Shown: positions 1 through 64,000, numbered from the stretch's first letter. The stretch is 64,000 nt of DNA from Patescibacteria group bacterium (GCA_041650915.1 JBAZKE010000001.1:43694-107693), one strand, 5' to 3'. Made by a program: numbers and translations. Notes: a model not told the origin generated them from the sequence alone.

Positions 1-103
1 TAAGGCACCGCCCTTCGTGCCGTCCCGCATTTGATGGCAGCGTTGTTTTAATTTACGGTAGTGCGTAAAAATTCACAAAGTACAGTTCTTAGGAGGAATG
101 AGC

Positions 104-301
104 ATGGCTGACGTTGTTCAGATTGCCGATCAACAACTTGAAAGGCCGGAGGATCTGGGCCAGAAAGTGATTGCGATCATCGCCGAATGCTCGAAACCGG
201 GTCGCTCGATCAAGACCGCATTCGGGCCAGTCGGGCAGCTCTTGAAGCAGCATCCGGATCAGGCTGATCTGATTCTCCGTACCGCTTTTCCCCGGTGGTA
301 A
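104..301 (+). CDS. small hypothetical protein (66 aa if started at ATG 104)
   Basis: ORF 98..301 on +. A strong SD-like AGGAGGA at 89-95 sits 8 nt upstream of ATG 104, favouring it over the overlapping antisense 80-aa ORF. No recognisable domain. Confidence 0.35.
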   Translation: MADVVQIADQQLERPEDLGQKVIAIIAECSKPGRSIKTAFGPVGQLLKQHPDQADLILRTAFPRW

Positions 302-458
302 AAAACTACCTGGCACAAAGCGAAGGGGCACGGGCGATTCCGCGCCTCTTTTGTATTGATTTTATTGTATTTTTGTGCTAAACTTACCAATGGTGATCCA
401 ATCAAGCTCATGTTTGTGCGGATCCCCTTCCTCTCTTTGTACAAGGGGGATTATAAGA

Positions 459-520
459 AAGCCCGCACCGCCAATTGTGGAGTACCGTAGGGTAGTTCGC
501 AGCTCGGTGCGGGCTTTTCT
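459..520. terminator. long-loop GC-rich hairpin (AAGCCCGCACCG / CGGTGCGGGCTT) with flanking T-rich tracts on both strands; possible bidirectional terminator
   Basis: 12-bp perfect inverted repeat at 459-470 / 505-516. It is followed by TTTTCT on + and by TTTCTTATAAT on the - strand, downstream of the 523..1416 minus gene. Confidence 0.25.
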
Positions 521-522
521 CG

Positions 523-1416
523 TTATGGGAGCCGCCAGACCGTCACCGCTTTGAATGAGAGCTCTTCGTCGCCTGCAGCCCGGAAGCCGACGGATCCGCG
601 CTTGTGCGCGACCGGGATCGTGAGCGGGTTATTCGTTTTCTGGGTCTCGACGATGTGGTTGAGTATGGCGACATTTGGGATGAGGTAGGCCAGTGCGGCA
701 TCTCCGATCTTAAGGTTGACGTGCTGGCCTTTGACTTCGAGTGAACCGTTTAGCCACGTGCCGATCGGGAAATGGATGGGCTGCCCCACGCCCCTGAGTA
801 TTTGCCAGCTGCCGCTCTCCCGGTAGTGGAAGCGCGCCTGCTGGCCCGGGTTCACCTTGAACATGAGGTAGTTTTCCAAATCGCGCGCCCGGAAAATGAT
901 TCCGAAGCCGCGCTCATTGCTCACCCGGAACGCGAACGCAAGCTTAAAATTTTTCCAGCTCCGCCTGCTGAGCACGCAGCCCGCATCGGAGTCGGTCAGC
1001 ACGAGCGCTCTCTTGTCATCATCGCTCCGGAGAATGCCCTGGAATTTCCAGTCTTTCACGACCCTCGTCGCGTCCCACTCGTACGTGCCAAAACGTTTGT
1101 ACGAAGCCGCGAGCTCTCCGGCAGCCTGGAAGCCGAGGATCAGGAAGAAGGAGAGCAAGATAAACAGGAAGTACACGAGAGACTCAGGTACGTACTCGGT
1201 GATCTCATTGATAACGGCCAGGTGCAGCTTGTTCTCGAGGTAGAAGAGCCCCGACGCGAGGATGGCGGTTAAAAAAAAGTAGAGGAGCGTGACGATAATG
1301 CGGTGGTTGCGGCCGCTGTTCTTGATGTCTTCTGAAAGTTTGACAAGATATTGGAGGTTATTTTCTATCATACGCCCGGTGGTTTCATAGTTGGTCATTG
1401 TATCCTGGAGCCGCAT
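523..1416 (-). CDS. membrane-anchored protein with C-terminal DUF1080 / LamG-like (3-keto-disaccharide-hydrolase-like) beta-sandwich domain
   Basis: 297-aa ORF. Two N-terminal hydrophobic helices. C-terminal half shows DUF1080-like landmarks (W..G..., FKLAFAFRVSNERGFGIIFR, ...GTWLNGSLEVKG..V.L..., GSVGFRAAGDEELSFKAVTVWRL). The overlapping + ORF 772..1272 is rejected. Confidence 0.55.
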   Translation of the reverse strand: MRLQDTMTNYETTGRMIENNLQYLVKLSEDIKNSGRNHRIIVTLLYFFLTAILASGLFYLENKLHLAVINEITEYVPESLVYFLFILLSFFLILGFQAAGELAASYKRFGTYEWDATRVVKDWKFQGILRSDDDKRALVLTDSDAGCVLSRRSWKNFKLAFAFRVSNERGFGIIFRARDLENYLMFKVNPGQQARFHYRESGSWQILRGVGQPIHFPIGTWLNGSLEVKGQHVNLKIGDAALAYLIPNVAILNHIVETQKTNNPLTIPVAHKRGSVGFRAAGDEELSFKAVTVWRLP

Positions 1417-1481
1417 TCTGTCAAGCTGCAGTTTGACGATGTTTTTTCCCGCTGCTATACTGCAGTTACTTTAACAAGCGA

Positions 1482-1612
1482 AACTTATCAAGAGTAAACC
1501 GAGGGTCCTGGCCCGATGACGTTTCAGCAACCGCGAAGCGTCCTGAGCGATGAGCGAAGGACCTCGCAAGGTGCTCCATCCAGCTTCGCCACCGGTGAAG
1601 ATAGATAAGAGG
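1482..1612 (+). promoter_or_regulatory. SAM-I (S-box) riboswitch aptamer in metK leader
   Basis: Matches the SAM-I consensus in order: P1 5' CUUAUCAAGAG ... GAGGG .. CUGGCCCGAUGA ... CAGCAACC ... AAGGUGCUCCAUCCAGC ... 3' P1 GAUAGAUAAGAG. It lies immediately upstream of an S-adenosylmethionine synthetase gene. Confidence 0.75.
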
Positions 1613-1619
1613 TTTCCTC

Positions 1620-1648
1620 AAATCTCTTTATACGGAGATTTTTTTATT
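1620..1648 (+). terminator. riboswitch expression-platform intrinsic terminator (AAATCTC-loop-GAGATTT + U-run)
   Basis: 7-bp stem at 1620-1626 / 1635-1641 with an 8-nt loop, followed by TTTTTTATT. It sits between the aptamer and the metK start, as expected for a transcription-terminating S-box. Confidence 0.45.
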
Positions 1649-1663
1649 CTTTACCTATGACGT

Positions 1664-2824
1664 ATGATTGCCAGAACGCACGGAAAGAGGCTGTTTACTT
1701 CTGAATCGGTCACGGAGGGCCACCCGGATAAAGTATGCGATCAGATTTCTGATGCTATCTATGATGAGATGCTCAGGCAGGATCCGGACGCGCATGCCGG
1801 CATCGAATGTTTTGCCACGACCGGCCTCGTGATGGTCGGCGGTGAAGCGAAAACCACGGCGTATGTTGATATCCAGGAAATCGTGCGCCGGACATTGAAG
1901 CGCATCGGGTACGACAAGCCTGAGTACGGGTTCTGCTACCAAGATATCGGCGTCATCAATACGCTCCACGAGCAGTCGCCCGATATTGCGCAGGGCGTGG
2001 AAGGCACCGGCGATTTCAAAGAGCAGGGCGCAGGCGACCAAGGGCTGATGTTCGGGTATGCGTGCGATGAAACGCCAGAATTCATGCCGCTCCCGATTTC
2101 ACTCGCCCACCAGCTGACCATGAAGCTTGCGGAAGTGCGTAAAAACGGCACATTGCCGTATTTGCGGCCTGACGGCAAATCGCAGGTGACCGTAGAGTAT
2201 ATTGACGGCAAGCCGAAGCGCGTGACGACCGTCGTGATCGCGGCCCACCACGCAGAAGATGTTTCCACGGAAGACCTCCGCAGGGATATCCGCGAGCACG
2301 TCATTGAGCCGGTGCTCGGCACGTTCATGACCGACGACACGGAGGTGTACATTAACTCGACCGGCCGGTTTGTGCTCGGCGGGCCGCCAGCTGATACGGG
2401 CTTGACCGGCAGAAAGATAATTGTCGATACGTACGGCGGGTACGGCGCGCACGGAGGCGGCTGCTTTTCCGGCAAGTGCATCACCAAGGTAGACCGGAGT
2501 GCCTCGTACGCTGCCCGGTACATTGCCAAGAATATCGTCGCAGCAGGCCTAGCGAAGCAGTGTGAGGTTCAGCTCGCCTATTCAATCGGGGTCGCGAATC
2601 CAGTGTCACTCATGGTCAATACGTTCGGTACGGGAACGATCCCCGATGAAAAGATCGAAGAGCTCGTCAAGCGACACTTCCCGATCAAACCCGCCGACAT
2701 CATTGAGCAGCTCAACCTCAAGAAGCCGATCTACGAGAAGACCGCTGCGTACGGGCATTTTGGCAGGACTGACGTGTCTTTCCCGTGGGAGAAAACGGAT
2801 AAAGTTGACGCGCTGAAGCAGTAG
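1664..2824 (+). CDS. metK: S-adenosylmethionine synthetase
   Basis: 386 aa; N-terminal [28 protein letters not shown] and the full-length MetK pattern (GGGAFSGKD-like GGGCFSGK, C-terminal YGHFGR). Confidence 0.95.
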
Positions 2825-2914
2825 CAGGCCGCAGGCAGTGCCATACGGCGGTTGTTTTGTTATTCCGCTGCTATTTTGATATTATGGTAGAGTATTAACA
2901 GTAATGCATTATAT

Positions 2915-3319
2915 ATGAAAGCAGCAGTCATCATCATTCTCTCGCTCGGCCTGATCGGCGTTGGCGTTTATTTTGCAATCCAGGGGATGAATGGCGAAGG
3001 CGATGGGACGAATACCTTCAGCGCATCGGAGGTCGTGAGCGGTTCGGCTGCATTACAGATTAAAAATCAGGCAGATGAAACGCTCGCAATCGCCAAGGCG
3101 AAGGAGATCTGGCGCGTTCAGTTTTCGCTCGGTGAAGACCTTTCGGACGGCCCCTGCCTGTCAAATAACCTCATTGAGGACTGGGTAGCCGATATTGCGC
3201 ACAATCCGCGTAAAGCGGTCGATGACCTGCCCGAGAACCAGTGTTCTGCGTACCGTGACGGGACGGCTCGCCACTTTGTTGAGCTGGATCCGGAGGGAAA
3301 TGTGATCAGGGCATTGTAG
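2915..3319 (+). CDS. hypothetical small membrane-anchored protein
   Basis: 134-aa ORF with an N-terminal hydrophobic helix (AAVIIILSLGLIGVGVYFAI) and a soluble C-terminal part containing 2 Cys. No recognisable family. Confidence 0.5.
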   Translation: MKAAVIIILSLGLIGVGVYFAIQGMNGEGDGTNTFSASEVVSGSAALQIKNQADETLAIAKAKEIWRVQFSLGEDLSDGPCLSNNLIEDWVADIAHNPRKAVDDLPENQCSAYRDGTARHFVELDPEGNVIRAL

Positions 3320-3380
3320 GAAGCTGCCGTATCAGTAGTTGTGACGCTGCAGCCGCTACTCTGTTCTATGAAACGAAACA

Positions 3381-3701
3381 ATGATCCACGTTTACATTCA
3401 TTATCCGACAATCAAGGAAGCCAGGAGAATATCGCGGCTGCTATTGCAGAAGCATTTGGCCGCCTGTGTTAACTTTATCAGGCAGGAGGACATGTATTGG
3501 TGGCGCGGAAAAATGGTGCAAACGAAAGGGATCGTTACGTTGATTGCCACGCAGAAGAAGTATTTCAGGACGATTACAGCGCTCGTAAAAACCGAACATT
3601 CCTATAATGTGCCGTGTATTGTCGAGCTGCCCGTTGGCCGCGTATTAGAGTCGTATGAGCGATGGTTGATTGACGAGACAAGGAACCCTCGATCTTCATG
3701 A
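3381..3701 (+). CDS. cutA: divalent-cation tolerance protein CutA
   Basis: 106 aa. CutA1-family pattern (HYPTIKEARRISRLLLQKHLAACVNFI..., conserved C-terminal YxxWL). Stop overlaps the downstream start by 4 nt (ATGA). Confidence 0.75.
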   Translation: MIHVYIHYPTIKEARRISRLLLQKHLAACVNFIRQEDMYWWRGKMVQTKGIVTLIATQKKYFRTITALVKTEHSYNVPCIVELPVGRVLESYERWLIDETRNPRSS

Positions 3702-5008
3702 AAGCATGTATTAAAAAATTCGTCCCCAAGCCAGTATTACGCCGGTACCACTGGTCGCTTGCCCGGCTGGGGGCTCTCCTGTACCGGCATCCGTCCAGGA
3801 AGCTGGTCGTTATCGGGGTGACGGGCACCAAGGGGAAGTCAACAACCGCCGCGATGGCAGCGGCGGTGCTCGAGGGCGCGGGTAAGAGCGTCGGATTAAT
3901 CTCGACCATCAAGTTCAAAGTTGCGAAAAAGGAGTGGCCCAATGAGACAAAGCAGACAATGCCGGGCCGTTTTCGGCTGCAGCAGCTGCTCTCGCGGATG
4001 GTATCAGCGGGCTGCACGTATGCCGTCATCGAGACGTCTTCAGAGGGGGTAGCGCAGTACCGGCACCTCGGCATTGATTACGATGTCGCTGTTTTTACGA
4101 ACCTCTCGCCCGAGCACATTGAGGCTCATGGCAGCTACGAACAGTACCGCCACGCGAAGCTTATGCTGTTCCGGGGGCTGCAGGGGAGCTACCGGAAGTC
4201 GGTGGGCGGAGGGCAGGTGCAGAAAAAGATAATCGTGAATGCGGATGACGAAGAAGCTGAACGATTTCTGTCATGTTCATCTGACGAGGAGTGGGCGTAC
4301 GGTTTGAAATCAAGAGTTACGAGTACGCCGAATGCGGTTCGCGCTACCGGCATCGCTGAGAGCGCAGCCGGCGTTTCATTTGAAGCCGCTGGCAGGCTGT
4401 TTAATTTGCACCTGCTCGGCGAATTCAACGTCTATAACGCGCTCGCGGCACTCACCGTTGGCTTGTCTCAGGGCGTCTCCGCTGAGGTTTGCAAGCGGGC
4501 GCTCGAGAATATCCCCATGCTGCCGGGCCGGCTGGAAGAAATAAAGAATAACAGGGGATTCCGCGTATTTGTTGATTATGCGCATGAGCCGGCTTCTCTG
4601 GAAGCGGCGTACCGTACGCTCCGGCGCCTCGATCCGAGCCGGATGATCAGCGTGCTCGGTTCGCAGGGCGGGGGACGGGATAAAGCAAAGCGGCCGCTGC
4701 TCGGGCGGCTCGCGAGCCAGTATACGGATTTCGTCATCGTTACGAACGAGGATCCGTACGATGAAGACCCGCAGCGCATCATCGATGACGTGATGGCGGG
4801 CGCGCTTGATGCCGGCAAGGAGCCCGATCGCAATTGCTGGAGCGTCCTCGACCGGAGAGCAGCACTTGAAAAGGCGGTATCGCTTGCACGCGCGGGAGAT
4901 ATCGTTATCGTTACCGGCAAGGGGAGCGAAACGGTTATGGCTGTGGCAGGAGGCAGAAAAGTGCCCTGGGATGATCGGAAAGAGCTCCGCCAGCTCGTTA
5001 ATGGATAA
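3698..5008 (+). CDS. murE: Mur ligase family protein, MurE-type C-terminal region, lacking the usual N-terminal UDP-binding domain
   Basis: 436 aa. P-loop VIGVTGTKGKSTT at aa ~38. MurE-like C-terminus (DYAHEP..L.....L........VLGSQGGGRDKAKRPLLG.....D.VIVTNEDPYDEDP..I.DDV.AG....DR..A...A..AGDIVIVTGKG.E......DDR). DNPR is replaced by NEDP. Confidence 0.6.
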   Translation: MKACIKKFVPKPVLRRYHWSLARLGALLYRHPSRKLVVIGVTGTKGKSTTAAMAAAVLEGAGKSVGLISTIKFKVAKKEWPNETKQTMPGRFRLQQLLSRMVSAGCTYAVIETSSEGVAQYRHLGIDYDVAVFTNLSPEHIEAHGSYEQYRHAKLMLFRGLQGSYRKSVGGGQVQKKIIVNADDEEAERFLSCSSDEEWAYGLKSRVTSTPNAVRATGIAESAAGVSFEAAGRLFNLHLLGEFNVYNALAALTVGLSQGVSAEVCKRALENIPMLPGRLEEIKNNRGFRVFVDYAHEPASLEAAYRTLRRLDPSRMISVLGSQGGGRDKAKRPLLGRLASQYTDFVIVTNEDPYDEDPQRIIDDVMAGALDAGKEPDRNCWSVLDRRAALEKAVSLARAGDIVIVTGKGSETVMAVAGGRKVPWDDRKELRQLVNG

Positions 5009-7467
5009 TGTTTCAGATGATTGGATCGACTATGGATACCGTAGAGGGTACAGGGCAAGAGAGAACAGCGCCGAGGGTTGCCTGGAATGTGCCGGGCGGT
5101 ATTCTGTTTGGCGTCGTATTCATTTCAGGGGCGGCAGCGCTTATTTATGAAATGCTCTGGATACGCCTGCTCGGGCTCGTGTTCGGAGTGGGCAGCTTCG
5201 CGCTCGCAACGGCTTCCGCTGTTTTTTTGCTCGGCATCGGCATCGGGAGCGCTGTCTTCGGCCGGTATGCTGAAAAAGCGCGGGACGTCATGCGCTCCTA
5301 CGCTTTCCTTGAGGCCGGCATTGCAGCCACCTCCGCAGCCTCATTTTGCTTGCTACATTACACCTCGGTTTTTAACACGATTGCAGGGTACCTGTACGCC
5401 TCGTTTGACTTCTATATGCTCACGATCGCCCGTTTTTTTGTAGCGGTGTTGATTCTGCTCGTTCCTGCGATTGCGATCGGCGGTACGATCCCGCTGCTGT
5501 CGAAGTATTTATTAACGAGCAACCGTACGATCGGCTCGCGTTTCAGCTCGCTGTATTACTGGAATACGTTCGGGGCCGTATGCGGTGTGTTTTTGGCTGG
5601 TTTTGTGCTCATCCGCCAATTCGGCGTGCCCGTAACGTTTTGGATGGCTGCCGCGCTAAATGGCATTGCGGCGGCGATTGTGCTGTTTACGGGGCGGCGC
5701 AGTTCGCCGAAGCTGCCTGCTGCCATACCGCGGAGTACCGGAGAGCAGCCGGACGGAGTCCACGGGGAACGGTTGCTGCTGCCGATACTCTTCGCCACCG
5801 GCTTCATCACGCTCGGCTTTGAAATACTCTGGTTTCGGGTGCTGACGAATTTCGGGTCGGCAACAACGTTTTCGTCAACATTCGTGCTCGGCGGGTTCCT
5901 CGGCGGGCTCGCGCTCGGCGCGTTTTACGTTTCGAGGCGGATAGACCGGATGCAGCAGCCCGTACGCTCGTTCATTCGGTACAGCGTGCTTGCGGGCCTA
6001 GTCGGTGCGTGCATGATTTTTGCATTCAGCCAGCTCCATGACATATTACCGCCTACGTTTGGTACGTATGGGCAGCTCGTCATCGAGTCGATGCTCGGTT
6101 TTATCTTTTCGTTCGTCATCGCGGCAGTGCTCGGGACCCTGTTTCCGCTCGGCGTACGTCTGTATGCGGGAACCGTCAGTTCGATTGGCAGGAAGACCGG
6201 CAGCGCTTACTGGATTAATTCGCTCGGCACTATTGCGGGGAGTGTTATGACCGGTTTTGTGCTGATCCCGTTTTTGGGCGTTAAGTTGGCCGGGATTATT
6301 CTGGTTGCCCTGTGTTTTTGTGTTGGCGCCGTACTCCTCGTGTGCATGCACGTGCAGCGCAGTCGCGCCTGGACGTTTGTCGCCCTGTCGGTCATTGGTG
6401 CCGCATTCCTGCTTATTCTTTCGGGCAGTACGTTTCACCGGCACCCGATCGACGCTCAAGAGCTCTTTTATGCTGAGGGGCTCTCAGCGACGGTTACCGT
6501 GTATGCCGTTGAGAATGGGTTCCGCACCGATAAGTACCTCGAGATTGATGGCCAGGGCGTGGCGGGCACGTACGCGACCGGCGTCATCGACGCAAAAATT
6601 CTCGCGCACCTTCCCCTGCTCCTTACCGACTCTCCGCAGAAGGTCGCGACCGTCGGGTACGGTTCCGGTATCACGAGCTACAGCATGGCACTCCACGGCA
6701 CCGAAGTGTACGCGCTCGAAATTGAGCGGGAGGTGATCGAAGCCGCAGGCCAGTTTCGCGAGTATAACCATTCCGACGAAGCGAACGAGCTGCTTACCAT
6801 CATCGTCGACGACGCCAGAAACTACCTGCAGTATACGGAGGAGACGTTCGACGCGATTGTGACCGACGTTACCAACCTGAAGTACAAGAGCAATGCGTCG
6901 CTCTATACGGTGGACTACTTCCAGGTAATGCGTGATCGGCTCTCCCCGCACGGTGTCGCAGCGGCGTGGGTGCCGCTCGGGGGAGTGTCCCCGTCTGATC
7001 TAAAAATTCTAACTGCGAGTTTTCACGAAGTATTCCCGCACACAACCGTGTGGTACTTTAACCAGGATTGGACAGGCTTCCTCGTCTTTGTCGGCACCCC
7101 GGAAAAACTCGAGATTGACATTACGGAGCTCGAAGGCCGCTTTGAACTTGTGCGAGGGGACCTCGGGTCGATCGGGGTGGAGAGCGCGTATGAGCTCAGC
7201 GCTATGCTCCTGCTCGGGGAAGGCGACGTTGCGTCATACGTTGCCGGTGCGCCGCTGCATACTGACGACCGCCCGATTCTTGAGTTCTCAGACATCAAGT
7301 ACTACGCGCAGTACAGCCCCATGAGTAATTTGCGCGACCTCCTCCTCGTGCAGCAGGAAAATCTTTCCGGGTACTTTATCCTCAATGAGGAGCAGGATTC
7401 CGAGCTGCTGGATACGTTCTATGCGGGGAGAGAATTAATAAAGCACTTTATTGAGGAAAGCAGCTAG
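5008..7467 (+). CDS. polytopic membrane protein fused to spermidine/spermine-synthase-like (aminopropyltransferase-fold) domain
   Basis: 819 aa. About 450 aa with multiple hydrophobic helices, then a spermidine-synthase-like core (VATVGYGSGITSYSMALHGTEVYALEIEREVIEAAGQF...IVDDARNYL...FDAIVTDVTN), then a ~230-aa C-terminal extension. Confidence 0.65.
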   Translation: MFQMIGSTMDTVEGTGQERTAPRVAWNVPGGILFGVVFISGAAALIYEMLWIRLLGLVFGVGSFALATASAVFLLGIGIGSAVFGRYAEKARDVMRSYAFLEAGIAATSAASFCLLHYTSVFNTIAGYLYASFDFYMLTIARFFVAVLILLVPAIAIGGTIPLLSKYLLTSNRTIGSRFSSLYYWNTFGAVCGVFLAGFVLIRQFGVPVTFWMAAALNGIAAAIVLFTGRRSSPKLPAAIPRSTGEQPDGVHGERLLLPILFATGFITLGFEILWFRVLTNFGSATTFSSTFVLGGFLGGLALGAFYVSRRIDRMQQPVRSFIRYSVLAGLVGACMIFAFSQLHDILPPTFGTYGQLVIESMLGFIFSFVIAAVLGTLFPLGVRLYAGTVSSIGRKTGSAYWINSLGTIAGSVMTGFVLIPFLGVKLAGIILVALCFCVGAVLLVCMHVQRSRAWTFVALSVIGAAFLLILSGSTFHRHPIDAQELFYAEGLSATVTVYAVENGFRTDKYLEIDGQGVAGTYATGVIDAKILAHLPLLLTDSPQKVATVGYGSGITSYSMALHGTEVYALEIEREVIEAAGQFREYNHSDEANELLTIIVDDARNYLQYTEETFDAIVTDVTNLKYKSNASLYTVDYFQVMRDRLSPHGVAAAWVPLGGVSPSDLKILTASFHEVFPHTTVWYFNQDWTGFLVFVGTPEKLEIDITELEGRFELVRGDLGSIGVESAYELSAMLLLGEGDVASYVAGAPLHTDDRPILEFSDIKYYAQYSPMSNLRDLLLVQQENLSGYFILNEEQDSELLDTFYAGRELIKHFIEESS

Positions 7468-7605
7468 CTGTCCAATAAAAGGTCTTTTTTGTGGATAACC
7501 TGTGTTTTTGAACATTAGAGTGATTTTTTTTATATCCGCGAGTAAGGTGAAAATATTGCTAGTATTAGCTAAATAATTACATATTTCTTTTTTCAGCAGT
7601 ATTTC

Positions 7606-7634
7606 TTGACATCGCATCAGAGTTTTGTTACACT
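7606..7634 (+). promoter_or_regulatory. candidate sigma70-type promoter for rpoB (TTGACA-17-TACACT)
   Basis: Perfect -35 TTGACA at 7606-7611, a 17-nt spacer, and TACACT at 7629-7634, inside the ~300-nt AT-rich intergenic region upstream of rpoB. Confidence 0.35.
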
Positions 7635-7764
7635 CCATAGCACTATATTCCTAAGTGGAAAACGTCTAAACATTTTAATGACGTTGTCGAACAATAAATT
7701 AGGTCACTAAGTTTTTTTATTTTTCGCGCTCTTATCCTAGCTGGGATTGAGAGAGGGTTTTTTT

Positions 7765-10700
7765 ATGTCTACCCACGGGACTACAAAATTTGCCGATAAG
7801 CGAAAACGGTTTACCGAAATCCGTTCGGCCGTTGAGCTGCACGATTTGACCGAGGTTCAAAAAGCATCCTACGACTGGCTGCTGAAGGAAGGCCTCCGGG
7901 AACTGTTTGATGAGATTTCCCCCATCAAGGATTTTATCGGCCGCGACCTCGAGCTCTATTTTCTCAACTACTATCTGGATGAGCCGCGTTTCGATGAGCG
8001 GCTGGCAAAGGAAAAGAACATTTCATACGAAGCAGCGCTCCGCGTTGAGACGAAGCTCGTAAATAAGAAGACGGGTGAGATTAAAGAGCAGGAGGTATAC
8101 CTCGGCGACTTTCCGCTCATGACCGACCGTGGCACGTTTGTCATTAACGGAATCGAGCGCGTCGTTGTCAGCCAGCTGATCAGGTCAGCTGGTGTTTTTT
8201 TTAATTCAGAGGCGCTCCGTGGCCGCCGGTACTACGGCGCAAAAATTATCCCGAACCGCGGAGCATGGCTTGAACTCGAAACGGATGCAAACAACGTAAT
8301 TTCCGTAAAGATTGACCGAAAACGCAAGGTGCCGGTAACCGCGCTCATGCGGGCATTCGGCTACGGATCCGATGAAGAAATACTCGGGTACTTCCGCGAG
8401 GTCGATACGAATCCAGATGTTAACTATATAGAAGCGACGCTTGCGAAGGACGCTTCGCGCAATGAGGCAGAAGGCCTCAAGGAAGTGTACAAGCGTATCC
8501 GCCCGGGCGACCTCGCAACGGTCGATAATGCACGTGACCTCATCTATAAGATGTTTTTTAGCTTCGACCGGTACGATTTCGGCAGAGTTGGCCGCTATAA
8601 GATCAACCAGCGCTTTAACTTTAATTTCCCGAATGATAAGGAACACCGCGTGCTCCAGAAGAGCGACCTGATTGAGATCATCCGGGAGGTTATCAAGCTT
8701 AACAATTCGCAGAGTGAAGCGGACGACATTGACCATCTCGGCAACCGCCGCGTCCGTGCGATCGGAGAGCTCGTACAGAACAAGTTCCGCGTCGGTCTCG
8801 CCCGCATGGAGCGCATTGTCAAGGACCGCATGAGTACTCTCGATATCAATACCCTTACCCCAAATCAGCTCATCAACGCCCGGCCGATTATTGGTTCCAT
8901 CAAGGAATTTTTCATGTCTTCGCAGCTTTCACAGTTTATGGATCAGACAAATCCGCTCGCAGAGCTCGAGCACAAACGCCGCCTCTCGGCGATGGGGCCT
9001 GGTGGCCTCTCACGAGAGCGTGCTGGATTTGATGTGCGCGACGTGCACCGTACGCACTACGGCCGTATCTGCCCGATCGCCACACCCGAAGGCCCGAACA
9101 TCGGTCTCGTCGGCCACCTCTCGTGCTACGCGCGCATCAATGAGTTCGGCTTTATTGAAACTCCCTTCCGCAAGGTTATCCACGATATTGATAATAAGGC
9201 ATCGGCCACCGAGGGTGAAGTCGCCCGCGGAGATATTACGGATGCTGCAGGCACGGTCATGGTGGGCGACGGAACCGTCATTACCAAAGAGATCGCATCA
9301 AAGCTGGCGAAGTCAGAGTTGAAAACGATACCGATTAAACCGCGGGTAACTCACGAGATTGAATATCTGGATGCATTTATTGAAGAGCGGTACGTGACGA
9401 CAGCCGCGACGACGCCGATTGATGAGCGGGGCTACTTTGCCAATGAGCGTGCAGAGGTCCGTCTTCACGGCGAGCCGACAGTTGAATTGGTTTCCCGGGT
9501 CGACTACATGGACGTTGCGCCATACCAGATCATCAGCGTTACTACTGCGCTTATTCCGTTCCTCGAACACGATGATGCTGTCCGCGCACTCATGGGATCC
9601 AATATGCAGCGGCAGGCTGTTCCCTGCATCAAACCGGATGCGCCGCTCGTCGGTACCGGAGTGGAATTGCGCGCAGCGTGTGATTCCGGCCAGGTGCTCG
9701 TCAGCGAGCAGGAAGGCAAGGTTGTGCGTGCGGATGGGAATGAGATTCACGTTCTCGGGAAGAACGGCAAGGTCAAGAAGCACATTCTGAGGAAATTTAT
9801 CCGGTCAAACGCCTCAACGTGCATCAACCAGCGGCCGATCGTTGATGCCGGCGATGAGGTGCAGGTCGGCGGTGTTCTCGCGGACGGACCCGCGACCGAT
9901 GGCGGCGAGCTCGCGCTCGGGCAGAACATACTCGTCGCATTCATGCCGTGGGAAGGCGGCAACTACGAAGATGCTATCCTCATATCGGACCGCCTCGTCA
10001 ACGCGGACCGGTACACCTCGATCCATATCGAGGACTATACCGTTGACGTCCGTGATACGAAGCTCGGGCCAGAGGTCATTACGCGCGATATTCCGAATAT
10101 CGGCGAAGAGAAGCTGAAAGACCTCGACGAGGAAGGCGTTGTCCGGATCGGCGCTGAAGTTTCTTCAGGTGATATCTTGGTCGGTAAGATCACCCCGAAG
10201 GGTGAGACCGAGCTCTCAGCCGAAGAAAAGCTCCTCCGCGCGATATTCGGCGAGAAGGCAAAGGATGTTAAGGATAGTTCCCTATACCTTGAGCACGGCG
10301 AGCACGGCAAGGTTGTTGATATTAAGGTATTCTCCCGCGAGCGTGGCGATAAGCTTCCCTCAGGGATCATTAAGTCTATCCAGGTTTCTGTTGCGCAGCT
10401 TCGGAAGATACAGGTTGGGGACAAGATGGCTGGGCGCCACGGCAATAAGGGCGTTGTATCCAGGATTATCGCTGTTGAAGACATGCCGTACCTCGAGGAC
10501 GGCACGCCCGTTGATATTATCCTCAATCCGCTCGGCGTCGCTTCGCGCATGAATCTCGGGCAGATTCTCGAGACACACCTCGGCTTGGCCGCACGCAAGC
10601 TCGGCTATACGGTGGCGAGCACGCCCCTCGACGGAGTGCCTGAAGACGTGATCCGTGCCGAGCTCAAGAAGGCCGGGTTCCCGGAAGAGGGCAAGATTAC

Positions 10701-11199
10701 GCTCGTCGATGGCCGGACAGGCCAAAAGTTTGATCAGAAGGTTACCGTCGGTTATATCTACATGCTTAAGCTCAACCATATGGTTGAGGATAAGATTCAC
10801 ATGCGCTCAATCGGCCCCTACTCACTCGTGACGCAGCAACCGCTCGGCGGCAAAGCGCAGTTTGGGGGCCAGCGTTTCGGTGAAATGGAAGTGTGGGCGC
10901 TTGAAGCGTACGGCGCAGCGCATACCCTCCAAGAGATGCTGACGATCAAGTCTGATGATGTCCCCGGCCGGTCAAAAGCGTATGAAGCGATCATCAAGGG
11001 AGAGCCAATTCGGAGGCTCAATATCCCAGAGTCGTTCAATGTGCTGGTCCGTGAGCTCAAGGGCCTGTGCCTCGACGTCGATCTTATCGGCGGCAGGGAA
11101 GTATCTGCCGATGAAGAGGATAGCAGAGACAGGAGGGCGCACGCAGAAGCCGCACCGGCACCCAAGGAAAAGAAAGAAGACGATAAGGAGAAGAAATAA
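7765..11199 (+). CDS. rpoB: DNA-directed RNA polymerase subunit beta
   Basis: Unmistakable RpoB conservation throughout. The ORF track begins at TTG 7747; ATG 7765 follows GAGAGGG (7751-7757) at SD spacing and is the more likely start. Confidence 0.95.
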
Positions 11200-11208
11200 T
11201 TTTACGAT

Positions 11209-14200
11209 ATGCCAGGAGATCAGGTAAAAACTATAGATTTCAGCGCAATCCGGCTCAAACTCGCTTCGCCAGACGAGATGCTCGATTGGTCCAATGGCGA
11301 GGTAACGAAGCCCGAGACAATCAATTACCGTACCCAGAAACCGGAGAAGGACGGCTTGTTCTGCGAGAAAATTTTCGGTCCGACAAAAGACTGGGAGTGC
11401 TACTGCGGAAAGTACAAGAAGGTGCGGTATAAAGGCATTGTGTGCGATAAGTGCGGCGTCGAGGTGACACGGAGCATCGTGCGCCGCGAGCGCATGGGGC
11501 ACATCAAGCTCGCCGCACCGGTCTCCCATATTTGGTTTCTCCGTGGCGTCCCGTCAAAAATCGGCCTCGTACTCGACCTGTCAATACAGGAGCTCGAGAA
11601 GGTGGTTTACTTCGCGAGCTTTATCATTACCCACGTTGATGACGGCCTCCGGGAAGAGACGCTCAAGCAGCTCGATTCAGAGTACCAGTCAAAAAAGAAG
11701 ACGATCGAGGCGGAATTCACCAGGATAGCAAGCGATATCAAGCAGCGCAAAGCTGATGAGGTTGCCAAGCAGCAGGACACCGCCAAGCAAAAGAAGCTAA
11801 TCGCTGAGATTGACGAAGAGCTGAAGTCGAACAGTCAAATTCGGGATGAGAAACTTCGCGATTTATCGGAAGCTGTCGATCTGGCCAAGAAGGAGCTGCG
11901 CGGACTGCAGCCGCTCCAGATAATTTCTGAGCAGATGTACCGGGACCTCTCACTGAAGTACGGGCACGTATTTGAGGCGAATATCGGTGCTGAGGCGGTC
12001 CACGAGCTCCTCAATAATATTGACCTTACTCAGGAGATCAAGCGTATCAATGACGAGATCACCAACTCGCCCGAGAGCAAGCGGCGCAGGGCAGTCCGTC
12101 GCCTGAAGCTGTTCAAGAACCTCCAGATCAACAAGATACGGCCAGAGTGGATGATATTGAATGTCCTGCCGGTCATCCCGCCGGATCTCCGTCCGATGGT
12201 ACAGCTCGACGGCGGCCGCTTCGCAGCGTCAGACCTCAACGATCTCTACCGCCGTGTCATCAACCGCAATAACCGCCTTAAGAGGCTCATTGCGCTCAAC
12301 GCGCCGGAGGTAATCCAGCGGAACGAGAAGCGGATGCTCCAGGAAGCTGTTGATGCGCTCATCGATAACAATGCGCGGCACGGCAAGACCGTCACTGCTT
12401 CTACCGGCCAGAAGCGCATGCTCAAGTCGCTGGCAGATATCCTCAAGGGTAAACAGGGCCGGTTTAGGCAGAATCTGCTCGGTAAGCGCGTGGACTACTC
12501 AGGCCGTTCGGTGATCGTCGTCGGCCCGCACCTCAAGATGAGCCAGTGCGGTCTGCCGAAACGGATGGCGCTCGAGCTCTTCAAACCGTTCATCATCAGC
12601 CAGCTCATCAAGCGTGAATATGTGCACAACGTCAGGAGCGCCGGCAGATTTATTGAGGGCGGCAGGCCCGAGGTGTGGGATATCCTCGAAGAGGTTACCC
12701 GGGGTGCACACGTGCTGCTCAATCGGGCCCCGACCCTGCACCGTCTCGGCATCCAGGCGTTCAGCCCCGTGTTGATTGAGGGCAAGGCTATCCAAATTCA
12801 TCCGCTCGTCTGCTCGGCGTTCAATGCCGACTTTGACGGAGACCAGATGGCTGTCCATGTACCGCTGACCGAAAGCGCAAAGAAAGAGGCCGCTACCGTG
12901 ATTGCCTCGGTGAAGAACCTCCTGAAGCCCGCAACGGGCATTCCGATTATTACGCCGACCCAGGATATTGTGCTCGGCTGTTACTATCTGACCATGATGC
13001 ACCAGGACGAGCCGAAGACGGTACACCACTTCAGCTCATTCGATGAAGTGATGATGGCTTACCAGCTCGATCAGATCCACATTCAGGAAAAAATCGTCGT
13101 GAAGCAGGGCAAGAAGCTGCTCAAAACATCGGCAGGCAGAATTATCTTCAACAGCATCGTGCCGGAAGAAATGGGCTTCATCAACGAGATGATGGATCGC
13201 AAGACTCTCTCGCTGCTCATCAGCACTGCGCTCGGGCAGCTCGAGGATGAGCGCGTTGTCCGCTTCGTCGATGAGCTCAAGGCGCTCGCACTCCGCTACC
13301 TGACGTTCTCCGGCATCAGCTGGGGCATGGGGGATCTCGTCACGCCAAAGGATAAGTATGAAATAATCGCTGGCGCCGAAAAGCAGATCGAGGAGATACA
13401 CTCGCACTACGATCAGGGCTTACTCACGGGCGAAGAGCGGCACACGAAGGTTATCGGCGTCTGGGCCCAGGCGAAAGACAAGGTACAGAAGGTCAGCCGT
13501 GAATCCCTTGACCGGTACGGATCGGTTTTTTCTATGATTGAGTCCGGCGCCCGCGGTTCATGGGCACAGACGACCCAAATGATGGGTATGAAGGGCCTTG
13601 TGACAAACCCGGCCGGTGAAACCATCGAGCTGCCTGTCCGCGGAAGCTTCAAAGAAGGGTTTGACGTGCTCGAGTACTTTATCTCAACGCACGGCGCCCG
13701 GAAAGGCCTGTCGGATACCGCCCTGAGAACTGCGAATGCTGGGTATCTCACCCGGCGCCTCGTCGATGTTTCACAGGACGTCATCATTACCGAGGAGGAC
13801 TGTAAGGATACCGAAGGGTTCACGATCACGAGGGCAGAGTGTGATGACATGGGCGAAACATTTGAAGATCGCATACTCGGGCGTACAACGCTCGAGAGCA
13901 TCGTTGATTCGAAGAAAAACGTTATTGTTAAAAAGGGCAGCATCATTACGGTCGATGTCCTCCCGGTCATTACAGCGCTGAAGCTTGAGAAGCTGACGCT
14001 CCGGTCGGTCATGCGGTGCAAATCCCGCTGGGGGCTGTGCAGGAAGTGCTACGGATATGATCTTGGCCATAATGCGCTCGTTGAGCCGGGAACCGCGGTC
14101 GGCATTATCGCCGCGCAGAGCATCGGCGAACCAGGCACACAGCTGACTATGAGGACGTTCCACACCGGTGGTGTGGCGGGTAAAGATATTACACAGGGCC

Positions 14201-15066
14201 TCCCGCGTGTCGAAGAAATTTTTGAAGCCCGTCCGATACGCCGCCCGGCGTTAATCGCTGCGGTCACCGGCGTTGCGAAGGTCGTCGAAGAGAGCAAGGG
14301 AGTTAAGACTATCATCATTACCTACTCCGACAACGAATCTGTGAGCTATCCGATACCAAAGGTAAAATCAGCCAAGGTGCTCGTCAAGAACGGCAGCACC
14401 GTTCGGGCAGGCCAGGCGCTCATCGCCACGGATAAAGGTGAGGTAACGGCGAAGTCCGGTGGCACGGTTCGGGTCGGCGATAAAGAGTTGGCCGTGACCG
14501 GCGAAGCGGAAAAAACCAAGGAGTATCCCATCCCCACCGGCCAGATCAGCTGGGTCAATACCGGCGACCTCGTCAACAAGGGCGACCAGCTCACTGATGG
14601 CAGCATTGACCTCCATCAGCTGTTTTACCTGTCAGGCCAGGAAGCGGTAGAGCGCTACATACTCAAAGAAATTCAGTACATTTACTCTTCCCAAGGCCAG
14701 AAGCTCAACGATAAGCATATTGAGATTGTGATTCGGCAGATGTTTTCGCGGATGTACATCAAAGAGCCCGGGGACACCAGTTTCTTATCAGGTGAAATCA
14801 TCGAGCGGAGCAAACTCATCGAGGAAAACCATGTGATCGAAAAGAGGGGCGCCAAAACGGCAGAGGTAGATCAGCTGCTGCTCGGCATCACGAAGGCGTC
14901 GCTTTCGATCGACAGCTTCCTGTCCGCAGCGTCATTCCAGGAGACTGCTCGTGTACTGATCGATGCTGCCGTTTCCGGCAAGGTCGATAACCTCCGCGGC
15001 CTCAAGGAAAACGTTATCATAGGCAAGCTGATACCGGCCGGTACCGGCTACCACCCTGAAGCGTAA
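11209..15066 (+). CDS. rpoC: DNA-directed RNA polymerase subunit beta'
   Basis: 1285 aa. N-terminal zinc-binding CX2C..CX2C, NADFDGD catalytic motif, bridge helix and trigger loop. Contains a Lys/Glu-rich coiled-coil insertion after the zinc-binding region. Confidence 0.95.
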   Translation: MPGDQVKTIDFSAIRLKLASPDEMLDWSNGEVTKPETINYRTQKPEKDGLFCEKIFGPTKDWECYCGKYKKVRYKGIVCDKCGVEVTRSIVRRERMGHIKLAAPVSHIWFLRGVPSKIGLVLDLSIQELEKVVYFASFIITHVDDGLREETLKQLDSEYQSKKKTIEAEFTRIASDIKQRKADEVAKQQDTAKQKKLIAEIDEELKSNSQIRDEKLRDLSEAVDLAKKELRGLQPLQIISEQMYRDLSLKYGHVFEANIGAEAVHELLNNIDLTQEIKRINDEITNSPESKRRRAVRRLKLFKNLQINKIRPEWMILNVLPVIPPDLRPMVQLDGGRFAASDLNDLYRRVINRNNRLKRLIALNAPEVIQRNEKRMLQEAVDALIDNNARHGKTVTASTGQKRMLKSLADILKGKQGRFRQNLLGKRVDYSGRSVIVVGPHLKMSQCGLPKRMALELFKPFIISQLIKREYVHNVRSAGRFIEGGRPEVWDILEEVTRGAHVLLNRAPTLHRLGIQAFSPVLIEGKAIQIHPLVCSAFNADFDGDQMAVHVPLTESAKKEAATVIASVKNLLKPATGIPIITPTQDIVLGCYYLTMMHQDEPKTVHHFSSFDEVMMAYQLDQIHIQEKIVVKQGKKLLKTSAGRIIFNSIVPEEMGFINEMMDRKTLSLLISTALGQLEDERVVRFVDELKALALRYLTFSGISWGMGDLVTPKDKYEIIAGAEKQIEEIHSHYDQGLLTGEERHTKVIGVWAQAKDKVQKVSRESLDRYGSVFSMIESGARGSWAQTTQMMGMKGLVTNPAGETIELPVRGSFKEGFDVLEYFISTHGARKGLSDTALRTANAGYLTRRLVDVSQDVIITEEDCKDTEGFTITRAECDDMGETFEDRILGRTTLESIVDSKKNVIVKKGSIITVDVLPVITALKLEKLTLRSVMRCKSRWGLCRKCYGYDLGHNALVEPGTAVGIIAAQSIGEPGTQLTMRTFHTGGVAGKDITQGLPRVEEIFEARPIRRPALIAAVTGVAKVVEESKGVKTIIITYSDNESVSYPIPKVKSAKVLVKNGSTVRAGQALIATDKGEVTAKSGGTVRVGDKELAVTGEAEKTKEYPIPTGQISWVNTGDLVNKGDQLTDGSIDLHQLFYLSGQEAVERYILKEIQYIYSSQGQKLNDKHIEIVIRQMFSRMYIKEPGDTSFLSGEIIERSKLIEENHVIEKRGAKTAEVDQLLLGITKASLSIDSFLSAASFQETARVLIDAAVSGKVDNLRGLKENVIIGKLIPAGTGYHPEA

Positions 15067-15124
15067 TTTCTCCGCAGCCTAAAAAAATGACCTTCCCACG
15101 GTGAGCAGTGAAGGCGGTTTTACA

Positions 15125-15153
15125 TTGAAAGGGGCGGGGAGAAGTGGTAAACT
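15125..15153 (+). promoter_or_regulatory. candidate promoter for ftsK (TTGAAA-17-TAAACT)
   Basis: Hexamers at 15125-15130 and 15148-15153 with a 17-nt spacer, in the 99-nt rpoC-ftsK gap. Confidence 0.3.
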
Positions 15154-15165
15154 GTACATACATTC

Positions 15166-17505
15166 ATGGCAATAAAACCAAAAAAGAAAGAATATCTCAA
15201 GCGGTACAGAAAGGAAGCGCGGCATGAAGGCAGTATTGAGCGGGGGGATGATGAAGCTTCTCCGTCGTACCTCAAACCGGAAACCAAGAATGGCATCGCT
15301 GTCGTTTTGGTGTTCATGCTCGCTGTGCTGCTGTTTCTGAGCTTGTTTGGCTGGGCGGGAGCGCTCGGATCCGGACTCGATACAGCCATGCGGCATCTCT
15401 TCGGTTGGGTTCGGTATGCAGTGCCGGTTGTGCTGCTCGTCATCGGCTACTTGCTCGCCCGGCCGAATCGGTACGTTCTGAAAACATCAAACTATATAGG
15501 ACTCGGGATACTCATCCTGTCAGGCGCCGGATTTTTGCACCTCATCGCGGTGCCGTTTGCGGAGGCGATGGCGAATCTCGGTTCGGGAGAAGGGGGAGGT
15601 TACGCAGGGCTCGTACTCTACTACCCGCTGTACAAGCTGATGGGCCCGTGGGCGGCTGGGGTCGTTTTGTTTGCACTCTTCATCGTTGCGCTCCTCGTAA
15701 TGTTTGACGTATCACTCGCTAAGCTCTACCGTAGCGGTACTATCATCAGGCGGATTTCGAGACGGCTCGGAGATTTCTGGTACCGCCTCAAGAGTAACCT
15801 GGACGCGACCCAGGATAACGAGGAAATTTCAGGAGAGAGCCAACCTGATGCGCCAGAGGCCCCTACAGCGGGCGCTGATGCAGAGTTTGAGGTACGCTCT
15901 GTCGTCGATGAGGCGCGGCCGGCTGACGGCGGGGATGATACGCCTGCCCACGGCCAGCTTGAAATTTTGCCGAAGAAAAAGCGGGTTGTGCGCAAGATTG
16001 ACATACCCGTTAACCTGCTCGAAACCAACAATACCCGCCCGACGAGCGGTGATATTGAAGCGCACAAGGCGAAGATACAGACAACGCTTGAAAATTTTGG
16101 CATTGAGGTCGAGATGGGAGAAACTAAGGTGGGGCCAACCGTTACCCAGTATACACTCAAACCGGCAGAGGGGGTTAAGCTCTCACAGATTACGACGCTC
16201 GCAAATGATCTTGCGCTCGCGCTCGCCGCGCATCCGATCCGCATCGAAGCTCCGATACCGGGCAAGTCACTCGTCGGCGTTGAGGTCCCGAACGAAGCAG
16301 TCGCCGTCGTAAAGCTTAAAGAGGTGCTCGAGAGCCGCGAGTATAAGAAGTGGACGTCGAAGTTGACGATCGGGATCGGCAAGGACGTCGCCGGGCACGT
16401 ATGGCTCGCCGACCTTGATCCGATGCCGCACCTGCTTATCGCGGGCGCGACGGGGTCAGGCAAATCCGTATGCCTCAATAGCATACTCTTGAGCCTGCTC
16501 TACCGCAATTCCCCCGATGAGCTCAAGCTGATCCTCGTCGATCCGAAGCGGGTCGAGCTGACGATCTACAACGGAATTCCTCACCTGCTGACGCCCGTGA
16601 TTACGGATATTCAGAAGACGATCAATGCGCTGCGGTGGGTTGTTGCTGAGATGGATCGGCGGTTTGAACTGCTCTCAAAGACCGGGCACCGGGATATCCA
16701 CGCGTACAACAGGGACAACGGCAACGAGATGCCGTACCTCATCCTCGCTATCGACGAGCTCGCCGACCTGATGTCGGTTGCGGCGAATGAAGTTGAGGGC
16801 GCAATCATCCGGCTCGCGCAGATGGCGCGTGCCGTAGGCATCCACCTCATCCTCGCCACCCAGCGGCCGTCGGTTGACATTATCACCGGGCTCATCAAGG
16901 CAAATATTACATCCCGCATCGCATTTTCAGTCGCTTCGCTCATCGACTCCCGCACCATACTCGACATGTCCGGGGCTGAGAAGCTCCTCGGAAGGGGCGA
17001 TATGCTCTATATGTCACCGCAGATTTCAAAACCGAAGCGGCTGCAGGGTGCCTACGTTACCGACCAGGAGATAACCCGGGTCGTTGAATTCTTGAAGGAT
17101 AAGGGGCGGCCCCACTATATAGATGACGTTACGGAAAAGGTCATCGACCGGACGCTCCAGGGAAACTTTGAGGATATCGGAGATGATGAATTGCTTGAGC
17201 AGGCGCGGGACCTCGTTATCAAAGCCGGCAAGGCATCAGCCTCTTTCCTGCAGCGGCGGTTGAGGATTGGGTACGCGCGTGCGGCTAGGCTTCTCGATAT
17301 TCTCGAGGACCAGGGCATTATTGGGCCTGGAGACGGCGCAAAGCCCCGGGACATTTTACTCCCCCGCGGAAGCTCGGATGCCGCTCCGCTTGAAGGTGGC
17401 GCGGAAGAGCTCGACGAGGATGATGATGGAGAAGCTGATGACGGTGAGGCCAAAGAAGAAGAATCTAGTGAGGATGAGGATAGCGTGGAAGATCGAGAGC
17501 GGTAG
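15166..17505 (+). CDS. ftsK: DNA translocase FtsK/SpoIIIE
   Basis: 779 aa. N-terminal multi-TM region, acidic linker, motor domain with Walker A LIAGATGSGKSVCLNS and Walker B ILAIDELADL, and a C-terminal gamma-domain-like winged helix. Confidence 0.9.
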   Translation: MAIKPKKKEYLKRYRKEARHEGSIERGDDEASPSYLKPETKNGIAVVLVFMLAVLLFLSLFGWAGALGSGLDTAMRHLFGWVRYAVPVVLLVIGYLLARPNRYVLKTSNYIGLGILILSGAGFLHLIAVPFAEAMANLGSGEGGGYAGLVLYYPLYKLMGPWAAGVVLFALFIVALLVMFDVSLAKLYRSGTIIRRISRRLGDFWYRLKSNLDATQDNEEISGESQPDAPEAPTAGADAEFEVRSVVDEARPADGGDDTPAHGQLEILPKKKRVVRKIDIPVNLLETNNTRPTSGDIEAHKAKIQTTLENFGIEVEMGETKVGPTVTQYTLKPAEGVKLSQITTLANDLALALAAHPIRIEAPIPGKSLVGVEVPNEAVAVVKLKEVLESREYKKWTSKLTIGIGKDVAGHVWLADLDPMPHLLIAGATGSGKSVCLNSILLSLLYRNSPDELKLILVDPKRVELTIYNGIPHLLTPVITDIQKTINALRWVVAEMDRRFELLSKTGHRDIHAYNRDNGNEMPYLILAIDELADLMSVAANEVEGAIIRLAQMARAVGIHLILATQRPSVDIITGLIKANITSRIAFSVASLIDSRTILDMSGAEKLLGRGDMLYMSPQISKPKRLQGAYVTDQEITRVVEFLKDKGRPHYIDDVTEKVIDRTLQGNFEDIGDDELLEQARDLVIKAGKASASFLQRRLRIGYARAARLLDILEDQGIIGPGDGAKPRDILLPRGSSDAAPLEGGAEELDEDDDGEADDGEAKEEESSEDEDSVEDRER

Positions 17506-17511
17506 TGGCCT

Positions 17512-18180
17512 ATGGTAGAGTTTACAAAACGTCAAATGGAGCGCTCCAAAACGCTCGGAGAGCGGCTCCGCAAGGTGAGAGAGGAGGCAGGGGTGAGCCT
17601 CGATGAGGCGGCATCGGCGACACAGATACAGCGGACATACCTCACCGCACTCGAAGAGGGGAATTATTCCATCCTCCCCGGGCCTGTCTACGTTGAAAGT
17701 TTTTTAAAAAAGTACGCAGAGTACCTCAAGGTCAGCAGTTCGTTTGTGCTGAACCTGTACCGCCAGCAGGATAAAAAGATTGTGCAGCGCGGCTACACGC
17801 TGAACTCGTTTCTTCCTGAGCGCCAGTCGCAGCGGGATATCATAACGCCGAAGCTCATTCGAAATGCCAGCATCGTATTGGTTGTGGCAAGCTTGCTGGC
17901 GTATATTATCCTTGAGGTTGCGAATGTCTTTTCTCCGCCGTCACTCACCATCGATAGCCCGCAGGACTTCACGAGCGTCACGGAGGGTACCATAACGGTT
18001 ATGGGCACGACTGAGCCGGAGTCTGAGCTGACAATAAACGGGCGCCAGGTGTACCTCGATCCGTCCGGGCGGTTCAGCGTGGCAGTTAATTTAACGGAAG
18101 GGGTCAACGAGATCATCGTGACCGCGACGAAGAAGCGGAGCAAGCCGACGACGGTGCAGCGGAGCGTAATACTGGAGTAG
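17512..18180 (+). CDS. rodZ: RodZ-like protein (XRE-type HTH + single TM + extracytoplasmic beta domain)
   Basis: 222 aa. HTH (LGERLRKVREEAGVSLDEAASATQIQRTYLTALEEGNY), a GPVYVESFLKKYAEYL motif typical of RodZ, a TM helix (ASIVLVVASLLAYIILEV), and a C-terminal beta-rich domain. Confidence 0.5.
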   Translation: MVEFTKRQMERSKTLGERLRKVREEAGVSLDEAASATQIQRTYLTALEEGNYSILPGPVYVESFLKKYAEYLKVSSSFVLNLYRQQDKKIVQRGYTLNSFLPERQSQRDIITPKLIRNASIVLVVASLLAYIILEVANVFSPPSLTIDSPQDFTSVTEGTITVMGTTEPESELTINGRQVYLDPSGRFSVAVNLTEGVNEIIVTATKKRSKPTTVQRSVILE

Positions 18181-18226
18181 GGCACTTAAAAGAGTTTACG
18201 AATAATTAACGGGGAGTCTAAATCAT

Positions 18227-19258
18227 ATGCAAAAACAAGTTAAAAAAACGGATCCGGCGAGCAGCGGAAAACGGCGAGCAGCCGAGGAGGCGATCGCGCA
18301 GATTCGGGAGCGTTTTGGGGATGGCTCAATCATGAAACTCGGTGAGGCGACGAGGATGGAGGTTGACGTGGTGCCTACCGGGTGCCTCTCACTCGACCTT
18401 GCGCTCGGGGTAGGCGGCGTGCCGCGCGGGCGGATTATTGAGATATACGGACCGGAGGCTTCCGGCAAGACGACGCTCGCCCAGCACATCGTCGCGTCTG
18501 TCCAGCGGCTCGGGGGGACGGCAGCTTTTGTGGATGCGGAGCACGCTCTTGACCCAACCTATGCTAAAAAGATCGGCGTCAACGTTGATGACCTCCTCAT
18601 CTCACAGCCCGATACCGGGGAGCAGGCGCTCGAGATAACCGAGACGCTCGTTCGTTCGAATGGCGTTGATGTCGTTGTGATTGATTCTGTCGCGGCGCTT
18701 ACGCCTAAGGCCGAGATTGAGGGTGACATGGGCGACTCGCACATGGGGCTGCAGGCCCGGCTCATGAGCCAGGCGCTTCGTAAGCTCGCGAGCATTGTAT
18801 CGAAAACCAAGACGGTCGTGATTTTTATCAACCAGACACGCATGAAGATTGGAGTCTTCTTCGGCAATCCGGAAACGACAACGGGCGGCATGGCCCTCAA
18901 GTTTTATGCGTCGGTCCGGGTTGAGGTCAGGCGTGCGGCGCAGATCAAGAAGGGAGAGCAGTCAATCGGCAACCGCGTCAAGTGTAAGATCGTGAAGAAC
19001 AAGGTAGCGCCTCCTTTCCGGACCTGTGAGTTCGATATCATGTACAATGAGGGCATCTCTATCGCAGGTGACGTGCTTGATGCCGGCGTTCTCCATAAGG
19101 TCATACAGAAGAGCGGCAATTCGTTTTCATACGGTGAGGTTAAGCTCGGCGTCGGGCATGAGACGGCGCGCCAGTATCTGCGGCAGAATCCGAAGGTCGT
19201 CGAGGACATCAAGAAACGCGTCACCGAGGCAGTCCGTCAAGAAGAGCGCGAGGAGTAG
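18227..19258 (+). CDS. recA: recombinase RecA
   Basis: 343 aa. Walker [13 protein letters not shown]1/L2 loops and canonical RecA conservation. GGGGAG RBS at 18212-18217. Confidence 0.95.
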
Positions 19259-19473
19259 CGGAGATTTGGCTTATCGCTTTATAAGAGAGCTTCGTTGCGA
19301 GGCTGCGTTTCGGCGTACACAAGAAGCTTTTGTTGAGGCATGCTGCCTCCAGCCGCTAACGTTGGCAGATAGTCCATAGCGGATTAACGCCATTTATGAT
19401 GGGATTGCTTTTTTAACGCGCTTGATTACAATAATACTGAAAGCAAAAAGTAAAAACCAAAGAGACAGGAGGA

Positions 19474-19830
19474 GTGATGAAGTTCTTTATCAAGGTATGC
19501 GTTGCATTTAACGCGCGCTGCACCGATGTGACCGCCATCATGCTGGCTGATTTTCTTGACGCCCTAGTACGCGTAACGGAATATCTTGGCGATAATGAGC
19601 CCCCTGAATGTGTTCCGAACTGCTTGCCACGTAATGTCATGGGTCATTTCGTCTACCCTCACGAGGATTTTATCCGGCGTTTTTTGGATGGATGTGCCCG
19701 AGCGGAAGGGAAACTTGCCGAACATGCGTTCTGGCAGCGTTTGGTAGGCCGATCCGGCGGCACGTTCGGCAGTGACAGAGAAGTCGGACGCTTCGTTGAT
19801 CAGCTGTGTACCGAGCTTGGCGTGTCCTGA
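19474..19830 (+). CDS. hypothetical protein (118 aa, Cys-containing)
   Basis: Strong SD AGGAGGAG at 19461-19468, 5 nt before the ATG. Followed by a clean intrinsic terminator. No recognisable family. Confidence 0.45.
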   Translation: MMKFFIKVCVAFNARCTDVTAIMLADFLDALVRVTEYLGDNEPPECVPNCLPRNVMGHFVYPHEDFIRRFLDGCARAEGKLAEHAFWQRLVGRSGGTFGSDREVGRFVDQLCTELGVS

Positions 19831-19857
19831 AGATATATGGCCAGCGCGGCATCCATG

Positions 19858-19891
19858 CCCACCTCTCATGAGCGGAGGTGGGTTTATTATT
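19858..19891 (+). terminator. rho-independent terminator (CCCACCTC-9nt loop-GAGGTGGG + TTTATTATT)
   Basis: Perfect 8-bp GC-rich stem at 19858-19865 / 19875-19882 followed by a T-rich run. Confidence 0.55.
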
Positions 19892-19975
19892 GATTTAATT
19901 GCCGTTGTGTGGTACCGTTGTTCAATTACAAACAGAGGACATTGATTTAACGATAAAGGTAGAAAGGAGGGTACG

Positions 19976-21082
19976 ATGAAGATCGTACTCGATGTCATGG
20001 GAGGCGACTTTGGGCCCGAGCCGATCGTGCGCGGCGCACTCGAAGCGCTGTGGCGCCTGCCATTCCATGATTTTGAGATCGTACTCGTTGGTGACCAGGC
20101 TGCAATTAAAGAGCTGCTCCAATCGAGTAAGTATGCGCGGCGGTACCGTGCCGTTGCGCAGCGAATCAGTATCATCCACGCCCGCTCGGTTATTACGATG
20201 GCTGACAAGCCGGATACCGTCAATGGCAAGACGGATTCGTCGATATCCGCCGGGCTCGATTTGGTACGAAGCGGAATCGGTACGGCGTTTATCAGCACCG
20301 GAAACACGGGAGCGGTCGTGACCTGCGCCGCAGCGAAACTCGGCTTAATCGAGGGGCTGTTCCACAGGCCCGCTATCGGTACGCTGCTGCCGACTCTCGG
20401 AGGACAGTGTATCATGCTTGATTCCGGTGCAACGACTGATTGCAAGCCGAGGCACCTGGTGCAGTATGCCATACTGGGAGCTCTGTATGTTGAGCGCGTG
20501 CTCAAGGTGCGTAATCCGCGGATCGGCATACTCAATAACGGCGCGGAAGACGGCAAGGGCAATAGGCTGACAAAGGATTCGCTTGCGCCGCTCCGTCAGG
20601 TTTTTCCGGAAGCGCGGTTTGTCGAGGGGCACGAGGTGGCGCTCGGGGCTGTCGATGTCTGCGCGACCGACGGATTTGTGGGCAATGTCGTCCTCAAATC
20701 CTACGAAGGCCTGTACTTCCTGCTGAAACGCATACTCAGCATCGTCCCCCGGTGGAAGAGGATCGTCGCTGCTGCCGGGCTCGTTGGGCTCGTGGTGCCT
20801 CCTGCGCTTGTTGCGGTATTTGAGCCGACCTGGTTTCTCCTGACTTACATTCCCGCGTGGCTCGCTGCTTACTTCGCGGTCAAGCCGGTTTACTCGTTCC
20901 TCAAGCAGCGTTTTGACTGGCGTGAGCATGGCGGCGGCCCGCTCCTCGGCGTTAACGGCACCGTCATCATCGCGCACGGACGGTCTCCGTGGAAAGCCAT
21001 CGTCAGTGCAGTGCGGCAAGCTCGTTTAATGGCGCTATCAGGCATTAACAGTGCGATCAGAGAGTCTCTCGCTGCTCAGTAA
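19976..21082 (+). CDS. plsX: phosphate acyltransferase PlsX (with ~40-aa hydrophobic insertion near C-terminus)
   Basis: 368 aa. MKIVLDVMGGDFGPEP... and a C-terminal EHGGGPLLGVNGTVIIAHGRS. AGGAGGG RBS at 19962-19968. Confidence 0.9.
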   Translation: MKIVLDVMGGDFGPEPIVRGALEALWRLPFHDFEIVLVGDQAAIKELLQSSKYARRYRAVAQRISIIHARSVITMADKPDTVNGKTDSSISAGLDLVRSGIGTAFISTGNTGAVVTCAAAKLGLIEGLFHRPAIGTLLPTLGGQCIMLDSGATTDCKPRHLVQYAILGALYVERVLKVRNPRIGILNNGAEDGKGNRLTKDSLAPLRQVFPEARFVEGHEVALGAVDVCATDGFVGNVVLKSYEGLYFLLKRILSIVPRWKRIVAAAGLVGLVVPPALVAVFEPTWFLLTYIPAWLAAYFAVKPVYSFLKQRFDWREHGGGPLLGVNGTVIIAHGRSPWKAIVSAVRQARLMALSGINSAIRESLAAQ

Positions 21083-21114
21083 GGCATAGCCACTACTTCA
21101 GCAGCAATGGAGCA

Positions 21115-21150
21115 CGTCCGCCAGGTTTACCAGGCGGACGTTTTTTATTT
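21115..21150 (+). terminator. rho-independent terminator after plsX (CGTCCGCC-loop-GGCGGACG + TTTTTTATTT)
   Basis: 8-bp GC-rich stem at 21115-21122 / 21133-21140 with a 10-nt loop and an immediately following T-run. Confidence 0.6.
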
Positions 21151-21152
21151 AC

Positions 21153-21181
21153 TAGACAAGGGTACCATAATGTGATATAAT
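21153..21181 (+). promoter_or_regulatory. candidate promoter of the giant gene: TAGACA-17-TGaTATAAT (extended -10)
   Basis: Perfect -10 TATAAT at 21176-21181 preceded by TGa, with a -35-like TAGACA at 21153-21158. Followed by a 66-nt GT-rich leader containing hairpin GTTAGG/CCTAAC (21202-21224). Confidence 0.45.
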
Positions 21182-21247
21182 ACCTTTGTTAAGTTTGGTA
21201 AGTTAGGTTTGGTTTTTGCCTAACGTAAGCGCAGATAGCTAATTACC

Positions 21248-24200
21248 GTGGCGCTTTCAAAGCCATTCAAGAGAGCGGGTCAGTTCCTCGGGGGGAATAA
21301 GAATAAACAGGGAATTGACTTTAATGCACTGCCGGAGCTCCTCACCTTGGATCAGGTGAGTGAGATTCTTGGTGTCCATCCCAATACGCTCCGCAACTGG
21401 GATCGTTCCGGCAAGTTTGCCGCGCTCCGTGTCGGCCCGCGAAAAGACCGCCGCTACGAGAAAGAGGCTGTCTATAGGATGCACCTGGAGATGAAACCAG
21501 CGGTCCATGCAGCAGATCGGGAGGTCGATGGGCGCAAACCGGAGCCATCAGACAATAAGTACGTCATCCATCCCGGATTCTCGTGGAACAAGTTGCGGCT
21601 CTACTTCATGAGCCGCCGCTTTTCGATATTCGTATATTCGGTAGGGCTCGTCGCTTTCACCTTCGTGGTGATGCAGGTGACTTTTTTTGCGTACGTTTTC
21701 TTAGTCCGCGCCGAAGAGAAGCCTCCGCTCGTCGCCCGGCTCGCCCCATCGGCGGTGACCGGCTGGCAGGGTGCGGAAAAAGCGAAGACAATCGATGCAC
21801 TGGGCACGGCGCCGCTTGATGATTTCAGCATCTACAATTCAGCAGTTTTTTATAATGGTTCTGAGCCGATTGTTGTCGAGGAAGAGGAAGCCGCGGGCAC
21901 TGCCGAACCAGCGCAAGAGGCACCTGCCGAACCTGCGGTCGTGACGCCGCAGGACACCGAGCCCGAACCTGAAGAGCAAGCTCCTACGGAAGAGCCGCAA
22001 GCTCCTGCGGATGTTCCCGCAGAGGAGGCGGAAGAGCCGGTTGATGCATCCGCTATGCCTGCCGAAGAAGGCGAGGCGCCTGCTGTTGAGGAAGGGCTGC
22101 CTGCCGAAGCTGGCGTTGACGGGGGAGCGGCCACAGATGCCGCTGTTCCTGCAACGGAGGAGGCGGTGACCGATGAATCCGACGCGACGGTCGTGAAGGG
22201 CATGGTACTCGGCGAAGAGACGGATGCTGCAGACGAGCCGCTGTCGGAGCAGAATCCGGTGCTCGAGGCTCGGTCATTCGCGGTACCGGAAGCTATTCCC
22301 GCTGGCACGCAGATCAGTGATGCGCGGCTCCTGCTGTCTTTTGCCGCGGATACGTATCCGGACAATGAAGATGTGATTACCTTTTCCTACTCAGTGGACG
22401 GGAGCAGCTGGACCGTGCTCGATTCGCAGGGGCTCATTTCGGATATGAGTAACGGTACGCACGAGGGTTACTGGTCCTTCAGCATCCCCGAACTCCATGT
22501 CATCGATGAAATTGCAGATCTGATTGTACGGGTGGAATACCACGCAGTCGCACCGGTTGAAATGAGCACCGCGTACCTGGACGGCATTGAGCTCGACCTG
22601 ACGCTCGAGGAACCCGATGCGGTTGCCGCGGAGATTATCGAGAGCGTTGAGATAGAAAATGATGTGCTCGATACAGGCGAGGATCCCACGATCAACGTCC
22701 ATATCGAAGAAGAGTCGCCCCTCTCTTTCCTCGGCGCGTCATCACGGCAGCGTACGGTGAAAGACGTCCGGCTGCAGGATCCGAACGGGCGGGAGATTGA
22801 AGCGGTATACACGATTGCCGATGAACAGCAGGGCAGCGTAAAGACGGCAGCGTACACTTTTGATACGGGGGCATTTTCCAAGCCGGGCAAGTATACCGTT
22901 ACCTTGGAGGTTGAACAAAACGGTACGGTCGAGGAGGTTGAACAGGATTTCACCTGGGGCGTTTTGGCCATTAATCCCGATTACGCCATACAGAAGCTCG
23001 GGCAGGAAACGCAGTTTTCCATCGGCGTTCTGGACGATTCAGGCGATATCGTGTGCGACGCGGAAGTCACGCTGGAAATAGTAGATCCCGCCGGCCATGC
23101 CGTTACCCAGTCGACCGTTGACGGCAGGATTACCGTGAGTGACAGCTGCCTGACCAAAGGCGTGTACCAAGGCCCGGATTATTATTCGACCTACACGCCG
23201 CAGATGCCGGGCACGTACCAGCTGCACCTTACCGCAACGCACTACAACGGCACCCGCACCCTGGACAGCGAGTTTGCGGTCGAGGCGAATCCGCGCTTTA
23301 CCGTAAAGCGCACCGGGCCGACCCGCATCTTCCCGTACGTGTACCAGCCGATGCTTCTGGAAGTAACGGCATATGAAGATTTTACCGGCGAGATAACGGA
23401 GATCGTGCCGGGCGTATTTGAAATTGAGGTGCACAATGACGGCGCGATCCGGCCGTTTGACCAGGGAGGGCATATCGACCACCAGATCGTTTGGAAAGCT
23501 TCGTTGAAGGCCGGAGAATCAGCCACGTTCGGGTATTCGTTCAAAACGCCGGAAGAAAGCCCGGCACTGTATATGGCTGGTCCGGCGGCTGTGGGTACCG
23601 TGTGGGACGAAGGCCGGCAGTGGCAGATGGCGATTGACGCGACGTATGTATATCTGCTTTCATCATCAAACAGCGCTCCGGCCGGCTGGTCGTACGTGGA
23701 CACGTACAACAGCAAGTATGTCCGGGGAGCGTCTAGCTTCAGCGGAACGGGCGGCGGCGCTGCAACCCATACGCATACATACAGCGAATCAGTAACTGAT
23801 TCGAGCGTCAATACGGCTGGAATTGTATGCTCACGGCGATGTTTAAGCGTAGCGGGTTTGGGCCATACCCATACGTCAACCGGCAGCACGATAGGGCCTG
23901 AAAACAATGATCCGGCGCATTATACGTACCGGCTCTGGAAGTACGATACAGCTGACGCAACGCCCATGACGATCCCCCAGAATGCGTTTATCTTTTGGAA
24001 AGATAATAGCGCGGATCCATCATCGCCGTGGACCCGTTTTTCCAGCGGCGATGACCGCATGGTCAAGCTTGCGGATAGCCACACCACGGGCGGTTCGACT
24101 ACCCATAAGCATACCATCACCTGGGGCAGCCTCAATGCGACTACGGGCACAAATATTGAAGGTATTCTTGGTGACATATACACCATGACGTCGGCAACTC

Positions 24201-27200
24201 ATACGCATACAGCGCCAACATCGTCATATACGTCTGAAGAGACATTGCTTCCCGAGTATGTGACGCTCGATATTTGGCAGCAGCCGGACGCAACACCGCA
24301 GGCGATCGTGACCGGCACGGTTGCCATGTTTGACGGCACCTTGCCGACCGGGTGGACGGCCATCTCAAATGGTAGCCCGTACCAGAACCGGCTTGTCCGC
24401 GGGTCAACCACTGCGGGATCCCAGGCAGGCAGCGCGACTCATGGTCATGACGATACCGAAGGCACGACTGGCGGGGCAAGTGCACAAGTGAAGCCTGGGG
24501 AAGGTCTTGACGTGCTGACCGCGGCAGAAAACCATACGCATGGTATTCGGTTAGCTGATTTTAGCAGCGGAGACCAAACGCCGCCGTACGTTGACTTTGT
24601 GCTGGCGGAATGCACAACGTGCGCAATAACGACGATTACAGCAGGCGGGATCGCGTACCAGGAGAACGAGTCAACGCCGATCGACGGCACGTCAGACAAT
24701 AAAACCATCACCCTGCTGGTCAACGGTGCAAATACGGCATGCGGCGGCGGAGCGTGCACGGATACGATCGACGATGACACCGGAGCCTGGTCAATCAGCA
24801 ACATCACGTCATCGAGCGGAGATATTATCACCGTATACCTTGATGATGAGACTGAGGAGGCAACGACTGTATTTGTATCGGACGATACGACTCAGAGCAA
24901 CGTTGATCTGTACCAGAATGCGGTAGTAGTTCGGCACGACACGGGCGCTTCGATTACCAATGCGAACTTGTTAACCGGCGACGGCGGGGATGATGACATC
25001 AAATATAGCGTTACCGGCGGGGCACTGTCGGTGGATACCGGATTTGAGCTGCACGTGTGGGCGGGCGATACGTATGATCCAGGCGGCGCGGTGACGACGC
25101 AGGGAACCGGCGGAGACGTGCATGTTGACGATAATGCCACTATGTATATTGATACGATTGATTCGCGGATTACCAACAATATCATGATCGATTCGGGTGC
25201 AGCACTGACCGTACAGGTAAATTCGCAAGTTGATGGCGGCGCTGCCGGCGGCGTTACAGTGGCAGGCACCCTGAATGCATCGGGCGGTACGTTTACGGTC
25301 GGTGACGGCACGGACGAGGTTGTATACGTGGATAGCGGTACGGTGAACGTGGATGGCGGCATCCTGACTATTAAGGATGATTTGTATAATAATTCGGCAG
25401 GCGGCACTGAAGATATCAATATCTCGAGCGGCACGGTGAATGTGGGCGACGATTTCCGGGTCGAGAGCACGGCGGACGTTGACGTGACCGGCGGCACGGT
25501 GAACGTGACCGGCATGCTGGATGTCAATGGAGGTACGTTCGACACGTCTGGTTCATCCGACGTAAACGTGACTGAAATACTGGACCAGGATGGCGGTACG
25601 GTGACGTTTGGCGGCACGTCGACCGTTGATTTTGGGGGAGTTGCTAATGCCGTTAATGACGGAGCCCTTAACCAGACCGGCGGTACGGTGACGTTCGGCA
25701 ACAGTACTGATGAGGATTTGTACGCAAATGCCGGTGCCACAATCACGCTTTCCGGCGGTACGACCGAGATCAAAGATGATTTTTTCCTACCGTCCGTAAC
25801 CGGTTCGGCAACCGTGAGCAATACAGTGAATATGACGGCAGGTTCAAATGAAACCATTGACCTGGACGGCGGCACCCTGACCGTCTATGAAGGAGCTGAT
25901 ATTAATTGTGATTACCGGCTGGATGTGCGCGCCGCAAGCATCGTTGACCTGAACGGCGGCAGCCTGGATACCGGGAATTACTGGCTTATTTACGATGGCA
26001 CGCTCAATCTGGACGGCGGGGACCATAATATCGGCACGTCTGGGTACCTGTATTTTTTACCGAACGCGACGAGCATCACGTTTAACCAGACGGGCGGGCA
26101 AATCACCACCTATCGGCTCTTTGTGGGCAACGGAGCCGGAACCATGTATACCCCGACCGTAACGGGGGGCACGATCAATATCGGGACAGCAGCAGGAACA
26201 AAGGATATTTATTTTACCGAGGCAGGGGATTATAAGTTTTATAACGTCACGATCGAGGAAAATGCCGTTTTCAATACGAGTTCAACTAATTCGCTAAAAC
26301 TCGCCGGATCGTTCACGATCAATAACGGCAAGACGTTTGGCGCAAACGCAGAGGCGATCCAGATCGAGGGCGATAATGCCGGGTCCCCGACCGGCGGGTT
26401 CATCAACGAGGGCACGTTTACGTACGGAACGAGCACCGTCACCATGCTGAACGGCGAGATAAAAGGAAGCCCTGATGTTATGCTCACTTGGAGCAGCTTT
26501 TATAACCTGAATATCGGCGACGCTACCACGTCGAATACGATTGACGTGGGCGGCTCCAATAACTTTTGGGTCCAGAACGCATTTGCCATTACTTCCGGCG
26601 ATGCGCTGTCGATCGGTTCGGGCCTGTATGCCGGGCATTCCGGGCCGACATTTACGCTCGATGGCACGGTGAGCGGTGACGGCACGCTCGCATTTGATTC
26701 CGCCTCCCCCGGTCCGGGCACCGGCGGCACACTGAGCGCAAACGTCCGGTATGATACCACTGCGGGCAATATTGCGGCCGCAACATTTGACGCCCGCACG
26801 TACGGCGGCGATGTTGATATATACCTGGGTGAACTGGTCATCGGTGCAAAGAGCGCTATCGCCGGAGCGGGCACGCTCGCGATAGGCGGCGGCCTGACTC
26901 TTACCGATGAAAGCGCGGAGGGGTTAAGCTTGGACATGAACACGAACGATCCGACGACAACGGTCGCGGGCAGCGTTACGGTCTGTGCAACGTGCACGCT
27001 CAGCGCGCCGAGTACGGTGAGTGATACCGCATTCATCGTCAATGGTAGCTGGGCCAATAGCGGCACGTTTACCGCAAACGGAGGCCAGGTTACGCTCGAC
27101 GGATCCGCTACCCAGACGCTGTCCGGTACCATGTCCGGAGCGTCTTCGTTTGCAAACCTGAAAATCCGGGACGCTTCAGCGCGCACGGTTGATTTCGAGG

Positions 27201-30200
27201 CGCAGGCAATCACCACCGGCACCTACACTATCGAAAATGACACCAATGCTACCACGGTGCAGTATGAGAATGTCGCCGACAGCGCGCCATTCACCTTTGC
27301 GGACATATCCTGGGGCCAGGCTGGCACCAACGGCATCACGTTTGCAGGAGAATCAGGCTCGTCCGAATGGCACCTGAAAGTGACTGACGCATCGCAGGCA
27401 GTGAGCTACGTGTCCGTATCATGGTCAGATGCGAGCGTTACCGACGGCCTGGAAATAGCCGCGTCGGACGGCACCAATACGGACGGCAACAACAATACCA
27501 ACTGGGATTTCGGGTTTACCATATCCGGCACGTCAACCAGCTTTGGCACGGTAAAAGTCGCGGTTAATACTACCGTACAGACCGACAGCGCCGTCATATC
27601 GGGCGGCACATGGCAGATCACGGCTGATGCGGATCCGATTTCCGGGGATGTTATTACGGCGTACATTGACGGAGTGGACGATAGCCTTGAAGCAGTTGGC
27701 GTAACGAAGTATGACGGCACTGGGACCATCAGCGGCATGGTGCTGAATGGATATGAAGTTTGGTTTGGGAGCACCAGTGATACTCCGAGCTTGACCCTGA
27801 CAGACCTCGAGAACTGGGATTACGACAATGATGAAGACGTATTCTTTTCAGTTGCATCGAGCACGCTTGAGATGAACGGCGATTCAGCCCATTCGCTCAA
27901 CGTACTGCAGATCATGGATAACGCGACGCTCACCTTGAGCACAGGGCAGACACTGAATGTTACCGAACTTTTTGTCAGGAGCGACGTTACGGACGGCCAT
28001 CTGACCATGAGCGGATCGCCCATCATCAATGTAAAAGAATTGTTTAATAATGCGGGCGATTATAACGCTTCCACCGAAACGGTCAACATGGCAAATACCA
28101 TGATCGGCTATATTACCGCGGCAGGCGCGTCTGACAGCGATATTTATAACCTCAACATCAGCCCGACGAGCGGCCTATTAACGGTCAGCTTAAACTCGGC
28201 GCTGGTGGTGAATAACGCGCTGACGGTTACTGCCGGCACATTTGCGGTTGACGAAAACCTGAACGTGAACGGTGCAGAAAATGCGTTAACAGTTTCGGGC
28301 GGTACGCTGAGCCATACTGCCGGCACGCTCACGGTTGGCAATAGCACTAACGAAGATTTGTATATTACGAGCGGTGTAGTAACCACGAGCGGCGGCAACC
28401 TTGTCGTGACGGATGACATCCGCCATGCGGGTGGCACGGTGAATATCAATGACGGGTCCAATGTGGACGTAACAGGCCAGTATACCAATGACCTGGCCGG
28501 CTCGCCGATCCTGAACCTGAATGGCGGCAGCATGGACTGCCAGAGCCACATTCTGCTTGACCGCGGAACCGTAAATCTCAACGGCGGCGTGCACCGGGCA
28601 GGCGTGGCGGTTACGGACGGCATTATCGAGATGAACCGGAACAGCACCAAGAGCGAGCATTTTTATTTCAACATGACGGGCGGCGAGCTGCACGGACGGG
28701 CAATCGTCATATATGACAATAAAACGCTTCACACGGATACGGTGTCAGGCGGCCAGTTGTGGGTCGACAATATTTCGGAAATTACCGCTACCGAGGAATT
28801 TTACCAGTGGAACACGGACAGTCCGACATTCTGGAGTCTGGTGCTGAACGAAGACGACGCGAGGATCAACAGCACGTCGCAGATTACCGACCTCAACGGC
28901 GACCTCATCATCAACAGCAGCATGGGCTTGTACCAGCAGGGCCGGGAAATCAAGGTGGCGGGTAATTGGACGCATAACGGTACCACGTATTCGCACGGCA
29001 ATGGAACTGTCCATATGGATGGAGTTGACAGCACAGGATCCATTAACGGCACTACTGCATCGACATTTTATAACCTGTACCTTGAGGACAATACGAGTTT
29101 ATCCAATGGGAATGTAACGGTCGAGTATGTGTTGCTTTTACTTGGAGGAATTGATTTTTCCATCGGGTCTGGCAGGACGGCAACTGTTACGTCTGCCGGT
29201 GGCATGACGGGCCTGACCGGATCTACGGTGAGCGGCGACGGCACGTTGATATTTCAAGCGCCTACGTTAACCGGGCCGGCCCCTGCCATTGATAGTCTGC
29301 TTCGCATGGATGCGGTTGATACGGACCAGAGCATCGAGAGCGGCCCGACCAGAAATTTCGGAAGTACGGTCGAGTTTTACAACAGCGGCGCGAGCTCGCG
29401 CACGATTACGATCGGCAGCGGCGCTGACCAGACGTTCAATTTTTACGGCGATGCCACGTCCACGGTCACCGGCGGCGGCACGCTCTCGGTCAGGCAGGAT
29501 ACCTATAATCCAATTGTCAATATCGTCGGTGATTTTACGATCGGCGCGAGCAGTACGTACATTGCCTCAGCTACGGGCGCACTCAACCTTAGTGGCAGTT
29601 ACACGAATACCGGCGCTTTTACCCACAGCAGCGGCACGGTGACGCTCAACGGGACAGCGTTGCAAACCTTGAGCGGGACTATGACTGGTGCGAGTTCATT
29701 TAATAGCCTCACTATTACCAATGCATACGGTAGTGTTTCTGGGTGTGATACGCTGTTCTCGCCGGGAGTTTCATTTGGTACATCGGCGACAATCGCCGGG
29801 ACGTATACAATTACGACAGCAGGGGTTAACGTCCGCTACAATTCCGGGTCTACGTATACCGTAAATAATATTAATTGGCAGGGCGGAGCAGGCGATGAAA
29901 TTATTTTCCGCAATTCAAACCTCACGTCGGGTACGTGGCTTCTTGCTGTATCCGGGACGCAGACGAACGTCTCGTATGTCAATGCCGCACGGTCAGACGC
30001 CTCATCGGGAGACGTGATCGACGCTTCGAACGGCACAAATACTGATTGTGATAATAATACCAACTGGGATTTTTACGCGGGGATACTCGTGACCGGCACG
30101 CTCGGGTTTTCTCCGGCAGCCGGCACGGTAAAAGTAGCGGTTGACGGTGACGTGCAGACTGACGGCTATGACGTGACCGGCGGCAGCCCGTGGGAGGTGT

Positions 30201-33200
30201 ACACTGATGCCGAACTTGCCGGGGATGAGACGGTCACCGTATTTATCGACGGCGCGGAGACTGCGGATGAATCCACGGCAATCACCGGGTACGATGGCAG
30301 CGGAGACATTACCGGTATGGTCCTGAACCAGCACGTATTAACGGCCGGCAGCGCTGACAACCATACGCTGGTGGTGGACGATTTCAGTACGTATTGGAAC
30401 ACTGATGATGAAGACGTGATGCACGGCATTTTTCTGGGAATGGAAACCATGACTCTTTATGTTGACAATAGCCAGTATACGGACGAGCGGCTTCATATTG
30501 TAAGCGGCACGACCGTACGCCTTACCAGCAATTCGGGTGATTTGGAAAATTTGAATACTTTTAATATAACGATTGACGGAACCCTGGACATTACCGGAAC
30601 TGCGACTGCTCAGATTGACGTATACGGCAATTGGGACAATAACGGCGCCTTTAATTCGAATACGAGTTATACGATATTTAGGGCAACGAGCGGGTCGTTT
30701 ACGATTGATTCAACGGGCGCCTCAGCATCGGCATTTTATCGGCTGACACTCGGCGGCGTGAGCGGTTCGGCTACGTTTACGCTCGAATCACCCCTGGTGG
30801 TGAACAACAATCTGATGATTAATTATGGCACATTGGACACCAAGTCGGGCGAAAACAACAGCATTACGGTTGGCGGCACTTGGACCAATTATGATACGTT
30901 TACCGCTAATACCGGCTCCGTGACGTTTACCGGTACTGGAAGCATCAATGGCGATCACGACACGACGTTTTATGATCTCACAATCGGCGACGGTACGGAT
31001 GGGACGATGACCGTCAATGGCACGGATGATCCGACCGTTACCCACAATATTGATATTGACGCCGGCGATATACTCTCGATCGGATCAGACAGGACGGTAA
31101 CGTATACCTATGATGCCAATTCATTCACGCTTGACGGCACGATATCCGGAGCCGGCAGGCTGGTCTATAAGAGTTCTGACGCATTTCCAGCGACCGGCAC
31201 GATAAGCACAATTGTGCGGTTTGATGCGACGGACGTTATCTGGCAAAATACCGGTGGACGTACGTATGGTAATACGGTTGAGATTTACCATAATTCTGAC
31301 GCACTGCCCAAACTGATTTATCTTGCGGGCAGCGGCGCTACCGTGATTAATGGGGATTTGTTATTCATGACCGGCGCATCAGCATCGCTGGACATGACCG
31401 TATCCAATACCAATAATTACGATGTGGATATTGCCGGGTCATTGAGCGTTTCAAAAAGCGGCAGCGGCGATATCACCTTTGACGCCGGAACTGCTGCGTA
31501 TACGGTTGGCGATGACGTGAATTTCACCAATGCGGCAGTAACGCTCGAGGCCGGCAGCCTGGTGGAAATGACCGGCGCGGAAGACGGCACCGGTACCCTG
31601 ACGTCAGCCGGGACTACGCTGCAAGACGTCACGCTGTCCGGCGGCACGATCACGCTTGCGGATGCGACCCATACCATCAGCGGTTCGCTTGACATGACCG
31701 GCGCGGCCGTTACTGCCGGCACGTCTACCGTACTGATGAACGGCGCCGTCGCGTCACTATACGGCGGTGGCAATGCGCTGAATAATTTGACGCTGTCTTC
31801 TGATTCGACAACAACCTTGTATTCGGATATTGACATTGACGGGGTGCTTGATATTACCGCCAGTGATACGCTCGACATTTACGTTGGCATTTTTGCTACC
31901 TTAACACACTATGCGGAATTGACGTTTAACGGGACGATCTCAGGTATAGGGGGGTACTTAGTGTACCAGTCCAGTACCCAGTTCCCGGCCGCAGGCGGGA
32001 CATTCGGATCTATGCTGAACGTGCGGTTTGATGCGAACTACGTCAATATGGTGATACCGGGCAGGAACTACGGTACCGGCATATTTGAGTTGTATAATAC
32101 AGGCGCTACTAATAAAACGATCTATCTCGGCACCGGTACCGGGCAAACGTTTAGCCAAACGGAGGAGGTTAACATCGTGCGCACCGGCGCCGGCAGCCTG
32201 CTCGTAGATGCAGATTTCTACGATCCGACGGTTACGTTCGGGTATATGACGATCGGGGCGGGCACCACGTATTTGTCAGCGAACTCGCATACGTTCACCT
32301 GCTTTTACGATTGCGACAACCAGGGGACGTTTACCCACAATGACGGCACGGTTGCTGTCGGCACGAGCGGCATGAATTTAGCGGGTGACTGGACCGGCTC
32401 GAGCGCGCTGTACAATCTTACGACCGATAAAAATCTTGATTTTGACGGAGCGGTGACCGTCGCCAATACGTTCACGATCGATAACGGGAGCAATACGGTT
32501 GACGTGGAGTTCGAGCCCGGTGCTACATATACATTCGCCAATATCGTGTGGGGCCAGGCAGGCACGAATGCGGTAACGATGCACGGTGAAACTTCAAGCG
32601 CCTGGAATTTGAAAGTTACGGATGAATATTCATCACAGCAGGTGAGCTATGTGACGGTCAGCTATTCAAACGCATGCGTGTCGGGCGGGCAAAATATTGA
32701 TGCGACCGACGGCACTAATAATAATAACGGCAATAACAGCTGCTGGGATTTCAGCGATTCAATGGATATTTCAGGGACGGCGGACGGCAACGCGGGCGAG
32801 CTCGTGAAACTTGCTGTAAATGGCGTTCGGACGACCGAAGTGGGAAACATCATTACCGGTGCGCCGAATACATGGACGATTGCGAATGTTGGCACGATCA
32901 ATTCCGGTGATGTAGTAACGGTTTGGATCGAGAATACTATTGGAAACATTTCTGACACGGATGAATCATCGGGCATTACGAAGTATGACGGCAGCGGGGA
33001 CGTTACTGGCATGGCACTCGATACGCACGTACTGACGGTGGGCAGCGCGGACAACCCAAGCTTTGTGCGCGACGACTTTTTGCTGTACTACAATGACGAC
33101 GACGAAGACATCATGCATGGAAAGGATGAAACGCCGGATTGTAAGGATGGCATATGTCCGACTGATCTGAATAGTGACATTGATAACGTGTATTCGGATG

Positions 33201-36200
33201 ATTTGTTCAGGGTATTATCAGGGGCAACGGTTACCTTATCTGCGGATGCGGATGACTATTATGACGTGCTGGATGCCCACGATGTTACCAATGAGGGGAC
33301 GATTGTCACTACCACGACAGGCCTTACCCCGAAACTTCAAATCAGCGGGTCATGGAATAATACCGTGGCAGCGACATTTACATCGAGTTTAGAACAATTT
33401 ACATTTGATTCAAGCAGCGCAGGTGAAACGATTACAACGGGCGGCGATCCCGTGTATAGTTTGTTTTTTATGGGTACTGGATCATGGTCCAACGCCGATG
33501 CGCTGACGGTAAACAACGGCCTGTATGTCCAGAATACGGGCACGTTCAACGTAACGGGCAATGACGTGACGGTAAAAGGCGCTTCCGGCATGCATATATC
33601 CGACGGTACGGTCGCTATCTCGTCCGGGATAGTTACCGTCGGCGATAGCACGGACGAAGACCTTATCCTTGACGGCGGGACGCTCAACGCTTCGGGTGGC
33701 ACGCTGATTGTGCAAGATGATCTCATCACGACCGCCGCAGGGAATGCCGAGGATATCAATGTAACCGGCGGGGTGCTCACGGTCAACGGTTCATTGGACA
33801 TTAATGACGGTACGGTTGATTTCGGGCCGGGCGCATCGGGAGCTATTGATGTTAATGTGAGCGATTGCATGCATCAGACCGCAGGTGCCGTGACGGTGGG
33901 TACGGGAAGCTACGCCGTTGATGTGGATATTGACAATGGTGAATTTACGAGTGCGTGTACTTCTTTAACCCACGGATATGAAATAACCGGCGGTACATTG
34001 ACTATTGACACCAATGCTGATGTTGCTATTACTGACGCATACTATTTCCAGACCGGCGGCACGTTTAATCTGGATGGCGGCAGCATTGCCATGGCCGGGC
34101 CGGCTGGTTACAGCTTTGAGTTCAGCGGCGGCACGTTTAATCTGGATGGCGGCACCGTGGATGCTGATGATGATAAAGATTATTATGTTAATTTGTCTGA
34201 CACGGGCCCTGTCACGTTTAATATGTATAGTGGCGATATTTATACCAGCGCTTTTTACGTACAGAATAACTATACGACCACAACCCTGAATCCCGCATTG
34301 GGAGGCACCATTCATATAAGCGGACCAGAGAGCGGCGGCAGTAAATTTTACCAGTACAGTGATGACAGCCCTCATTTCTATAATCTTTCGATAGAAAAAG
34401 GAATCGTCGGTTACCCCGTATCGTTCCAAAGCGGCGGCCAGAATGAAACTATTTTGGACGGAGATTTTACGATCTTGAATGCTGATGATTACTTTCGTCC
34501 CTGGGGACAAGCCATTGCCATCAAAGGAGATTATACAAATAACGGCACCTGCTATAGCTGTAATAGCTCGACATTTACTTTTGACGGGACTGCTGGCCAG
34601 GCGCTTTCAGGAAATCTCAACGGTACCAGCATGTTGGACGCAGTGATCATAGAAAATTCAGGCGGCACAGTTGATATTGATAACTACCTGCGTGCCAATT
34701 CATTAACAATTGACAATTCCGGCGGTACGGTTGATATCGAGTGGGAATCTGACGCGGACGGCACCAATTACCACGAGTTTGCCGACATCGTATGGGGCCA
34801 GGCAGGAGCTAACGCCATCACATTTACAAAAGAGACAAGCGCGAACAGCCAGTGGTACCTGAAAGTGACGGATACGTCCCAGCAGGTCAGCTACGTGGCG
34901 GTCGCCGATTCAAACGCATGCGTATCCGGCGGCCAGACCATCATGGCAGACGACGGGACCAGTGTTGACAACGATAATAACGATTGCTGGGATTTCGGGC
35001 TGGTGATAATCAGCGGCACCGCGCCATCATACATTGACGGTACGACGATCAAGGTAGCTGTGGATGACGAGGAGCAGGCCGGAAAGACGGGCAGCGTAAC
35101 GAGTGAAGCATGGACAATCGAGGACGTGCTGGTGCCGGACGGCGCAATCGTAACAGTATGGGTGGACGGCGCTGGCGAAATAACAGAATCAACGGCGGTG
35201 ACTGAGCATATCGGCGACGGTGATATCACCGGCATGGTGCTGAACATCAACGTCATTACGCTCGGCAGCACGTCGGATGCCGCGACGCTGACAGCAAACA
35301 ACCTAGCGCAGTGGCAGAATGGCGATAATGAAGATGTCATGCATTCCGTGCTATCCGACATAGGCGGGGGGCAAACGATGTATTCTGATTATAGCAGCGA
35401 GTACACTGATGATACATTTCGGATATTAACTGGCACGACGCTTACAATCAACTCTGGAACTGGCGAACCAACATGGGAGGATGCACTGATCGTTGATAAT
35501 TTAATATTGGATGGATCGCTGACCATGAGCGGCGGATACAGTCCGCAAGTTGAGATATGGGGCGATTGGGACAACAACGGCGATTTCAATACTGACGGGT
35601 CTGAGACCGTACAATTCCGCGCTGCGGAAACGGGGCATACCATTGACCATACTGGCTCGTCTGACAGCGATATTCAACAATTGACGTTTAATGGTTCAGG
35701 CGGCAGGTGGACCGTGCTGCATCCGTCGACCTGGGTTATTAACGGCGATATGACCATGAGTAACGGCATTGCTGATATCGCAACCAATATGCGCGTTGAC
35801 GGCGGGGATGTGACGGGCAATGGCGTTGTCAATGCGTTTGCGGGTTCATTTGAGGTTACGGGTGCCGGTAACTTTGGAGGCGATAGCGCATGGGTATTCA
35901 ATGACCTGACGTTTTCGGGCAATACATACACCACCACCGCTGCGGGATCCGGGTCGATCACGGTCGGAAACGTCCTGACGATCGGTAGCGGGCATGCGCT
36001 GAATGCAGGGTCAAAAACATGGATTCTGTCCGATACGGGTACGCCATTAATCATTGCGGGAACATTGACGCCGTCCAGCTCAACGTTCCGATATACTGGC
36101 GCTGGAGCGACAACGGTGTTTGATGCCTCTTATTACAATCTTGAAGTCATACCAGGAGCTGACAGCGTTACGCACACATTGAGCAGTGATCTTCTTTCCG

Positions 36201-39200
36201 GCGTCATTTCAGTTGCAAATAACATGGTGATCGGCGGTTCGCATCTCGCATGTACGGTTAGCGGCGCATTGTATATGACGAATTTGGACGTCGGCAACAA
36301 CGTGACGATAAATATCGGTACTGCTTTTGTTGCACCTAGCGCGGCAGCGAGCTTTACGGTGGGCGGCAGTTGGTCTAACTCCGACACCTTTACGCACTCG
36401 AGCGGCACGGTTACGTTTGATGCCAATACAACCGGCAAGACCATCCAGTCAAATTCGAACAATTGGAATAATGTCACGTTCAATAACGCGAGCGGCGGGT
36501 GGAGTTTTTCCGACACGACAACGCTGGCTGGCGACCTGACCGTCACCGCAGGCACGCTGTCCGGTACGGTTGATATCGACGTGCAGGGCGGCGACTTGAA
36601 GGGCGACGGGACCGTAACCATGACCGCGGGAACCGTGAATCTTATCAATGACGGCACGATCGGCACGTCGTCCGGCTCAAATGACTGGACGTTCTATGAC
36701 CTGAACCTTGGGCAGACCGGTTGTGCGGCAAACACCACCACTACGGCAAATGCCGGCACCGGCGCTATCATCATCACGAATACCTTTACATATGATGCAT
36801 GCTCGTGCGGCGAAGAGTGCGCACGGTACCACCGCGTACACCCGGGTGCGAGAACGTGGCGCCTGACCGGTACGGGCACGCCGCTGGAATCTGGCATAAT
36901 CAATGTCGGAAATATTGGAACCTCAGTATTCCAGTTCACTGGTACGGGAAGCGCGGTAGCGGTCGCGGGTTATTATTTTTACGACCTCGAACTGATTCCC
37001 GGTTCGGCAACTGATTATAGTTTTAGCGCCCCTACCCTCTACGCGATCGGCCATGATTTGACGATCAATGTGAACGCTGCCGGCAATTTCGATCCCGGAT
37101 CCGCTTACGTTGAGATGGGCGGTGCCACTGGCACCCTGGACGTGAATGGGGCTGATATCCAAGAATTGCGGACTGATCTTGGAACCAGCAACGCGATAAC
37201 GGTAGCGTCTGATGCGATGATTTCATACCGGTTTGTCATTTTTGACGCAGGTGACGTGCTGTCGGTTTCAAGCGGGGCCACGGTTACTCATACCGGTGCG
37301 ACTGCGAATATCCTCGGCGGCACCATATCCGGCGACGGGTTACTTACCTTTACCAATACTTCCACCGGCCCGTCAACCGGCGGCACGGTTACCGCAGACG
37401 TGCGGTTTGACGCGACGGACGGGGATATCACCTCTTCGACGTTTGATACCCGTACGTACGGCGGCGACCTGGAACTGTACAGCGCGCATTCTAGCGGACG
37501 CACCATTACGCCAGCTGCCGGAACGCTTACCGTAGGGGGCAACTTAAACACTACCTCAACAACATCCACGCTTGCAGCTGCGTTTAATACGAATAATCCA
37601 ACGACGCTTATTGGCACGATCGATAATGCGTTAACTGGTGATGTCTCGATTTGCGCAACGTGCACCCTGTCAGCGCCGGGTTCGTTGACGCTGTACGGCG
37701 ATTACCAAAATTCCGGCACCTTTACCCATAACAACGGTACGGTGACGCTCGGTGCGCCCGGCATAGTACAAGCCCAGGCCATGTACGGGGCGATGACCGG
37801 CGCCAGTGCATTCTATAATCTAACCGTGGAAAACGACTTTGAAGCTAACGGTCCTTCATTTGTTAACGATTCTGAGGTTTCCAACACGTATACCATTACG
37901 ACGCCGGCTGTTCTCGTATACTACGATACGGGCACAACCCATACGTACAACAATGTGAACTGGAACGGGCAGGCTGCCGGAAGCCGGATCCGGCTTGTCG
38001 GCACTGATACTTGGAACCTCGAAGTGTCCGGCACCCAGAGCGTGAGCTATGTGGACGCGAGCTATTCAAACGCCTGCGGCGGAGACGTGATCGACGCAGA
38101 CAACGGCACGAATAATAACGGCGGCAATAATAGCTGCTGGGATTTTATCCAGGGCGTTGAAATAGACGGGATTGCGTACGCTGAGAATGAAAGCACGCCG
38201 CTGGGGATCGGACGAGACGTCACCTTACTGGTCAACGGCGAGGAGAATTCGTGCAGTTTTACGCCGTGTACCGGGTCGACGGACGGCGTTGGCGGGTATG
38301 CGATCGCGGATGTTGACGTGCTTTCCGGAGACGTGGTAACCGTGTACTTGGACGACGCTTCAGAAGAAGCGACTATGGTGTACATCAGCAATGGCACCGC
38401 CCAGACGAATATTGATTTATACCAAAACGCGGTTATTGCGCGGGCGGACACCGGATCAATCACCAATGCTAATCTGTCGACCGGCGATGGAGGGGATGAT
38501 GATATAAAGTATGCTGTTGCGGGCAATAATGCCACGTTTGATTCCGGATTTGAACTCCACGTGTGGACGGGCGATACGTACGATCCGGGCGGCCAGATAA
38601 TTACACAAGGCGCGGGTGGCGATCTTCACGTGGATGACAGCGCGCTTGCGTACGTCGACACGGCAAGCTCTGCGATTGCCGGTTCAGTGAGCATTGATAC
38701 CGGCGGTACGGTTACGATGCAGTCCGGCACATGGACTATAGCTGGTGATATGACGGTAACGGGAACGTTCAACGGGACCGGAGATACGGTAGTGAATGGC
38801 GGCGATATGACCGGCACGGGATCAGTCAGTTTAACGGGCGGCAGCGTCACGATGGCTGCTGGGGGCAGCATTGACCTCGGGGGCACTGATACGTTTTCTA
38901 CCCTTATTATCAACAATGGTGATGCCACGACTACCGTAGTAGGCAGCTTGAATATTTCAGGCGGCCTTGAGGTGAGCGCTGGCGATACGCTGGCAAACAG
39001 CACCGGCACCATGAAGCTCAATACAAGCACGGCAACCCTGGCGCTTGCGGGCACCATCAGCGGCTCCGGGACTCTGGTTTACCAGTCGGGAGTTGCGTTC
39101 CCAACCGGCGGCACGCTGTCGATGAACGTGATATTTGACCCCCACCTGACAAGCCAGAGCATGAGTGCGCGAACGTACGGCGGCGACGTGAAGATCAATG

Positions 39201-42200
39201 ATATAGCCGGAAATCCGAGCAGCAACCGTACCGTGACTATGCTTGCCGGTTCATATACGATTATTGGCCAGCTGTGGATGGTTGAGGATACGATGCGAAT
39301 AATCACGCTCGATGCGGCCACGAACGACCCGACCGTGCAAATTAACGGAGACCTGACAGGGAGCGGTACGTCGAGCAATCTCACGCTTCATATGGGCGCT
39401 GGCACATGGACGGTTGGCGATGATGTGAACCTAACACATATGGATGTTGATGTTGAAACTGGGGGAGAGCTTGAGCTGACCGGATCCACTGATTCCATAC
39501 TATCCGCTAGTGCTACCGATATTTTTTACGATTTGACCATGTCCGGAAGCGATGTGGAGTTCGGGCCGGTCGGCGAGGGATGGAGCGCGATCGCGGTTTC
39601 CCATGACCTTAGCTTAACCGGCACGCTTGACGCGAAACTAGCAACAGTGCAGATGGTAGGCGCTGGCGGTTCAATCATCGGCGGAGGCAATACGCTTTAT
39701 AAATTGAAAATTGATCCTGATCCGGACGGCACGGTGACCCTTACCACTTCCGATCTCACGATCAGTAATAGCATATCGACTCCGTTGGAAGTAACTGACA
39801 GCGGCGATATACTATCTATTGAAAGTGGCAGAGTTTTGACCGTCACCGGCGCGACTACGACGGAGATTTCCGGTGTTGGGTCTATTACGGGCGATGGTAC
39901 GCTGCGGTTTGACCACAATTCAGGCGGGCCGGGAACAACCCTTGGAACGCTCGGTGTAGCGGTGCGCTATGACGCGACGTTGGGTGATATCGCGCCGGAA
40001 ACGTTTGACGCGAGGACGTACGGCGGCGATGTCGAAGTATATGCAGGCACAGGCCTGATTGAACGCGTTGTTACGGCGCCATCATCCGGCACGTTTGCGT
40101 TTGAAAAAGCACTGACAACCACCTGCTCTTCGTGTAATTTGCTTACCCTTGGTTTTGACGGCGTCACTGACCCGACGGTTACCATTGATGGGGCATTAAC
40201 GATCGGCGCTACAACCGGATTGTCAGCCCCGTCTAGCGTGGATTTTACACTCAATGGGGGCTATACGAACAGCGGCAGTTTTTACGATAACAGTGGTACT
40301 ATAGTACTTGGCGGTTCAGCAATCCAGACGCTTGATGGCACCATGACCGGCGTGTCTGATTTTAATAACCTGACGATAACAAACGCCTCGGCGGCCGGTA
40401 TCGTATTTGCCAAAGCAGCGACGATTTCCGGCACATACACGATCACGACTGCGGATGTGAAAGTGACCTACCTTGCTGGCGCTGCATATACGGTTACGGA
40501 TATCAATTGGGACGGCCAGGACGCGGGTACCCGCATTGAATTCGTGAGCTCAACGCCGGATACGCAGTGGAATCTCAACGTGTCGGGCACTCAGACGGAT
40601 GTGAGTTACGTTAACGTGACCGATTCAAATGCGTGCGCTGGCGATGAGATCGTTGCAAATAACGGCACAAACTATAATGGAGGCAATAACGACTGCTGGC
40701 TATTCGGTATCCACATTTCGGGCACCTCGAATACAACGGGCACGGTCAAGGCGGCCATCAACACCTCGCTTGAACCGGATTCAGACTTGATCGCAGAAGG
40801 CACCTGGGATATCGAAACGAGCACCGTGCCGGTCGTGAACGATGTTATTACGGTTTTTATCGACGAGGCAGAAGAGTCCGGCGAATCGAGCGCGGTAACG
40901 CGGTACGATGGCAGCGGGAGCCTCACCGGCGTGGTGCTCGATGCAAACGTGCTGTCCATCGGGAGCGACAATTCAATATACGTGCGCCTGGATGACTTTG
41001 TTTACACCCGTTCGCTCGATGAGGATTTGATGTTTGACCTGAGCACGGGAGAGTGCAGTTCGAGGACGCTCACGATTGACGCGGTCGGGCAGTATACTGA
41101 CGAGACGCTCTCGATCCTCGGGGGAAGCCAGCTCTACCTTCTGTCTTACTTCAATGACGGCGGGCCATGCAACCGCTACGATACGGTCAATACCCACAAT
41201 ATTGATATCAGCGGCTATTTGTCCGAAACCGGCGACAGGGAGTCAACCATCAATGTTTCCGGTTCCTGGGCAAACAGCGGCACGTCTACCAGCGGCATCG
41301 GCGGCACGCAGGGAGGGTTTGAATCCGGAAATTCGGTTGTTAACTTTACGGCGCCATCCGGCACCGAGACTATCAATTCCTCTGCCGCGATCAGCGGCGG
41401 CGGGTTGCGGGCATTCGATGATATTGTTTTCAATGACTCCAGCGGCTCGGCGACATATTTGCTGAAGTCCGACCTGGATGCCAATCATGACATTACAATT
41501 ACTGGCGGCACGCTTGATGCCGAGTCAGGCGTTAACCATGATATTTATGTAGGCGGTGTGTGGAACAACGATGATACGTTTGAAGCTAGGTGGGGCAAGG
41601 TGATTTTCGACGGTGCAGGAACGTTTATGCTGTATGCCGGTTCGTCGTGGTTTTATGACCTTGAGTTTAATAATGTTGGCGGTTTATGGGATTTTGATGA
41701 GGATGCAGTCACGGCCGGCAACGACGTCGTGGTCACGGTCGGCATCCTCGAGACCGAAGTGGATATCACTATCAAAGGCGGTGACCTTACCGGCGACGGT
41801 ACTGTGACGTTCAACGGCGGCACGCTTACCATGGAGCAGACTGGCACGATCGGCACTGCCAGCGGCAGCAATAATTGGACACTGTACAATGTCACGTACG
41901 GGCTCGGTGGCCAATGCACGTTGGATTATACGACTACGGCAAACGGCGGCGCTGGCACGATTACCGTCGCCGGGCAGATGCAGGGTTCTGCATGCAGTTG
42001 CGGCGGAGAATGCTTTAAGGTCCATCGGCTTGATCCAGGAGCAAGAACGTGGATATTCAGCGGAACAGGGCTCTCGGGCGCTGCCGATAAAATACCCCTT
42101 GTTGATTCGACATTTATAAATAACGGCGGCACCTCAACAGCCCGCTTTACCGCGACGACCGGCCCTGGCTATGTTGTGCAGGTTAGCGACAATGATTATT

Positions 42201-45200
42201 ACAATTTAGAAATGCTTCCCGCTGAATCCGAAGATTATGAGTGGTCAAGCGATACCGGCATTTATGGGATTTACCACGATCTAACGATCAATTCCAACGC
42301 CGCCGCCAATTTTGACGAAAAGCAGGCAGTTCTCCGGCTTTATGGCACTGACCAGACGATTGATGCCAATGGGGCTGATCTTTACGATGTCGGCACGTGG
42401 ACGGATGGAGTGCAGGCAGTATCCATAGCTTCGGATGTCACTATAACCTCGCGTTTTCTGGAGTTGTATAGCGGCAATACCATAACGATCGCGGATGGAG
42501 CCACCATGACCGTCTCTGGTGCCCAGACAAACATTATTGCAGACGGTGCGGTCCTGACCTCGGTCGGTACTGGCATGCTCCGGTTCCTGCCGGGCACGAC
42601 AGGCCCCGGCACCACAGGCACGCTGAGCGCGAACGTGCGCTATGATGCGACTGATGGTGATATCGCGAGCGGGACGATTGACGCGCGCACGTACGGAAAC
42701 AGGGTTGAGGTTTACTCCGGGAGCAGCTCGGCTGACCGCACCGTGACAATAGCGTCCGGCACGTACACGCTGTCCGGCGCGAGTTCGCACCTGCACCTCC
42801 TTGCAAACGGCGATAATAACGTAACGCTCGCCGGTGCAACGAACAATCCTACCGTTACGATCGGGGGCAATGTCGACTTTGCCGGTACGGGCGGCGGGAG
42901 TGAGATAATCACGTCCGGCACCGGCACGTGGACCGTCTCGGGTAATGTCGATTTCACCGGCGGGACGTATACGGCGACATCCGGCAACACGCTCATCATG
43001 AACGGCACCGGCACGCCTTCGATCACGTCAGCGAGCAATTCATTGTACAATTTCCAGACCAGCGGCACCGGCACGATCACGCCCCAGGATAATTTGACGG
43101 CTGCAAACGACATAACGCTCGGAAACGGCACGACTGTGTCCAGCGCGCATGACATCACGGCCAATGGCGGCGACCTGACTACCACGGGCGGCACCGGCAC
43201 CGGCGTGCTGACCCATACGGCTGGAACCGTTTCGATATCGGGAACGGGCAATGTCGGCGGCAACAGCGCGTGGACCGTCCAGAATCTCACGTTTTCCCAG
43301 GCCGTGTGCGCTGATTATACGACAACAGCGACCGGTACCGGCACCATCACGGTCAATGGCACGCTCCTGACGGATGACTGCACGTCGGGCGAAACCGAGT
43401 ACCACAAGCTCGCCGCTGGGTCAAAGACGTGGATCCTCACCGGCACGACGCCGTTTACCAATGATGGAGGCTTGGACGGCGGCACGTCTCTATTCCGGTT
43501 TACGACTGCCGGGCCGGCTACGATACCGCTCGGCAACGTCGGCGGGTCAACGGGGTACTATACGCTTGAGCTCAAGCCGTCAGGTTCCAGTCCGACCTAT
43601 ACATTCGCGGCTGGCGCTGATTTCAATATCAATAATAACTTAGTTATCGGCGACGGGACAAATAGCGTGACGGTCAGCGGAACCGCTAATAACCCGACGC
43701 TTGATATCGCCGGCAGTGTTTCCTGCACCGCGGGCGCGAGTACCAATACGGTCGCGACAGGGACGGGCACGTGGCATGTCGCTACTAATGCGGATTTGTC
43801 AGAGTGCGATTCGTGGACGGCCACCAGCGGCCATACGCTTGATATGGACGGTGCGGGCCAGATCACGGCAGCAGGCAAGACGCTTTATAATTTTCAGTCA
43901 TCGGGCATGGGTGTCGTCAGTTATTCCGCCATGGACGTGAATGGCACGTTTACCGTTGCAACAGGGAGCAATTTTGAGCAAGCGGATGAAGATAATATCA
44001 ATGTCGCGGGCAATTTTACGATCCAGGCGAGCTCGACCTTCCTTGCGGCGGAAGGCGCGGGCATGCTGATTCTGGACGGTGACCTCACGTTTACCGACAG
44101 CACCGTAGGCCTTCAGGACCTTGGTGATGTGCAGGTCGGCACCTCGCCCGATACGACCAATCTCGCGTCAGACATGAAAGCAAATTCTTTGACTGTTGCA
44201 ACCGGCGATTTCTTCTATACCAATGGGTATGACCTGGATTTGGGCACCGGCGGATTGACGGTCGATGGCACGTTTGACGCGGCTGACGACGTGGAAACGG
44301 ATGAAACGCTCATTACGACGAACGGCGATGTCAGGTTCAGCGCCCCGGCAACGTTCGGGCAGGACCAGTCAACAATCGAGTTCGACGGGTCTTCCGGCAC
44401 GGACGTGCTGTTGACGAGCGCTAAGCCGATTTATAACCTCGTGATTGACGGCGGCGCCAATCTACTTGTTGAGCTTGGCAGTGCGCTTGACGCGGACGGC
44501 TCGATCACCATCAACGTCGGTGAGCTTGATGTCACCGCCGCGCCGTACGCGATAACGCTTGGCGGCAGCTGGATAAACGCAGACACGTTTACGGCGCGCA
44601 CTGGTACCGTTACTATAGATGGCAGCTCGGCGGTTGGCACGTTTGACATCAATTCAACCGGCGCCACTGCCGCGTCATTTTATAACTTGATACTGAATGA
44701 TGCCGGCGGCGGGGATACGTTTGAATTGGAATCCGCGCTGGATGTTGACAATGACCTGACGATCACCGGCGGAACGCTGGATACCAAGAACGGATCAAAT
44801 TGGGGAATTAGTGTTGGTGGCGACTGGACAAACGCTGACATCTTTACGGCTCGTGCAGGCATCGTCACGTTTAACGCAACGGATACCGGCCATACGATCA
44901 ATTCCGGATCATCTCAGTTTTTCTCCGTTGTATTTGATGGTGCCAGCGGCTCGTGGTCGCCATTGACGAACAATATAACCATTACCGGCACCCTGACCAT
45001 GACCAATGGCACGTTTGACACTTCTGCGGGCACTGCCAATGTTACGGTTCGGAGCCACGTACAGTGTGGAGCAACCTGCGGCACCATTAACATGGCGTCA
45101 ACCAACACTTTTACGGTGCAGGCGCTATTTACCGCAACGATCAATTTCGGCACCAATGTTGCGGTTGCGACTGACTGGACTTTTTATAACCTCACGCTCC

Positions 45201-48200
45201 ATTCAACGAGCAGCGGCACGATCCGGTTCAACGGCACCGGCACCGGTGAAACTAACGTGCTCAATAATCTGAGCGTTACCGGCACGGGATTTGATACCAC
45301 GGTCGATGTCAATACAAACGACCGCATCATTGACGCGAATAATGTTTCTCTCAGCGCGGACGCTGTATTTCAGGCATCAAACTCGGCGGCATTTACCGTG
45401 AGCGGCAACTGGTCCAATAGCGGCACATTTACCTCAAATTCAGGCACGGTTACGTTTGACGGCGCGGATTCGTCGACGCAGGCATTTACCGGCGATACGA
45501 CGTTCGGCAGCTTTACGGCAACGACCGCCGATAATTCTGCGGGCCGTACGCTGCAGTTTGCCGGGAGTTCCACAACTGCCGTGTCCGGAACCTGGACGGT
45601 CACCGGCGCATCCGGCAAGGTGCTTACTCTGCAGTCATCCGATACGAACAACTGGACGATTAATCCCACTGCGGCGTCCGTGACGTACGTCAGCGTTTCC
45701 CGGTCTACTAATGCCGGTGCGTCTTTCTGCGCCACGTATTCAAATGACGGCGGGAACAACGTAAATTGGGCTATTTCCACGGGTGCGCAGTGCCAGGTCA
45801 TTAGCGGTACGATTTATAGTGATATCAGTTCTGCTGAGTATGACTGTACCACTCCGTATACCGTTAAATTACGCGTGAATGGTTCTGGTACGTATTCCAC
45901 GGAATGTACCAATACGCCAACCATGGGATATTTCGAGTTTAATAATGTAGCCTCGACTAGCGGCGACGTTATTACGTTATATTTAGACAATGAAGAATAT
46001 GAGGGTACGACCGTCATGGTTACGGACGGGACCATACAGACCGACGTTGATATCTATTGGGATAATACGATCGTGAGGGCGGATACTGGTTCGATTACCA
46101 ATGCGAATCTGGCAACGGGTGATGACGGGGATGATGATGTCAAGTACAATGTGGCAACGAATAACGTGACGTACGATTCTAGTTTCGGTTTGTACGTGTG
46201 GGATGGGGATACATACGATCCGGGCGGTACGATTGCACTGTCAAACGCTGATGTATGGGTTGGGCCCAGCGCAACACTATACTTTGATACCGCCACCAAT
46301 ACGCCCGGCAATAATATGAGCGTTATGACTGGCGCAACTGTGCATGTCGATGCCGCTACCACGTTTGCGAACGGCATTGATGTGATGGGGAGCGTGATCG
46401 GAACCGGAGATCTTACGCTTACCATCGGTTCTATGGTTTCAAGCAACGGGATCGGAACCGTTACTATGACGGGTGGAACTGTAACGCTCGGTGGTGGCGG
46501 CACATTTCAGTCAAGCAGTGCCGATTGGACGTTCCATGATTTGTATTTAGCGCAACCGCCGGCTTGTAGCGTACCGGCAACGTGCACCGAGATCACCTGT
46601 GCAAAAGTTACCAATGCTTCAGGTACTGGCGGCGTGACGATCAGCGGCACCGTTACAAGCGATATATGCTCACCTCCGATGCCGTCAGAAAATACCTATG
46701 CGCATCAGCTTGATGCTGCTGTGGGTAATCCAAAAGTATGGACTTTTAACGGAGATTCCGGAGACGCGAGTCCCTATGTTCCGATTACGAGTGTATATAT
46801 GGAAAATGTCGAGACGCATGAATCAACCTTTGCGTTTACCAGTATTGATTCCAACGGAGTCAGCATGCCGTTAAACTCGATGGATTTTTATAATCTTTCA
46901 ATCAATCCTGCGTCTGCGACTGACTACAATTTCGAAGCGCCTGCCTATCGGCTCTGGAATGACTTATTTATTCACCCGAATGCAAATGTGATTTCGGGTT
47001 CAACAGTAATGGCATTTGCTTGCGATGATTGCGAGATCAATGCGGGCGGTACCACATTTGGTGATGTGGAAGTTTATTATTCTGATAAAAACGTTTCGGT
47101 CACTACAACGGGCACTGATTTCAGTATTGCTGGCCGGCTTTGGATGGCAACAGGGATAAGCTATACGACGGATTTGGTTATAGGTGAAGGCCGCACCGTA
47201 ACTATGGAAAACGGCAGTACCGTAAACCTTGGCACTACGTCTACGGTTGGAGGAGCGGGCACCTGGGAGTTTTTGCCGGGCTCATCCGGTCCGGATGACG
47301 TGGGGACGGTTAATTCGGTTGTTCGGTACAATGCTTCATCGGATAATATAGCGAATACGACGTTTGATCCGCGCACATACGGTAATAACGTTGAGATATA
47401 TTCCGAGAGCAGCGCAGGTGACCGCTCGGTTGCGTTCGCGGCAGGTACGTACACGCTGTCCGGCGCAAATGCTGATTTTACTATCGAATCAGCAGGCACG
47501 AGCAACTTGAGCCTCGCTAATTCCGCAGGTACGGTGAATATGGCTATCGGCGGCGATCTGGGATTTACCAAAGGAAGCACGGGCACGCCGTCGGTTACGA
47601 CCGGTGCCGGCACCTGGGCCGTAAGCGGGGACGTTGATTTGAGTAACGGCACGTTTACGGCATCTTCGGGCCATACGCTTGAGCTGGATGCGGCAGCGGA
47701 CGGCACGGGGCTCATCACATCGGCAGGGAATACCCTCATGAACTTCCTCGCGTCCGGGAGCGACTTGGTTGGGAGCACGGACGCGCTCGATGCAGACGGC
47801 ACGTTTGGGGTAAGTGAAACAGCTGATTTTGCCCAAGCTGCTGATAATAATCTGAACGTTGCCGGAAATTTCACGATCGCTTCCGGCGCTACCTTTAATA
47901 AAGCTTCTGGCAGCGGCACGCTCATCTTTGACAGTAATACCGACTTTACGGACAGCAGCTCGCCGCTGCAAGACCTTGGCAGCGTGACAATATCCGGGCT
48001 GGTTGACCTGCTTTCAAATATGAAGGAAGAGTCCCTTGCTATCAGCGGTACGCTCCGCCAGGACGGGTATGACCTTGATGTGGGCGGGGGTATCACGGTG
48101 CAGAGCGGCGCAAATTTATGGCCGGTGGCTGGTGCAGGCGGCGATCCGGCGATTAATCTCGAGGGAAGCCTGACTATTGAGGATGCTGCGGTATTCAATT

Positions 48201-50383
48201 CCGAGAACTCTACGGTCACGTTTGACGGCACGAGCGGCACGGCGGATCTGATAACCGACCCTGCTTGCACAGACTGCAATCTTGATACGCTTGTTGTCAA
48301 TGACGGCGGAGGCGGGTTATTGACCGTTGAGGTTGAAGACGCGCTTGATGCAGCACACGTCACGATAACGAGCGGCACGCTTGATGCGGTCGCGCTGGAG
48401 AGCAATGCCATCAACGTTTCCGGGAATTGGGTCAACGATGACACGTTTGAAGCGCGAAATGGCACGGTGACGTTTGCAGCAACGGACGGGGATAACAGGA
48501 TCGAGAGCGGCATATCGCCTTTTTACAATGTTGATTTTAACGGAGCGGACGGCGCATGGACCTTGTATGAGCCGCTGGACGTCAACGGCACGTTTGACCT
48601 GACGCAAGGCACGTTTGTCCAGGGAACGGATTATAATCTCAACGTTGCCGGTGATTTCACGCTTGCGAATGGCACGACGTTTACCAAAGACACTGGCACC
48701 GGTCTTGTTATTTTCGACGGCGACCTGACATTTACGGACAGCAATGGGACCAAACAGGATATCGGAAGCGTAGAAATCGGAATGTCGCCTGATACTACGG
48801 AACTCGCGTCTGATATGTCAGCGACCACGCTTAATGTCAATAATAATGATATCCTGAATACCAATGGATATGACCTGAATATCGGCACGGGCGGGGTTAC
48901 TATTAAAAATGGCGGCGTTATCAACGCTCTTGATGACGTTGAGACGGATGAAACGATGATCAATACTGAGGGTGACTTTGAGATTAGTTCGGGTGGCGAC
49001 TTTAATTACGACCAGTCAACGATAATTTTTGACGCAGGATCAGGCACTGATGACCTTATTACCGACGGATCGGGCGATAACTATGCGGTGTACAATCTGC
49101 AGTTAAATGATGCCGGTGGCAGCTTGACTGTTGAGGTTGAGGATGATGTTGTTATCAAGGGCAATGTTACGGTTACTGCCGGCACGCTTGATGTTAAGAC
49201 GGAGAATAATGCCATTACCGTCGGCGGCAGCTGGACTAACGCAGACACCTTTACTGCGCGCGGCGGTACGGTAACATTTGATGGCGCTTCCGGCAGCGCT
49301 GGCACGTTTGACATTGATTCTACCGGTGCGACAACCGATGACTTTTACCACCTGGCTTTCAACGACGCTGGTGACGGCGATACGTTCCAGCTCGAATCAG
49401 CACTCGACGTAAACGGTAATCTCACCATCACCGGAGGCACGCTGGATACCAAGTCAGGGGAGGATAATGGCATTACGGCAGCAGGCAATTGGACCAATGA
49501 TGATACGTTTACAGCAAATAGCGGGACGGTAACGCTTGACGGCACGGGGCAGCAGGCGCTCTCCGGGCAGATGACGGGCGTATCAGACCGGTTTTACGAC
49601 CTCACGGTCACAAACACCGGCGTATCGAATCCCGACGTTATCTTCGCCGCTTCTGCCGAAACAGCGCATACGTTTACCGCGGGTACGGCAGGATCACAGG
49701 TGCAGTTCGACGACGCCGGGACGTATACGTTCCAGAATATCGATCTCGACGGCCAGGACCCCGCGACGCGCATTGTCCTGACGAGCGATTCCGCAGGCAC
49801 CCAGTGGGATATTAACGTCGCTGGCACGAGGAGCGTGTACAGCACCGATGTGCAGGACTCGAACGCGTGCGGCCAGCCGCCTGATATCAATGCCACACAC
49901 ATATCGAATAAGGATTCAGGCAATACGGACTGTTGGGACTTCACGGCAATTACCTTCACGATCAGCAGCAATGCGATCGACCTTGGCACGCTTTCAACCG
50001 GCTCTGTCAGTACGACGAGCCATACCGTCAGGACGGTCACGAGCGCAGATAGCGGCTACACGACGCTCGTCTACGACGACGGCAACCTCAGGAAGGGTTC
50101 CGACGATATCAACGACGTGGCTGACGGTGCCGTGACGGCAGGTTCGGAAGAGTACGGCCTCTCGACCACGGACAGCAGCCAGGACATTGCCCAGGATGCG
50201 GCCTGCGGCAGCGCTCCGTACACCGCATCCGCACTCACCGCGACCCAGCAGTCAGTCGCAGGAGCTGCCTCCGGTCCGGTGGATGAAACGATCACGGTCT
50301 GCTATGCAGCCTCGATCGACGTGAATACGATTTCGGGATCGTACGTTCATACCGTCACGTATATAACGGTAGGCCAGTTTTAA
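21248..50383 (+). CDS. giant (up to 9,711 aa) membrane-anchored, Thr/Gly/Asn/Asp-rich repetitive surface fibre / adhesin-like protein
   Basis: Single uninterrupted 29.1-kb ORF. Start is uncertain: GTG 21248, ATG 21479 (preceded by AAAGAGG) or ATG 21608. Parts in order: in-frame HTH (aa ~28-78), long hydrophobic anchor (aa ~125-152), acidic PE-rich linker, Ig-like domains, HxH tail-collar-like repeats, beta-helix-like GGT/NGT repeat arrays organised into ~8 super-repeats, and a C-terminal ~140-aa domain shared with the next gene. Confidence 0.9.
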   Translation: MALSKPFKRAGQFLGGNKNKQGIDFNALPELLTLDQVSEILGVHPNTLRNWDRSGKFAALRVGPRKDRRYEKEAVYRMHLEMKPAVHAADREVDGRKPEPSDNKYVIHPGFSWNKLRLYFMSRRFSIFVYSVGLVAFTFVVMQVTFFAYVFLVRAEEKPPLVARLAPSAVTGWQGAEKAKTIDALGTAPLDDFSIYNSAVFYNGSEPIVVEEEEAAGTAEPAQEAPAEPAVVTPQDTEPEPEEQAPTEEPQAPADVPAEEAEEPVDASAMPAEEGEAPAVEEGLPAEAGVDGGAATDAAVPATEEAVTDESDATVVKGMVLGEETDAADEPLSEQNPVLEARSFAVPEAIPAGTQISDARLLLSFAADTYPDNEDVITFSYSVDGSSWTVLDSQGLISDMSNGTHEGYWSFSIPELHVIDEIADLIVRVEYHAVAPVEMSTAYLDGIELDLTLEEPDAVAAEIIESVEIENDVLDTGEDPTINVHIEEESPLSFLGASSRQRTVKDVRLQDPNGREIEAVYTIADEQQGSVKTAAYTFDTGAFSKPGKYTVTLEVEQNGTVEEVEQDFTWGVLAINPDYAIQKLGQETQFSIGVLDDSGDIVCDAEVTLEIVDPAGHAVTQSTVDGRITVSDSCLTKGVYQGPDYYSTYTPQMPGTYQLHLTATHYNGTRTLDSEFAVEANPRFTVKRTGPTRIFPYVYQPMLLEVTAYEDFTGEITEIVPGVFEIEVHNDGAIRPFDQGGHIDHQIVWKASLKAGESATFGYSFKTPEESPALYMAGPAAVGTVWDEGRQWQMAIDATYVYLLSSSNSAPAGWSYVDTYNSKYVRGASSFSGTGGGAATHTHTYSESVTDSSVNTAGIVCSRRCLSVAGLGHTHTSTGSTIGPENNDPAHYTYRLWKYDTADATPMTIPQNAFIFWKDNSADPSSPWTRFSSGDDRMVKLADSHTTGGSTTHKHTITWGSLNATTGTNIEGILGDIYTMTSATHTHTAPTSSYTSEETLLPEYVTLDIWQQPDATPQAIVTGTVAMFDGTLPTGWTAISNGSPYQNRLVRGSTTAGSQAGSATHGHDDTEGTTGGASAQVKPGEGLDVLTAAENHTHGIRLADFSSGDQTPPYVDFVLAECTTCAITTITAGGIAYQENESTPIDGTSDNKTITLLVNGANTACGGGACTDTIDDDTGAWSISNITSSSGDIITVYLDDETEEATTVFVSDDTTQSNVDLYQNAVVVRHDTGASITNANLLTGDGGDDDIKYSVTGGALSVDTGFELHVWAGDTYDPGGAVTTQGTGGDVHVDDNATMYIDTIDSRITNNIMIDSGAALTVQVNSQVDGGAAGGVTVAGTLNASGGTFTVGDGTDEVVYVDSGTVNVDGGILTIKDDLYNNSAGGTEDINISSGTVNVGDDFRVESTADVDVTGGTVNVTGMLDVNGGTFDTSGSSDVNVTEILDQDGGTVTFGGTSTVDFGGVANAVNDGALNQTGGTVTFGNSTDEDLYANAGATITLSGGTTEIKDDFFLPSVTGSATVSNTVNMTAGSNETIDLDGGTLTVYEGADINCDYRLDVRAASIVDLNGGSLDTGNYWLIYDGTLNLDGGDHNIGTSGYLYFLPNATSITFNQTGGQITTYRLFVGNGAGTMYTPTVTGGTINIGTAAGTKDIYFTEAGDYKFYNVTIEENAVFNTSSTNSLKLAGSFTINNGKTFGANAEAIQIEGDNAGSPTGGFINEGTFTYGTSTVTMLNGEIKGSPDVMLTWSSFYNLNIGDATTSNTIDVGGSNNFWVQNAFAITSGDALSIGSGLYAGHSGPTFTLDGTVSGDGTLAFDSASPGPGTGGTLSANVRYDTTAGNIAAATFDARTYGGDVDIYLGELVIGAKSAIAGAGTLAIGGGLTLTDESAEGLSLDMNTNDPTTTVAGSVTVCATCTLSAPSTVSDTAFIVNGSWANSGTFTANGGQVTLDGSATQTLSGTMSGASSFANLKIRDASARTVDFEAQAITTGTYTIENDTNATTVQYENVADSAPFTFADISWGQAGTNGITFAGESGSSEWHLKVTDASQAVSYVSVSWSDASVTDGLEIAASDGTNTDGNNNTNWDFGFTISGTSTSFGTVKVAVNTTVQTDSAVISGGTWQITADADPISGDVITAYIDGVDDSLEAVGVTKYDGTGTISGMVLNGYEVWFGSTSDTPSLTLTDLENWDYDNDEDVFFSVASSTLEMNGDSAHSLNVLQIMDNATLTLSTGQTLNVTELFVRSDVTDGHLTMSGSPIINVKELFNNAGDYNASTETVNMANTMIGYITAAGASDSDIYNLNISPTSGLLTVSLNSALVVNNALTVTAGTFAVDENLNVNGAENALTVSGGTLSHTAGTLTVGNSTNEDLYITSGVVTTSGGNLVVTDDIRHAGGTVNINDGSNVDVTGQYTNDLAGSPILNLNGGSMDCQSHILLDRGTVNLNGGVHRAGVAVTDGIIEMNRNSTKSEHFYFNMTGGELHGRAIVIYDNKTLHTDTVSGGQLWVDNISEITATEEFYQWNTDSPTFWSLVLNEDDARINSTSQITDLNGDLIINSSMGLYQQGREIKVAGNWTHNGTTYSHGNGTVHMDGVDSTGSINGTTASTFYNLYLEDNTSLSNGNVTVEYVLLLLGGIDFSIGSGRTATVTSAGGMTGLTGSTVSGDGTLIFQAPTLTGPAPAIDSLLRMDAVDTDQSIESGPTRNFGSTVEFYNSGASSRTITIGSGADQTFNFYGDATSTVTGGGTLSVRQDTYNPIVNIVGDFTIGASSTYIASATGALNLSGSYTNTGAFTHSSGTVTLNGTALQTLSGTMTGASSFNSLTITNAYGSVSGCDTLFSPGVSFGTSATIAGTYTITTAGVNVRYNSGSTYTVNNINWQGGAGDEIIFRNSNLTSGTWLLAVSGTQTNVSYVNAARSDASSGDVIDASNGTNTDCDNNTNWDFYAGILVTGTLGFSPAAGTVKVAVDGDVQTDGYDVTGGSPWEVYTDAELAGDETVTVFIDGAETADESTAITGYDGSGDITGMVLNQHVLTAGSADNHTLVVDDFSTYWNTDDEDVMHGIFLGMETMTLYVDNSQYTDERLHIVSGTTVRLTSNSGDLENLNTFNITIDGTLDITGTATAQIDVYGNWDNNGAFNSNTSYTIFRATSGSFTIDSTGASASAFYRLTLGGVSGSATFTLESPLVVNNNLMINYGTLDTKSGENNSITVGGTWTNYDTFTANTGSVTFTGTGSINGDHDTTFYDLTIGDGTDGTMTVNGTDDPTVTHNIDIDAGDILSIGSDRTVTYTYDANSFTLDGTISGAGRLVYKSSDAFPATGTISTIVRFDATDVIWQNTGGRTYGNTVEIYHNSDALPKLIYLAGSGATVINGDLLFMTGASASLDMTVSNTNNYDVDIAGSLSVSKSGSGDITFDAGTAAYTVGDDVNFTNAAVTLEAGSLVEMTGAEDGTGTLTSAGTTLQDVTLSGGTITLADATHTISGSLDMTGAAVTAGTSTVLMNGAVASLYGGGNALNNLTLSSDSTTTLYSDIDIDGVLDITASDTLDIYVGIFATLTHYAELTFNGTISGIGGYLVYQSSTQFPAAGGTFGSMLNVRFDANYVNMVIPGRNYGTGIFELYNTGATNKTIYLGTGTGQTFSQTEEVNIVRTGAGSLLVDADFYDPTVTFGYMTIGAGTTYLSANSHTFTCFYDCDNQGTFTHNDGTVAVGTSGMNLAGDWTGSSALYNLTTDKNLDFDGAVTVANTFTIDNGSNTVDVEFEPGATYTFANIVWGQAGTNAVTMHGETSSAWNLKVTDEYSSQQVSYVTVSYSNACVSGGQNIDATDGTNNNNGNNSCWDFSDSMDISGTADGNAGELVKLAVNGVRTTEVGNIITGAPNTWTIANVGTINSGDVVTVWIENTIGNISDTDESSGITKYDGSGDVTGMALDTHVLTVGSADNPSFVRDDFLLYYNDDDEDIMHGKDETPDCKDGICPTDLNSDIDNVYSDDLFRVLSGATVTLSADADDYYDVLDAHDVTNEGTIVTTTTGLTPKLQISGSWNNTVAATFTSSLEQFTFDSSSAGETITTGGDPVYSLFFMGTGSWSNADALTVNNGLYVQNTGTFNVTGNDVTVKGASGMHISDGTVAISSGIVTVGDSTDEDLILDGGTLNASGGTLIVQDDLITTAAGNAEDINVTGGVLTVNGSLDINDGTVDFGPGASGAIDVNVSDCMHQTAGAVTVGTGSYAVDVDIDNGEFTSACTSLTHGYEITGGTLTIDTNADVAITDAYYFQTGGTFNLDGGSIAMAGPAGYSFEFSGGTFNLDGGTVDADDDKDYYVNLSDTGPVTFNMYSGDIYTSAFYVQNNYTTTTLNPALGGTIHISGPESGGSKFYQYSDDSPHFYNLSIEKGIVGYPVSFQSGGQNETILDGDFTILNADDYFRPWGQAIAIKGDYTNNGTCYSCNSSTFTFDGTAGQALSGNLNGTSMLDAVIIENSGGTVDIDNYLRANSLTIDNSGGTVDIEWESDADGTNYHEFADIVWGQAGANAITFTKETSANSQWYLKVTDTSQQVSYVAVADSNACVSGGQTIMADDGTSVDNDNNDCWDFGLVIISGTAPSYIDGTTIKVAVDDEEQAGKTGSVTSEAWTIEDVLVPDGAIVTVWVDGAGEITESTAVTEHIGDGDITGMVLNINVITLGSTSDAATLTANNLAQWQNGDNEDVMHSVLSDIGGGQTMYSDYSSEYTDDTFRILTGTTLTINSGTGEPTWEDALIVDNLILDGSLTMSGGYSPQVEIWGDWDNNGDFNTDGSETVQFRAAETGHTIDHTGSSDSDIQQLTFNGSGGRWTVLHPSTWVINGDMTMSNGIADIATNMRVDGGDVTGNGVVNAFAGSFEVTGAGNFGGDSAWVFNDLTFSGNTYTTTAAGSGSITVGNVLTIGSGHALNAGSKTWILSDTGTPLIIAGTLTPSSSTFRYTGAGATTVFDASYYNLEVIPGADSVTHTLSSDLLSGVISVANNMVIGGSHLACTVSGALYMTNLDVGNNVTINIGTAFVAPSAAASFTVGGSWSNSDTFTHSSGTVTFDANTTGKTIQSNSNNWNNVTFNNASGGWSFSDTTTLAGDLTVTAGTLSGTVDIDVQGGDLKGDGTVTMTAGTVNLINDGTIGTSSGSNDWTFYDLNLGQTGCAANTTTTANAGTGAIIITNTFTYDACSCGEECARYHRVHPGARTWRLTGTGTPLESGIINVGNIGTSVFQFTGTGSAVAVAGYYFYDLELIPGSATDYSFSAPTLYAIGHDLTINVNAAGNFDPGSAYVEMGGATGTLDVNGADIQELRTDLGTSNAITVASDAMISYRFVIFDAGDVLSVSSGATVTHTGATANILGGTISGDGLLTFTNTSTGPSTGGTVTADVRFDATDGDITSSTFDTRTYGGDLELYSAHSSGRTITPAAGTLTVGGNLNTTSTTSTLAAAFNTNNPTTLIGTIDNALTGDVSICATCTLSAPGSLTLYGDYQNSGTFTHNNGTVTLGAPGIVQAQAMYGAMTGASAFYNLTVENDFEANGPSFVNDSEVSNTYTITTPAVLVYYDTGTTHTYNNVNWNGQAAGSRIRLVGTDTWNLEVSGTQSVSYVDASYSNACGGDVIDADNGTNNNGGNNSCWDFIQGVEIDGIAYAENESTPLGIGRDVTLLVNGEENSCSFTPCTGSTDGVGGYAIADVDVLSGDVVTVYLDDASEEATMVYISNGTAQTNIDLYQNAVIARADTGSITNANLSTGDGGDDDIKYAVAGNNATFDSGFELHVWTGDTYDPGGQIITQGAGGDLHVDDSALAYVDTASSAIAGSVSIDTGGTVTMQSGTWTIAGDMTVTGTFNGTGDTVVNGGDMTGTGSVSLTGGSVTMAAGGSIDLGGTDTFSTLIINNGDATTTVVGSLNISGGLEVSAGDTLANSTGTMKLNTSTATLALAGTISGSGTLVYQSGVAFPTGGTLSMNVIFDPHLTSQSMSARTYGGDVKINDIAGNPSSNRTVTMLAGSYTIIGQLWMVEDTMRIITLDAATNDPTVQINGDLTGSGTSSNLTLHMGAGTWTVGDDVNLTHMDVDVETGGELELTGSTDSILSASATDIFYDLTMSGSDVEFGPVGEGWSAIAVSHDLSLTGTLDAKLATVQMVGAGGSIIGGGNTLYKLKIDPDPDGTVTLTTSDLTISNSISTPLEVTDSGDILSIESGRVLTVTGATTTEISGVGSITGDGTLRFDHNSGGPGTTLGTLGVAVRYDATLGDIAPETFDARTYGGDVEVYAGTGLIERVVTAPSSGTFAFEKALTTTCSSCNLLTLGFDGVTDPTVTIDGALTIGATTGLSAPSSVDFTLNGGYTNSGSFYDNSGTIVLGGSAIQTLDGTMTGVSDFNNLTITNASAAGIVFAKAATISGTYTITTADVKVTYLAGAAYTVTDINWDGQDAGTRIEFVSSTPDTQWNLNVSGTQTDVSYVNVTDSNACAGDEIVANNGTNYNGGNNDCWLFGIHISGTSNTTGTVKAAINTSLEPDSDLIAEGTWDIETSTVPVVNDVITVFIDEAEESGESSAVTRYDGSGSLTGVVLDANVLSIGSDNSIYVRLDDFVYTRSLDEDLMFDLSTGECSSRTLTIDAVGQYTDETLSILGGSQLYLLSYFNDGGPCNRYDTVNTHNIDISGYLSETGDRESTINVSGSWANSGTSTSGIGGTQGGFESGNSVVNFTAPSGTETINSSAAISGGGLRAFDDIVFNDSSGSATYLLKSDLDANHDITITGGTLDAESGVNHDIYVGGVWNNDDTFEARWGKVIFDGAGTFMLYAGSSWFYDLEFNNVGGLWDFDEDAVTAGNDVVVTVGILETEVDITIKGGDLTGDGTVTFNGGTLTMEQTGTIGTASGSNNWTLYNVTYGLGGQCTLDYTTTANGGAGTITVAGQMQGSACSCGGECFKVHRLDPGARTWIFSGTGLSGAADKIPLVDSTFINNGGTSTARFTATTGPGYVVQVSDNDYYNLEMLPAESEDYEWSSDTGIYGIYHDLTINSNAAANFDEKQAVLRLYGTDQTIDANGADLYDVGTWTDGVQAVSIASDVTITSRFLELYSGNTITIADGATMTVSGAQTNIIADGAVLTSVGTGMLRFLPGTTGPGTTGTLSANVRYDATDGDIASGTIDARTYGNRVEVYSGSSSADRTVTIASGTYTLSGASSHLHLLANGDNNVTLAGATNNPTVTIGGNVDFAGTGGGSEIITSGTGTWTVSGNVDFTGGTYTATSGNTLIMNGTGTPSITSASNSLYNFQTSGTGTITPQDNLTAANDITLGNGTTVSSAHDITANGGDLTTTGGTGTGVLTHTAGTVSISGTGNVGGNSAWTVQNLTFSQAVCADYTTTATGTGTITVNGTLLTDDCTSGETEYHKLAAGSKTWILTGTTPFTNDGGLDGGTSLFRFTTAGPATIPLGNVGGSTGYYTLELKPSGSSPTYTFAAGADFNINNNLVIGDGTNSVTVSGTANNPTLDIAGSVSCTAGASTNTVATGTGTWHVATNADLSECDSWTATSGHTLDMDGAGQITAAGKTLYNFQSSGMGVVSYSAMDVNGTFTVATGSNFEQADEDNINVAGNFTIQASSTFLAAEGAGMLILDGDLTFTDSTVGLQDLGDVQVGTSPDTTNLASDMKANSLTVATGDFFYTNGYDLDLGTGGLTVDGTFDAADDVETDETLITTNGDVRFSAPATFGQDQSTIEFDGSSGTDVLLTSAKPIYNLVIDGGANLLVELGSALDADGSITINVGELDVTAAPYAITLGGSWINADTFTARTGTVTIDGSSAVGTFDINSTGATAASFYNLILNDAGGGDTFELESALDVDNDLTITGGTLDTKNGSNWGISVGGDWTNADIFTARAGIVTFNATDTGHTINSGSSQFFSVVFDGASGSWSPLTNNITITGTLTMTNGTFDTSAGTANVTVRSHVQCGATCGTINMASTNTFTVQALFTATINFGTNVAVATDWTFYNLTLHSTSSGTIRFNGTGTGETNVLNNLSVTGTGFDTTVDVNTNDRIIDANNVSLSADAVFQASNSAAFTVSGNWSNSGTFTSNSGTVTFDGADSSTQAFTGDTTFGSFTATTADNSAGRTLQFAGSSTTAVSGTWTVTGASGKVLTLQSSDTNNWTINPTAASVTYVSVSRSTNAGASFCATYSNDGGNNVNWAISTGAQCQVISGTIYSDISSAEYDCTTPYTVKLRVNGSGTYSTECTNTPTMGYFEFNNVASTSGDVITLYLDNEEYEGTTVMVTDGTIQTDVDIYWDNTIVRADTGSITNANLATGDDGDDDVKYNVATNNVTYDSSFGLYVWDGDTYDPGGTIALSNADVWVGPSATLYFDTATNTPGNNMSVMTGATVHVDAATTFANGIDVMGSVIGTGDLTLTIGSMVSSNGIGTVTMTGGTVTLGGGGTFQSSSADWTFHDLYLAQPPACSVPATCTEITCAKVTNASGTGGVTISGTVTSDICSPPMPSENTYAHQLDAAVGNPKVWTFNGDSGDASPYVPITSVYMENVETHESTFAFTSIDSNGVSMPLNSMDFYNLSINPASATDYNFEAPAYRLWNDLFIHPNANVISGSTVMAFACDDCEINAGGTTFGDVEVYYSDKNVSVTTTGTDFSIAGRLWMATGISYTTDLVIGEGRTVTMENGSTVNLGTTSTVGGAGTWEFLPGSSGPDDVGTVNSVVRYNASSDNIANTTFDPRTYGNNVEIYSESSAGDRSVAFAAGTYTLSGANADFTIESAGTSNLSLANSAGTVNMAIGGDLGFTKGSTGTPSVTTGAGTWAVSGDVDLSNGTFTASSGHTLELDAAADGTGLITSAGNTLMNFLASGSDLVGSTDALDADGTFGVSETADFAQAADNNLNVAGNFTIASGATFNKASGSGTLIFDSNTDFTDSSSPLQDLGSVTISGLVDLLSNMKEESLAISGTLRQDGYDLDVGGGITVQSGANLWPVAGAGGDPAINLEGSLTIEDAAVFNSENSTVTFDGTSGTADLITDPACTDCNLDTLVVNDGGGGLLTVEVEDALDAAHVTITSGTLDAVALESNAINVSGNWVNDDTFEARNGTVTFAATDGDNRIESGISPFYNVDFNGADGAWTLYEPLDVNGTFDLTQGTFVQGTDYNLNVAGDFTLANGTTFTKDTGTGLVIFDGDLTFTDSNGTKQDIGSVEIGMSPDTTELASDMSATTLNVNNNDILNTNGYDLNIGTGGVTIKNGGVINALDDVETDETMINTEGDFEISSGGDFNYDQSTIIFDAGSGTDDLITDGSGDNYAVYNLQLNDAGGSLTVEVEDDVVIKGNVTVTAGTLDVKTENNAITVGGSWTNADTFTARGGTVTFDGASGSAGTFDIDSTGATTDDFYHLAFNDAGDGDTFQLESALDVNGNLTITGGTLDTKSGEDNGITAAGNWTNDDTFTANSGTVTLDGTGQQALSGQMTGVSDRFYDLTVTNTGVSNPDVIFAASAETAHTFTAGTAGSQVQFDDAGTYTFQNIDLDGQDPATRIVLTSDSAGTQWDINVAGTRSVYSTDVQDSNACGQPPDINATHISNKDSGNTDCWDFTAITFTISSNAIDLGTLSTGSVSTTSHTVRTVTSADSGYTTLVYDDGNLRKGSDDINDVADGAVTAGSEEYGLSTTDSSQDIAQDAACGSAPYTASALTATQQSVAGAASGPVDETITVCYAASIDVNTISGSYVHTVTYITVGQF
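27290..49945 (+). repeat. protein-level tandem super-repeats (~2.3-3.1 kb period, ~8 copies) within giant CDS
   Basis: Each unit ends with ...NI.W.GQ.AG..I.F......W.L.VSGTQ..VSYV.V..SNAC...I.A.DGTN..GNN.CWDF. The W/C-WDF codons are at ~27.50, 30.07, 32.74, 34.99, 38.14, 40.70, 45.76 and 49.94 kb. Divergent at nucleotide level. Confidence 0.6.
50051..50317 (+). repeat. 267-nt perfect direct repeat, copy 1 (3' end of giant CDS)
   Basis: Identical nucleotide string to 51244..51510 (offset 1193 nt). Antisense ORFs 50071..50295 and 51264..51488 translate to identical 74-aa peptides, confirming identity. Confidence 0.9.
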
Positions 50384-50393
50384 TGGTTTCCTC

Positions 50394-50422
50394 TTGTTTT
50401 TACCGACGAACTGTGTTATAAT
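50394..50422 (+). promoter_or_regulatory. candidate promoter for the 345-aa gene / downstream operon (TTGTTT-17-TGtTATAAT)
   Basis: Perfect -10 TATAAT at 50417-50422 with extended TGt and a weak -35, in the 155-nt AT-rich gap after the giant gene. Confidence 0.35.
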
Positions 50423-50538
50423 AGGTAATGTAAAGTAGAAAGCGGCTGTTTATATTTTTTTAAAGAGGAAAAGATTTTTCATTTTTGTGTTGGCATCTTT
50501 CGACATATAAAATTATTTATTAAAGTTACGAAAAGCCT

Positions 50539-51576
50539 ATGAAAGTACTAAAAAACACTAGTGTGGTGGTGTTGATGGCGGCATTTATCGCTGTCATGCT
50601 CTTTCCGGTCCAGGCAGCATACGCGGGTACCCTCACCACACCGCGCGATTACCTGAACAGGGTTAAGGAGAGTTTAACCTCCGGTGTGCAGCACGAGGTG
50701 TTCTTCACTACCGAGGGGGCAGTTTCAGGAGGAGCAGGGAACAACGAGATTACGCTCGTCTTCCCGGATGCGGATGACGGCGGCTGGTGCGCCACCGCAG
50801 CAGCCGACATGACGGTCACCGGCATTACGGATCCGACAGGCGGTTCCGAGAGCGCAACGTCGCTCCCCGGCACACTCGTCGGTACGTGTACGCAGGGTGC
50901 AGGCGCTTCGAGCTACGACACCTTCACAATCACCGGGGTCAATGATCTCAGCTCGGCTACGAAGTACGGCGTCCGTATCGCGGATGGCACAACGGCAGAG
51001 CTCGGTACGCCGGCTGCGTCGACGACGGGTCTCATCACCATTACCACAAACAACGGCTCAACTGACGTTGACTCTGCATTTACGAGCGTCGATATCATCA
51101 GCGATGACCAGGTGGCTGTTTCCGCCGATGTCCCATCGAGCATTACTTTCACGCTCAGCGATACCACGATCGACCTTGGCACGCTCTCAACGGGCGCGGT
51201 CAGCACTTCGTCACATACCGTCCAGACCGTCACCAATGCGTCGAGCGGCTACACGACGCTCGTCTACGACGACGGCAACCTCAGGAAGGGTTCCGACGAT
51301 ATCAACGACGTGGCTGACGGTGCCGTGACGGCAGGTTCGGAAGAGTACGGCCTCTCGACCACGGACAGCAGCCAGGACATTGCCCAGGATGCGGCCTGCG
51401 GCAGCGCTCCGTACACCGCATCCGCACTCACCGCGACCCAGCAGTCAGTCGCAGGAGCTGCCTCCGGTCCGGTGGATGAAACGATCACGGTCTGCTATGC
51501 AGCCTCGATCAGCGCAAGCACGGTAGCGGGCGCATACGCGCATACGGTTACATACGTAACGGTCGGGTTATTCTAA
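50539..51576 (+). CDS. secreted 345-aa protein sharing the C-terminal ~140-aa domain of the giant protein (possible divergent WxL-like cell-surface domain)
   Basis: N-terminal signal peptide (MKVLKNTSVVVLMAAFIAVMLFPVQAAYAG). The C-terminal 140 aa are near-identical to the giant protein's C-terminus (IDLGTLSTGAVSTSSHTV...TVTYVTVGLF). Confidence 0.8.
   Translation: MKVLKNTSVVVLMAAFIAVMLFPVQAAYAGTLTTPRDYLNRVKESLTSGVQHEVFFTTEGAVSGGAGNNEITLVFPDADDGGWCATAAADMTVTGITDPTGGSESATSLPGTLVGTCTQGAGASSYDTFTITGVNDLSSATKYGVRIADGTTAELGTPAASTTGLITITTNNGSTDVDSAFTSVDIISDDQVAVSADVPSSITFTLSDTTIDLGTLSTGAVSTSSHTVQTVTNASSGYTTLVYDDGNLRKGSDDINDVADGAVTAGSEEYGLSTTDSSQDIAQDAACGSAPYTASALTATQQSVAGAASGPVDETITVCYAASISASTVAGAYAHTVTYVTVGLF
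51244..51510 (+). repeat. 267-nt perfect direct repeat, copy 2 (3' part of the 345-aa gene)
   Basis: See copy 1. Confidence 0.9.
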
Positions 51577-51610
51577 TAACAGTTACTACCTCCTTCGCGG
51601 GCAATTTCAT

Positions 51611-52558
51611 ATGGAGGGAGGGCAGGTAATAACAAATAATTTTCATACGACTATGAATTGGAGGACAACAATAACCCTATCGGCAGCCGTGCTCGTTGCG
51701 GCATTCATCGTGCCAATAGGCGCCGATGCGCTGACGCTTCAGCCGACGTTTCAGGAAATAACCCTGACGCCCGGCAAAACGACAACGACAGCCGTTGAGC
51801 TCGAGAACGAAACGCAGGAATCTATCGAGCTCACCTCAGAGGTAGCAACATTCTCTGCAAAGGATGAGACGGGCGAACCCGAGTTCAACTTTGATGCTCC
51901 CGAGACGGGGATTGTGGCGTGGACAACTGCGGAATCGGGCCCCTTCACGCTCGAGGCAGGCGCCACGGAAACGGTGATCGTCACGTTCGAGACGCCTCTC
52001 GATGCGGAACCAGGCGGCCACTACGTTGCGGTCTTCTTCAACCAACTCCTCGAGGCTGAGGAGCCCGGGCAGGTCAATATAGAGTCGAAGCTCGGCACCC
52101 TCTTCCTTGCAACGGTGACCGGTACGTACGCAGAGAAGGGCTCAATTGCAGAATTCAAAACCGCGGGTACGGCAACGAGCTATTCCGAGGGACCGGTGGA
52201 CTTTACGTTCCGGTACCAAAATACAGGCGACGTTCACCTCAAGCCGACTGGCACTATTACCGTCAAGAATATGCTCGGGGGCACAGTCGCTACGATACCA
52301 GTCAATCGTGAGGGCGGCGCAACGCTTCCCGGCAGCATTCGGGAGTATGACGTTGCGAGCTGGGCAGACCTCGGGAACGGATTCGGCAAGTATACGGTCA
52401 CGATTGACCTCTCCGCAGGGACAGTTTCGAACAGCATGACGCTGAGCTTCTGGGTGTTCACGACGGTCGGTACGGTTATTGCCGCCGCCATCGCCCTCGT
52501 TATCATTGTGCTCATCATTGTGCTGCTCCGGGCTACGACAAAGAAGAAGCCAGATTAG
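51611..52558 (+). CDS. tail-anchored cell-surface protein, paralog A (signal peptide + beta-rich ectodomain + C-terminal TM and basic tail)
   Basis: 315-aa ORF. The start is more likely ATG 51653 (MNWRTTITLSAAVLVAAFIVPIGADA signal peptide). Paralogous to the next gene (shared ...FSAKDETGEPEFNFDA...EPGGHYVAVFF...). C-terminal hydrophobic helix then KKKPD. Confidence 0.8.
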   Translation: MEGGQVITNNFHTTMNWRTTITLSAAVLVAAFIVPIGADALTLQPTFQEITLTPGKTTTTAVELENETQESIELTSEVATFSAKDETGEPEFNFDAPETGIVAWTTAESGPFTLEAGATETVIVTFETPLDAEPGGHYVAVFFNQLLEAEEPGQVNIESKLGTLFLATVTGTYAEKGSIAEFKTAGTATSYSEGPVDFTFRYQNTGDVHLKPTGTITVKNMLGGTVATIPVNREGGATLPGSIREYDVASWADLGNGFGKYTVTIDLSAGTVSNSMTLSFWVFTTVGTVIAAAIALVIIVLIIVLLRATTKKKPD

Positions 52559-52612
52559 GCACGCATTAACAATGGCGGTCGGCAACCGTATGGTCGCCTG
52601 ATCGCCGAGCCT

Positions 52613-53608
52613 ATGAAAAAGAAGCTACTATACATACTAGCATTCACCCTCGCGGTACTGTTTACCGCCAGTACGTTTCCCGCGCAGCGTGCGGACGCAA
52701 TCACCCTCATCCCGCCGATTCTTGAATTTGGCCTCATCCCCGGCGAGCCATCGAAGATAGCGATCAAGCTCTTCAATGAATCATCAAGTACCGTAGAGCT
52801 GTATACGGAAGCGCACAACTTCAGTGCCAAGGATGATACCGGACAGCCGCAGTTTGATTTCGAGAGCGATGCGGATGGCATAAGCTCCTGGATCGACATG
52901 GAGGAGGGCCCAATCATCATCGAGCCGAACGGCCGGTATGAGGTGCCGGTGACGATCAATCCGCCGTCAGAGGCGGATCCAGGCGGGCACTACGCAGCCG
53001 TTTTTTTCTCGACGACTCCACCCGAAGAGGGCCAGGTCAGGATTGCCTCGAAAGTCGGGACGCTCATCCTGGCAAAGGTTGCCGGTGACGTAGAGGAGGA
53101 CGGTTCGATCGTAGAGTTCGACGTTGTCGACGGCAAACGGTTTTTCAATCGCCTCCCCGCTGCATTTGAAGCGCGGTTTGAAAATACCGGCAATGTGCAC
53201 CTCCGGCCGGCTGGGACGATCGTTATCGAAAATTTTTTCGGACAGCAGACCGATGAGGTCGATTTCAATCCGAGCGGCGGTGCAACGCTTCCGGATACGA
53301 CGCGCCGGTATGAAGCAATATGGGAAAAGGGGCAGGTCGGCGATACTGCAGGCAACGTGTGGACGAGTTTTTGGAAAGAATACGTAAACGAGAAGAATAA
53401 TTTTGCGATCGGCAGGTATACGGCGGCGATCTCTATTGAAGCGGGCACTGACAACGGCGTTACGGATGCCGCTTCAGTCTCGTTTTGGATCTTTCCGTGG
53501 CGTGTCGTACTCGTTTGGGCGGTAGCCGCTGCACTCGCCGTTATACTGCTCATCTACTTCCTCAGGCGCTACAACGCTTGGATCGTCAAGAAAGCCCGGG
53601 GAAAATAA
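52613..53608 (+). CDS. tail-anchored cell-surface protein, paralog B
   Basis: 331 aa. Signal peptide MKKKLLYILAFTLAVLFTASTFPAQRADA. Shares FSAKDDTGQPQFDFES...DPGGHYAAVFF with paralog A. C-terminal TM then RRYNAWIVKKARGK. Confidence 0.8.
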   Translation: MKKKLLYILAFTLAVLFTASTFPAQRADAITLIPPILEFGLIPGEPSKIAIKLFNESSSTVELYTEAHNFSAKDDTGQPQFDFESDADGISSWIDMEEGPIIIEPNGRYEVPVTINPPSEADPGGHYAAVFFSTTPPEEGQVRIASKVGTLILAKVAGDVEEDGSIVEFDVVDGKRFFNRLPAAFEARFENTGNVHLRPAGTIVIENFFGQQTDEVDFNPSGGATLPDTTRRYEAIWEKGQVGDTAGNVWTSFWKEYVNEKNNFAIGRYTAAISIEAGTDNGVTDAASVSFWIFPWRVVLVWAVAAALAVILLIYFLRRYNAWIVKKARGK

Positions 53609-53621
53609 TACCCATACGAAC

Positions 53622-54521
53622 GTGCGTCGTTTTTTGAAACTGCGGACAGTATTAATCTGGGGTATCCCGTTGATCGTGCTGATCGCGGGATATTCTGTTG
53701 TGTGCGCGCAAGTTTCACGCCAGGTTACGGTAACGGCGACTGTTCCGGAGCAGCCGCCCCTCGAGCCGCCCGATACGACCGTTCAGTTCAGCGGCATAGC
53801 GTACCCATCCTCTACGGTAACGATTACGCAGGATTCGGTGCCGATATCCATCATTACCGCCACAGCCCAGGCGGGTTTTCAGGTATCCATTATTGTCGAT
53901 CCGGGCACCCATACGTTTACAGTGTACGGCATCGACGTGGACGGGGTTCAGGGGCGCGTATCCAGCTTTACGCTGCTCCTTTCGGAGGGCAGCACGACTA
54001 CCATCAGCGGAATTTTTCTCGGCCCGACGATTACGACTGACCAGACGACCATTACTTCGGGAGAGACCGTGACGCTCTCCGGTACGACGGCACCGGACAG
54101 CGAGGTGAACGTTACCCTGACTTCGCCTGCCGTCGGTGCGGCAGCCGGAGAGGCGAAGATTGCCGTGCACATTGCGAGCGCAGACGGTAACGGCCGCTGG
54201 CTGCAGCTCTTCAATGCTGATGACCTCGTCGAGGGCAGCCACTCCGCAAAGGCGCAGGCGACCGATCCGGTTACGAGTTCGGTTTCCGAGTTTAGCAATG
54301 AGGTTGTTTTTGAGGTGGTCGCAGCTGAAGAGCCTGATGCGTGTGCCGGCATGGCCCCCGGCGATATCAACTGTGACGGTTCAGTCAACTTAGTCGACTT
54401 CAGCATCCTGCTCTTCTACTGGAACGCGGCAAATCCGGCAAATCCGAGAGCTGATATCAATAGTGACGGTACCGTCGATATAATCGACTTCAGCATTATG
54501 CTCTACTATTGGACGGGATAA
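53622..54521 (+). CDS. secreted protein with Ig-like repeats and C-terminal dockerin (two Ca-binding EF-hand-like repeats)
   Basis: 299 aa from a GTG start. Signal peptide with a ...VVCAQ site. The C-terminus has two dockerin repeats, DINCDGSVNLVDFSILLFYW and DINSDGTVDIIDFSIMLYYW, with D/N at loop positions 1, 3, 5 and 12. Confidence 0.7.
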   Translation: MRRFLKLRTVLIWGIPLIVLIAGYSVVCAQVSRQVTVTATVPEQPPLEPPDTTVQFSGIAYPSSTVTITQDSVPISIITATAQAGFQVSIIVDPGTHTFTVYGIDVDGVQGRVSSFTLLLSEGSTTTISGIFLGPTITTDQTTITSGETVTLSGTTAPDSEVNVTLTSPAVGAAAGEAKIAVHIASADGNGRWLQLFNADDLVEGSHSAKAQATDPVTSSVSEFSNEVVFEVVAAEEPDACAGMAPGDINCDGSVNLVDFSILLFYWNAANPANPRADINSDGTVDIIDFSIMLYYWTG

Positions 54522-54525
54522 AACC

Positions 54526-55668
54526 ATGCATTTTTTACGGCATACAATTTTTCTATCAGTTTCAGTGCTGCTCGGAGCGGTTCTATTCGGGCAGTCTGCT
54601 GACGCTGCCGTGATTTCGTTCGATCCGTCGGGCGGGGAGCTTTCGCTGAATGAGGAATTTCTGGTAACCCTGCACCTCAACAGCGAACAGGAGGTTATCA
54701 ATGCAGTCGACATTACGCTCACGTATCCTGCTTCCGCACTCGAGGTCATTGATGTTTCTCGGGGAGGTTCTTTCCTGACGCTGTGGGTCGAGGATCCCGT
54801 CGTCGACGATACGGCGGGTACGATAACGTTTGCGGGGGGCATTCCGAATGGCAGCCTCGTCGCGGATGGCGTTATTGCGACTGTGATTTTCAGGTCGAAT
54901 GCGCCGGGAGGGGTAGAGATCGGCGTTGATACGGAAGCGACCAAGGTTTTGCTCAACGATGGGAGGGGAACCCAAGCGGCGCTGTCGGCGGAGCCAAGCG
55001 TTTTTACCATATCGTCGTTGTCGTTTGTGGCGATTACCTCACCGACGCATCCGGATGAGAATGCCTGGTACCGCGAGAATGATTTTACTGCAGAGTGGGC
55101 AACCACTGCCGGCGCTGAATACAGCTATACGGTGAGCGCCCGATCCGATACGGTGCCCGATGACAGCAGGGACATTACCGACGGCAGCGCTACCTTTTTC
55201 AGTTTGCCCGACGGCATCCACTATTTTATTCTGAAGGAGCGGCTTCCCCACAAGGATTGGCGCATCATCGGCAAGCGGCGCGTCATGGTTGATTCGACTC
55301 CGCCGCTGCCGTTCACCGCGGAAATCGTAAAGGAGCGCACGCTGTACGGCGGCAAGTCGATCGTCACCTTCACTGCCCAGGACTTCACATCCGGCATCGC
55401 ACGGTATGATATTGCTGAGAATGATGCGATAACGCAGGACGTAACCTCGCCGTACATACTCAAGGACCAGTCACTCAGCCAGGCGGTTATCCTCTGGGCC
55501 GTTGACCGCGCGGGCAATACAACAGAGTTCTCATTTGGCGGGCACGGCAGCACGCCGGGGGGAAGCTCTGGCGATCCTATTGATATTCTCGTATACGTAT
55601 TTGCCGGCTGCATGTTTCTGCTCCTCGTGCTGGTCGCGGTACGATGGCGAATAAAAAAGAAAGCGTAA
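54526..55668 (+). CDS. cohesin-domain protein with Ig/FN3-like second domain and C-terminal TM anchor
   Basis: 380 aa. Signal peptide. N-terminal ~140-aa cohesin-like module (VINAVDITLTYPASALEVIDVSRG...GTITFAGG...DGVIATVIFRS). Middle domain paralogous to the next protein. C-terminal hydrophobic helix + RIKKKA. Confidence 0.7.
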   Translation: MHFLRHTIFLSVSVLLGAVLFGQSADAAVISFDPSGGELSLNEEFLVTLHLNSEQEVINAVDITLTYPASALEVIDVSRGGSFLTLWVEDPVVDDTAGTITFAGGIPNGSLVADGVIATVIFRSNAPGGVEIGVDTEATKVLLNDGRGTQAALSAEPSVFTISSLSFVAITSPTHPDENAWYRENDFTAEWATTAGAEYSYTVSARSDTVPDDSRDITDGSATFFSLPDGIHYFILKERLPHKDWRIIGKRRVMVDSTPPLPFTAEIVKERTLYGGKSIVTFTAQDFTSGIARYDIAENDAITQDVTSPYILKDQSLSQAVILWAVDRAGNTTEFSFGGHGSTPGGSSGDPIDILVYVFAGCMFLLLVLVAVRWRIKKKA

Positions 55669-55677
55669 CATGGCACT

Positions 55678-58188
55678 ATGGTACGACGGCTCCTCGCAAT
55701 AAGCTTCATCTCCGCTATACTGCTGGTAGCCGTACCTGCAGCCGCCGATGCAGCATCGCTCTACCTCAGCCCATCGAGCGGAACGTACACGGTCGGCGGC
55801 AGCTTTAGCGTTACCGTCGCGGTAGATACCGGCGGCGTCGCGATCAATTCGGCGCAGGCGACTGTTTCGTTCCCGAATGATATCCTCGAGATTACCAGCG
55901 TCGGGCAAGCTGGCATCTTTACGCTGTGGCCGATCAGCCCGACGTACTCGAATGCGACCGGCACCGTATCGTTCGCAGGAGGCGTTCCGAATCCGGGCTA
56001 TACGGGTTCTGGCGGCACGATTATTACGGTTACGTTTGCAACAAAGGTAGCAGGCACTGCCACCGTCACGATGGGCTCGGCGAGCATTCTCGCAAACGAC
56101 GGGCTCGGGACAAATATCCTGACCGGCGCAAGCGGCGGGACCTATACGGTCAGAGCAGCAGCCGTGGAACCAGAGCCGGAACCTGAACCAGAGCCAGATT
56201 TACAGTTCCCTGAAGCGGTGACGATCACGTCATCCTCGCATCCGGAACAGTCACTGTGGTACTCAAACCGGGATCCGCAGTTCGCGTGGAACCGCCAGGA
56301 TGGCGTTGTCGGATTCAGCTATGCGCTCGATGATCAGGATGGCGGTACGGTTGACCAAGTCCGAGATACGACCGATACGACGGGCAGCTTCGCAGGAATT
56401 GGCGACGGCATTTGGTACTTTCACGTACGTGCGCAAAATAATGACGGATGGGGCCCCGTTGCACAGTATAAAATTCTTGTCGACGGCACTCCGCCGCTCC
56501 CGTTTGAGATTGAATTGCTCGACGGCAAGCAGACGGAGGATAGGACGCCCCAGGTGAGTTTTGAAGCCACCGATGAGCATTCGGGCGTGCACCACTATGT
56601 TTTAGTCATCAATAACGAACCGCCGATCAGCATCGATGTCGGCGCCACGGCACCGTACACTTTGCCGGAACTCGCCGAAGGCAAGCACGGCATAACGGTG
56701 TACGCATACGATTTTGCGTCAAACAGTACCGCGGCATTTGCTACCTTCACGATCGGGGAGCCTCCCGGTCCGGTTGTTGTTGACGATGGCGAGGAGGAGG
56801 CGGAGACCCCCGCTGCAGTTCGGGCTATCGACGATGCGTTAAGGTCGATTGAAGAGGCGCTCCCGCAATCAGTGAAGGAGCTTATTGGCAATATTGGAGA
56901 TGTCATCGGCAATTTACGGGACAATGCTACCGTCAGTACCATCGTCAATGACTTCGTCGAACCGGCGGTTGTCACGACGGCTATCGTTACTTCTGCCGGC
57001 CTCATCGCGACCGCGTCTGCATTCCAGATTACCAATCTCGCGTACCTCTTCCTCCGGTTCAGCTACTTCTGGGTTGCTCCGGTACACCTCGGCCGGCGCC
57101 GCAGGAGGCCGTGGGGGATCGTATTCGACAGTACGACGGGAATGCCGGTCGCCCGCGCTATCGTGCGGATATTTTCCCGGGAGTTTAATAAGCTCAAGGA
57201 GAGCCAAATTACAGACGAAGAGGGCCGCTTTGGGTTTCTTATCGAGCCGGATCAGTATTACCTTGCCGTTTCCCGCTCCGGCTATATTTTTCCTTCCCAT
57301 CTCCTGCGGAGCGTGGCAATCAGCCAGTATGAGGACATATACCGGGGCGACACCATCACGGTCACCAAGCAAAATATGGGTGGTCTCTCGATCAACGTGC
57401 CGATCGATCCGAACGTACGGACTGTTTCGCAGACACGTTTGCTGTGGCTGCGGGTGATCAACTTCCTCGGCTTTATGCTGGAGAAGTTCAGCTTACCGCT
57501 GCTTATTGCCGGTACGCTGCTGAGCTGGGTCACCCTCGTGCTGGAACCGAAGACGAGCAACTATGTCATTCTCCTCCTGTACGGTATTTTTATCTTCCTC
57601 AAGTATATGGTGCAGCAGCTGCTCGAGCGCTCATGGGGTTTTGTTGAGGATGACACCACCGGCGATCCCGTCGATCTCGCCATTATCCGCATCTACAATA
57701 CGGCATCCGGCCTCCTCATCGGTACCCGGGTCACGAACCAGCGGGGACAGTTTACCGCGCTCGTGCCTCCGGGGCAGTACTACATCGTAGCCGTGAAACC
57801 GGGGTACGAGGTGTTCAGGAGCAAACCGATGATGGTATCGAAGCGCAAAGGCCTCATCAGGCTCAGGGTTAAGCTCAAGCCGCAGACGAAGAAGCCGGAC
57901 ACGACCGTGGCGCTTGAGGAGGTCGTTACGCTCGAGGCGGCTGATACGACCGTATCCGAAGCGCCTGTATCACCGAAGAAACGGGGGAAGGGGCAGCAGC
58001 CTGTACAGGCGGAGGCAGAGGAACAGCCCGCAAAACCCTCCCGGAGCATGAAGAAAGAAACGGCTGCTCGGAGGGGAGCCCAGCCGCTGAAGAAACCGAC
58101 TAAGCGCCCGCCGGCGGGCAGCCCGCCGGGCACTCCAAAAACGCCGTCGGTTGACGACCTCGGTAATTTGGATAGCCAGGGCTCTTAG
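55678..58188 (+). CDS. cohesin-domain membrane protein with two CarboxypepD_reg-like (prealbumin-fold) domains interleaved with TM helices and a Lys-rich C-terminal tail
   Basis: 836 aa. Signal peptide. Cohesin-like module (VAINSAQATVSFPNDILEITSVGQAG...GTVSFAGG). Ig-like domain paralogous to the 380-aa protein. Two repeats of W G(I/F)V(F/E)D..TG.PV..A(I)(V/I)RI(F/Y)...G.....T...G.F......Y. Several hydrophobic helices. Basic/Pro-rich tail. Confidence 0.7.
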   Translation: MVRRLLAISFISAILLVAVPAAADAASLYLSPSSGTYTVGGSFSVTVAVDTGGVAINSAQATVSFPNDILEITSVGQAGIFTLWPISPTYSNATGTVSFAGGVPNPGYTGSGGTIITVTFATKVAGTATVTMGSASILANDGLGTNILTGASGGTYTVRAAAVEPEPEPEPEPDLQFPEAVTITSSSHPEQSLWYSNRDPQFAWNRQDGVVGFSYALDDQDGGTVDQVRDTTDTTGSFAGIGDGIWYFHVRAQNNDGWGPVAQYKILVDGTPPLPFEIELLDGKQTEDRTPQVSFEATDEHSGVHHYVLVINNEPPISIDVGATAPYTLPELAEGKHGITVYAYDFASNSTAAFATFTIGEPPGPVVVDDGEEEAETPAAVRAIDDALRSIEEALPQSVKELIGNIGDVIGNLRDNATVSTIVNDFVEPAVVTTAIVTSAGLIATASAFQITNLAYLFLRFSYFWVAPVHLGRRRRRPWGIVFDSTTGMPVARAIVRIFSREFNKLKESQITDEEGRFGFLIEPDQYYLAVSRSGYIFPSHLLRSVAISQYEDIYRGDTITVTKQNMGGLSINVPIDPNVRTVSQTRLLWLRVINFLGFMLEKFSLPLLIAGTLLSWVTLVLEPKTSNYVILLLYGIFIFLKYMVQQLLERSWGFVEDDTTGDPVDLAIIRIYNTASGLLIGTRVTNQRGQFTALVPPGQYYIVAVKPGYEVFRSKPMMVSKRKGLIRLRVKLKPQTKKPDTTVALEEVVTLEAADTTVSEAPVSPKKRGKGQQPVQAEAEEQPAKPSRSMKKETAARRGAQPLKKPTKRPPAGSPPGTPKTPSVDDLGNLDSQGS

Positions 58189-59000
58189 CGCGTACGGTTC
58201 ACTGCTTCGTTTGGGATGCCGCTGATTTTTGGTTTCACCGGCTGCCCGAGCCAGCGCTCGATGAGTTGTGTGAGGTGCGGTGGAATGTCGCTGAACAGGA
58301 ACTGGTGCTGGTTGCTTCTCGTGAGTCGCGCCTCAGTGTCAGGATGCTGCCTGAGGTATTCTCGGAGGAGGAGAATGGTTTGCTCTGCCGGATCAACGAG
58401 CGTTACGCGCTTGCCGATTTTTTGCTGGATTACGTCGCGGAGGAGCGGGTAGTGCGTACAGCCGAGGATGAGCGTGTCAATCTGGTCGTTTTTCATTGGA
58501 CGGAGGTACTTCTGGGCGATGAGCTTGGCAGCGGGTTTTTTCTCCCAGCCTTCCTCGGCGAGCGGCACGAAGAGCGGGCATGCTTTGCTGACGATGGTGT
58601 AGCCGTTTTTTTTGTGCTTGATCGTATCTTCGTAGATGCGGCTCTCGATTGTAGCGCGGGTTCCGATGACGCCGATCCGCTTGTTTCTCGTAACTTCGGT
58701 GCCGCGTTTAACGGCAGGAGTGATGACTTCAAAGATCGGGATGGTAGGGTACCGCTTTTTAAGCTCGGCAGCAGCGACCGCGGAAGCGGTATTGCACGCG
58801 ACGACAACCACCGTCGCGCCGTGCTTGAGCAGCAGCTCCGTATCCTCGACTGCGTACCTGACGATGGTGTCCCTGCTCTTGTTGCCGTACGGGGTGCGTG
58901 CCGTATCGCCGAAGTATAGAATTTGGTATTCGGGGAGCAGCCTGAGCACCTCTCGGGCTACGGTCAATCCGCCGATTCCTGAATCAAAAATTCCGATCAT
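58185..59000 (-). CDS. murI: glutamate racemase
   Basis: 271 aa. MIGIFDSGIGGLTV..., a conserved Cys/Thr active-site environment (VVACNTAS, ILGCTHYPLL). Converges on the 836-aa gene with a 4-nt stop overlap. Confidence 0.9.
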   Translation of the reverse strand: MIGIFDSGIGGLTVAREVLRLLPEYQILYFGDTARTPYGNKSRDTIVRYAVEDTELLLKHGATVVVVACNTASAVAAAELKKRYPTIPIFEVITPAVKRGTEVTRNKRIGVIGTRATIESRIYEDTIKHKKNGYTIVSKACPLFVPLAEEGWEKKPAAKLIAQKYLRPMKNDQIDTLILGCTHYPLLRDVIQQKIGKRVTLVDPAEQTILLLREYLRQHPDTEARLTRSNQHQFLFSDIPPHLTQLIERWLGQPVKPKISGIPNEAVNRTR

Positions 59001-59003
59001 AGG

Positions 59004-60527
59004 TTAAACGATAATTGATGTGCCGGTCATGTCGTCCGGTTTGTCGATATGAAGCAGCTTCAGCATGCTCGGGGCGATGTCACGGAGCGAACCCGCCTCG
59101 CGGAGGGTGGCGTTCTTGTCCTGCTCATCGACGTAGATGAACGGAACGAGGTTATCCGTGTGGAACGTGTGCGGTTGCTGTGATTCCTTATCCCATACGA
59201 TTTCCGCATCGCCGTGGTCTGCGGAAATAATTGCCTGGCCGTTCATATTGAGCAATTCTTGGTATATGAGCCCAACCGCGGTGTCGACAACGCTGATGCC
59301 CTTCATGATTGCCTTCTTGTTTCCCGTGTGCCCCAGCATGTCGGGATTTGCGAAATTGATGAAGTACACGTCGAATGACTTTTGGTGGATGTGGTTTGCG
59401 ACGGCTTTTGCGATTTCCATTGCCTTCATCTCGGGCTTGAGGTCGTACGTCGCGACCTTGTCGGAGGGGATGAGCTCCCGCACCTCGCCGGGAAACGGGT
59501 CTTCTTGGAGCCCGTTGAATATTTTCGTGAGGTAAACCCACTTCTCCGTCTCGGCGCAGCGGAATTGGGTCAGGTGATTCTTGCTGAGCATCTCACCGAG
59601 CGTGTTTTTGGGGAGCTTCCGCTTGAATGCGACCGGGCAGCTGATTCCCTCGTAATAGTCGGTCATGGCGACATAGTATACCATCGGCCGTTCACCCCGG
59701 TTGAAATCTTTGAAGCCCGGCTCGATGAGCGCCTGCGTCATCTCTATTTCACGGTCAACCCGGAAGTTGAAATTGAGCACGACATCATCGTCCTTGAAGT
59801 GGCTGTCTTTGATAATGAGCGTCGGCTTGATGAATTCATCGGTCTCATCCTGCTCGTACGCCGTATTGATCGCTTCATCAATCGTTTTTGCGGTGCGGAC
59901 AGCCTTGCCATGGACGAGCATATCGTACGCCTTCTGGACGCGTTCCCAGCGGTGGTCACGGTCCATAGCCCAGTAGCGGCCTTGGATGCTCGCAATGTTG
60001 CCAACGCCGATTTTTCTGAGGCGCTCCACGTATTTCTGCACGCTCTTTGGCGGCACATCACGCCCGTCGGAGAAAATGTGCACGAAGATGCGCTCATCTG
60101 GTATACCCTGTTTTTTAGCGAGTTCGAGCAGCACGTGGCAGGACTCGTCGTAGCCGTGCACCCCTTTGTCAGACAGCAGTCCCATGATATGCAGGCGGCT
60201 GCCAGCGCGTTTGCAGTGGTCGAGTGCATCGAGGTATGCCCGGTTGTGCTTGACTTCGCCGCTCTGATTCGCCATTCTGATCTGCGTTTGGGGGAGCACG
60301 ACGTTTTGGCCCGCGCCGATGATGAGGTGGCCGATTTCAGAGGAACCCTGGTGCCCCGGTGTAAGCCCGATGTGCTCACCTGCCGCGCCGATGAGCGTGT
60401 GCGCGTACGTGCCCATGAGGTGGTCGATATTCGGCGTCGGAGCCAGGTAAATCGGGTTATGCTCGTCGTTTTCACCGACTCCCCACCCGTCCATGATGAT
60501 GAGTACGAACGGTCGTTCTATTTTCAT
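59004..60527 (-). CDS. gpmI: 2,3-bisphosphoglycerate-independent phosphoglycerate mutase
   Basis: 507 aa. ILDGWG-type N-terminus (LIIMDGWGVG), phosphoserine region (SSEIGHL), and the Mn-binding C-terminal domain (ADHGD). Confidence 0.95.
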   Translation of the reverse strand: MKIERPFVLIIMDGWGVGENDEHNPIYLAPTPNIDHLMGTYAHTLIGAAGEHIGLTPGHQGSSEIGHLIIGAGQNVVLPQTQIRMANQSGEVKHNRAYLDALDHCKRAGSRLHIMGLLSDKGVHGYDESCHVLLELAKKQGIPDERIFVHIFSDGRDVPPKSVQKYVERLRKIGVGNIASIQGRYWAMDRDHRWERVQKAYDMLVHGKAVRTAKTIDEAINTAYEQDETDEFIKPTLIIKDSHFKDDDVVLNFNFRVDREIEMTQALIEPGFKDFNRGERPMVYYVAMTDYYEGISCPVAFKRKLPKNTLGEMLSKNHLTQFRCAETEKWVYLTKIFNGLQEDPFPGEVRELIPSDKVATYDLKPEMKAMEIAKAVANHIHQKSFDVYFINFANPDMLGHTGNKKAIMKGISVVDTAVGLIYQELLNMNGQAIISADHGDAEIVWDKESQQPHTFHTDNLVPFIYVDEQDKNATLREAGSLRDIAPSMLKLLHIDKPDDMTGTSIIV

Positions 60528-60554
60528 ACGTGTTGGATTTATTGGTGTTAGCTG

Positions 60555-61217
60555 CTACAGCCGCTTGATCGCGCTGAGCTTGATTGCGTTCATCGCCTTT
60601 ACGGTGAGATCTGCCGTTTTTAAATCTTTTGTGGAGGTGTACGGCTGCTTGTATGCGATACATTTCATGCCGGCACGGTGTGCTGCCCGTATTCCGCCGC
60701 CCGAATCCTCGATGACGAGGGTTTCTCGCGGCAGTGAGCCGAGCAGCCGTGCAGCCTTGAGGAACAGGTCCGGCCATGGCTTTCCGCGGCGTACGTCCAT
60801 GCCCGACAGGGCGTACTTGAAGTAGCGGCGCAGCGCATAGCGTTTGAGTATATAGCGTATCACGCGGTTTGGAGATGATGAGGCAAGCGCGAGCGGGTAC
60901 CCTGCCCTCTTGAGCCTCCGTATGAGGTGCAGGGCCCCCGGAATCATTCTGAGCGACTGGTCGAATGCCCTGATTGCTTCGCGGGCACAGTCGTCGATGA
61001 TTTTTTTCCGCGAATCCCGTACCCTGAATTCAGCTTGAATGCGTTTCGCGATCGAAGGCCAGTTGGTTCCCCGTATGGAGGCATTGAAATTTCTGACCGC
61101 CGACTGGTCGTACCGGTTTCCGCACTGCTTCCGGAAGTAGCTTTCAAAGACAGCCGTCCACCGCGGTTCGGAGTCGATGATCACCCCGTCCATATCGAAT
61201 ATGACTGCCCGTATCAT
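60555..61217 (-). CDS. HAD-superfamily hydrolase (subfamily IA, phosphatase/beta-phosphoglucomutase-like)
   Basis: 220 aa. Motif I DMDGVIIDSE at the N-terminus and HAD motifs II/III (ASSS, ...EDSGGG...). Translationally coupled to the upstream mutase gene by a 4-nt overlap. Confidence 0.85.
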   Translation of the reverse strand: MIRAVIFDMDGVIIDSEPRWTAVFESYFRKQCGNRYDQSAVRNFNASIRGTNWPSIAKRIQAEFRVRDSRKKIIDDCAREAIRAFDQSLRMIPGALHLIRRLKRAGYPLALASSSPNRVIRYILKRYALRRYFKYALSGMDVRRGKPWPDLFLKAARLLGSLPRETLVIEDSGGGIRAAHRAGMKCIAYKQPYTSTKDLKTADLTVKAMNAIKLSAIKRL

Positions 61218-62560
61218 TCCGCGATGCTCTCAATGAACCCCACAACTTCTTTCTGGCGCGCTTTTAGAATGTCCTGCGTATCCCCCTCAACCGTGATGCG
61301 GAGGAGCGGCTCGGTATTCGACGGCCGTACGTTGACCCACCAATCTTTGTACTGGATCGTGACGCCGTCGAGCTCATCTTGCTCGCCGTCCGCGAATTTT
61401 TCCTTGACCTTCCTGATGACCTCTTCGATGTTCTTGACCGTGATGTTGACTTCATCTGCCTTGCTGTAGGGCTTGAGGGGTTCGATAATTTCCGAGAGCG
61501 GCTTGCCGTGCTCTGAGATGAGCATGAGCAGGGTAACGAATGAGATGAAGCCCGAATCAGCGTTGAAATTGTCCCGGTAGCAATAGTGCGCGGATACTTC
61601 CCCGCCCATGACGGCATTTTCTTTTTTCATTCCCTCCGATACGTTCACGAAGCCAACTTTAGTACGGACCGGCTTGCCGCCCCACTCCGCTATCTTGGCG
61701 GGGACTGCTCTGCTGCAGACTGCATTGTAGGCGATCGCAGCGCCCGGCTCCCTTTCCATAAAATACTTCGCGAGCACGAGGAGTGTCGTGTCAGCCGGCA
61801 CAAATTCAGCTTTTTCCGTTACGAAAAACAGGCGGTCGGTATCGCCGTCCATGATAACGCCGAAGTCGGCCTTTTCCTCCAGTATTTTTTTCTTGATCTG
61901 GGCTTGTGATTCCGGCAGCAGGGGATTCGAGGGGTGCGCGGGGAAGTTCCCGTCGAGTTCAAAGTTAAGCGGAACGAGCTTGCAGGGGAGTTTTTTGAAG
62001 AGCAGCGGCATTACCTTGCCAGCCATGCCATTGCCGGCATCCACGACGATTTTGAACGGCTTTATTTTGCCCACGTCGGCGAATGAGAGCACGTGCTCGA
62101 TGAATTCAGGCATGACGTCACGCTCGGTTACCGTGCCGCGTTTTTTTGCTGTAGTAAACTTTTTATCCTTCAGAAAATCGTACAGCTGCTTGCCGCGGAC
62201 CATGGCGATGCCGTTGTCGAGCACGGTCATCTTGAGGCCGTTGTATTCCTTGGGGTTGTGCGAGGCGGTGATCATGGTGCCGCCGTCGTAGCCGTACCTG
62301 CCGGTTGCGAAGTAGACTGTATCAATCGATACCATGCCAAGATCGTCGACATCTGCTCCCTGGCTTGTCACGCCAGCGATGAACTTTTCCGCGATCTCCC
62401 GGGAGCCGATGCGCATATCACGCCCGACGACAACCTTCTTCACTCCGGTCAGCTGCGCGTACGCCTGGCCGATGGTGTAGGCCGTCTCCTCATCGAGGTC
62501 GGTAGGGTAGATACCCCTGATATCGTATGATTTGAAAATGTTAGGATTTACTTTTTGCAT
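61214..62560 (-). CDS. phosphomannomutase/phosphoglucomutase family protein
   Basis: 448 aa. Active-site phosphoserine loop TASHNPKEYNGLK, metal-binding DGDTDR, and sugar-binding loops. Exact substrate (Man/Glc/GlcN) not assignable. Confidence 0.9.
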   Translation of the reverse strand: MQKVNPNIFKSYDIRGIYPTDLDEETAYTIGQAYAQLTGVKKVVVGRDMRIGSREIAEKFIAGVTSQGADVDDLGMVSIDTVYFATGRYGYDGGTMITASHNPKEYNGLKMTVLDNGIAMVRGKQLYDFLKDKKFTTAKKRGTVTERDVMPEFIEHVLSFADVGKIKPFKIVVDAGNGMAGKVMPLLFKKLPCKLVPLNFELDGNFPAHPSNPLLPESQAQIKKKILEEKADFGVIMDGDTDRLFFVTEKAEFVPADTTLLVLAKYFMEREPGAAIAYNAVCSRAVPAKIAEWGGKPVRTKVGFVNVSEGMKKENAVMGGEVSAHYCYRDNFNADSGFISFVTLLMLISEHGKPLSEIIEPLKPYSKADEVNITVKNIEEVIRKVKEKFADGEQDELDGVTIQYKDWWVNVRPSNTEPLLRITVEGDTQDILKARQKEVVGFIESIAE

Positions 62561-63785
62561 CGCTCTTGGATTCTTTTTTTCCTGCTATGGCAGTGTGTAT
62601 GAGGCGCCAGACGGTGCCGAGGAACAGCGCAATCACCGCAAGCGAGAAGACCCATCCGGCATACGGAATGCTCATGAGGACGTACAGAATAAAGGTGCCG
62701 AGCATCATGGTCCAGATGATCGCGACTTTCGCCCCGTCCTCCCGGTGTGCGTTGAGCAGCTTTTCGCCGAGCAGCACGCCGGCAAAGACCGTCGACAGGT
62801 AAATGAGGAGCGCGTAGGTGCCCATGAGGATCATGGCGAGCGGTATGCCGATGATCGTCACCGTGATGGCCACCGCGGCTATCGGCGTGCCGATGAGTAT
62901 GAGCAAGCCCCACAGCACTGACGGCGCTGGACGATCCCACAGCGCTCCGGCGACCTCCATTGTCTTCCGTTTCATGAGGCTGACGATGATCGTACCGACG
63001 AGGAGCAGCGAGAAGAGCCCGATCACCTTTCCGAGGAGCCAGGAGATGTGCAGAAACTGCCGTGCGCCGAGAACGTCCTCAAACGGCATAGTGTGAATGG
63101 TATCACCTTTGACGAGGGCGCCCGCTGCGATAGCAGCGTCCGTATCACTGCGGTATGTCAGGTCTCCCCCGATTGTCACTCCCGGCTCGAGGGTGACGCG
63201 CCCGAGTTCGTCGAGGAGTACGGTAACGTTTGAGCCGACGGCGCTTCCGAGCGTCACGTTACCGCCGTAACCATAGATGCTTCCGCCGACGGCACCGTTG
63301 ATTTCAATGGCGCCGGACCAGAAGGCGAGTGTCCAGCCGATCGAGGCGTCCTCGCCCAGTACGGCTGTGCCAGCGAAAATGTTGGCGTTTTTTCCGATCG
63401 AACCGTTGACTTCTACCGTCGAGCCTGCGACGCGTACGTTGCCGGCTACCGCGCCGTTGATCGTGATTTCTTCCGCGGCGGCAATGATATCGCCGTCAAC
63501 GTCTCCGTTGACCGTAAGCTCGTATGCGCCGATAATGAGGTCTCCGGCGATGTCGCCGTCAATCGTAACCTCATCGGCAAACCGTACGAAATTATCGTTG
63601 ATCGTTTGCCCGGCCGGCACCTTAACCGTCTGATAATTTTCGCCCTGGCGCGCAGTATTCCTGAGCGCTTCAATAAATCCGCCGTACCGGTCGTACGCGT
63701 TTGTCTGAGCGAGCACGCTTTGTGGCACAGCAAAGAGCGTCAGTACCAGCAGAACGGGTAATAAAAATAATGATTTTCTTTTCAT
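62541..63785 (-). CDS. secreted beta-helical repeat (bactofilin/DUF4097-like) protein with four C-terminal TM helices and Lys-rich tail
   Basis: 414 aa. Signal peptide MKRKSLFLLPVLLVLTLFAVPQSVLAQT. Repeating G.V.G.I... units (VTIDGDIAGDLIIGAYELTVNGDVDGDIIAAAEEITINGAVAGNVRVAGSTVEVNG...), then four hydrophobic helices. Confidence 0.6.
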   Translation of the reverse strand: MKRKSLFLLPVLLVLTLFAVPQSVLAQTNAYDRYGGFIEALRNTARQGENYQTVKVPAGQTINDNFVRFADEVTIDGDIAGDLIIGAYELTVNGDVDGDIIAAAEEITINGAVAGNVRVAGSTVEVNGSIGKNANIFAGTAVLGEDASIGWTLAFWSGAIEINGAVGGSIYGYGGNVTLGSAVGSNVTVLLDELGRVTLEPGVTIGGDLTYRSDTDAAIAAGALVKGDTIHTMPFEDVLGARQFLHISWLLGKVIGLFSLLLVGTIIVSLMKRKTMEVAGALWDRPAPSVLWGLLILIGTPIAAVAITVTIIGIPLAMILMGTYALLIYLSTVFAGVLLGEKLLNAHREDGAKVAIIWTMMLGTFILYVLMSIPYAGWVFSLAVIALFLGTVWRLIHTAIAGKKESKSDAKSKS

Positions 63786-64000
63786 GTGAGCTGCTTAGTG
63801 GGTAAATTGCAGTGGTGTTACCCTACCATTTTTCCGTACTTTTTTCAAGGTTTTTTCGCAATGGTTACGATATTATATCCGGTATACCACGATACCGCTG
63901 CGCCCCGTTTCGTGTACCATGACCGTACCGAATCGAAGCCGCTGCGCCGGAGCAGGCGCGTGAGCTCACCCCTCGTGAAGGGATGCAGGTAGCGTTGTCC

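Follow-up and report, generated by a model that had tools for sequence, protein, structure and literature searches.

The window analysed here comprises 64,000 nucleotides of a Patescibacteria group bacterium (GCA_041650915.1 JBAZKE010000001.1:43694-107693), and a cassette of seven genes is located on its plus strand, which encodes a giant protein followed by six smaller proteins termed ORF-A to ORF-F. The giant protein appears in the ORF list with 9,711 amino acids (21248..50383) and is proposed to be the distal tip or adhesive subunit of a surface fibre. It is rich in T, G, S, D and N, and a Pfam scan of both halves revealed HTH_17 as its sole Pfam domain, a MerR-like helix-turn-helix at the N-terminus (PF12728; residues 31-75, 21338..21472), which scores 28.3 bits at a cutoff of 27. 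At the related locus L006, HTH_17 is likewise on record for the giant protein. Hydrophobicity windows display only one hydrophobic segment, which lies after the helix-turn-helix (residues about 124-155, nt 21617-21712) and is followed by a signal-peptidase-like site (VRA/EE). If this segment is not cleaved, the N-terminus would be tethered to the membrane, and this would complicate a simple role as a tip. The protein ends with a Pam-pilin-type C-terminal domain (CTD), the putative acceptor domain (residues 9566-9711, 49943..50380), which is recognized by the NCBIfam model NF058581 and by the CTD HMM built here (E=1e-53). Directly in front of it lies a conserved Cys...Cys loop, ACGQPPDINATHISNKDSGNTDCWDF (49868..49942).

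ORF-A (50539..51576) is a predicted secreted two-domain pilin of 345 aa. It consists of a signal peptide (residues 1-29), a beta-sandwich N-terminal domain (NTD, 30-185), a linker (186-201) and a CTD (202-345), and hydrophobicity analysis places its only hydrophobic segment at the N-terminus. In the AF2 model (pLDDT 91.9) strands are present at 33-185 and 202-343, and the linker in between is unstructured. That the giant and the 345-aa protein share a C-terminal domain had been stated in an earlier note on this DNA and is borne out by BLASTP: residues 200-345 of ORF-A and the last 146 residues of the giant align without gaps at 126/146 identical positions (86%, E=7e-79), and the alignment extends to the final residue in both proteins. 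The strands quoted for this domain, ITFTLSDTTIDLGTLSTG and TVTYVTVGLF, are present in the sequence. On DNA level, a direct repeat of 300 nt is found (49949-50248 vs 51142-51441, 91% identity), whose core of about 240 nt is perfect by our own count.

Among the matches of the complete ORF-A model in fold searches are many generic beta-sandwiches at low TM-scores. This would fit a generic Ig-like module without a specific role, the resemblance of the genes being due to chance or composition. Such a reading is effectively refuted and has a negligible probability in our judgement, given the identity over 146 residues, the location of the CTD at the extreme C-terminus in 150/150 of the best 150 library representatives, the specific NCBIfam match and the conserved synteny described below.

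The Pam pilus, an usher-less pilus which ultrasmall monoderm CPR bacteria assemble by donor-strand exchange and with predicted chaperones, is built in Ca. Mycosynbacter amalyticus with the pilins PamA/B/E/T, the tail-anchored chaperones PamC/D and the anchor PamR, and cryo-EM of PamA/PamB revealed that the CTD accepts the linker of its neighbor as the donated strand (bioRxiv 10.64898/2026.03.03.709456). NCBIfam models exist for PamR (NF058578), PamT (NF058579) and the pilin CTD (NF058581). The latter matches ORF-A (E=2.2e-11, 44.1 bits) as well as the giant protein (E=2.3e-9, 37.5 bits) along the whole model length, both scoring below the curated NCBI cutoff of 55 bits. Within the CTD family 46/54 members are matched (best E=5e-20), and, in the other direction, the PamT equivalog and the pilin encoded in a canonical pam operon are both found with the CTD HMM built here. 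Furthermore, the arrangement of an NTD beta-sandwich, a single linker strand and a CTD, which serves as a criterion for Pam pilins, is seen in the AF2 model of ORF-A. The CTD proteins fall into three size classes of about 220 aa, about 350 aa and 500 to >3,000 aa; a CTD-only protein of about 220 aa is absent from the window. Judged by sequence, the shared CTD is the Pam-pilin C-terminal domain in a divergent form; in the Pam pili of CPR bacteria, this domain accepts the donor strand.

In the earlier note this domain had been regarded as a relative of the WxL domain, and this assignment is not supported. The Pfam WxL model (PF13731) matches 0/54 CTD family members at E<=1, HHalign scores of CTD against WxL are 13-15 with E 0.18-0.3 (reversed or unrelated controls, E 0.04-0.8), HMM cross-searches give at most 10.7 bits vs 11.5 bits for a reversed control, and no W-x-L motifs are present in the shared CTD. 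A resemblance of GY/GW and TY/TW is in register and non-significant; a match to the Pam pilin is found instead. Since the WxL half of that reading had been made dependent on profile similarity, and none above the controls is observed, it fails by its own standard.

Downstream of ORF-A, the tail-anchored proteins ORF-B (51611..52558, 315 aa) and ORF-C (52613..53608, 331 aa) are encoded. The start of ORF-B is probably Met15 at 51653, because the NCBI protein P0001 has 301 aa. The two share 39% identity over 288 residues (E=1e-63), ORF-C matches the chaperone HMM with E=4e-109, and both are hydrophobic at either end, with C-terminal segments at 278-312 (ORF-B) and 289-320 (ORF-C) followed by basic tails; in the AF2 model of ORF-B a helix spans residues 285-310. 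The description of both as paralogous, tail-anchored proteins with signal peptides is thereby upheld. This paralogy, together with the CTD sharing of the giant and ORF-A, is far beyond chance.

It had further been suggested that ORF-B and ORF-C are CscA-type proteins with DUF916 and DUF3324, and here the homology holds. In the Csc clusters of Bacillota, CscA is the WxL-interacting protein (WxLIP), CscB a small and CscC a large WxL protein, and CscD a short LPXTG protein. The Pfam model PF06030 (WxLIP_PGBD) is matched by 38/53 members of the ORF-B/C family (ORF-B alone, E=0.022), the family profile matches the EfmWxLIP1 structure (9i25_C/9i1y_A) with E=1.6e-4, and HHalign against plasmid WxLIPs yields 96% probability and E=2.9e-9 over 226 columns covering both domains. 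PF11797 (DUF3324) itself gave no direct match. ORF-B and ORF-C are true homologs of CscA/WxLIP, the protein type composed of DUF916, DUF3324 and a transmembrane helix. In Foldseek, the WxLIP structures 9i1y/9i25 are the best PDB folds for the ORF-B model (E=2e-10), followed by CfaA, CsuC, YadV, Caf1M, FimC and DraB (E 1e-9 to 1e-7 or 5e-7), with a TM (target) of about 0.5 to the chaperone-usher chaperones; at sequence level no PapD Pfam family is matched by ORF-B. In fold, both proteins are almost as close to chaperone-usher chaperones as to WxLIP. As the solved WxLIP-WxL complex 9i25 shows, complexes formed by this fold can be stable and possibly permanent.

A link to the Pam system is given by P0062, a homolog of ORF-B (E=8e-33) whose gene immediately follows that of the pilin in a canonical pam operon of Saccharimonadales, in which PamT scores 312 bits (above its cutoff), the pilin 175 bits and PamR 247 bits. 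P0062 itself reaches the Pfam threshold of PF06030. Operon-encoded, PapD-like putative chaperones with a C-terminal transmembrane segment, another feature of Pam, are found in the cassette, the comparison with Pam being made via P0062. For PamC/D, the role as chaperones is only predicted in the preprint (bioRxiv 10.64898/2026.03.03.709456), and WxLIP has been proposed to bind and stabilize WxL proteins at the surface (PMC10599100). We regard it as more likely that ORF-B and ORF-C are assembly chaperones. A static complex resembling WxL/Csc, in which the giant and small CTDs dock permanently and non-covalently on ORF-B/ORF-C, are thereby kept at the membrane and form no polymer, would fit to the homology with WxLIP across both domains, to the binding proposed for WxLIP, to the crystallized stable complex of WxLIP with a long WxL protein (9i25) and to the presence of two clients and two paralogous partners in the window. 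Nevertheless, we consider such a complex unlikely, since the CTD is without significant WxL similarity and is a member of the Pam pilin family, whose filaments arise via strand exchange, and since at several loci (L008, L016-L019, L022) a single chaperone gene accompanies both the giant and the pilin.

Also the interdomain linker of ORF-A, ISDDQVAVSADVPSS (51094..51141, plus strand), the proposed donor strand, speaks against a static complex, which leaves unexplained why its motif recurs at the N-terminus of the dockerin protein and why fusion proteins exist. This dockerin protein is ORF-D (53622..54521, plus strand, 299 aa), which displays a signal peptide, an N-terminal donor-like strand, RQVTVTATVPEQ (53718-53753), Ig domains (Big_6, 23.5 bits, under the cutoff of 27.6) and, at the C-terminus, a type I dockerin with two Ca-binding repeats (54357-54500; Dockerin_1, 36.3 bits at a Pfam cutoff of 22.9). 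The consensus of the pilin linkers is DQVxVSATVxP, with D190 nearly invariant in the family. In the window, the pilin linker DDQVAVSADVP corresponds to RQVTVTATVPE of ORF-D, and the same pairing is seen at L006 (LDQVSVSATVP and QQVVVTATVPE), L007 (DDSVAVSAQVD and RTVSVSATVPE) and L008 (GDVTVTATVD and IDVSVSATVPS). In 11/12 orthologs of the dockerin protein the motif occurs once, at residues 32-51, just past the signal peptide, at a background of 0.36 per 1000 aa. At L017 and L022, the dockerin proteins are fusions of a pilin NTD, a linker and a dockerin module. In canonical PamR, the N-terminus NINVGGTVP resembles the linker of its pilin, QIDVSATVD, and a BLASTP match of ORF-D to a PamR covers only the N-terminal strand region (E=0.027). 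These data are based on a regular expression, position statistics and the fusion proteins; the short motif is not picked up by HHalign. Indirectly, the motif suggests that filaments may be assembled by donor-strand exchange.

The large CTD proteins are different in this respect. In the 50 residues before the CTD, the donor motif is found in 0/18 of them, and most contain C-x(19-22)-C-W before the CTD. In the giant protein, the Cys...Cys loop occupies the slot that the donor linker has in pilins, and it is free of the motif. With an acceptor CTD and no donor strand, the giant could only be the first, distal subunit of a fibre.

ORF-E (54526..55668, plus strand, 380 aa) contains a signal peptide, a cohesin (54652-54909; Pfam Cohesin, 26.6 bits at a cutoff of 24.1), an Ig-like domain and a C-terminal transmembrane helix, with hydrophobic segments at 3-30 and 350-376, and its place in the cassette is conserved. 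The last gene encodes ORF-F (55678..58188, plus strand, 836 aa), which has a signal peptide, internal transmembrane segments and CarboxypepD_reg domains and whose N-terminal region is homologous to the cohesin region of ORF-E (cohesin HMM, residues 5-352, E=4e-55). No LPXTG motif is present in ORF-A to ORF-F as read, and NF058578 (PamR) has no match at E<=1 in ORF-D, ORF-E and ORF-F. Dockerin_1 and Cohesin exceed the Pfam thresholds on separate neighboring proteins, which would make them a candidate pair. Here, we propose that ORF-D terminates and anchors the fibre and thus corresponds to PamR in function, and that ORF-E is the membrane-anchored receptor of its dockerin. If the fibre were held by its CTDs close to the membrane, as in a static complex, a separate cohesin-dockerin pair would not be needed. 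Of the non-covalent docking onto a membrane-anchored partner, which the earlier note had envisaged, the idea probably survives in spirit; the partner changes, since dockerin-cohesin binding is the more likely contact.

At least 15 species-level CPR genomes contain the cassette in a conserved order, which begins with the giant or large CTD protein and the pilin, continues with one chaperone or two and the dockerin protein, and ends with the cohesin-transmembrane protein and the large membrane protein (observed in the window and at L006-L011, L013, L015, L017-L019, L022 and L026). At 17 related loci, the pilin gene is directly preceded by a large ORF that has the same CTD at its end. In most genomes the CTD of the giant is nearer to that of its own pilin than to its orthologs (86 vs <=70, 82 vs <=76, 66 vs <=46 and 57 vs <=42), which indicates concerted evolution; this was not seen at L008, L012 and L026. 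The models for PamT and PamR properly matched no gene of the window, NF058579 giving only a weak partial match through the shared CTD (E=1e-3, 18.6 bits at a cutoff of 240), and the Pfam and NCBIfam matches of the cassette proteins include no usher family.

A conventional Pam pilus with ORF-A as its sole subunit, next to a giant acting as an independent adhesin with a borrowed CTD and to cohesin-dockerin genes forming an unrelated neighboring module, could be reconciled with part of these observations. The near-identical 300-nt repeat points to recent gene conversion, by which the giant would have gained the CTD and, with it, access to the chaperones of the pilin for its folding or export, and a membrane segment is present at the N-terminus of the giant itself. 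In addition, proteins with cohesins and dockerins are commonly encoded by CPR genomes. However, the gene order from the giant through the cohesin is kept across the species mentioned above, the dockerin protein carries the donor motif of the pilin, joined in two genomes by the entire NTD of the pilin, and the giants consistently are without this motif, as would be expected if they were terminal subunits. Therefore, this scenario appears improbable to us.

The reading we favor, with a probability of roughly 65%, is that the region forms the core of a seven-gene surface-fibre cassette, a divergent usher-less Pam pilus of a Kerfeldbacteria-like CPR bacterium. From the observed homologies, domain architecture, gene order and motif distribution and the concerted evolution of both CTDs, we infer an assembly pathway that involves strand exchange, a defined subunit order, chaperone activity and dockerin-cohesin pairing. 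All components of the cassette would be exported by Sec. ORF-B and ORF-C, held in the membrane by their C-terminal helix, would cap the incomplete Ig-like CTD of newly exported subunits, as likened to PapD-type chaperones and WxLIPs. The giant protein would be the first subunit, and the linker strand of ORF-A would enter the CTD groove of the preceding subunit, while its own CTD would be offered to the next one, so that the shaft grows. ORF-D, with a donor strand first and a dockerin instead of a CTD, would end the polymerization and fasten the base of the fibre to the cohesins of the membrane-anchored ORF-E and ORF-F.

This cassette resembles the Pam system in its operon-encoded, tail-anchored two-domain chaperone-like proteins, a slot filled by an ORF-B homolog in the canonical operon, in the lack of an usher and in a terminator or anchor that begins with a pilin-like donor strand. 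In contrast, it scores under the curated NCBIfam cutoffs, and in place of PamT a 9,711-aa protein bears the tip-type CTD, an acceptor without donor. Furthermore, a dockerin-ended subunit and membrane cohesin proteins replace the RbmA-like transmembrane-anchored PamR, and the Kerfeldbacteria-like lineage lies outside the Saccharimonadia and Microgenomatia emphasized in the preprint, which mentions no WxL, DUF916, dockerin, cohesin or giant proteins (bioRxiv 10.64898/2026.03.03.709456).

The parallel to the layout of Csc clusters, which had been drawn before, is justified: ORF-B/C are homologous to CscA/WxLIP by sequence, profile and fold, and large and small secreted proteins with a common, strictly C-terminal domain occur with a tail-anchored partner and a short anchored protein. 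In four plasmid Csc clusters, the N-terminal strand of CscD equals that of CscB in the same cluster, and this mirrors the sharing between the pilin linker and the N-terminus of ORF-D. The differences are that the shared CTD is not a detectable WxL domain by motifs, Pfam or profiles, that anchoring would occur via dockerin-cohesin and not via sortase/LPXTG, that the donor-like strand is an interdomain linker rather than an extension at the N-terminus with a Pro-rich spacer behind it, and that the host is a CPR bacterium and not a member of the Bacillota.

With classical, alternative and archaic chaperone-usher pili (Pap/Fim, CFA/I, Csu, Caf1) the predicted fold of ORF-B is shared (Foldseek E about 1e-9). 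The giant would correspond to the tip adhesins FimH and PapG, which combine an N-terminal adhesive part with a C-terminal pilin domain without donor strand, and ORF-D to the terminator PapH, which stops growth. Unlike these pili, the cassette has no outer membrane and no usher, its chaperones are membrane-tethered, its putative donor strand is internal, its tip protein exceeds FimH in size about 30-fold, and its base would be held by cohesin-dockerin. The type I dockerin of ORF-D and the cohesin modules on ORF-E/F recall the cellulosome; glycoside hydrolases and a scaffoldin are, however, absent from the cassette, and the bearer of the dockerin appears to be a derivative of a pilus subunit.

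More tentatively, one ancient monoderm, usher-less and chaperone-assisted donor-strand fibre system might have two branches, namely the Pam pili of CPR bacteria and the WxL/Csc clusters of the Bacillota. This possibility is based on the Pam chaperones being homologs of WxLIP, with P0062 at the PF06030 threshold, and on the Csc-like plan of the cassette, which comprises a large tip and a small shaft protein with a common, strictly C-terminal acceptor domain, a tail-anchored chaperone and a short anchored subunit starting with a donor strand. If true, by symmetry, WxL proteins would polymerize or dock by strand exchange onto the LPXTG-anchored CscD, and the cluster-specific N-terminal strands of CscB and CscD would support this. 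In the CPR branch the base would be held by cohesin-dockerin, and the tip would be formed by an adhesin of roughly 1 MDa, whose opposite end would carry an HTH in the cytoplasm.

A life attached to host cells is assumed for CPR bacteria, and little is known about the means of this attachment. The first description of the Pam pilus dates from 2026 and is restricted to operons of the Saccharimonadia type (bioRxiv 10.64898/2026.03.03.709456). The cassette suggests that another CPR lineage mounts a fibre protein of roughly 1 MDa, likely an adhesin for host contact, with the same strand-exchange machinery, and that a cohesin-dockerin pair can fix the base of a pilus instead of a transmembrane subunit. 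It also suggests that the Pam "chaperones" belong to one family with the WxL-interacting proteins of enterococci, listeriae and lactobacilli. WxL clusters are implicated in virulence and gut colonization, and their assembly is not understood. For these clusters, the kinship of Pam chaperones and WxLIPs provides a testable hypothesis, namely that donor-strand complementation and exchange may take place there as well.

The seven-gene cassette of the window is a variant of the Pam pilus, a donor-strand pilus of CPR bacteria, and not a canonical member, since the tip protein PamT and the anchor PamR are absent and its NCBIfam scores lie under the cutoff. All seven genes lie on the plus strand, separated by short gaps: the giant ORF (21248-50383, +, 9,711 aa), the pilin ORF-A (50539-51576, +, 345 aa), the tail-anchored paralogs ORF-B (51611-52558, +) and ORF-C (52613-53608, +), the dockerin protein ORF-D (53622-54521, +) and the cohesin/membrane proteins ORF-E (54526-55668, +) and ORF-F (55678-58188, +). 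A scan for promoters and terminators gave the same counts as shuffled sequences, so that these short same-strand gaps are the only operon evidence for the cassette. Upstream, it is flanked by the housekeeping genes metK, murE, rpoB, rpoC, ftsK, recA and plsX; the minus-strand genes downstream, judged by reading their translations, resemble glutamate racemase, phosphoglycerate mutase and phosphomannomutase. As the flanks consist of housekeeping genes, an origin from a mobile element or phage was rejected. The window is chromosomal DNA of a CPR/Patescibacteria genome; the encoded proteins carry the NCBI label 'MAG: Patescibacteria group bacterium', and the closest pilin homologs come from Kerfeldbacteria MAGs.

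The giant and the secreted ORF-A do share a C-terminal domain (CTD), as the earlier note had claimed. Their last 146 residues are 86% identical, and a direct repeat of 300 nt with 91% identity (49949-50248 and 51142-51441) covers the 3' ends of both genes. This repeat, with a perfect core of ~240 nt by our own count, indicates recent gene conversion between the giant and pilin genes. The CTD covers the full NCBIfam model NF058581 'CPR_Pam_pilin_C' (ORF-A E=2.2e-11, giant E=2.3e-9), with both scores under the curated cutoff. The same model is matched by 46 of the 54 ORF-A homologs, all from CPR (best E=5e-20). The family was defined in a 2026 preprint, in which the two-domain pilins PamA and PamB were seen by cryo-EM of Ca. 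Mycosynbacter amalyticus filaments (bioRxiv 10.64898/2026.03.03.709456). A phmmer scan with the CTD over 1.84 billion representatives yielded 432 clusters; in all 150 matches listed from these, the CTD reaches the last residue of the protein, and the listed proteins fall into three size classes of ~220 aa, ~350 aa and 500 to >3,000 aa. Sequence searches of the PDB with single ORF-A and ORF-B sequences returned nothing useful, and a search with the pilin profile gave no match. Among the relatives are short CTD-only, PamT-like proteins of ~215-235 aa (P0156, P0162, P0163, P0170-P0197), which carry repeated 'S-x-N-Y/F ... G-G' motifs at the mature N-terminus, e.g., SSSTNFKLEAEFGIFGG ... STNYR.

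The proposal that this shared domain is a relative of the WxL domain found no support in profile comparison. Here, a WxL profile was built from the domains of annotated plasmid clusters together with 120 homologs, resulting in 55 non-redundant sequences. HHalign against a 73-sequence CTD profile gave a score of 13.4 (E=0.3; reversed control 11.0), and a 218-sequence profile gave 15.3 (E=0.18), which is within the range of the unrelated controls (NTD, the pilin N-terminal domain, 14.6; cohesin 13.5; chaperone 16.0; dockerin protein 20.3). Cross-searches between CTD and WxL HMMs reached at most 10.7 bits in comparison to 11.5 bits for the reversed model, and no member of the pilin family matched Pfam WxL at E<=1. 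In a greedy alignment, which runs collinearly, GY falls on the first of the two motifs, GW(xL), and TY/TF on the second, TW(xL); this is what had been seen by eye, and it is suggestive only and no evidence. On the level of sequence profiles, there is no support for a common origin of the CTD and WxL.

The second comparison, in which the paired proteins behind the pilin were likened to DUF916/DUF3324 CscA-type proteins, was borne out. ORF-B and ORF-C are paralogs with 39% identity, each carrying a signal-like segment at the N-terminus and a membrane helix at the C-terminus. PF06030 (WxLIP_PGBD, i.e., DUF916) is matched by 38 of 53 family members, and the family profile matches the solved WxLIP1 of E. 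faecium (9i25_C/9i1y_A) with E=1.6e-4. HHalign with three plasmid-encoded 'DUF916 and DUF3324' proteins gave 96% probability and E=2.9e-9 over 226 columns spanning both domains (reversed control E=0.0066). Furthermore, WxLIP is the best PDB match of the AF2 model of ORF-B (pLDDT 91; E=2e-10), followed by CfaA, CsuC, YadV, Caf1M, FimC and DraB, which are chaperones of chaperone-usher systems, and also by RbmA. Profile, HHalign and fold matches together make ORF-B/C genuine relatives of CscA/WxLIP, and, as judged from the predicted structure, a PapD-like chaperone architecture is common to both.

Within the Pam system, ORF-B and ORF-C correspond to the occupants of the chaperone slot (PamC/D). 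On L004, a contig from Saccharimonadales, the gene order is a PamR-like gene with 247 bits, a PamT equivalog with 312 bits (over the cutoff), a Pam pilin with 175 bits and, directly behind it, P0062; this last protein is homologous to ORF-B (E=8e-33) and attains the PF06030 gathering score with 27.3 bits. No NCBIfam model matches this chaperone family, its canonical pam-operon member included, and the Pam preprint makes no mention of WxL or DUF916 (bioRxiv 10.64898/2026.03.03.709456).

A second sequence feature connects the pilin to the dockerin protein. The pilin linker has a conserved motif with the consensus DQVxVSATVxP, which in the dockerin protein stands directly after the signal peptide. 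In the window, the pilin linker DDQVAVSADVP is paired with RQVTVTATVPE at the dockerin protein N-terminus; the corresponding pairs are LDQVSVSATVP and QQVVVTATVPE in L006, DDSVAVSAQVD and RTVSVSATVPE in L007, and GDVTVTATVD and IDVSVSATVPS in L008. The pattern [VI]x[VI][ST][AG]x[VI] occurs once in 11 of 12 dockerin proteins, within residues 32-51 (background 0.36 per 1000 residues), and before the CTD in none of 18 large CTD proteins. An HHalign comparison of the dockerin proteins with the pilins missed this short motif; the evidence comes from position-specific motif statistics and from fusion proteins. In the latter (L017 12054-13385; L022 12196-13569; also P0149 and P0158), after the pilin NTD and linker come Ig domains and a dockerin, which replace the CTD. 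These fusions are natural intermediates on the way from a pilin to the short ORF-D-type subunit and show that the short dockerin proteins go back to pilins whose acceptor domain was lost. A like resemblance is seen in the canonical operon between NINVGGTVP at the N-terminus of PamR and the pilin linker QIDVSATVD.

Chaperone-usher pili, a well-established system, and the Pam cryo-EM provide the analogy for a strand-exchange model. They suggest how the observed homologies, architecture, synteny and motif distribution of the cassette may be read: as subunits that join in a certain order by strand exchange, with the help of chaperones, and as a dockerin that pairs with cohesins. The giant, with an acceptor only, would be the tip, and ORF-A, with donor and acceptor, the shaft. 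ORF-D, with a donor only and a dockerin, would act as terminator, plugged into cohesins on the membrane-anchored proteins ORF-E/F; the ORF-D dockerin and ORF-E cohesin matches exceed the Pfam threshold. ORF-B/C would be membrane-tethered chaperones. The main rival is a static docking complex of the WxLIP type. The parallel to WxL/Csc clusters is substantive with regard to architecture, as the two systems have a WxLIP component and an overall logic in common, and it is not supported for the domain assignment of the CTD; with neither a WxL domain nor an LPXTG protein, the cassette is not a WxL cluster.

For the tip model, the N-terminus of the giant (residues 1-155; 21248-21712, +) is a complication. 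Its only Pfam domain is a MerR/excisionase-type HTH_17 (residues 31-75, over the cutoff), also recorded on the L006 giant, and the sole hydrophobic segment (~residues 124-155) follows, with a signal-peptidase-like site VRA|EE behind it. The DNA-binding domain on an exported fiber of roughly 1 MDa might mean a regulator tethered to the membrane or a signal-anchor that is cleaved; the segment may also be a second membrane attachment. A Pfam scan found no adhesin domains and self-BLAST no strong internal repeats; giants of related loci reach up to 10,276 aa. Directly before the CTD lies a disulfide-type loop, AC-G-x-x-P-D-I-D ... N-x-C-W-D/N-F (49868-49942, +), conserved in most of the 18 large CTD proteins at the position of the pilins' donor linker; this loop may serve as a cap for the acceptor domain or set its orientation. 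The giant CTD is usually nearer to the pilin CTD of its own genome than to orthologs elsewhere. Such concerted evolution, seen in most genomes and not in all, would be expected where a single donor strand has to fit into both grooves.

Conservation was assessed in the neighborhoods of ORF-B homologs and in 18 loci from GTDB species representatives using HMMs built here. The order large/giant CTD protein, one to two pilins, one to two chaperones, dockerin protein, cohesin+TM protein and large membrane protein recurs in the window, L006-L011, L013, L015, L017-L019, L022 and L026. L004, L021, L024 and L025 have the canonical layout of chaperone, PamT-like protein, pilin and chaperone, with no cohesin/dockerin genes. 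In related genomes, the cassette has as neighbors genes for type IV pili (PilM_2, N_methyl prepilin) or another very large protein, which carries a T4SS_pilin domain (L006 16494-18300; L007 20223-20933; L008 19864-20987), which suggests that the cassettes of these CPR genomes lie in surface-appendage gene neighborhoods.

Two related loci carry labels from outside CPR. L027, from a MAG labeled Thermoleophilia (GCA_054606915.1), encodes a 182-aa secreted protein (Pam CTD HMM E=2e-9) that opens with the donor-like strand INVNVTVDD and adjoins a pair of tail-anchored proteins homologous to the chaperones (E=2e-91 and 5e-13; features at 6123-8203 and 12086-12919); the contig also bears sigma-70, Lgt, DsbD and UvrA genes. 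Provided that this contig was binned correctly, the system extends beyond CPR, against the survey of the preprint. L028, labeled Bathyarchaeia, has a pilin-chaperone pair of the usual CPR-like type, and its contig may have been mis-binned.

A similar relationship was seen in Csc clusters of Bacillota, where Siezen et al. (2006) found no similarity of the short LPXTG protein CscD beyond its anchor. In four clusters on Enterococcus and Lactiplantibacillus plasmids (L001 3128-5789; L003 4823-5806; L029 4778-5819; L032 8019-9183), the mature N-terminal strand of CscD is that of the small WxL protein(s) of its own cluster, e.g., NYDSNGVTAF and NYDSNGVITF, or EVRSVETEGTIGFT and ETRQVTTNGNIEFT. In all four, the best of ten candidates came from the same cluster (shuffle p <0.0005 to 0.02), and the strand is conserved over 120 small WxL homologs. 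In sequence, this cluster-specific strand of CscB (the small WxL protein) and CscD mirrors the pilin linker and anchor N-terminus of the CPR cassette. By analogy, this hints that WxL clusters might also use donor-strand complementation.

Follow-up and report, generated by a model that had tools for sequence, protein, structure and literature searches.

The last subunit of a pilus can join the fibre, be incapable of further extension and fix the fibre to the cell envelope, as is the case for PapH in chaperone-usher P pili and for the basal pilins of sortase-assembled pili. PapH stays at the outer-membrane usher, and the Gram-positive basal pilins are covalently joined to peptidoglycan by sortase. 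A central question about the ultrasmall CPR/Patescibacteria is how they stay attached to their hosts, and the Pam pilus of these organisms was described only in 2026.

Pam pili are assembled by chaperones through donor-strand exchange, with no usher (Troman et al. 2026, bioRxiv 10.64898/2026.03.03.709456). The components in Ca. [quoted passage not shown] In PamR, which was defined by analogy with RbmA, an N-terminal strand is followed by two FnIII domains and a TM helix; its role as the Pam anchor is a prediction (bioRxiv 10.64898/2026.03.03.709456). Neither cohesin nor dockerin is mentioned in that paper, and literature searches pairing dockerin or cohesin with CPR, Patescibacteria, pilus or donor strand turned up no earlier account, the one match that mentioned CPR being about giant genes in predatory bacteria.

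The three genes described here lie in a 64,000-nucleotide stretch of DNA from a Patescibacteria group bacterium (the window). They encode one dockerin-bearing and two cohesin-bearing proteins and are probably the part of a Pam-type pilus operon that fastens the fibre to the membrane, with a cohesin-dockerin plug at its base.

The seven-gene cassette

The three ORFs were confirmed where the earlier note had put them, all on the + strand. They form the 3' end of a seven-gene cassette in which the giant protein comes first, then the pilin, a pair of chaperone-like paralogs anchored in the membrane, the dockerin protein and, last, the two cohesin proteins. The genes and their main features are:

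21248-50383, + strand: giant 9,711-aa surface protein, proposed pilus tip adhesin (ORF, Pfam, family HMM)
50539-51576, + strand: 345-aa Pam-type pilin (NCBIfam NF058581, conserved linker motif)
51611-52558, + strand: 315-aa chaperone-like protein of PamC/PamD-like architecture (paralog alignment, hydropathy, synteny)
52613-53608, + strand: 331-aa chaperone-like paralog (paralog alignment, hydropathy)
53622-54521, + strand: 299-aa dockerin protein, proposed pilus terminator/adaptor (Pfam, AF2, Foldseek, 55-homolog alignment)
53721-53744, + strand: donor-strand motif QVTVTATV, aa 34-41 of the dockerin protein (consensus shared with the pilin linker)
54357-54518, + strand: dockerin module, aa 246-299 (Pfam, alignment, AF2, PDB sequence matches)
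54526-55668, + strand: 380-aa protein, membrane anchor 1 (Pfam Cohesin, AF2, Foldseek, NCBI annotation)
54607-55014, + strand: cohesin of the 380-aa protein, aa 28-163 (Pfam, AF2)
55576-55662, + strand: C-terminal TM helix of the 380-aa protein, aa 351-379 (AF2, hydropathy)
55678-58188, + strand: 836-aa protein, membrane anchor 2 (paralogy, family HMM, Pfam CarboxypepD_reg, hydropathy)
55744-56157, + strand: cohesin-family domain of the 836-aa protein, aa ~23-160 (paralogy, family profile)

The gaps between the 331-aa, 299-aa, 380-aa and 836-aa genes are 13, 4 and 9 nt, respectively. The range given earlier was 5-14 nt. This spacing and the conserved gene order suggest co-transcription. Scans for promoters and terminators between 50200 and 58700 gave nothing above shuffled expectation, and none in the short gaps. 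The cassette occurs with its order unchanged in Kerfeldbacteria-like genomes, at identities of 41-49% for the cohesin protein and 64-77% for the dockerin protein.

The upstream genes, previously described as fibre genes and a paralog pair, probably constitute a Pam-type donor-strand pilus operon. The 345-aa pilin is composed of a signal peptide, an N-terminal beta-sandwich domain (NTD), a linker or donor strand, and a C-terminal acceptor domain (CTD, aa ~200-345). At the sequence level, the linker DDQVAVSADVP (aa ~189-199) is situated between the NTD and CTD HMM matches. The window pilin scores an E-value of 2.2e-11 and 44.1 bits with NCBIfam NF058581 (CPR_Pam_pilin_C), below the 55-bit cut-off, and 1e-3 with the PamT profile. 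NF058581 is matched by 30 of the 32 pilins from related syntenic loci (best E 1.7e-23), and on these profile matches the cassette pilins are assigned to the Pam pilus family.

The C-terminal 146 aa of the giant protein are a Pam-pilin acceptor domain (family HMM, 6.9e-65) with no donor strand before it. This domain is 86% identical to the CTD of the pilin, the match beginning exactly past the linker position. Having an acceptor domain only, at its C-terminus, the giant protein would occupy the distal tip of the fibre and, because of the high identity, both CTDs should accept the same strands. At its other end the giant protein has an HTH_17/MerR-like domain (aa 31-80, Pfam HTH_17) and a TM segment (aa 124-155), which complicate a free-tip model if they are not cleaved. 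A check of the giant protein for further dockerins, suggested in the earlier note, returned none, and no cohesin was found in it either, using Pfam and family HMMs on 600-aa chunks.

The 315-aa protein has a signal peptide, a beta-rich ectodomain of ~250 aa and a C-terminal TM segment (276-313). Its 331-aa paralog is 40% identical, with an insertion of ~20 residues and a C-terminal TM helix. The 331-aa protein, too, begins with a signal peptide and has an ectodomain of ~250 aa. In architecture the pair fits PamC and PamD, which are membrane-anchored PapD/FimC-like chaperones and also differ by an insertion. Pfam gave weak fn3_5 and WxLIP_PGBD matches for the chaperone-like proteins and no sequence match of the pair to PapD/FimC or PapD-type families; a profile of the pair compared with PDB sequences, and eight chaperone-like proteins compared with NCBIfam, produced noise only. 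By analogy of architecture, the two paralogs may be PapD-like chaperones.

The dockerin protein and the membrane cohesins

The 299-aa protein begins at a GTG start; the NCBI version is 295 aa long. It consists of a signal peptide, a free N-terminal donor strand, a Pro-rich linker, two Ig/FnIII-like domains (53-132 and 149-232) and a type I dockerin. The Pfam family Dockerin_1 (PF00404) matches aa 246-293 with an E-value of 6.4e-09 and 36.3 bits, above the gathering cut-off of 22.9 bits. The two Ca-loops, D248-I-N250-C-D252-G-S-V-N256-L-V-D259 and D278-I-N280-S-D282-G-T-V-D286-I-I-D289, both have D or N at positions 1, 3, 5, 9 and 12, and these residues are invariant or nearly so in an alignment of 55 homologs. 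Each loop is followed by a helix (257-265 and 287-297), 13 of 22 positions are identical between the two repeats, and the first loop is flanked by the conserved C241 and C251. The segment also matches solved type I dockerins, namely 5nrm_B (E 1.5e-05), 2y3n_B and 4fl4_A; the loop residues are retained in the alignments to 5nrm_B and 2y3n_B. The canonical two-repeat dockerin recognised earlier at the end of this protein is therefore present, complete with all of its Ca-loop residues.

In the AF2 model of the 299-aa protein (pLDDT 90), residues 31-52 are an unpaired coil, a free extension ahead of the FnIII-like domains. A Foldseek search with the model found tandem FnIII structures including RbmA (4kkq, 4be5, 5g50; E ~1e-5), these RbmA-type matches lying amid many generic tandem-Ig matches. 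The signal peptide is the sole hydrophobic segment, and the C-terminus is the dockerin, with no TM helix. The protein has no acceptor domain, and Pfam found in it no enzyme or carbohydrate-binding module.

The 380-aa protein is composed of a signal peptide, a cohesin, two Ig-like domains (187-255 and 264-337) and a C-terminal TM helix. Pfam Cohesin (PF00963) matches with an E-value of 7.9e-06 and 26.6 bits, the gathering cut-off being 24.1 bits, and NCBI labels the protein "cohesin domain-containing protein". The AF2 model (pLDDT 93.3) has a beta-sandwich at residues 28-163. The top Foldseek matches of this domain are type I cohesins, with a probability of 1.0, TM-scores of 0.68-0.80 and rmsd values of 2.4-3.7 Å. 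Superposition onto 6kgf_C gives a TM-score of 0.75 with an rmsd of 2.4 Å, and onto the Archaeoglobus fulgidus cohesin 2xdh a TM-score of 0.76. Sequence identity to the structural matches is low, 13-20%.

The 836-aa protein has a signal peptide and a cohesin-family domain followed by two Ig-like domains; an acidic linker then leads to a multi-pass membrane region, and the C-terminal tail is basic. The multi-pass region includes two CarboxypepD_reg domains (60 bits in Pfam), and the hydrophobic segments are at 426-449, 593-624 and 627-649. Over its first ~365 residues, which comprise three domains, it is a paralog of the 380-aa protein (30% identity, E 6e-38). Searched alone against Pfam and the PDB, the N-terminal domain had no cohesin match. 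However, 13 of the 18 N-terminal domains in the family of this protein match PF00963 (best 2.9e-10), the family HMM for the cohesin scores 1e-30 on the protein, and the family profile has weak matches to solved cohesins (E 0.002-0.16). The earlier claim that both proteins start with a cohesin-like domain accordingly stands for the 380-aa protein by both profile and predicted fold; for the 836-aa protein such an identity is indicated by the family as a whole. Both proteins are membrane-anchored, as had been stated, by the helix at 351-379 and by the hydrophobic segments, respectively. There is one cohesin per cohesin protein and one dockerin per cassette.

The donor-strand motif and the proposed base of the fibre

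The mature N-terminus of the dockerin protein, QVTVTATV, conforms to the consensus V-x-V-[ST]-A-T-V, as in the pilin linker. Among the 55 homologs of the dockerin protein, V41 is invariant and A39 nearly so. The pattern [VIL]x[VIL][ST][AG]x[VI] lies directly before the CTD in 35 of 43 pilins. Of 41 short dockerin proteins, 34 have it ahead of the first Ig domain, with the same per-position composition as in the pilins. It is found in only 2 of 20 tip candidates (large CTD-bearing proteins) and does not occur in 7,960 residues of housekeeping proteins. Within single loci, the strand of the proposed terminator and the linker of the pilin do not covary (4.74 identities out of 7, against 4.47), conservation of the motif being too high for that. 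In seven loci of related genomes the dockerin protein is built of a pilin NTD, a linker strand, two Ig domains and a dockerin. These fusions can be read as a pilin in which the acceptor domain has been replaced, and the N-terminal strand of the dockerin protein is homologous to their linker strand.

Because it has the donor-strand motif of a pilin, has orthologs fused to pilin NTDs and lacks an acceptor domain, the 299-aa protein is best read as the chain-terminating subunit at the base of the pilus, an analogue of PamR in which a dockerin takes the place of the TM helix. All of the components would be exported by Sec, the giant protein being situated at the distal tip. The 345-aa pilins would polymerise as each inserts its linker strand into the acceptor domain of the subunit before it, with assistance from the chaperone-like pair in the membrane. 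The final acceptor domain would then receive QVTVTATV, the N-terminal strand of the 299-aa protein; since this protein has no acceptor domain of its own, polymerisation would end there. With Ca2+, its dockerin would bind the cohesin of the single-pass 380-aa protein, of the multi-pass 836-aa protein, or of both, thus holding the fibre non-covalently at the cytoplasmic membrane. The dockerin-cohesin pair would replace the TM helix that PamR itself bears in Ca. Mycosynbacter amalyticus.

The number of species genomes with a relative of the dockerin protein is at least 582. Among the 80 best loci, 79 have a cohesin gene directly after the dockerin gene, no more than 700 bp downstream, the exception running off its contig; two to five cohesin genes are present in 72 of the 80. 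On the upstream side, 61 of these loci have a chaperone-like gene next to the dockerin gene, and a pilin CTD is detectable in 46. This synteny lends strong support to the earlier proposal that the membrane cohesins hold the dockerin protein on the cell surface. In many Paceibacteria-type loci the dockerin protein has other N-terminal modules and no pilin was detected, so that pilus anchoring is not the sole use of the cassette. It may also be, with less certainty than the role proposed for the present locus, that cohesin-dockerin pairs are a general modular socket for surface appendages of Patescibacteria, in which a pilus terminator or other cargo docks in a non-covalent, Ca-dependent manner.

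The earlier note saw a minimal scaffoldin system in the three genes. Taken by itself, this would mean that the cohesins merely display the 299-aa Ig-domain protein at the surface, its proximity to the fibre genes reflecting co-regulation only. In favour of this, both kinds of module are real and their genes are always neighbours, and in many other CPR lineages the same Ig-Ig-dockerin unit is joined to N-terminal modules of other kinds (fn3, DUF4215, Bact_surface_Ig-like), no pilin having been detected in the vicinity. The window-type protein, however, contains no functional module beyond its two Ig domains, while its N-terminal strand is highly conserved, with a consensus identical to that of the pilin donor strand. 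Orthologs fused to a pilin NTD exist, and the dockerin gene is fixed between the chaperone-like and cohesin genes. Stand-alone display is thus unlikely at this locus. The membrane cohesin tether is retained, and the scaffoldin reading is too narrow in view of the Pam-type operon and the pilin donor strand.

Somewhat less likely again is an arrangement in which the strand of the dockerin protein enters the CTD of the giant protein directly, the pilin forming an optional spacer or no long shaft. The two CTDs are similar enough that both should take the terminator strand, the giant protein could by itself bridge a large distance, and the operon has a single pilin gene. Nevertheless, the Pam pilins of M. 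amalyticus form long homopolymers, and the window pilin retains both donor strand and acceptor domain, the hallmark of a polymerising subunit. The arrangement is a sub-variant of the main model, and the predicted role of the cohesin-dockerin pair in it is unchanged. A cellulosome-like complex, in which the cohesins would gather dockerin-bearing hydrolases encoded elsewhere for degrading polysaccharide or the host cell wall, is very improbable: the nearest counterparts of the modules are the type I cohesins and dockerins of cellulosomes, and the 64 kb inspected belong to a contig of at least 680 kb where other dockerin proteins may exist, but the cassette proteins, including the giant protein, have no catalytic or carbohydrate-binding domain, each cohesin protein has a single cohesin, and the one dockerin of the cassette, paired with cohesins in nearly all of the loci, is the only one in the window, so that a cellulosome or scaffoldin system was rejected.

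Anchoring of a Pam-type pilus through a cohesin-dockerin plug, if true, would be a third way of fixing a pilus, beside the outer-membrane usher and the sortase linkage to peptidoglycan, and, to judge from this locus, much of the radiation may anchor its pili in this different manner. Cohesin-dockerin contacts are known from cellulosomes for their high mechanical strength. If the pairs are indeed a general socket, fibres tipped by a giant adhesin could be mounted, exchanged or released, and non-cellulosomal cohesin-dockerin modules would gain a defined role in hundreds of episymbiont species. The model also ties the 9,711-residue protein to a defined assembly pathway, and its parts are small, soluble modules, open to in vitro tests that need no culture of the organism.

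Comparison with known systems

Nearly all pilins of the related loci match the Pam pilin CTD family NF058581, to which the window pilin probably belongs as well. The locus shares with the Pam pilus the NTD-linker-CTD architecture with a conserved donor-strand motif and a proposed tip subunit that has an acceptor domain only, and its two membrane-anchored paralogs resemble the Pam chaperones in architecture. The 299-aa protein has the same architecture as PamR in its N-terminal strand and two FnIII/RbmA-like domains. PamR, however, has its own C-terminal TM helix, whereas a dockerin forms the end of the 299-aa protein and the TM helices belong to separate cohesin proteins, two dedicated membrane proteins that follow the proposed terminator. 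The tip subunits also differ, PamT having ~240 aa and the giant protein 9,711, as do the lineages, Kerfeldbacteria-like here and Saccharimonadia or Microgenomatia for the Pam pilus.

In cellulosomal type I pairs and anchoring scaffoldins, such as OlpA/OlpC of C. thermocellum (3ul4, 4dh2) and ScaB-Cel5 of A. cellulolyticus (5nrm), the dockerin likewise has two repeats of Ca-loop and helix with near two-fold symmetry, and the cohesin has a similar beta-sandwich (TM-score 0.7-0.8). There, too, the cohesin is on a cell-bound protein and the dockerin on its partner. In contrast, enzymes, CBMs and SLH domains are lacking here, TM helices provide the anchor, and the cargo would be a pilus subunit. 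Protein assembly outside cellulose degradation is a property shared with the A. fulgidus cohesin and with the toxin-complex modules of C. perfringens (2vo8, 2ozn); the best structural matches of the 380-aa cohesin include 2xdh and 2vo8. The cargo of those modules is glycosidases or unknown, whereas here the operon context points to a donor-strand fibre. Compared with PapH and the sortase-pilus basal pilins, the link to the envelope would be a non-covalent, Ca-dependent cohesin-dockerin contact with proteins of the cytoplasmic membrane.

Cohesin and dockerin modules

Three open reading frames lie on one strand between positions 53622 and 58188 of the window. The first is separated by 13 nt from the preceding gene, while the two intergenic gaps that follow are 4 nt and 9 nt long. 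The encoded proteins and their names in the NCBI pipeline are:

299-residue protein, MFA5134213.1: dockerin type I repeat-containing
380-residue protein, MFA5134214.1: cohesin domain-containing
836-residue protein, MFA5134215.1: carboxypeptidase regulatory-like domain-containing

The domain annotations are already public; the three genes immediately 5' of the first are labelled "hypothetical" by NCBI. The remaining window is ordinary chromosome (metK, Mur ligase, rpoB, rpoC, ftsK, recA, plsX, murI, gpmI and phosphomannomutase). The stop of the last gene shares 4 nt (58185-58188) with that of a convergent murI-like gene on the minus strand (58185-59000), leaving no space for a terminator between the converging operons. 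An unusual fusion of 819 residues is encoded at 5008-7467, having a weak MFS-like membrane region (residues 33-384) and a spermidine synthase-like methyltransferase domain (residues 530-651).

A Pfam profile scan, proposed in the earlier note as a check on its domain calls, gives matches above cut-off for both Dockerin_1 in the 299-residue protein (36.3 bits, cut-off 22.9) and Cohesin in the 380-residue protein (26.6 bits, cut-off 24.1), and at the level of modules these are a dockerin and a cohesin by definition. Both calcium loops of the dockerin have Asp or Asn at positions 1, 3, 5, 9 and 12, which are invariant or almost so in an alignment of 55 homologs, and the segment can be aligned to solved type I dockerins (5nrm_B, E 1.5e-05). 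The two dockerin repeats are identical at 13 of 22 positions, in keeping with the dual binding mode that type I dockerins are known to have. Residues C241 and C251 (window 54342-54374) are almost invariant in the 55 homologs, the latter being located within the first calcium loop (D-I-N-C-D-G). The pair points to a disulfide by which the dockerin would be clamped to the preceding linker. The NCBIfam model "GC-type dockerin" matches the protein weakly (E 1.5e-4).

The AF2 model of the 380-residue protein (pLDDT 93.3) consists of a signal helix, a beta-sandwich (residues 28-163), two Ig-like domains and a C-terminal transmembrane helix (351-379). In Foldseek comparisons the sandwich matches type I cohesins (TM scores 0.7-0.8, rmsd 2.4-3 Å); the non-cellulosomal A. 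fulgidus cohesin is among the matches. The cohesin earlier assigned to the 836-residue protein is supported at the family level; direct searches with this protein returned no cohesin match. Paralogy with the 380-residue protein (E 6e-38) spans three domains and its first ~365 residues, 13 of the 18 N-domains of its family match Pfam Cohesin, and the family profile retrieves solved cohesins. The C-terminal half has a multi-pass membrane region and two CarboxypepD_reg domains. Both cohesin proteins are membrane anchored, in agreement with the initial reading. The first Ig-like domain past the cohesin (residues ~170-255 of the 380-residue protein) opens with the motif S-x-T-H-P-x-E-x-x-W-Y, common to both proteins and their homologs, in which W181 is invariant among 53 sequences.

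Conservation across genomes

A complete Ca. Kerfeldbacteria chromosome and other MAGs retain the gene order giant protein, pilin, two chaperone-like proteins, dockerin, cohesin, and cohesin with multi-pass membrane region. Counting one genome per species, relatives of the dockerin protein occur in at least 582 genomes, mostly Patescibacteria by record title, some TPA MAG titles being evidently placeholders. Among the 80 best loci, a cohesin gene lies immediately 3' of the dockerin gene in 79, the exception stopping at a contig edge. Two to five cohesin genes are present in 72, a chaperone-like gene lies 5' of the dockerin gene in 61, and a Pam pilin domain is detectable in 46.

In more distant lineages the Ig-Ig-dockerin unit is preceded by a poly-Gly linker and by other N-terminal modules (fn3, DUF4215, Bact_surface_Ig-like). 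The cassette of cohesin and dockerin therefore seems to serve CPR bacteria generally as a means of surface anchoring, and the lineage of the window probably employs it for a Pam-type fibre. At one related locus (L007, 13500-14255, GCA_041736805.1) a 251-residue protein combines a cohesin (Pfam 29.2 bits) with a dockerin (28.2 bits), as an adaptor scaffoldin does, and is adjoined by further cohesin and dockerin genes; some CPR lineages may thus build multi-tier cohesin-dockerin chains.

Many of the long dockerin proteins of the Paceibacteria type (L048, L055, L062, L065, L068, L070, L079 and other loci) share an N-terminal module of ~90 residues, with fn3 and then an extended poly-Gly linker behind it. 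The module reads approximately F-x-S-x-N-[YF]-K-[VI]-L-D-P-V ... S-S-S-T-N-F-x-L ... I-G-T-S ... G-F-L-Y-F-P, and it has no match in Pfam. Three Kerfeldbacteria-like relatives (L003 17630-21155, L004 17866-21128, L005 17434-21140) encode a second very large protein of 2,187-3,314 residues ~4 kb 3' of the cassette. This protein has a T4SS_pilin domain (PF18895) at its N-terminus as well as Big_5/Big_7 repeats. It comes after a conserved block of signal peptidase (S26), hisS, HIT, S21 and YqeY, in place of which the window has murI, gpmI, a HAD hydrolase and PMM.

The dockerin protein as a candidate terminator

Past its signal peptide the 299-residue protein begins QVSRQVTVTATVPEQPP. In the AF2 model, residues 31-52 form an unpaired extension, followed by two Ig/FnIII domains and the dockerin. 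RbmA of V. cholerae is among the structural matches, as are many other tandem-Ig proteins. The N-terminal strand is the best-conserved N-terminal feature of the family (V41 invariant and A39 almost so in 55 homologs), and its consensus V-x-V-[ST]-A-T-V is shared with the pilin linker, which in the window reads DDQVAVSADVP. This donor motif directly precedes the acceptor domain in 35 of 43 pilins and is found in 34 of 41 short dockerin proteins, and in 2 of the 20 candidates for giant or tip proteins; housekeeping proteins totalling 7,960 residues lack it altogether. At seven related loci the protein at the dockerin-gene position consists of a pilin N-terminal domain, linker strand, two Ig domains and dockerin. 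Judged from their sequences, these fusions are pilins whose acceptor domain is replaced by a docking unit. A predicted strand donor lacking an acceptor domain would be a chain terminator by construction, and the dockerin protein looks like one.

With moderate confidence, we propose that assembly proceeds in four steps. The giant adhesin would nucleate the fibre, and pilins would be added by donor-strand exchange on the putative membrane-anchored chaperones. The N-terminal strand of the 299-residue subunit is then predicted to insert into and cap the proximal end, and its dockerin to be bound by one or both of the membrane cohesins, keeping the fibre on the cell.

The earlier note saw a minimal scaffoldin displaying the dockerin protein at the cell surface. 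Its modules are genuine, but the donor strand on the dockerin protein and the fusions to pilin N-terminal domains speak against a stand-alone display system, which is unlikely. In an improbable sub-variant of the proposed model, the dockerin protein would be an adaptor for the giant protein with no pilin shaft, the role of cohesin and dockerin being unchanged. A cellulosome-like enzyme scaffold is scarcely credible: no enzymes or CBMs were found among the cassette proteins, the giant protein included, and no additional dockerins in the window, and the system falls outside the definition of a cellulosome.

Comparison with the Pam pilus

Pam pili were reported in 2026 from the CPR bacterium Ca. 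Mycosynbacter amalyticus (Troman et al. 2026, bioRxiv 10.64898/2026.03.03.709456). Their assembly is aided by two membrane-anchored PapD-like chaperones, PamC/D; the tip subunit PamT is an acceptor domain alone; and the terminator PamR combines an additional strand at its N-terminus with two FnIII domains resembling RbmA and a transmembrane helix at its C-terminus. Neither "cohesin" nor "dockerin" occurs in that paper, and no literature was found linking cohesin-dockerin modules to CPR bacteria, pili or donor-strand assembly.

The 345-residue protein encoded 5' of the dockerin gene matches NCBIfam NF058581, "Pam pilus system pilin subunit", with an E-value of 2.2e-11, under the model cut-off; 30 of 32 pilins of syntenic loci match it, the best at 1.7e-23. 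The C-terminal acceptor domain of the 9,711-residue protein (49943-50380) is 86% identical to that of the pilin (51136-51573). In L005 the window-family HMM of this domain scores the giant protein at 2e-19, much weaker than the locus's own pilin (2e-53), a pattern that points to recent gene conversion homogenising the two adjacent genes.

The giant protein starts (21248-21720, residues 1-157) with a cytoplasmic-type HTH_17/MerR-like DNA-binding domain (residues 31-80; Pfam 28.3 bits, cut-off 27), odd for a giant exported adhesin. A single transmembrane segment (124-155) follows; it ends in LVRA|EE, where signal peptidase might cleave. The Kerfeldbacteria ortholog likewise has a faint HTH_17 match. 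The domain might be a released regulator or part of an unusually long signal-anchor.

By architecture, the 315- and 331-residue paralogs resemble PamC/D: both have a signal peptide, a beta-rich ectodomain and a C-terminal transmembrane helix, with an insertion in one of them. The giant protein, like PamT, has an acceptor domain without the donor strand. However, where PamR has its own transmembrane helix, the 299-residue candidate ends in a dockerin. The description that fits the system best is a Pam-type pilus whose proposed terminator has a dockerin in place of the transmembrane helix, with membrane cohesins dedicated to it.
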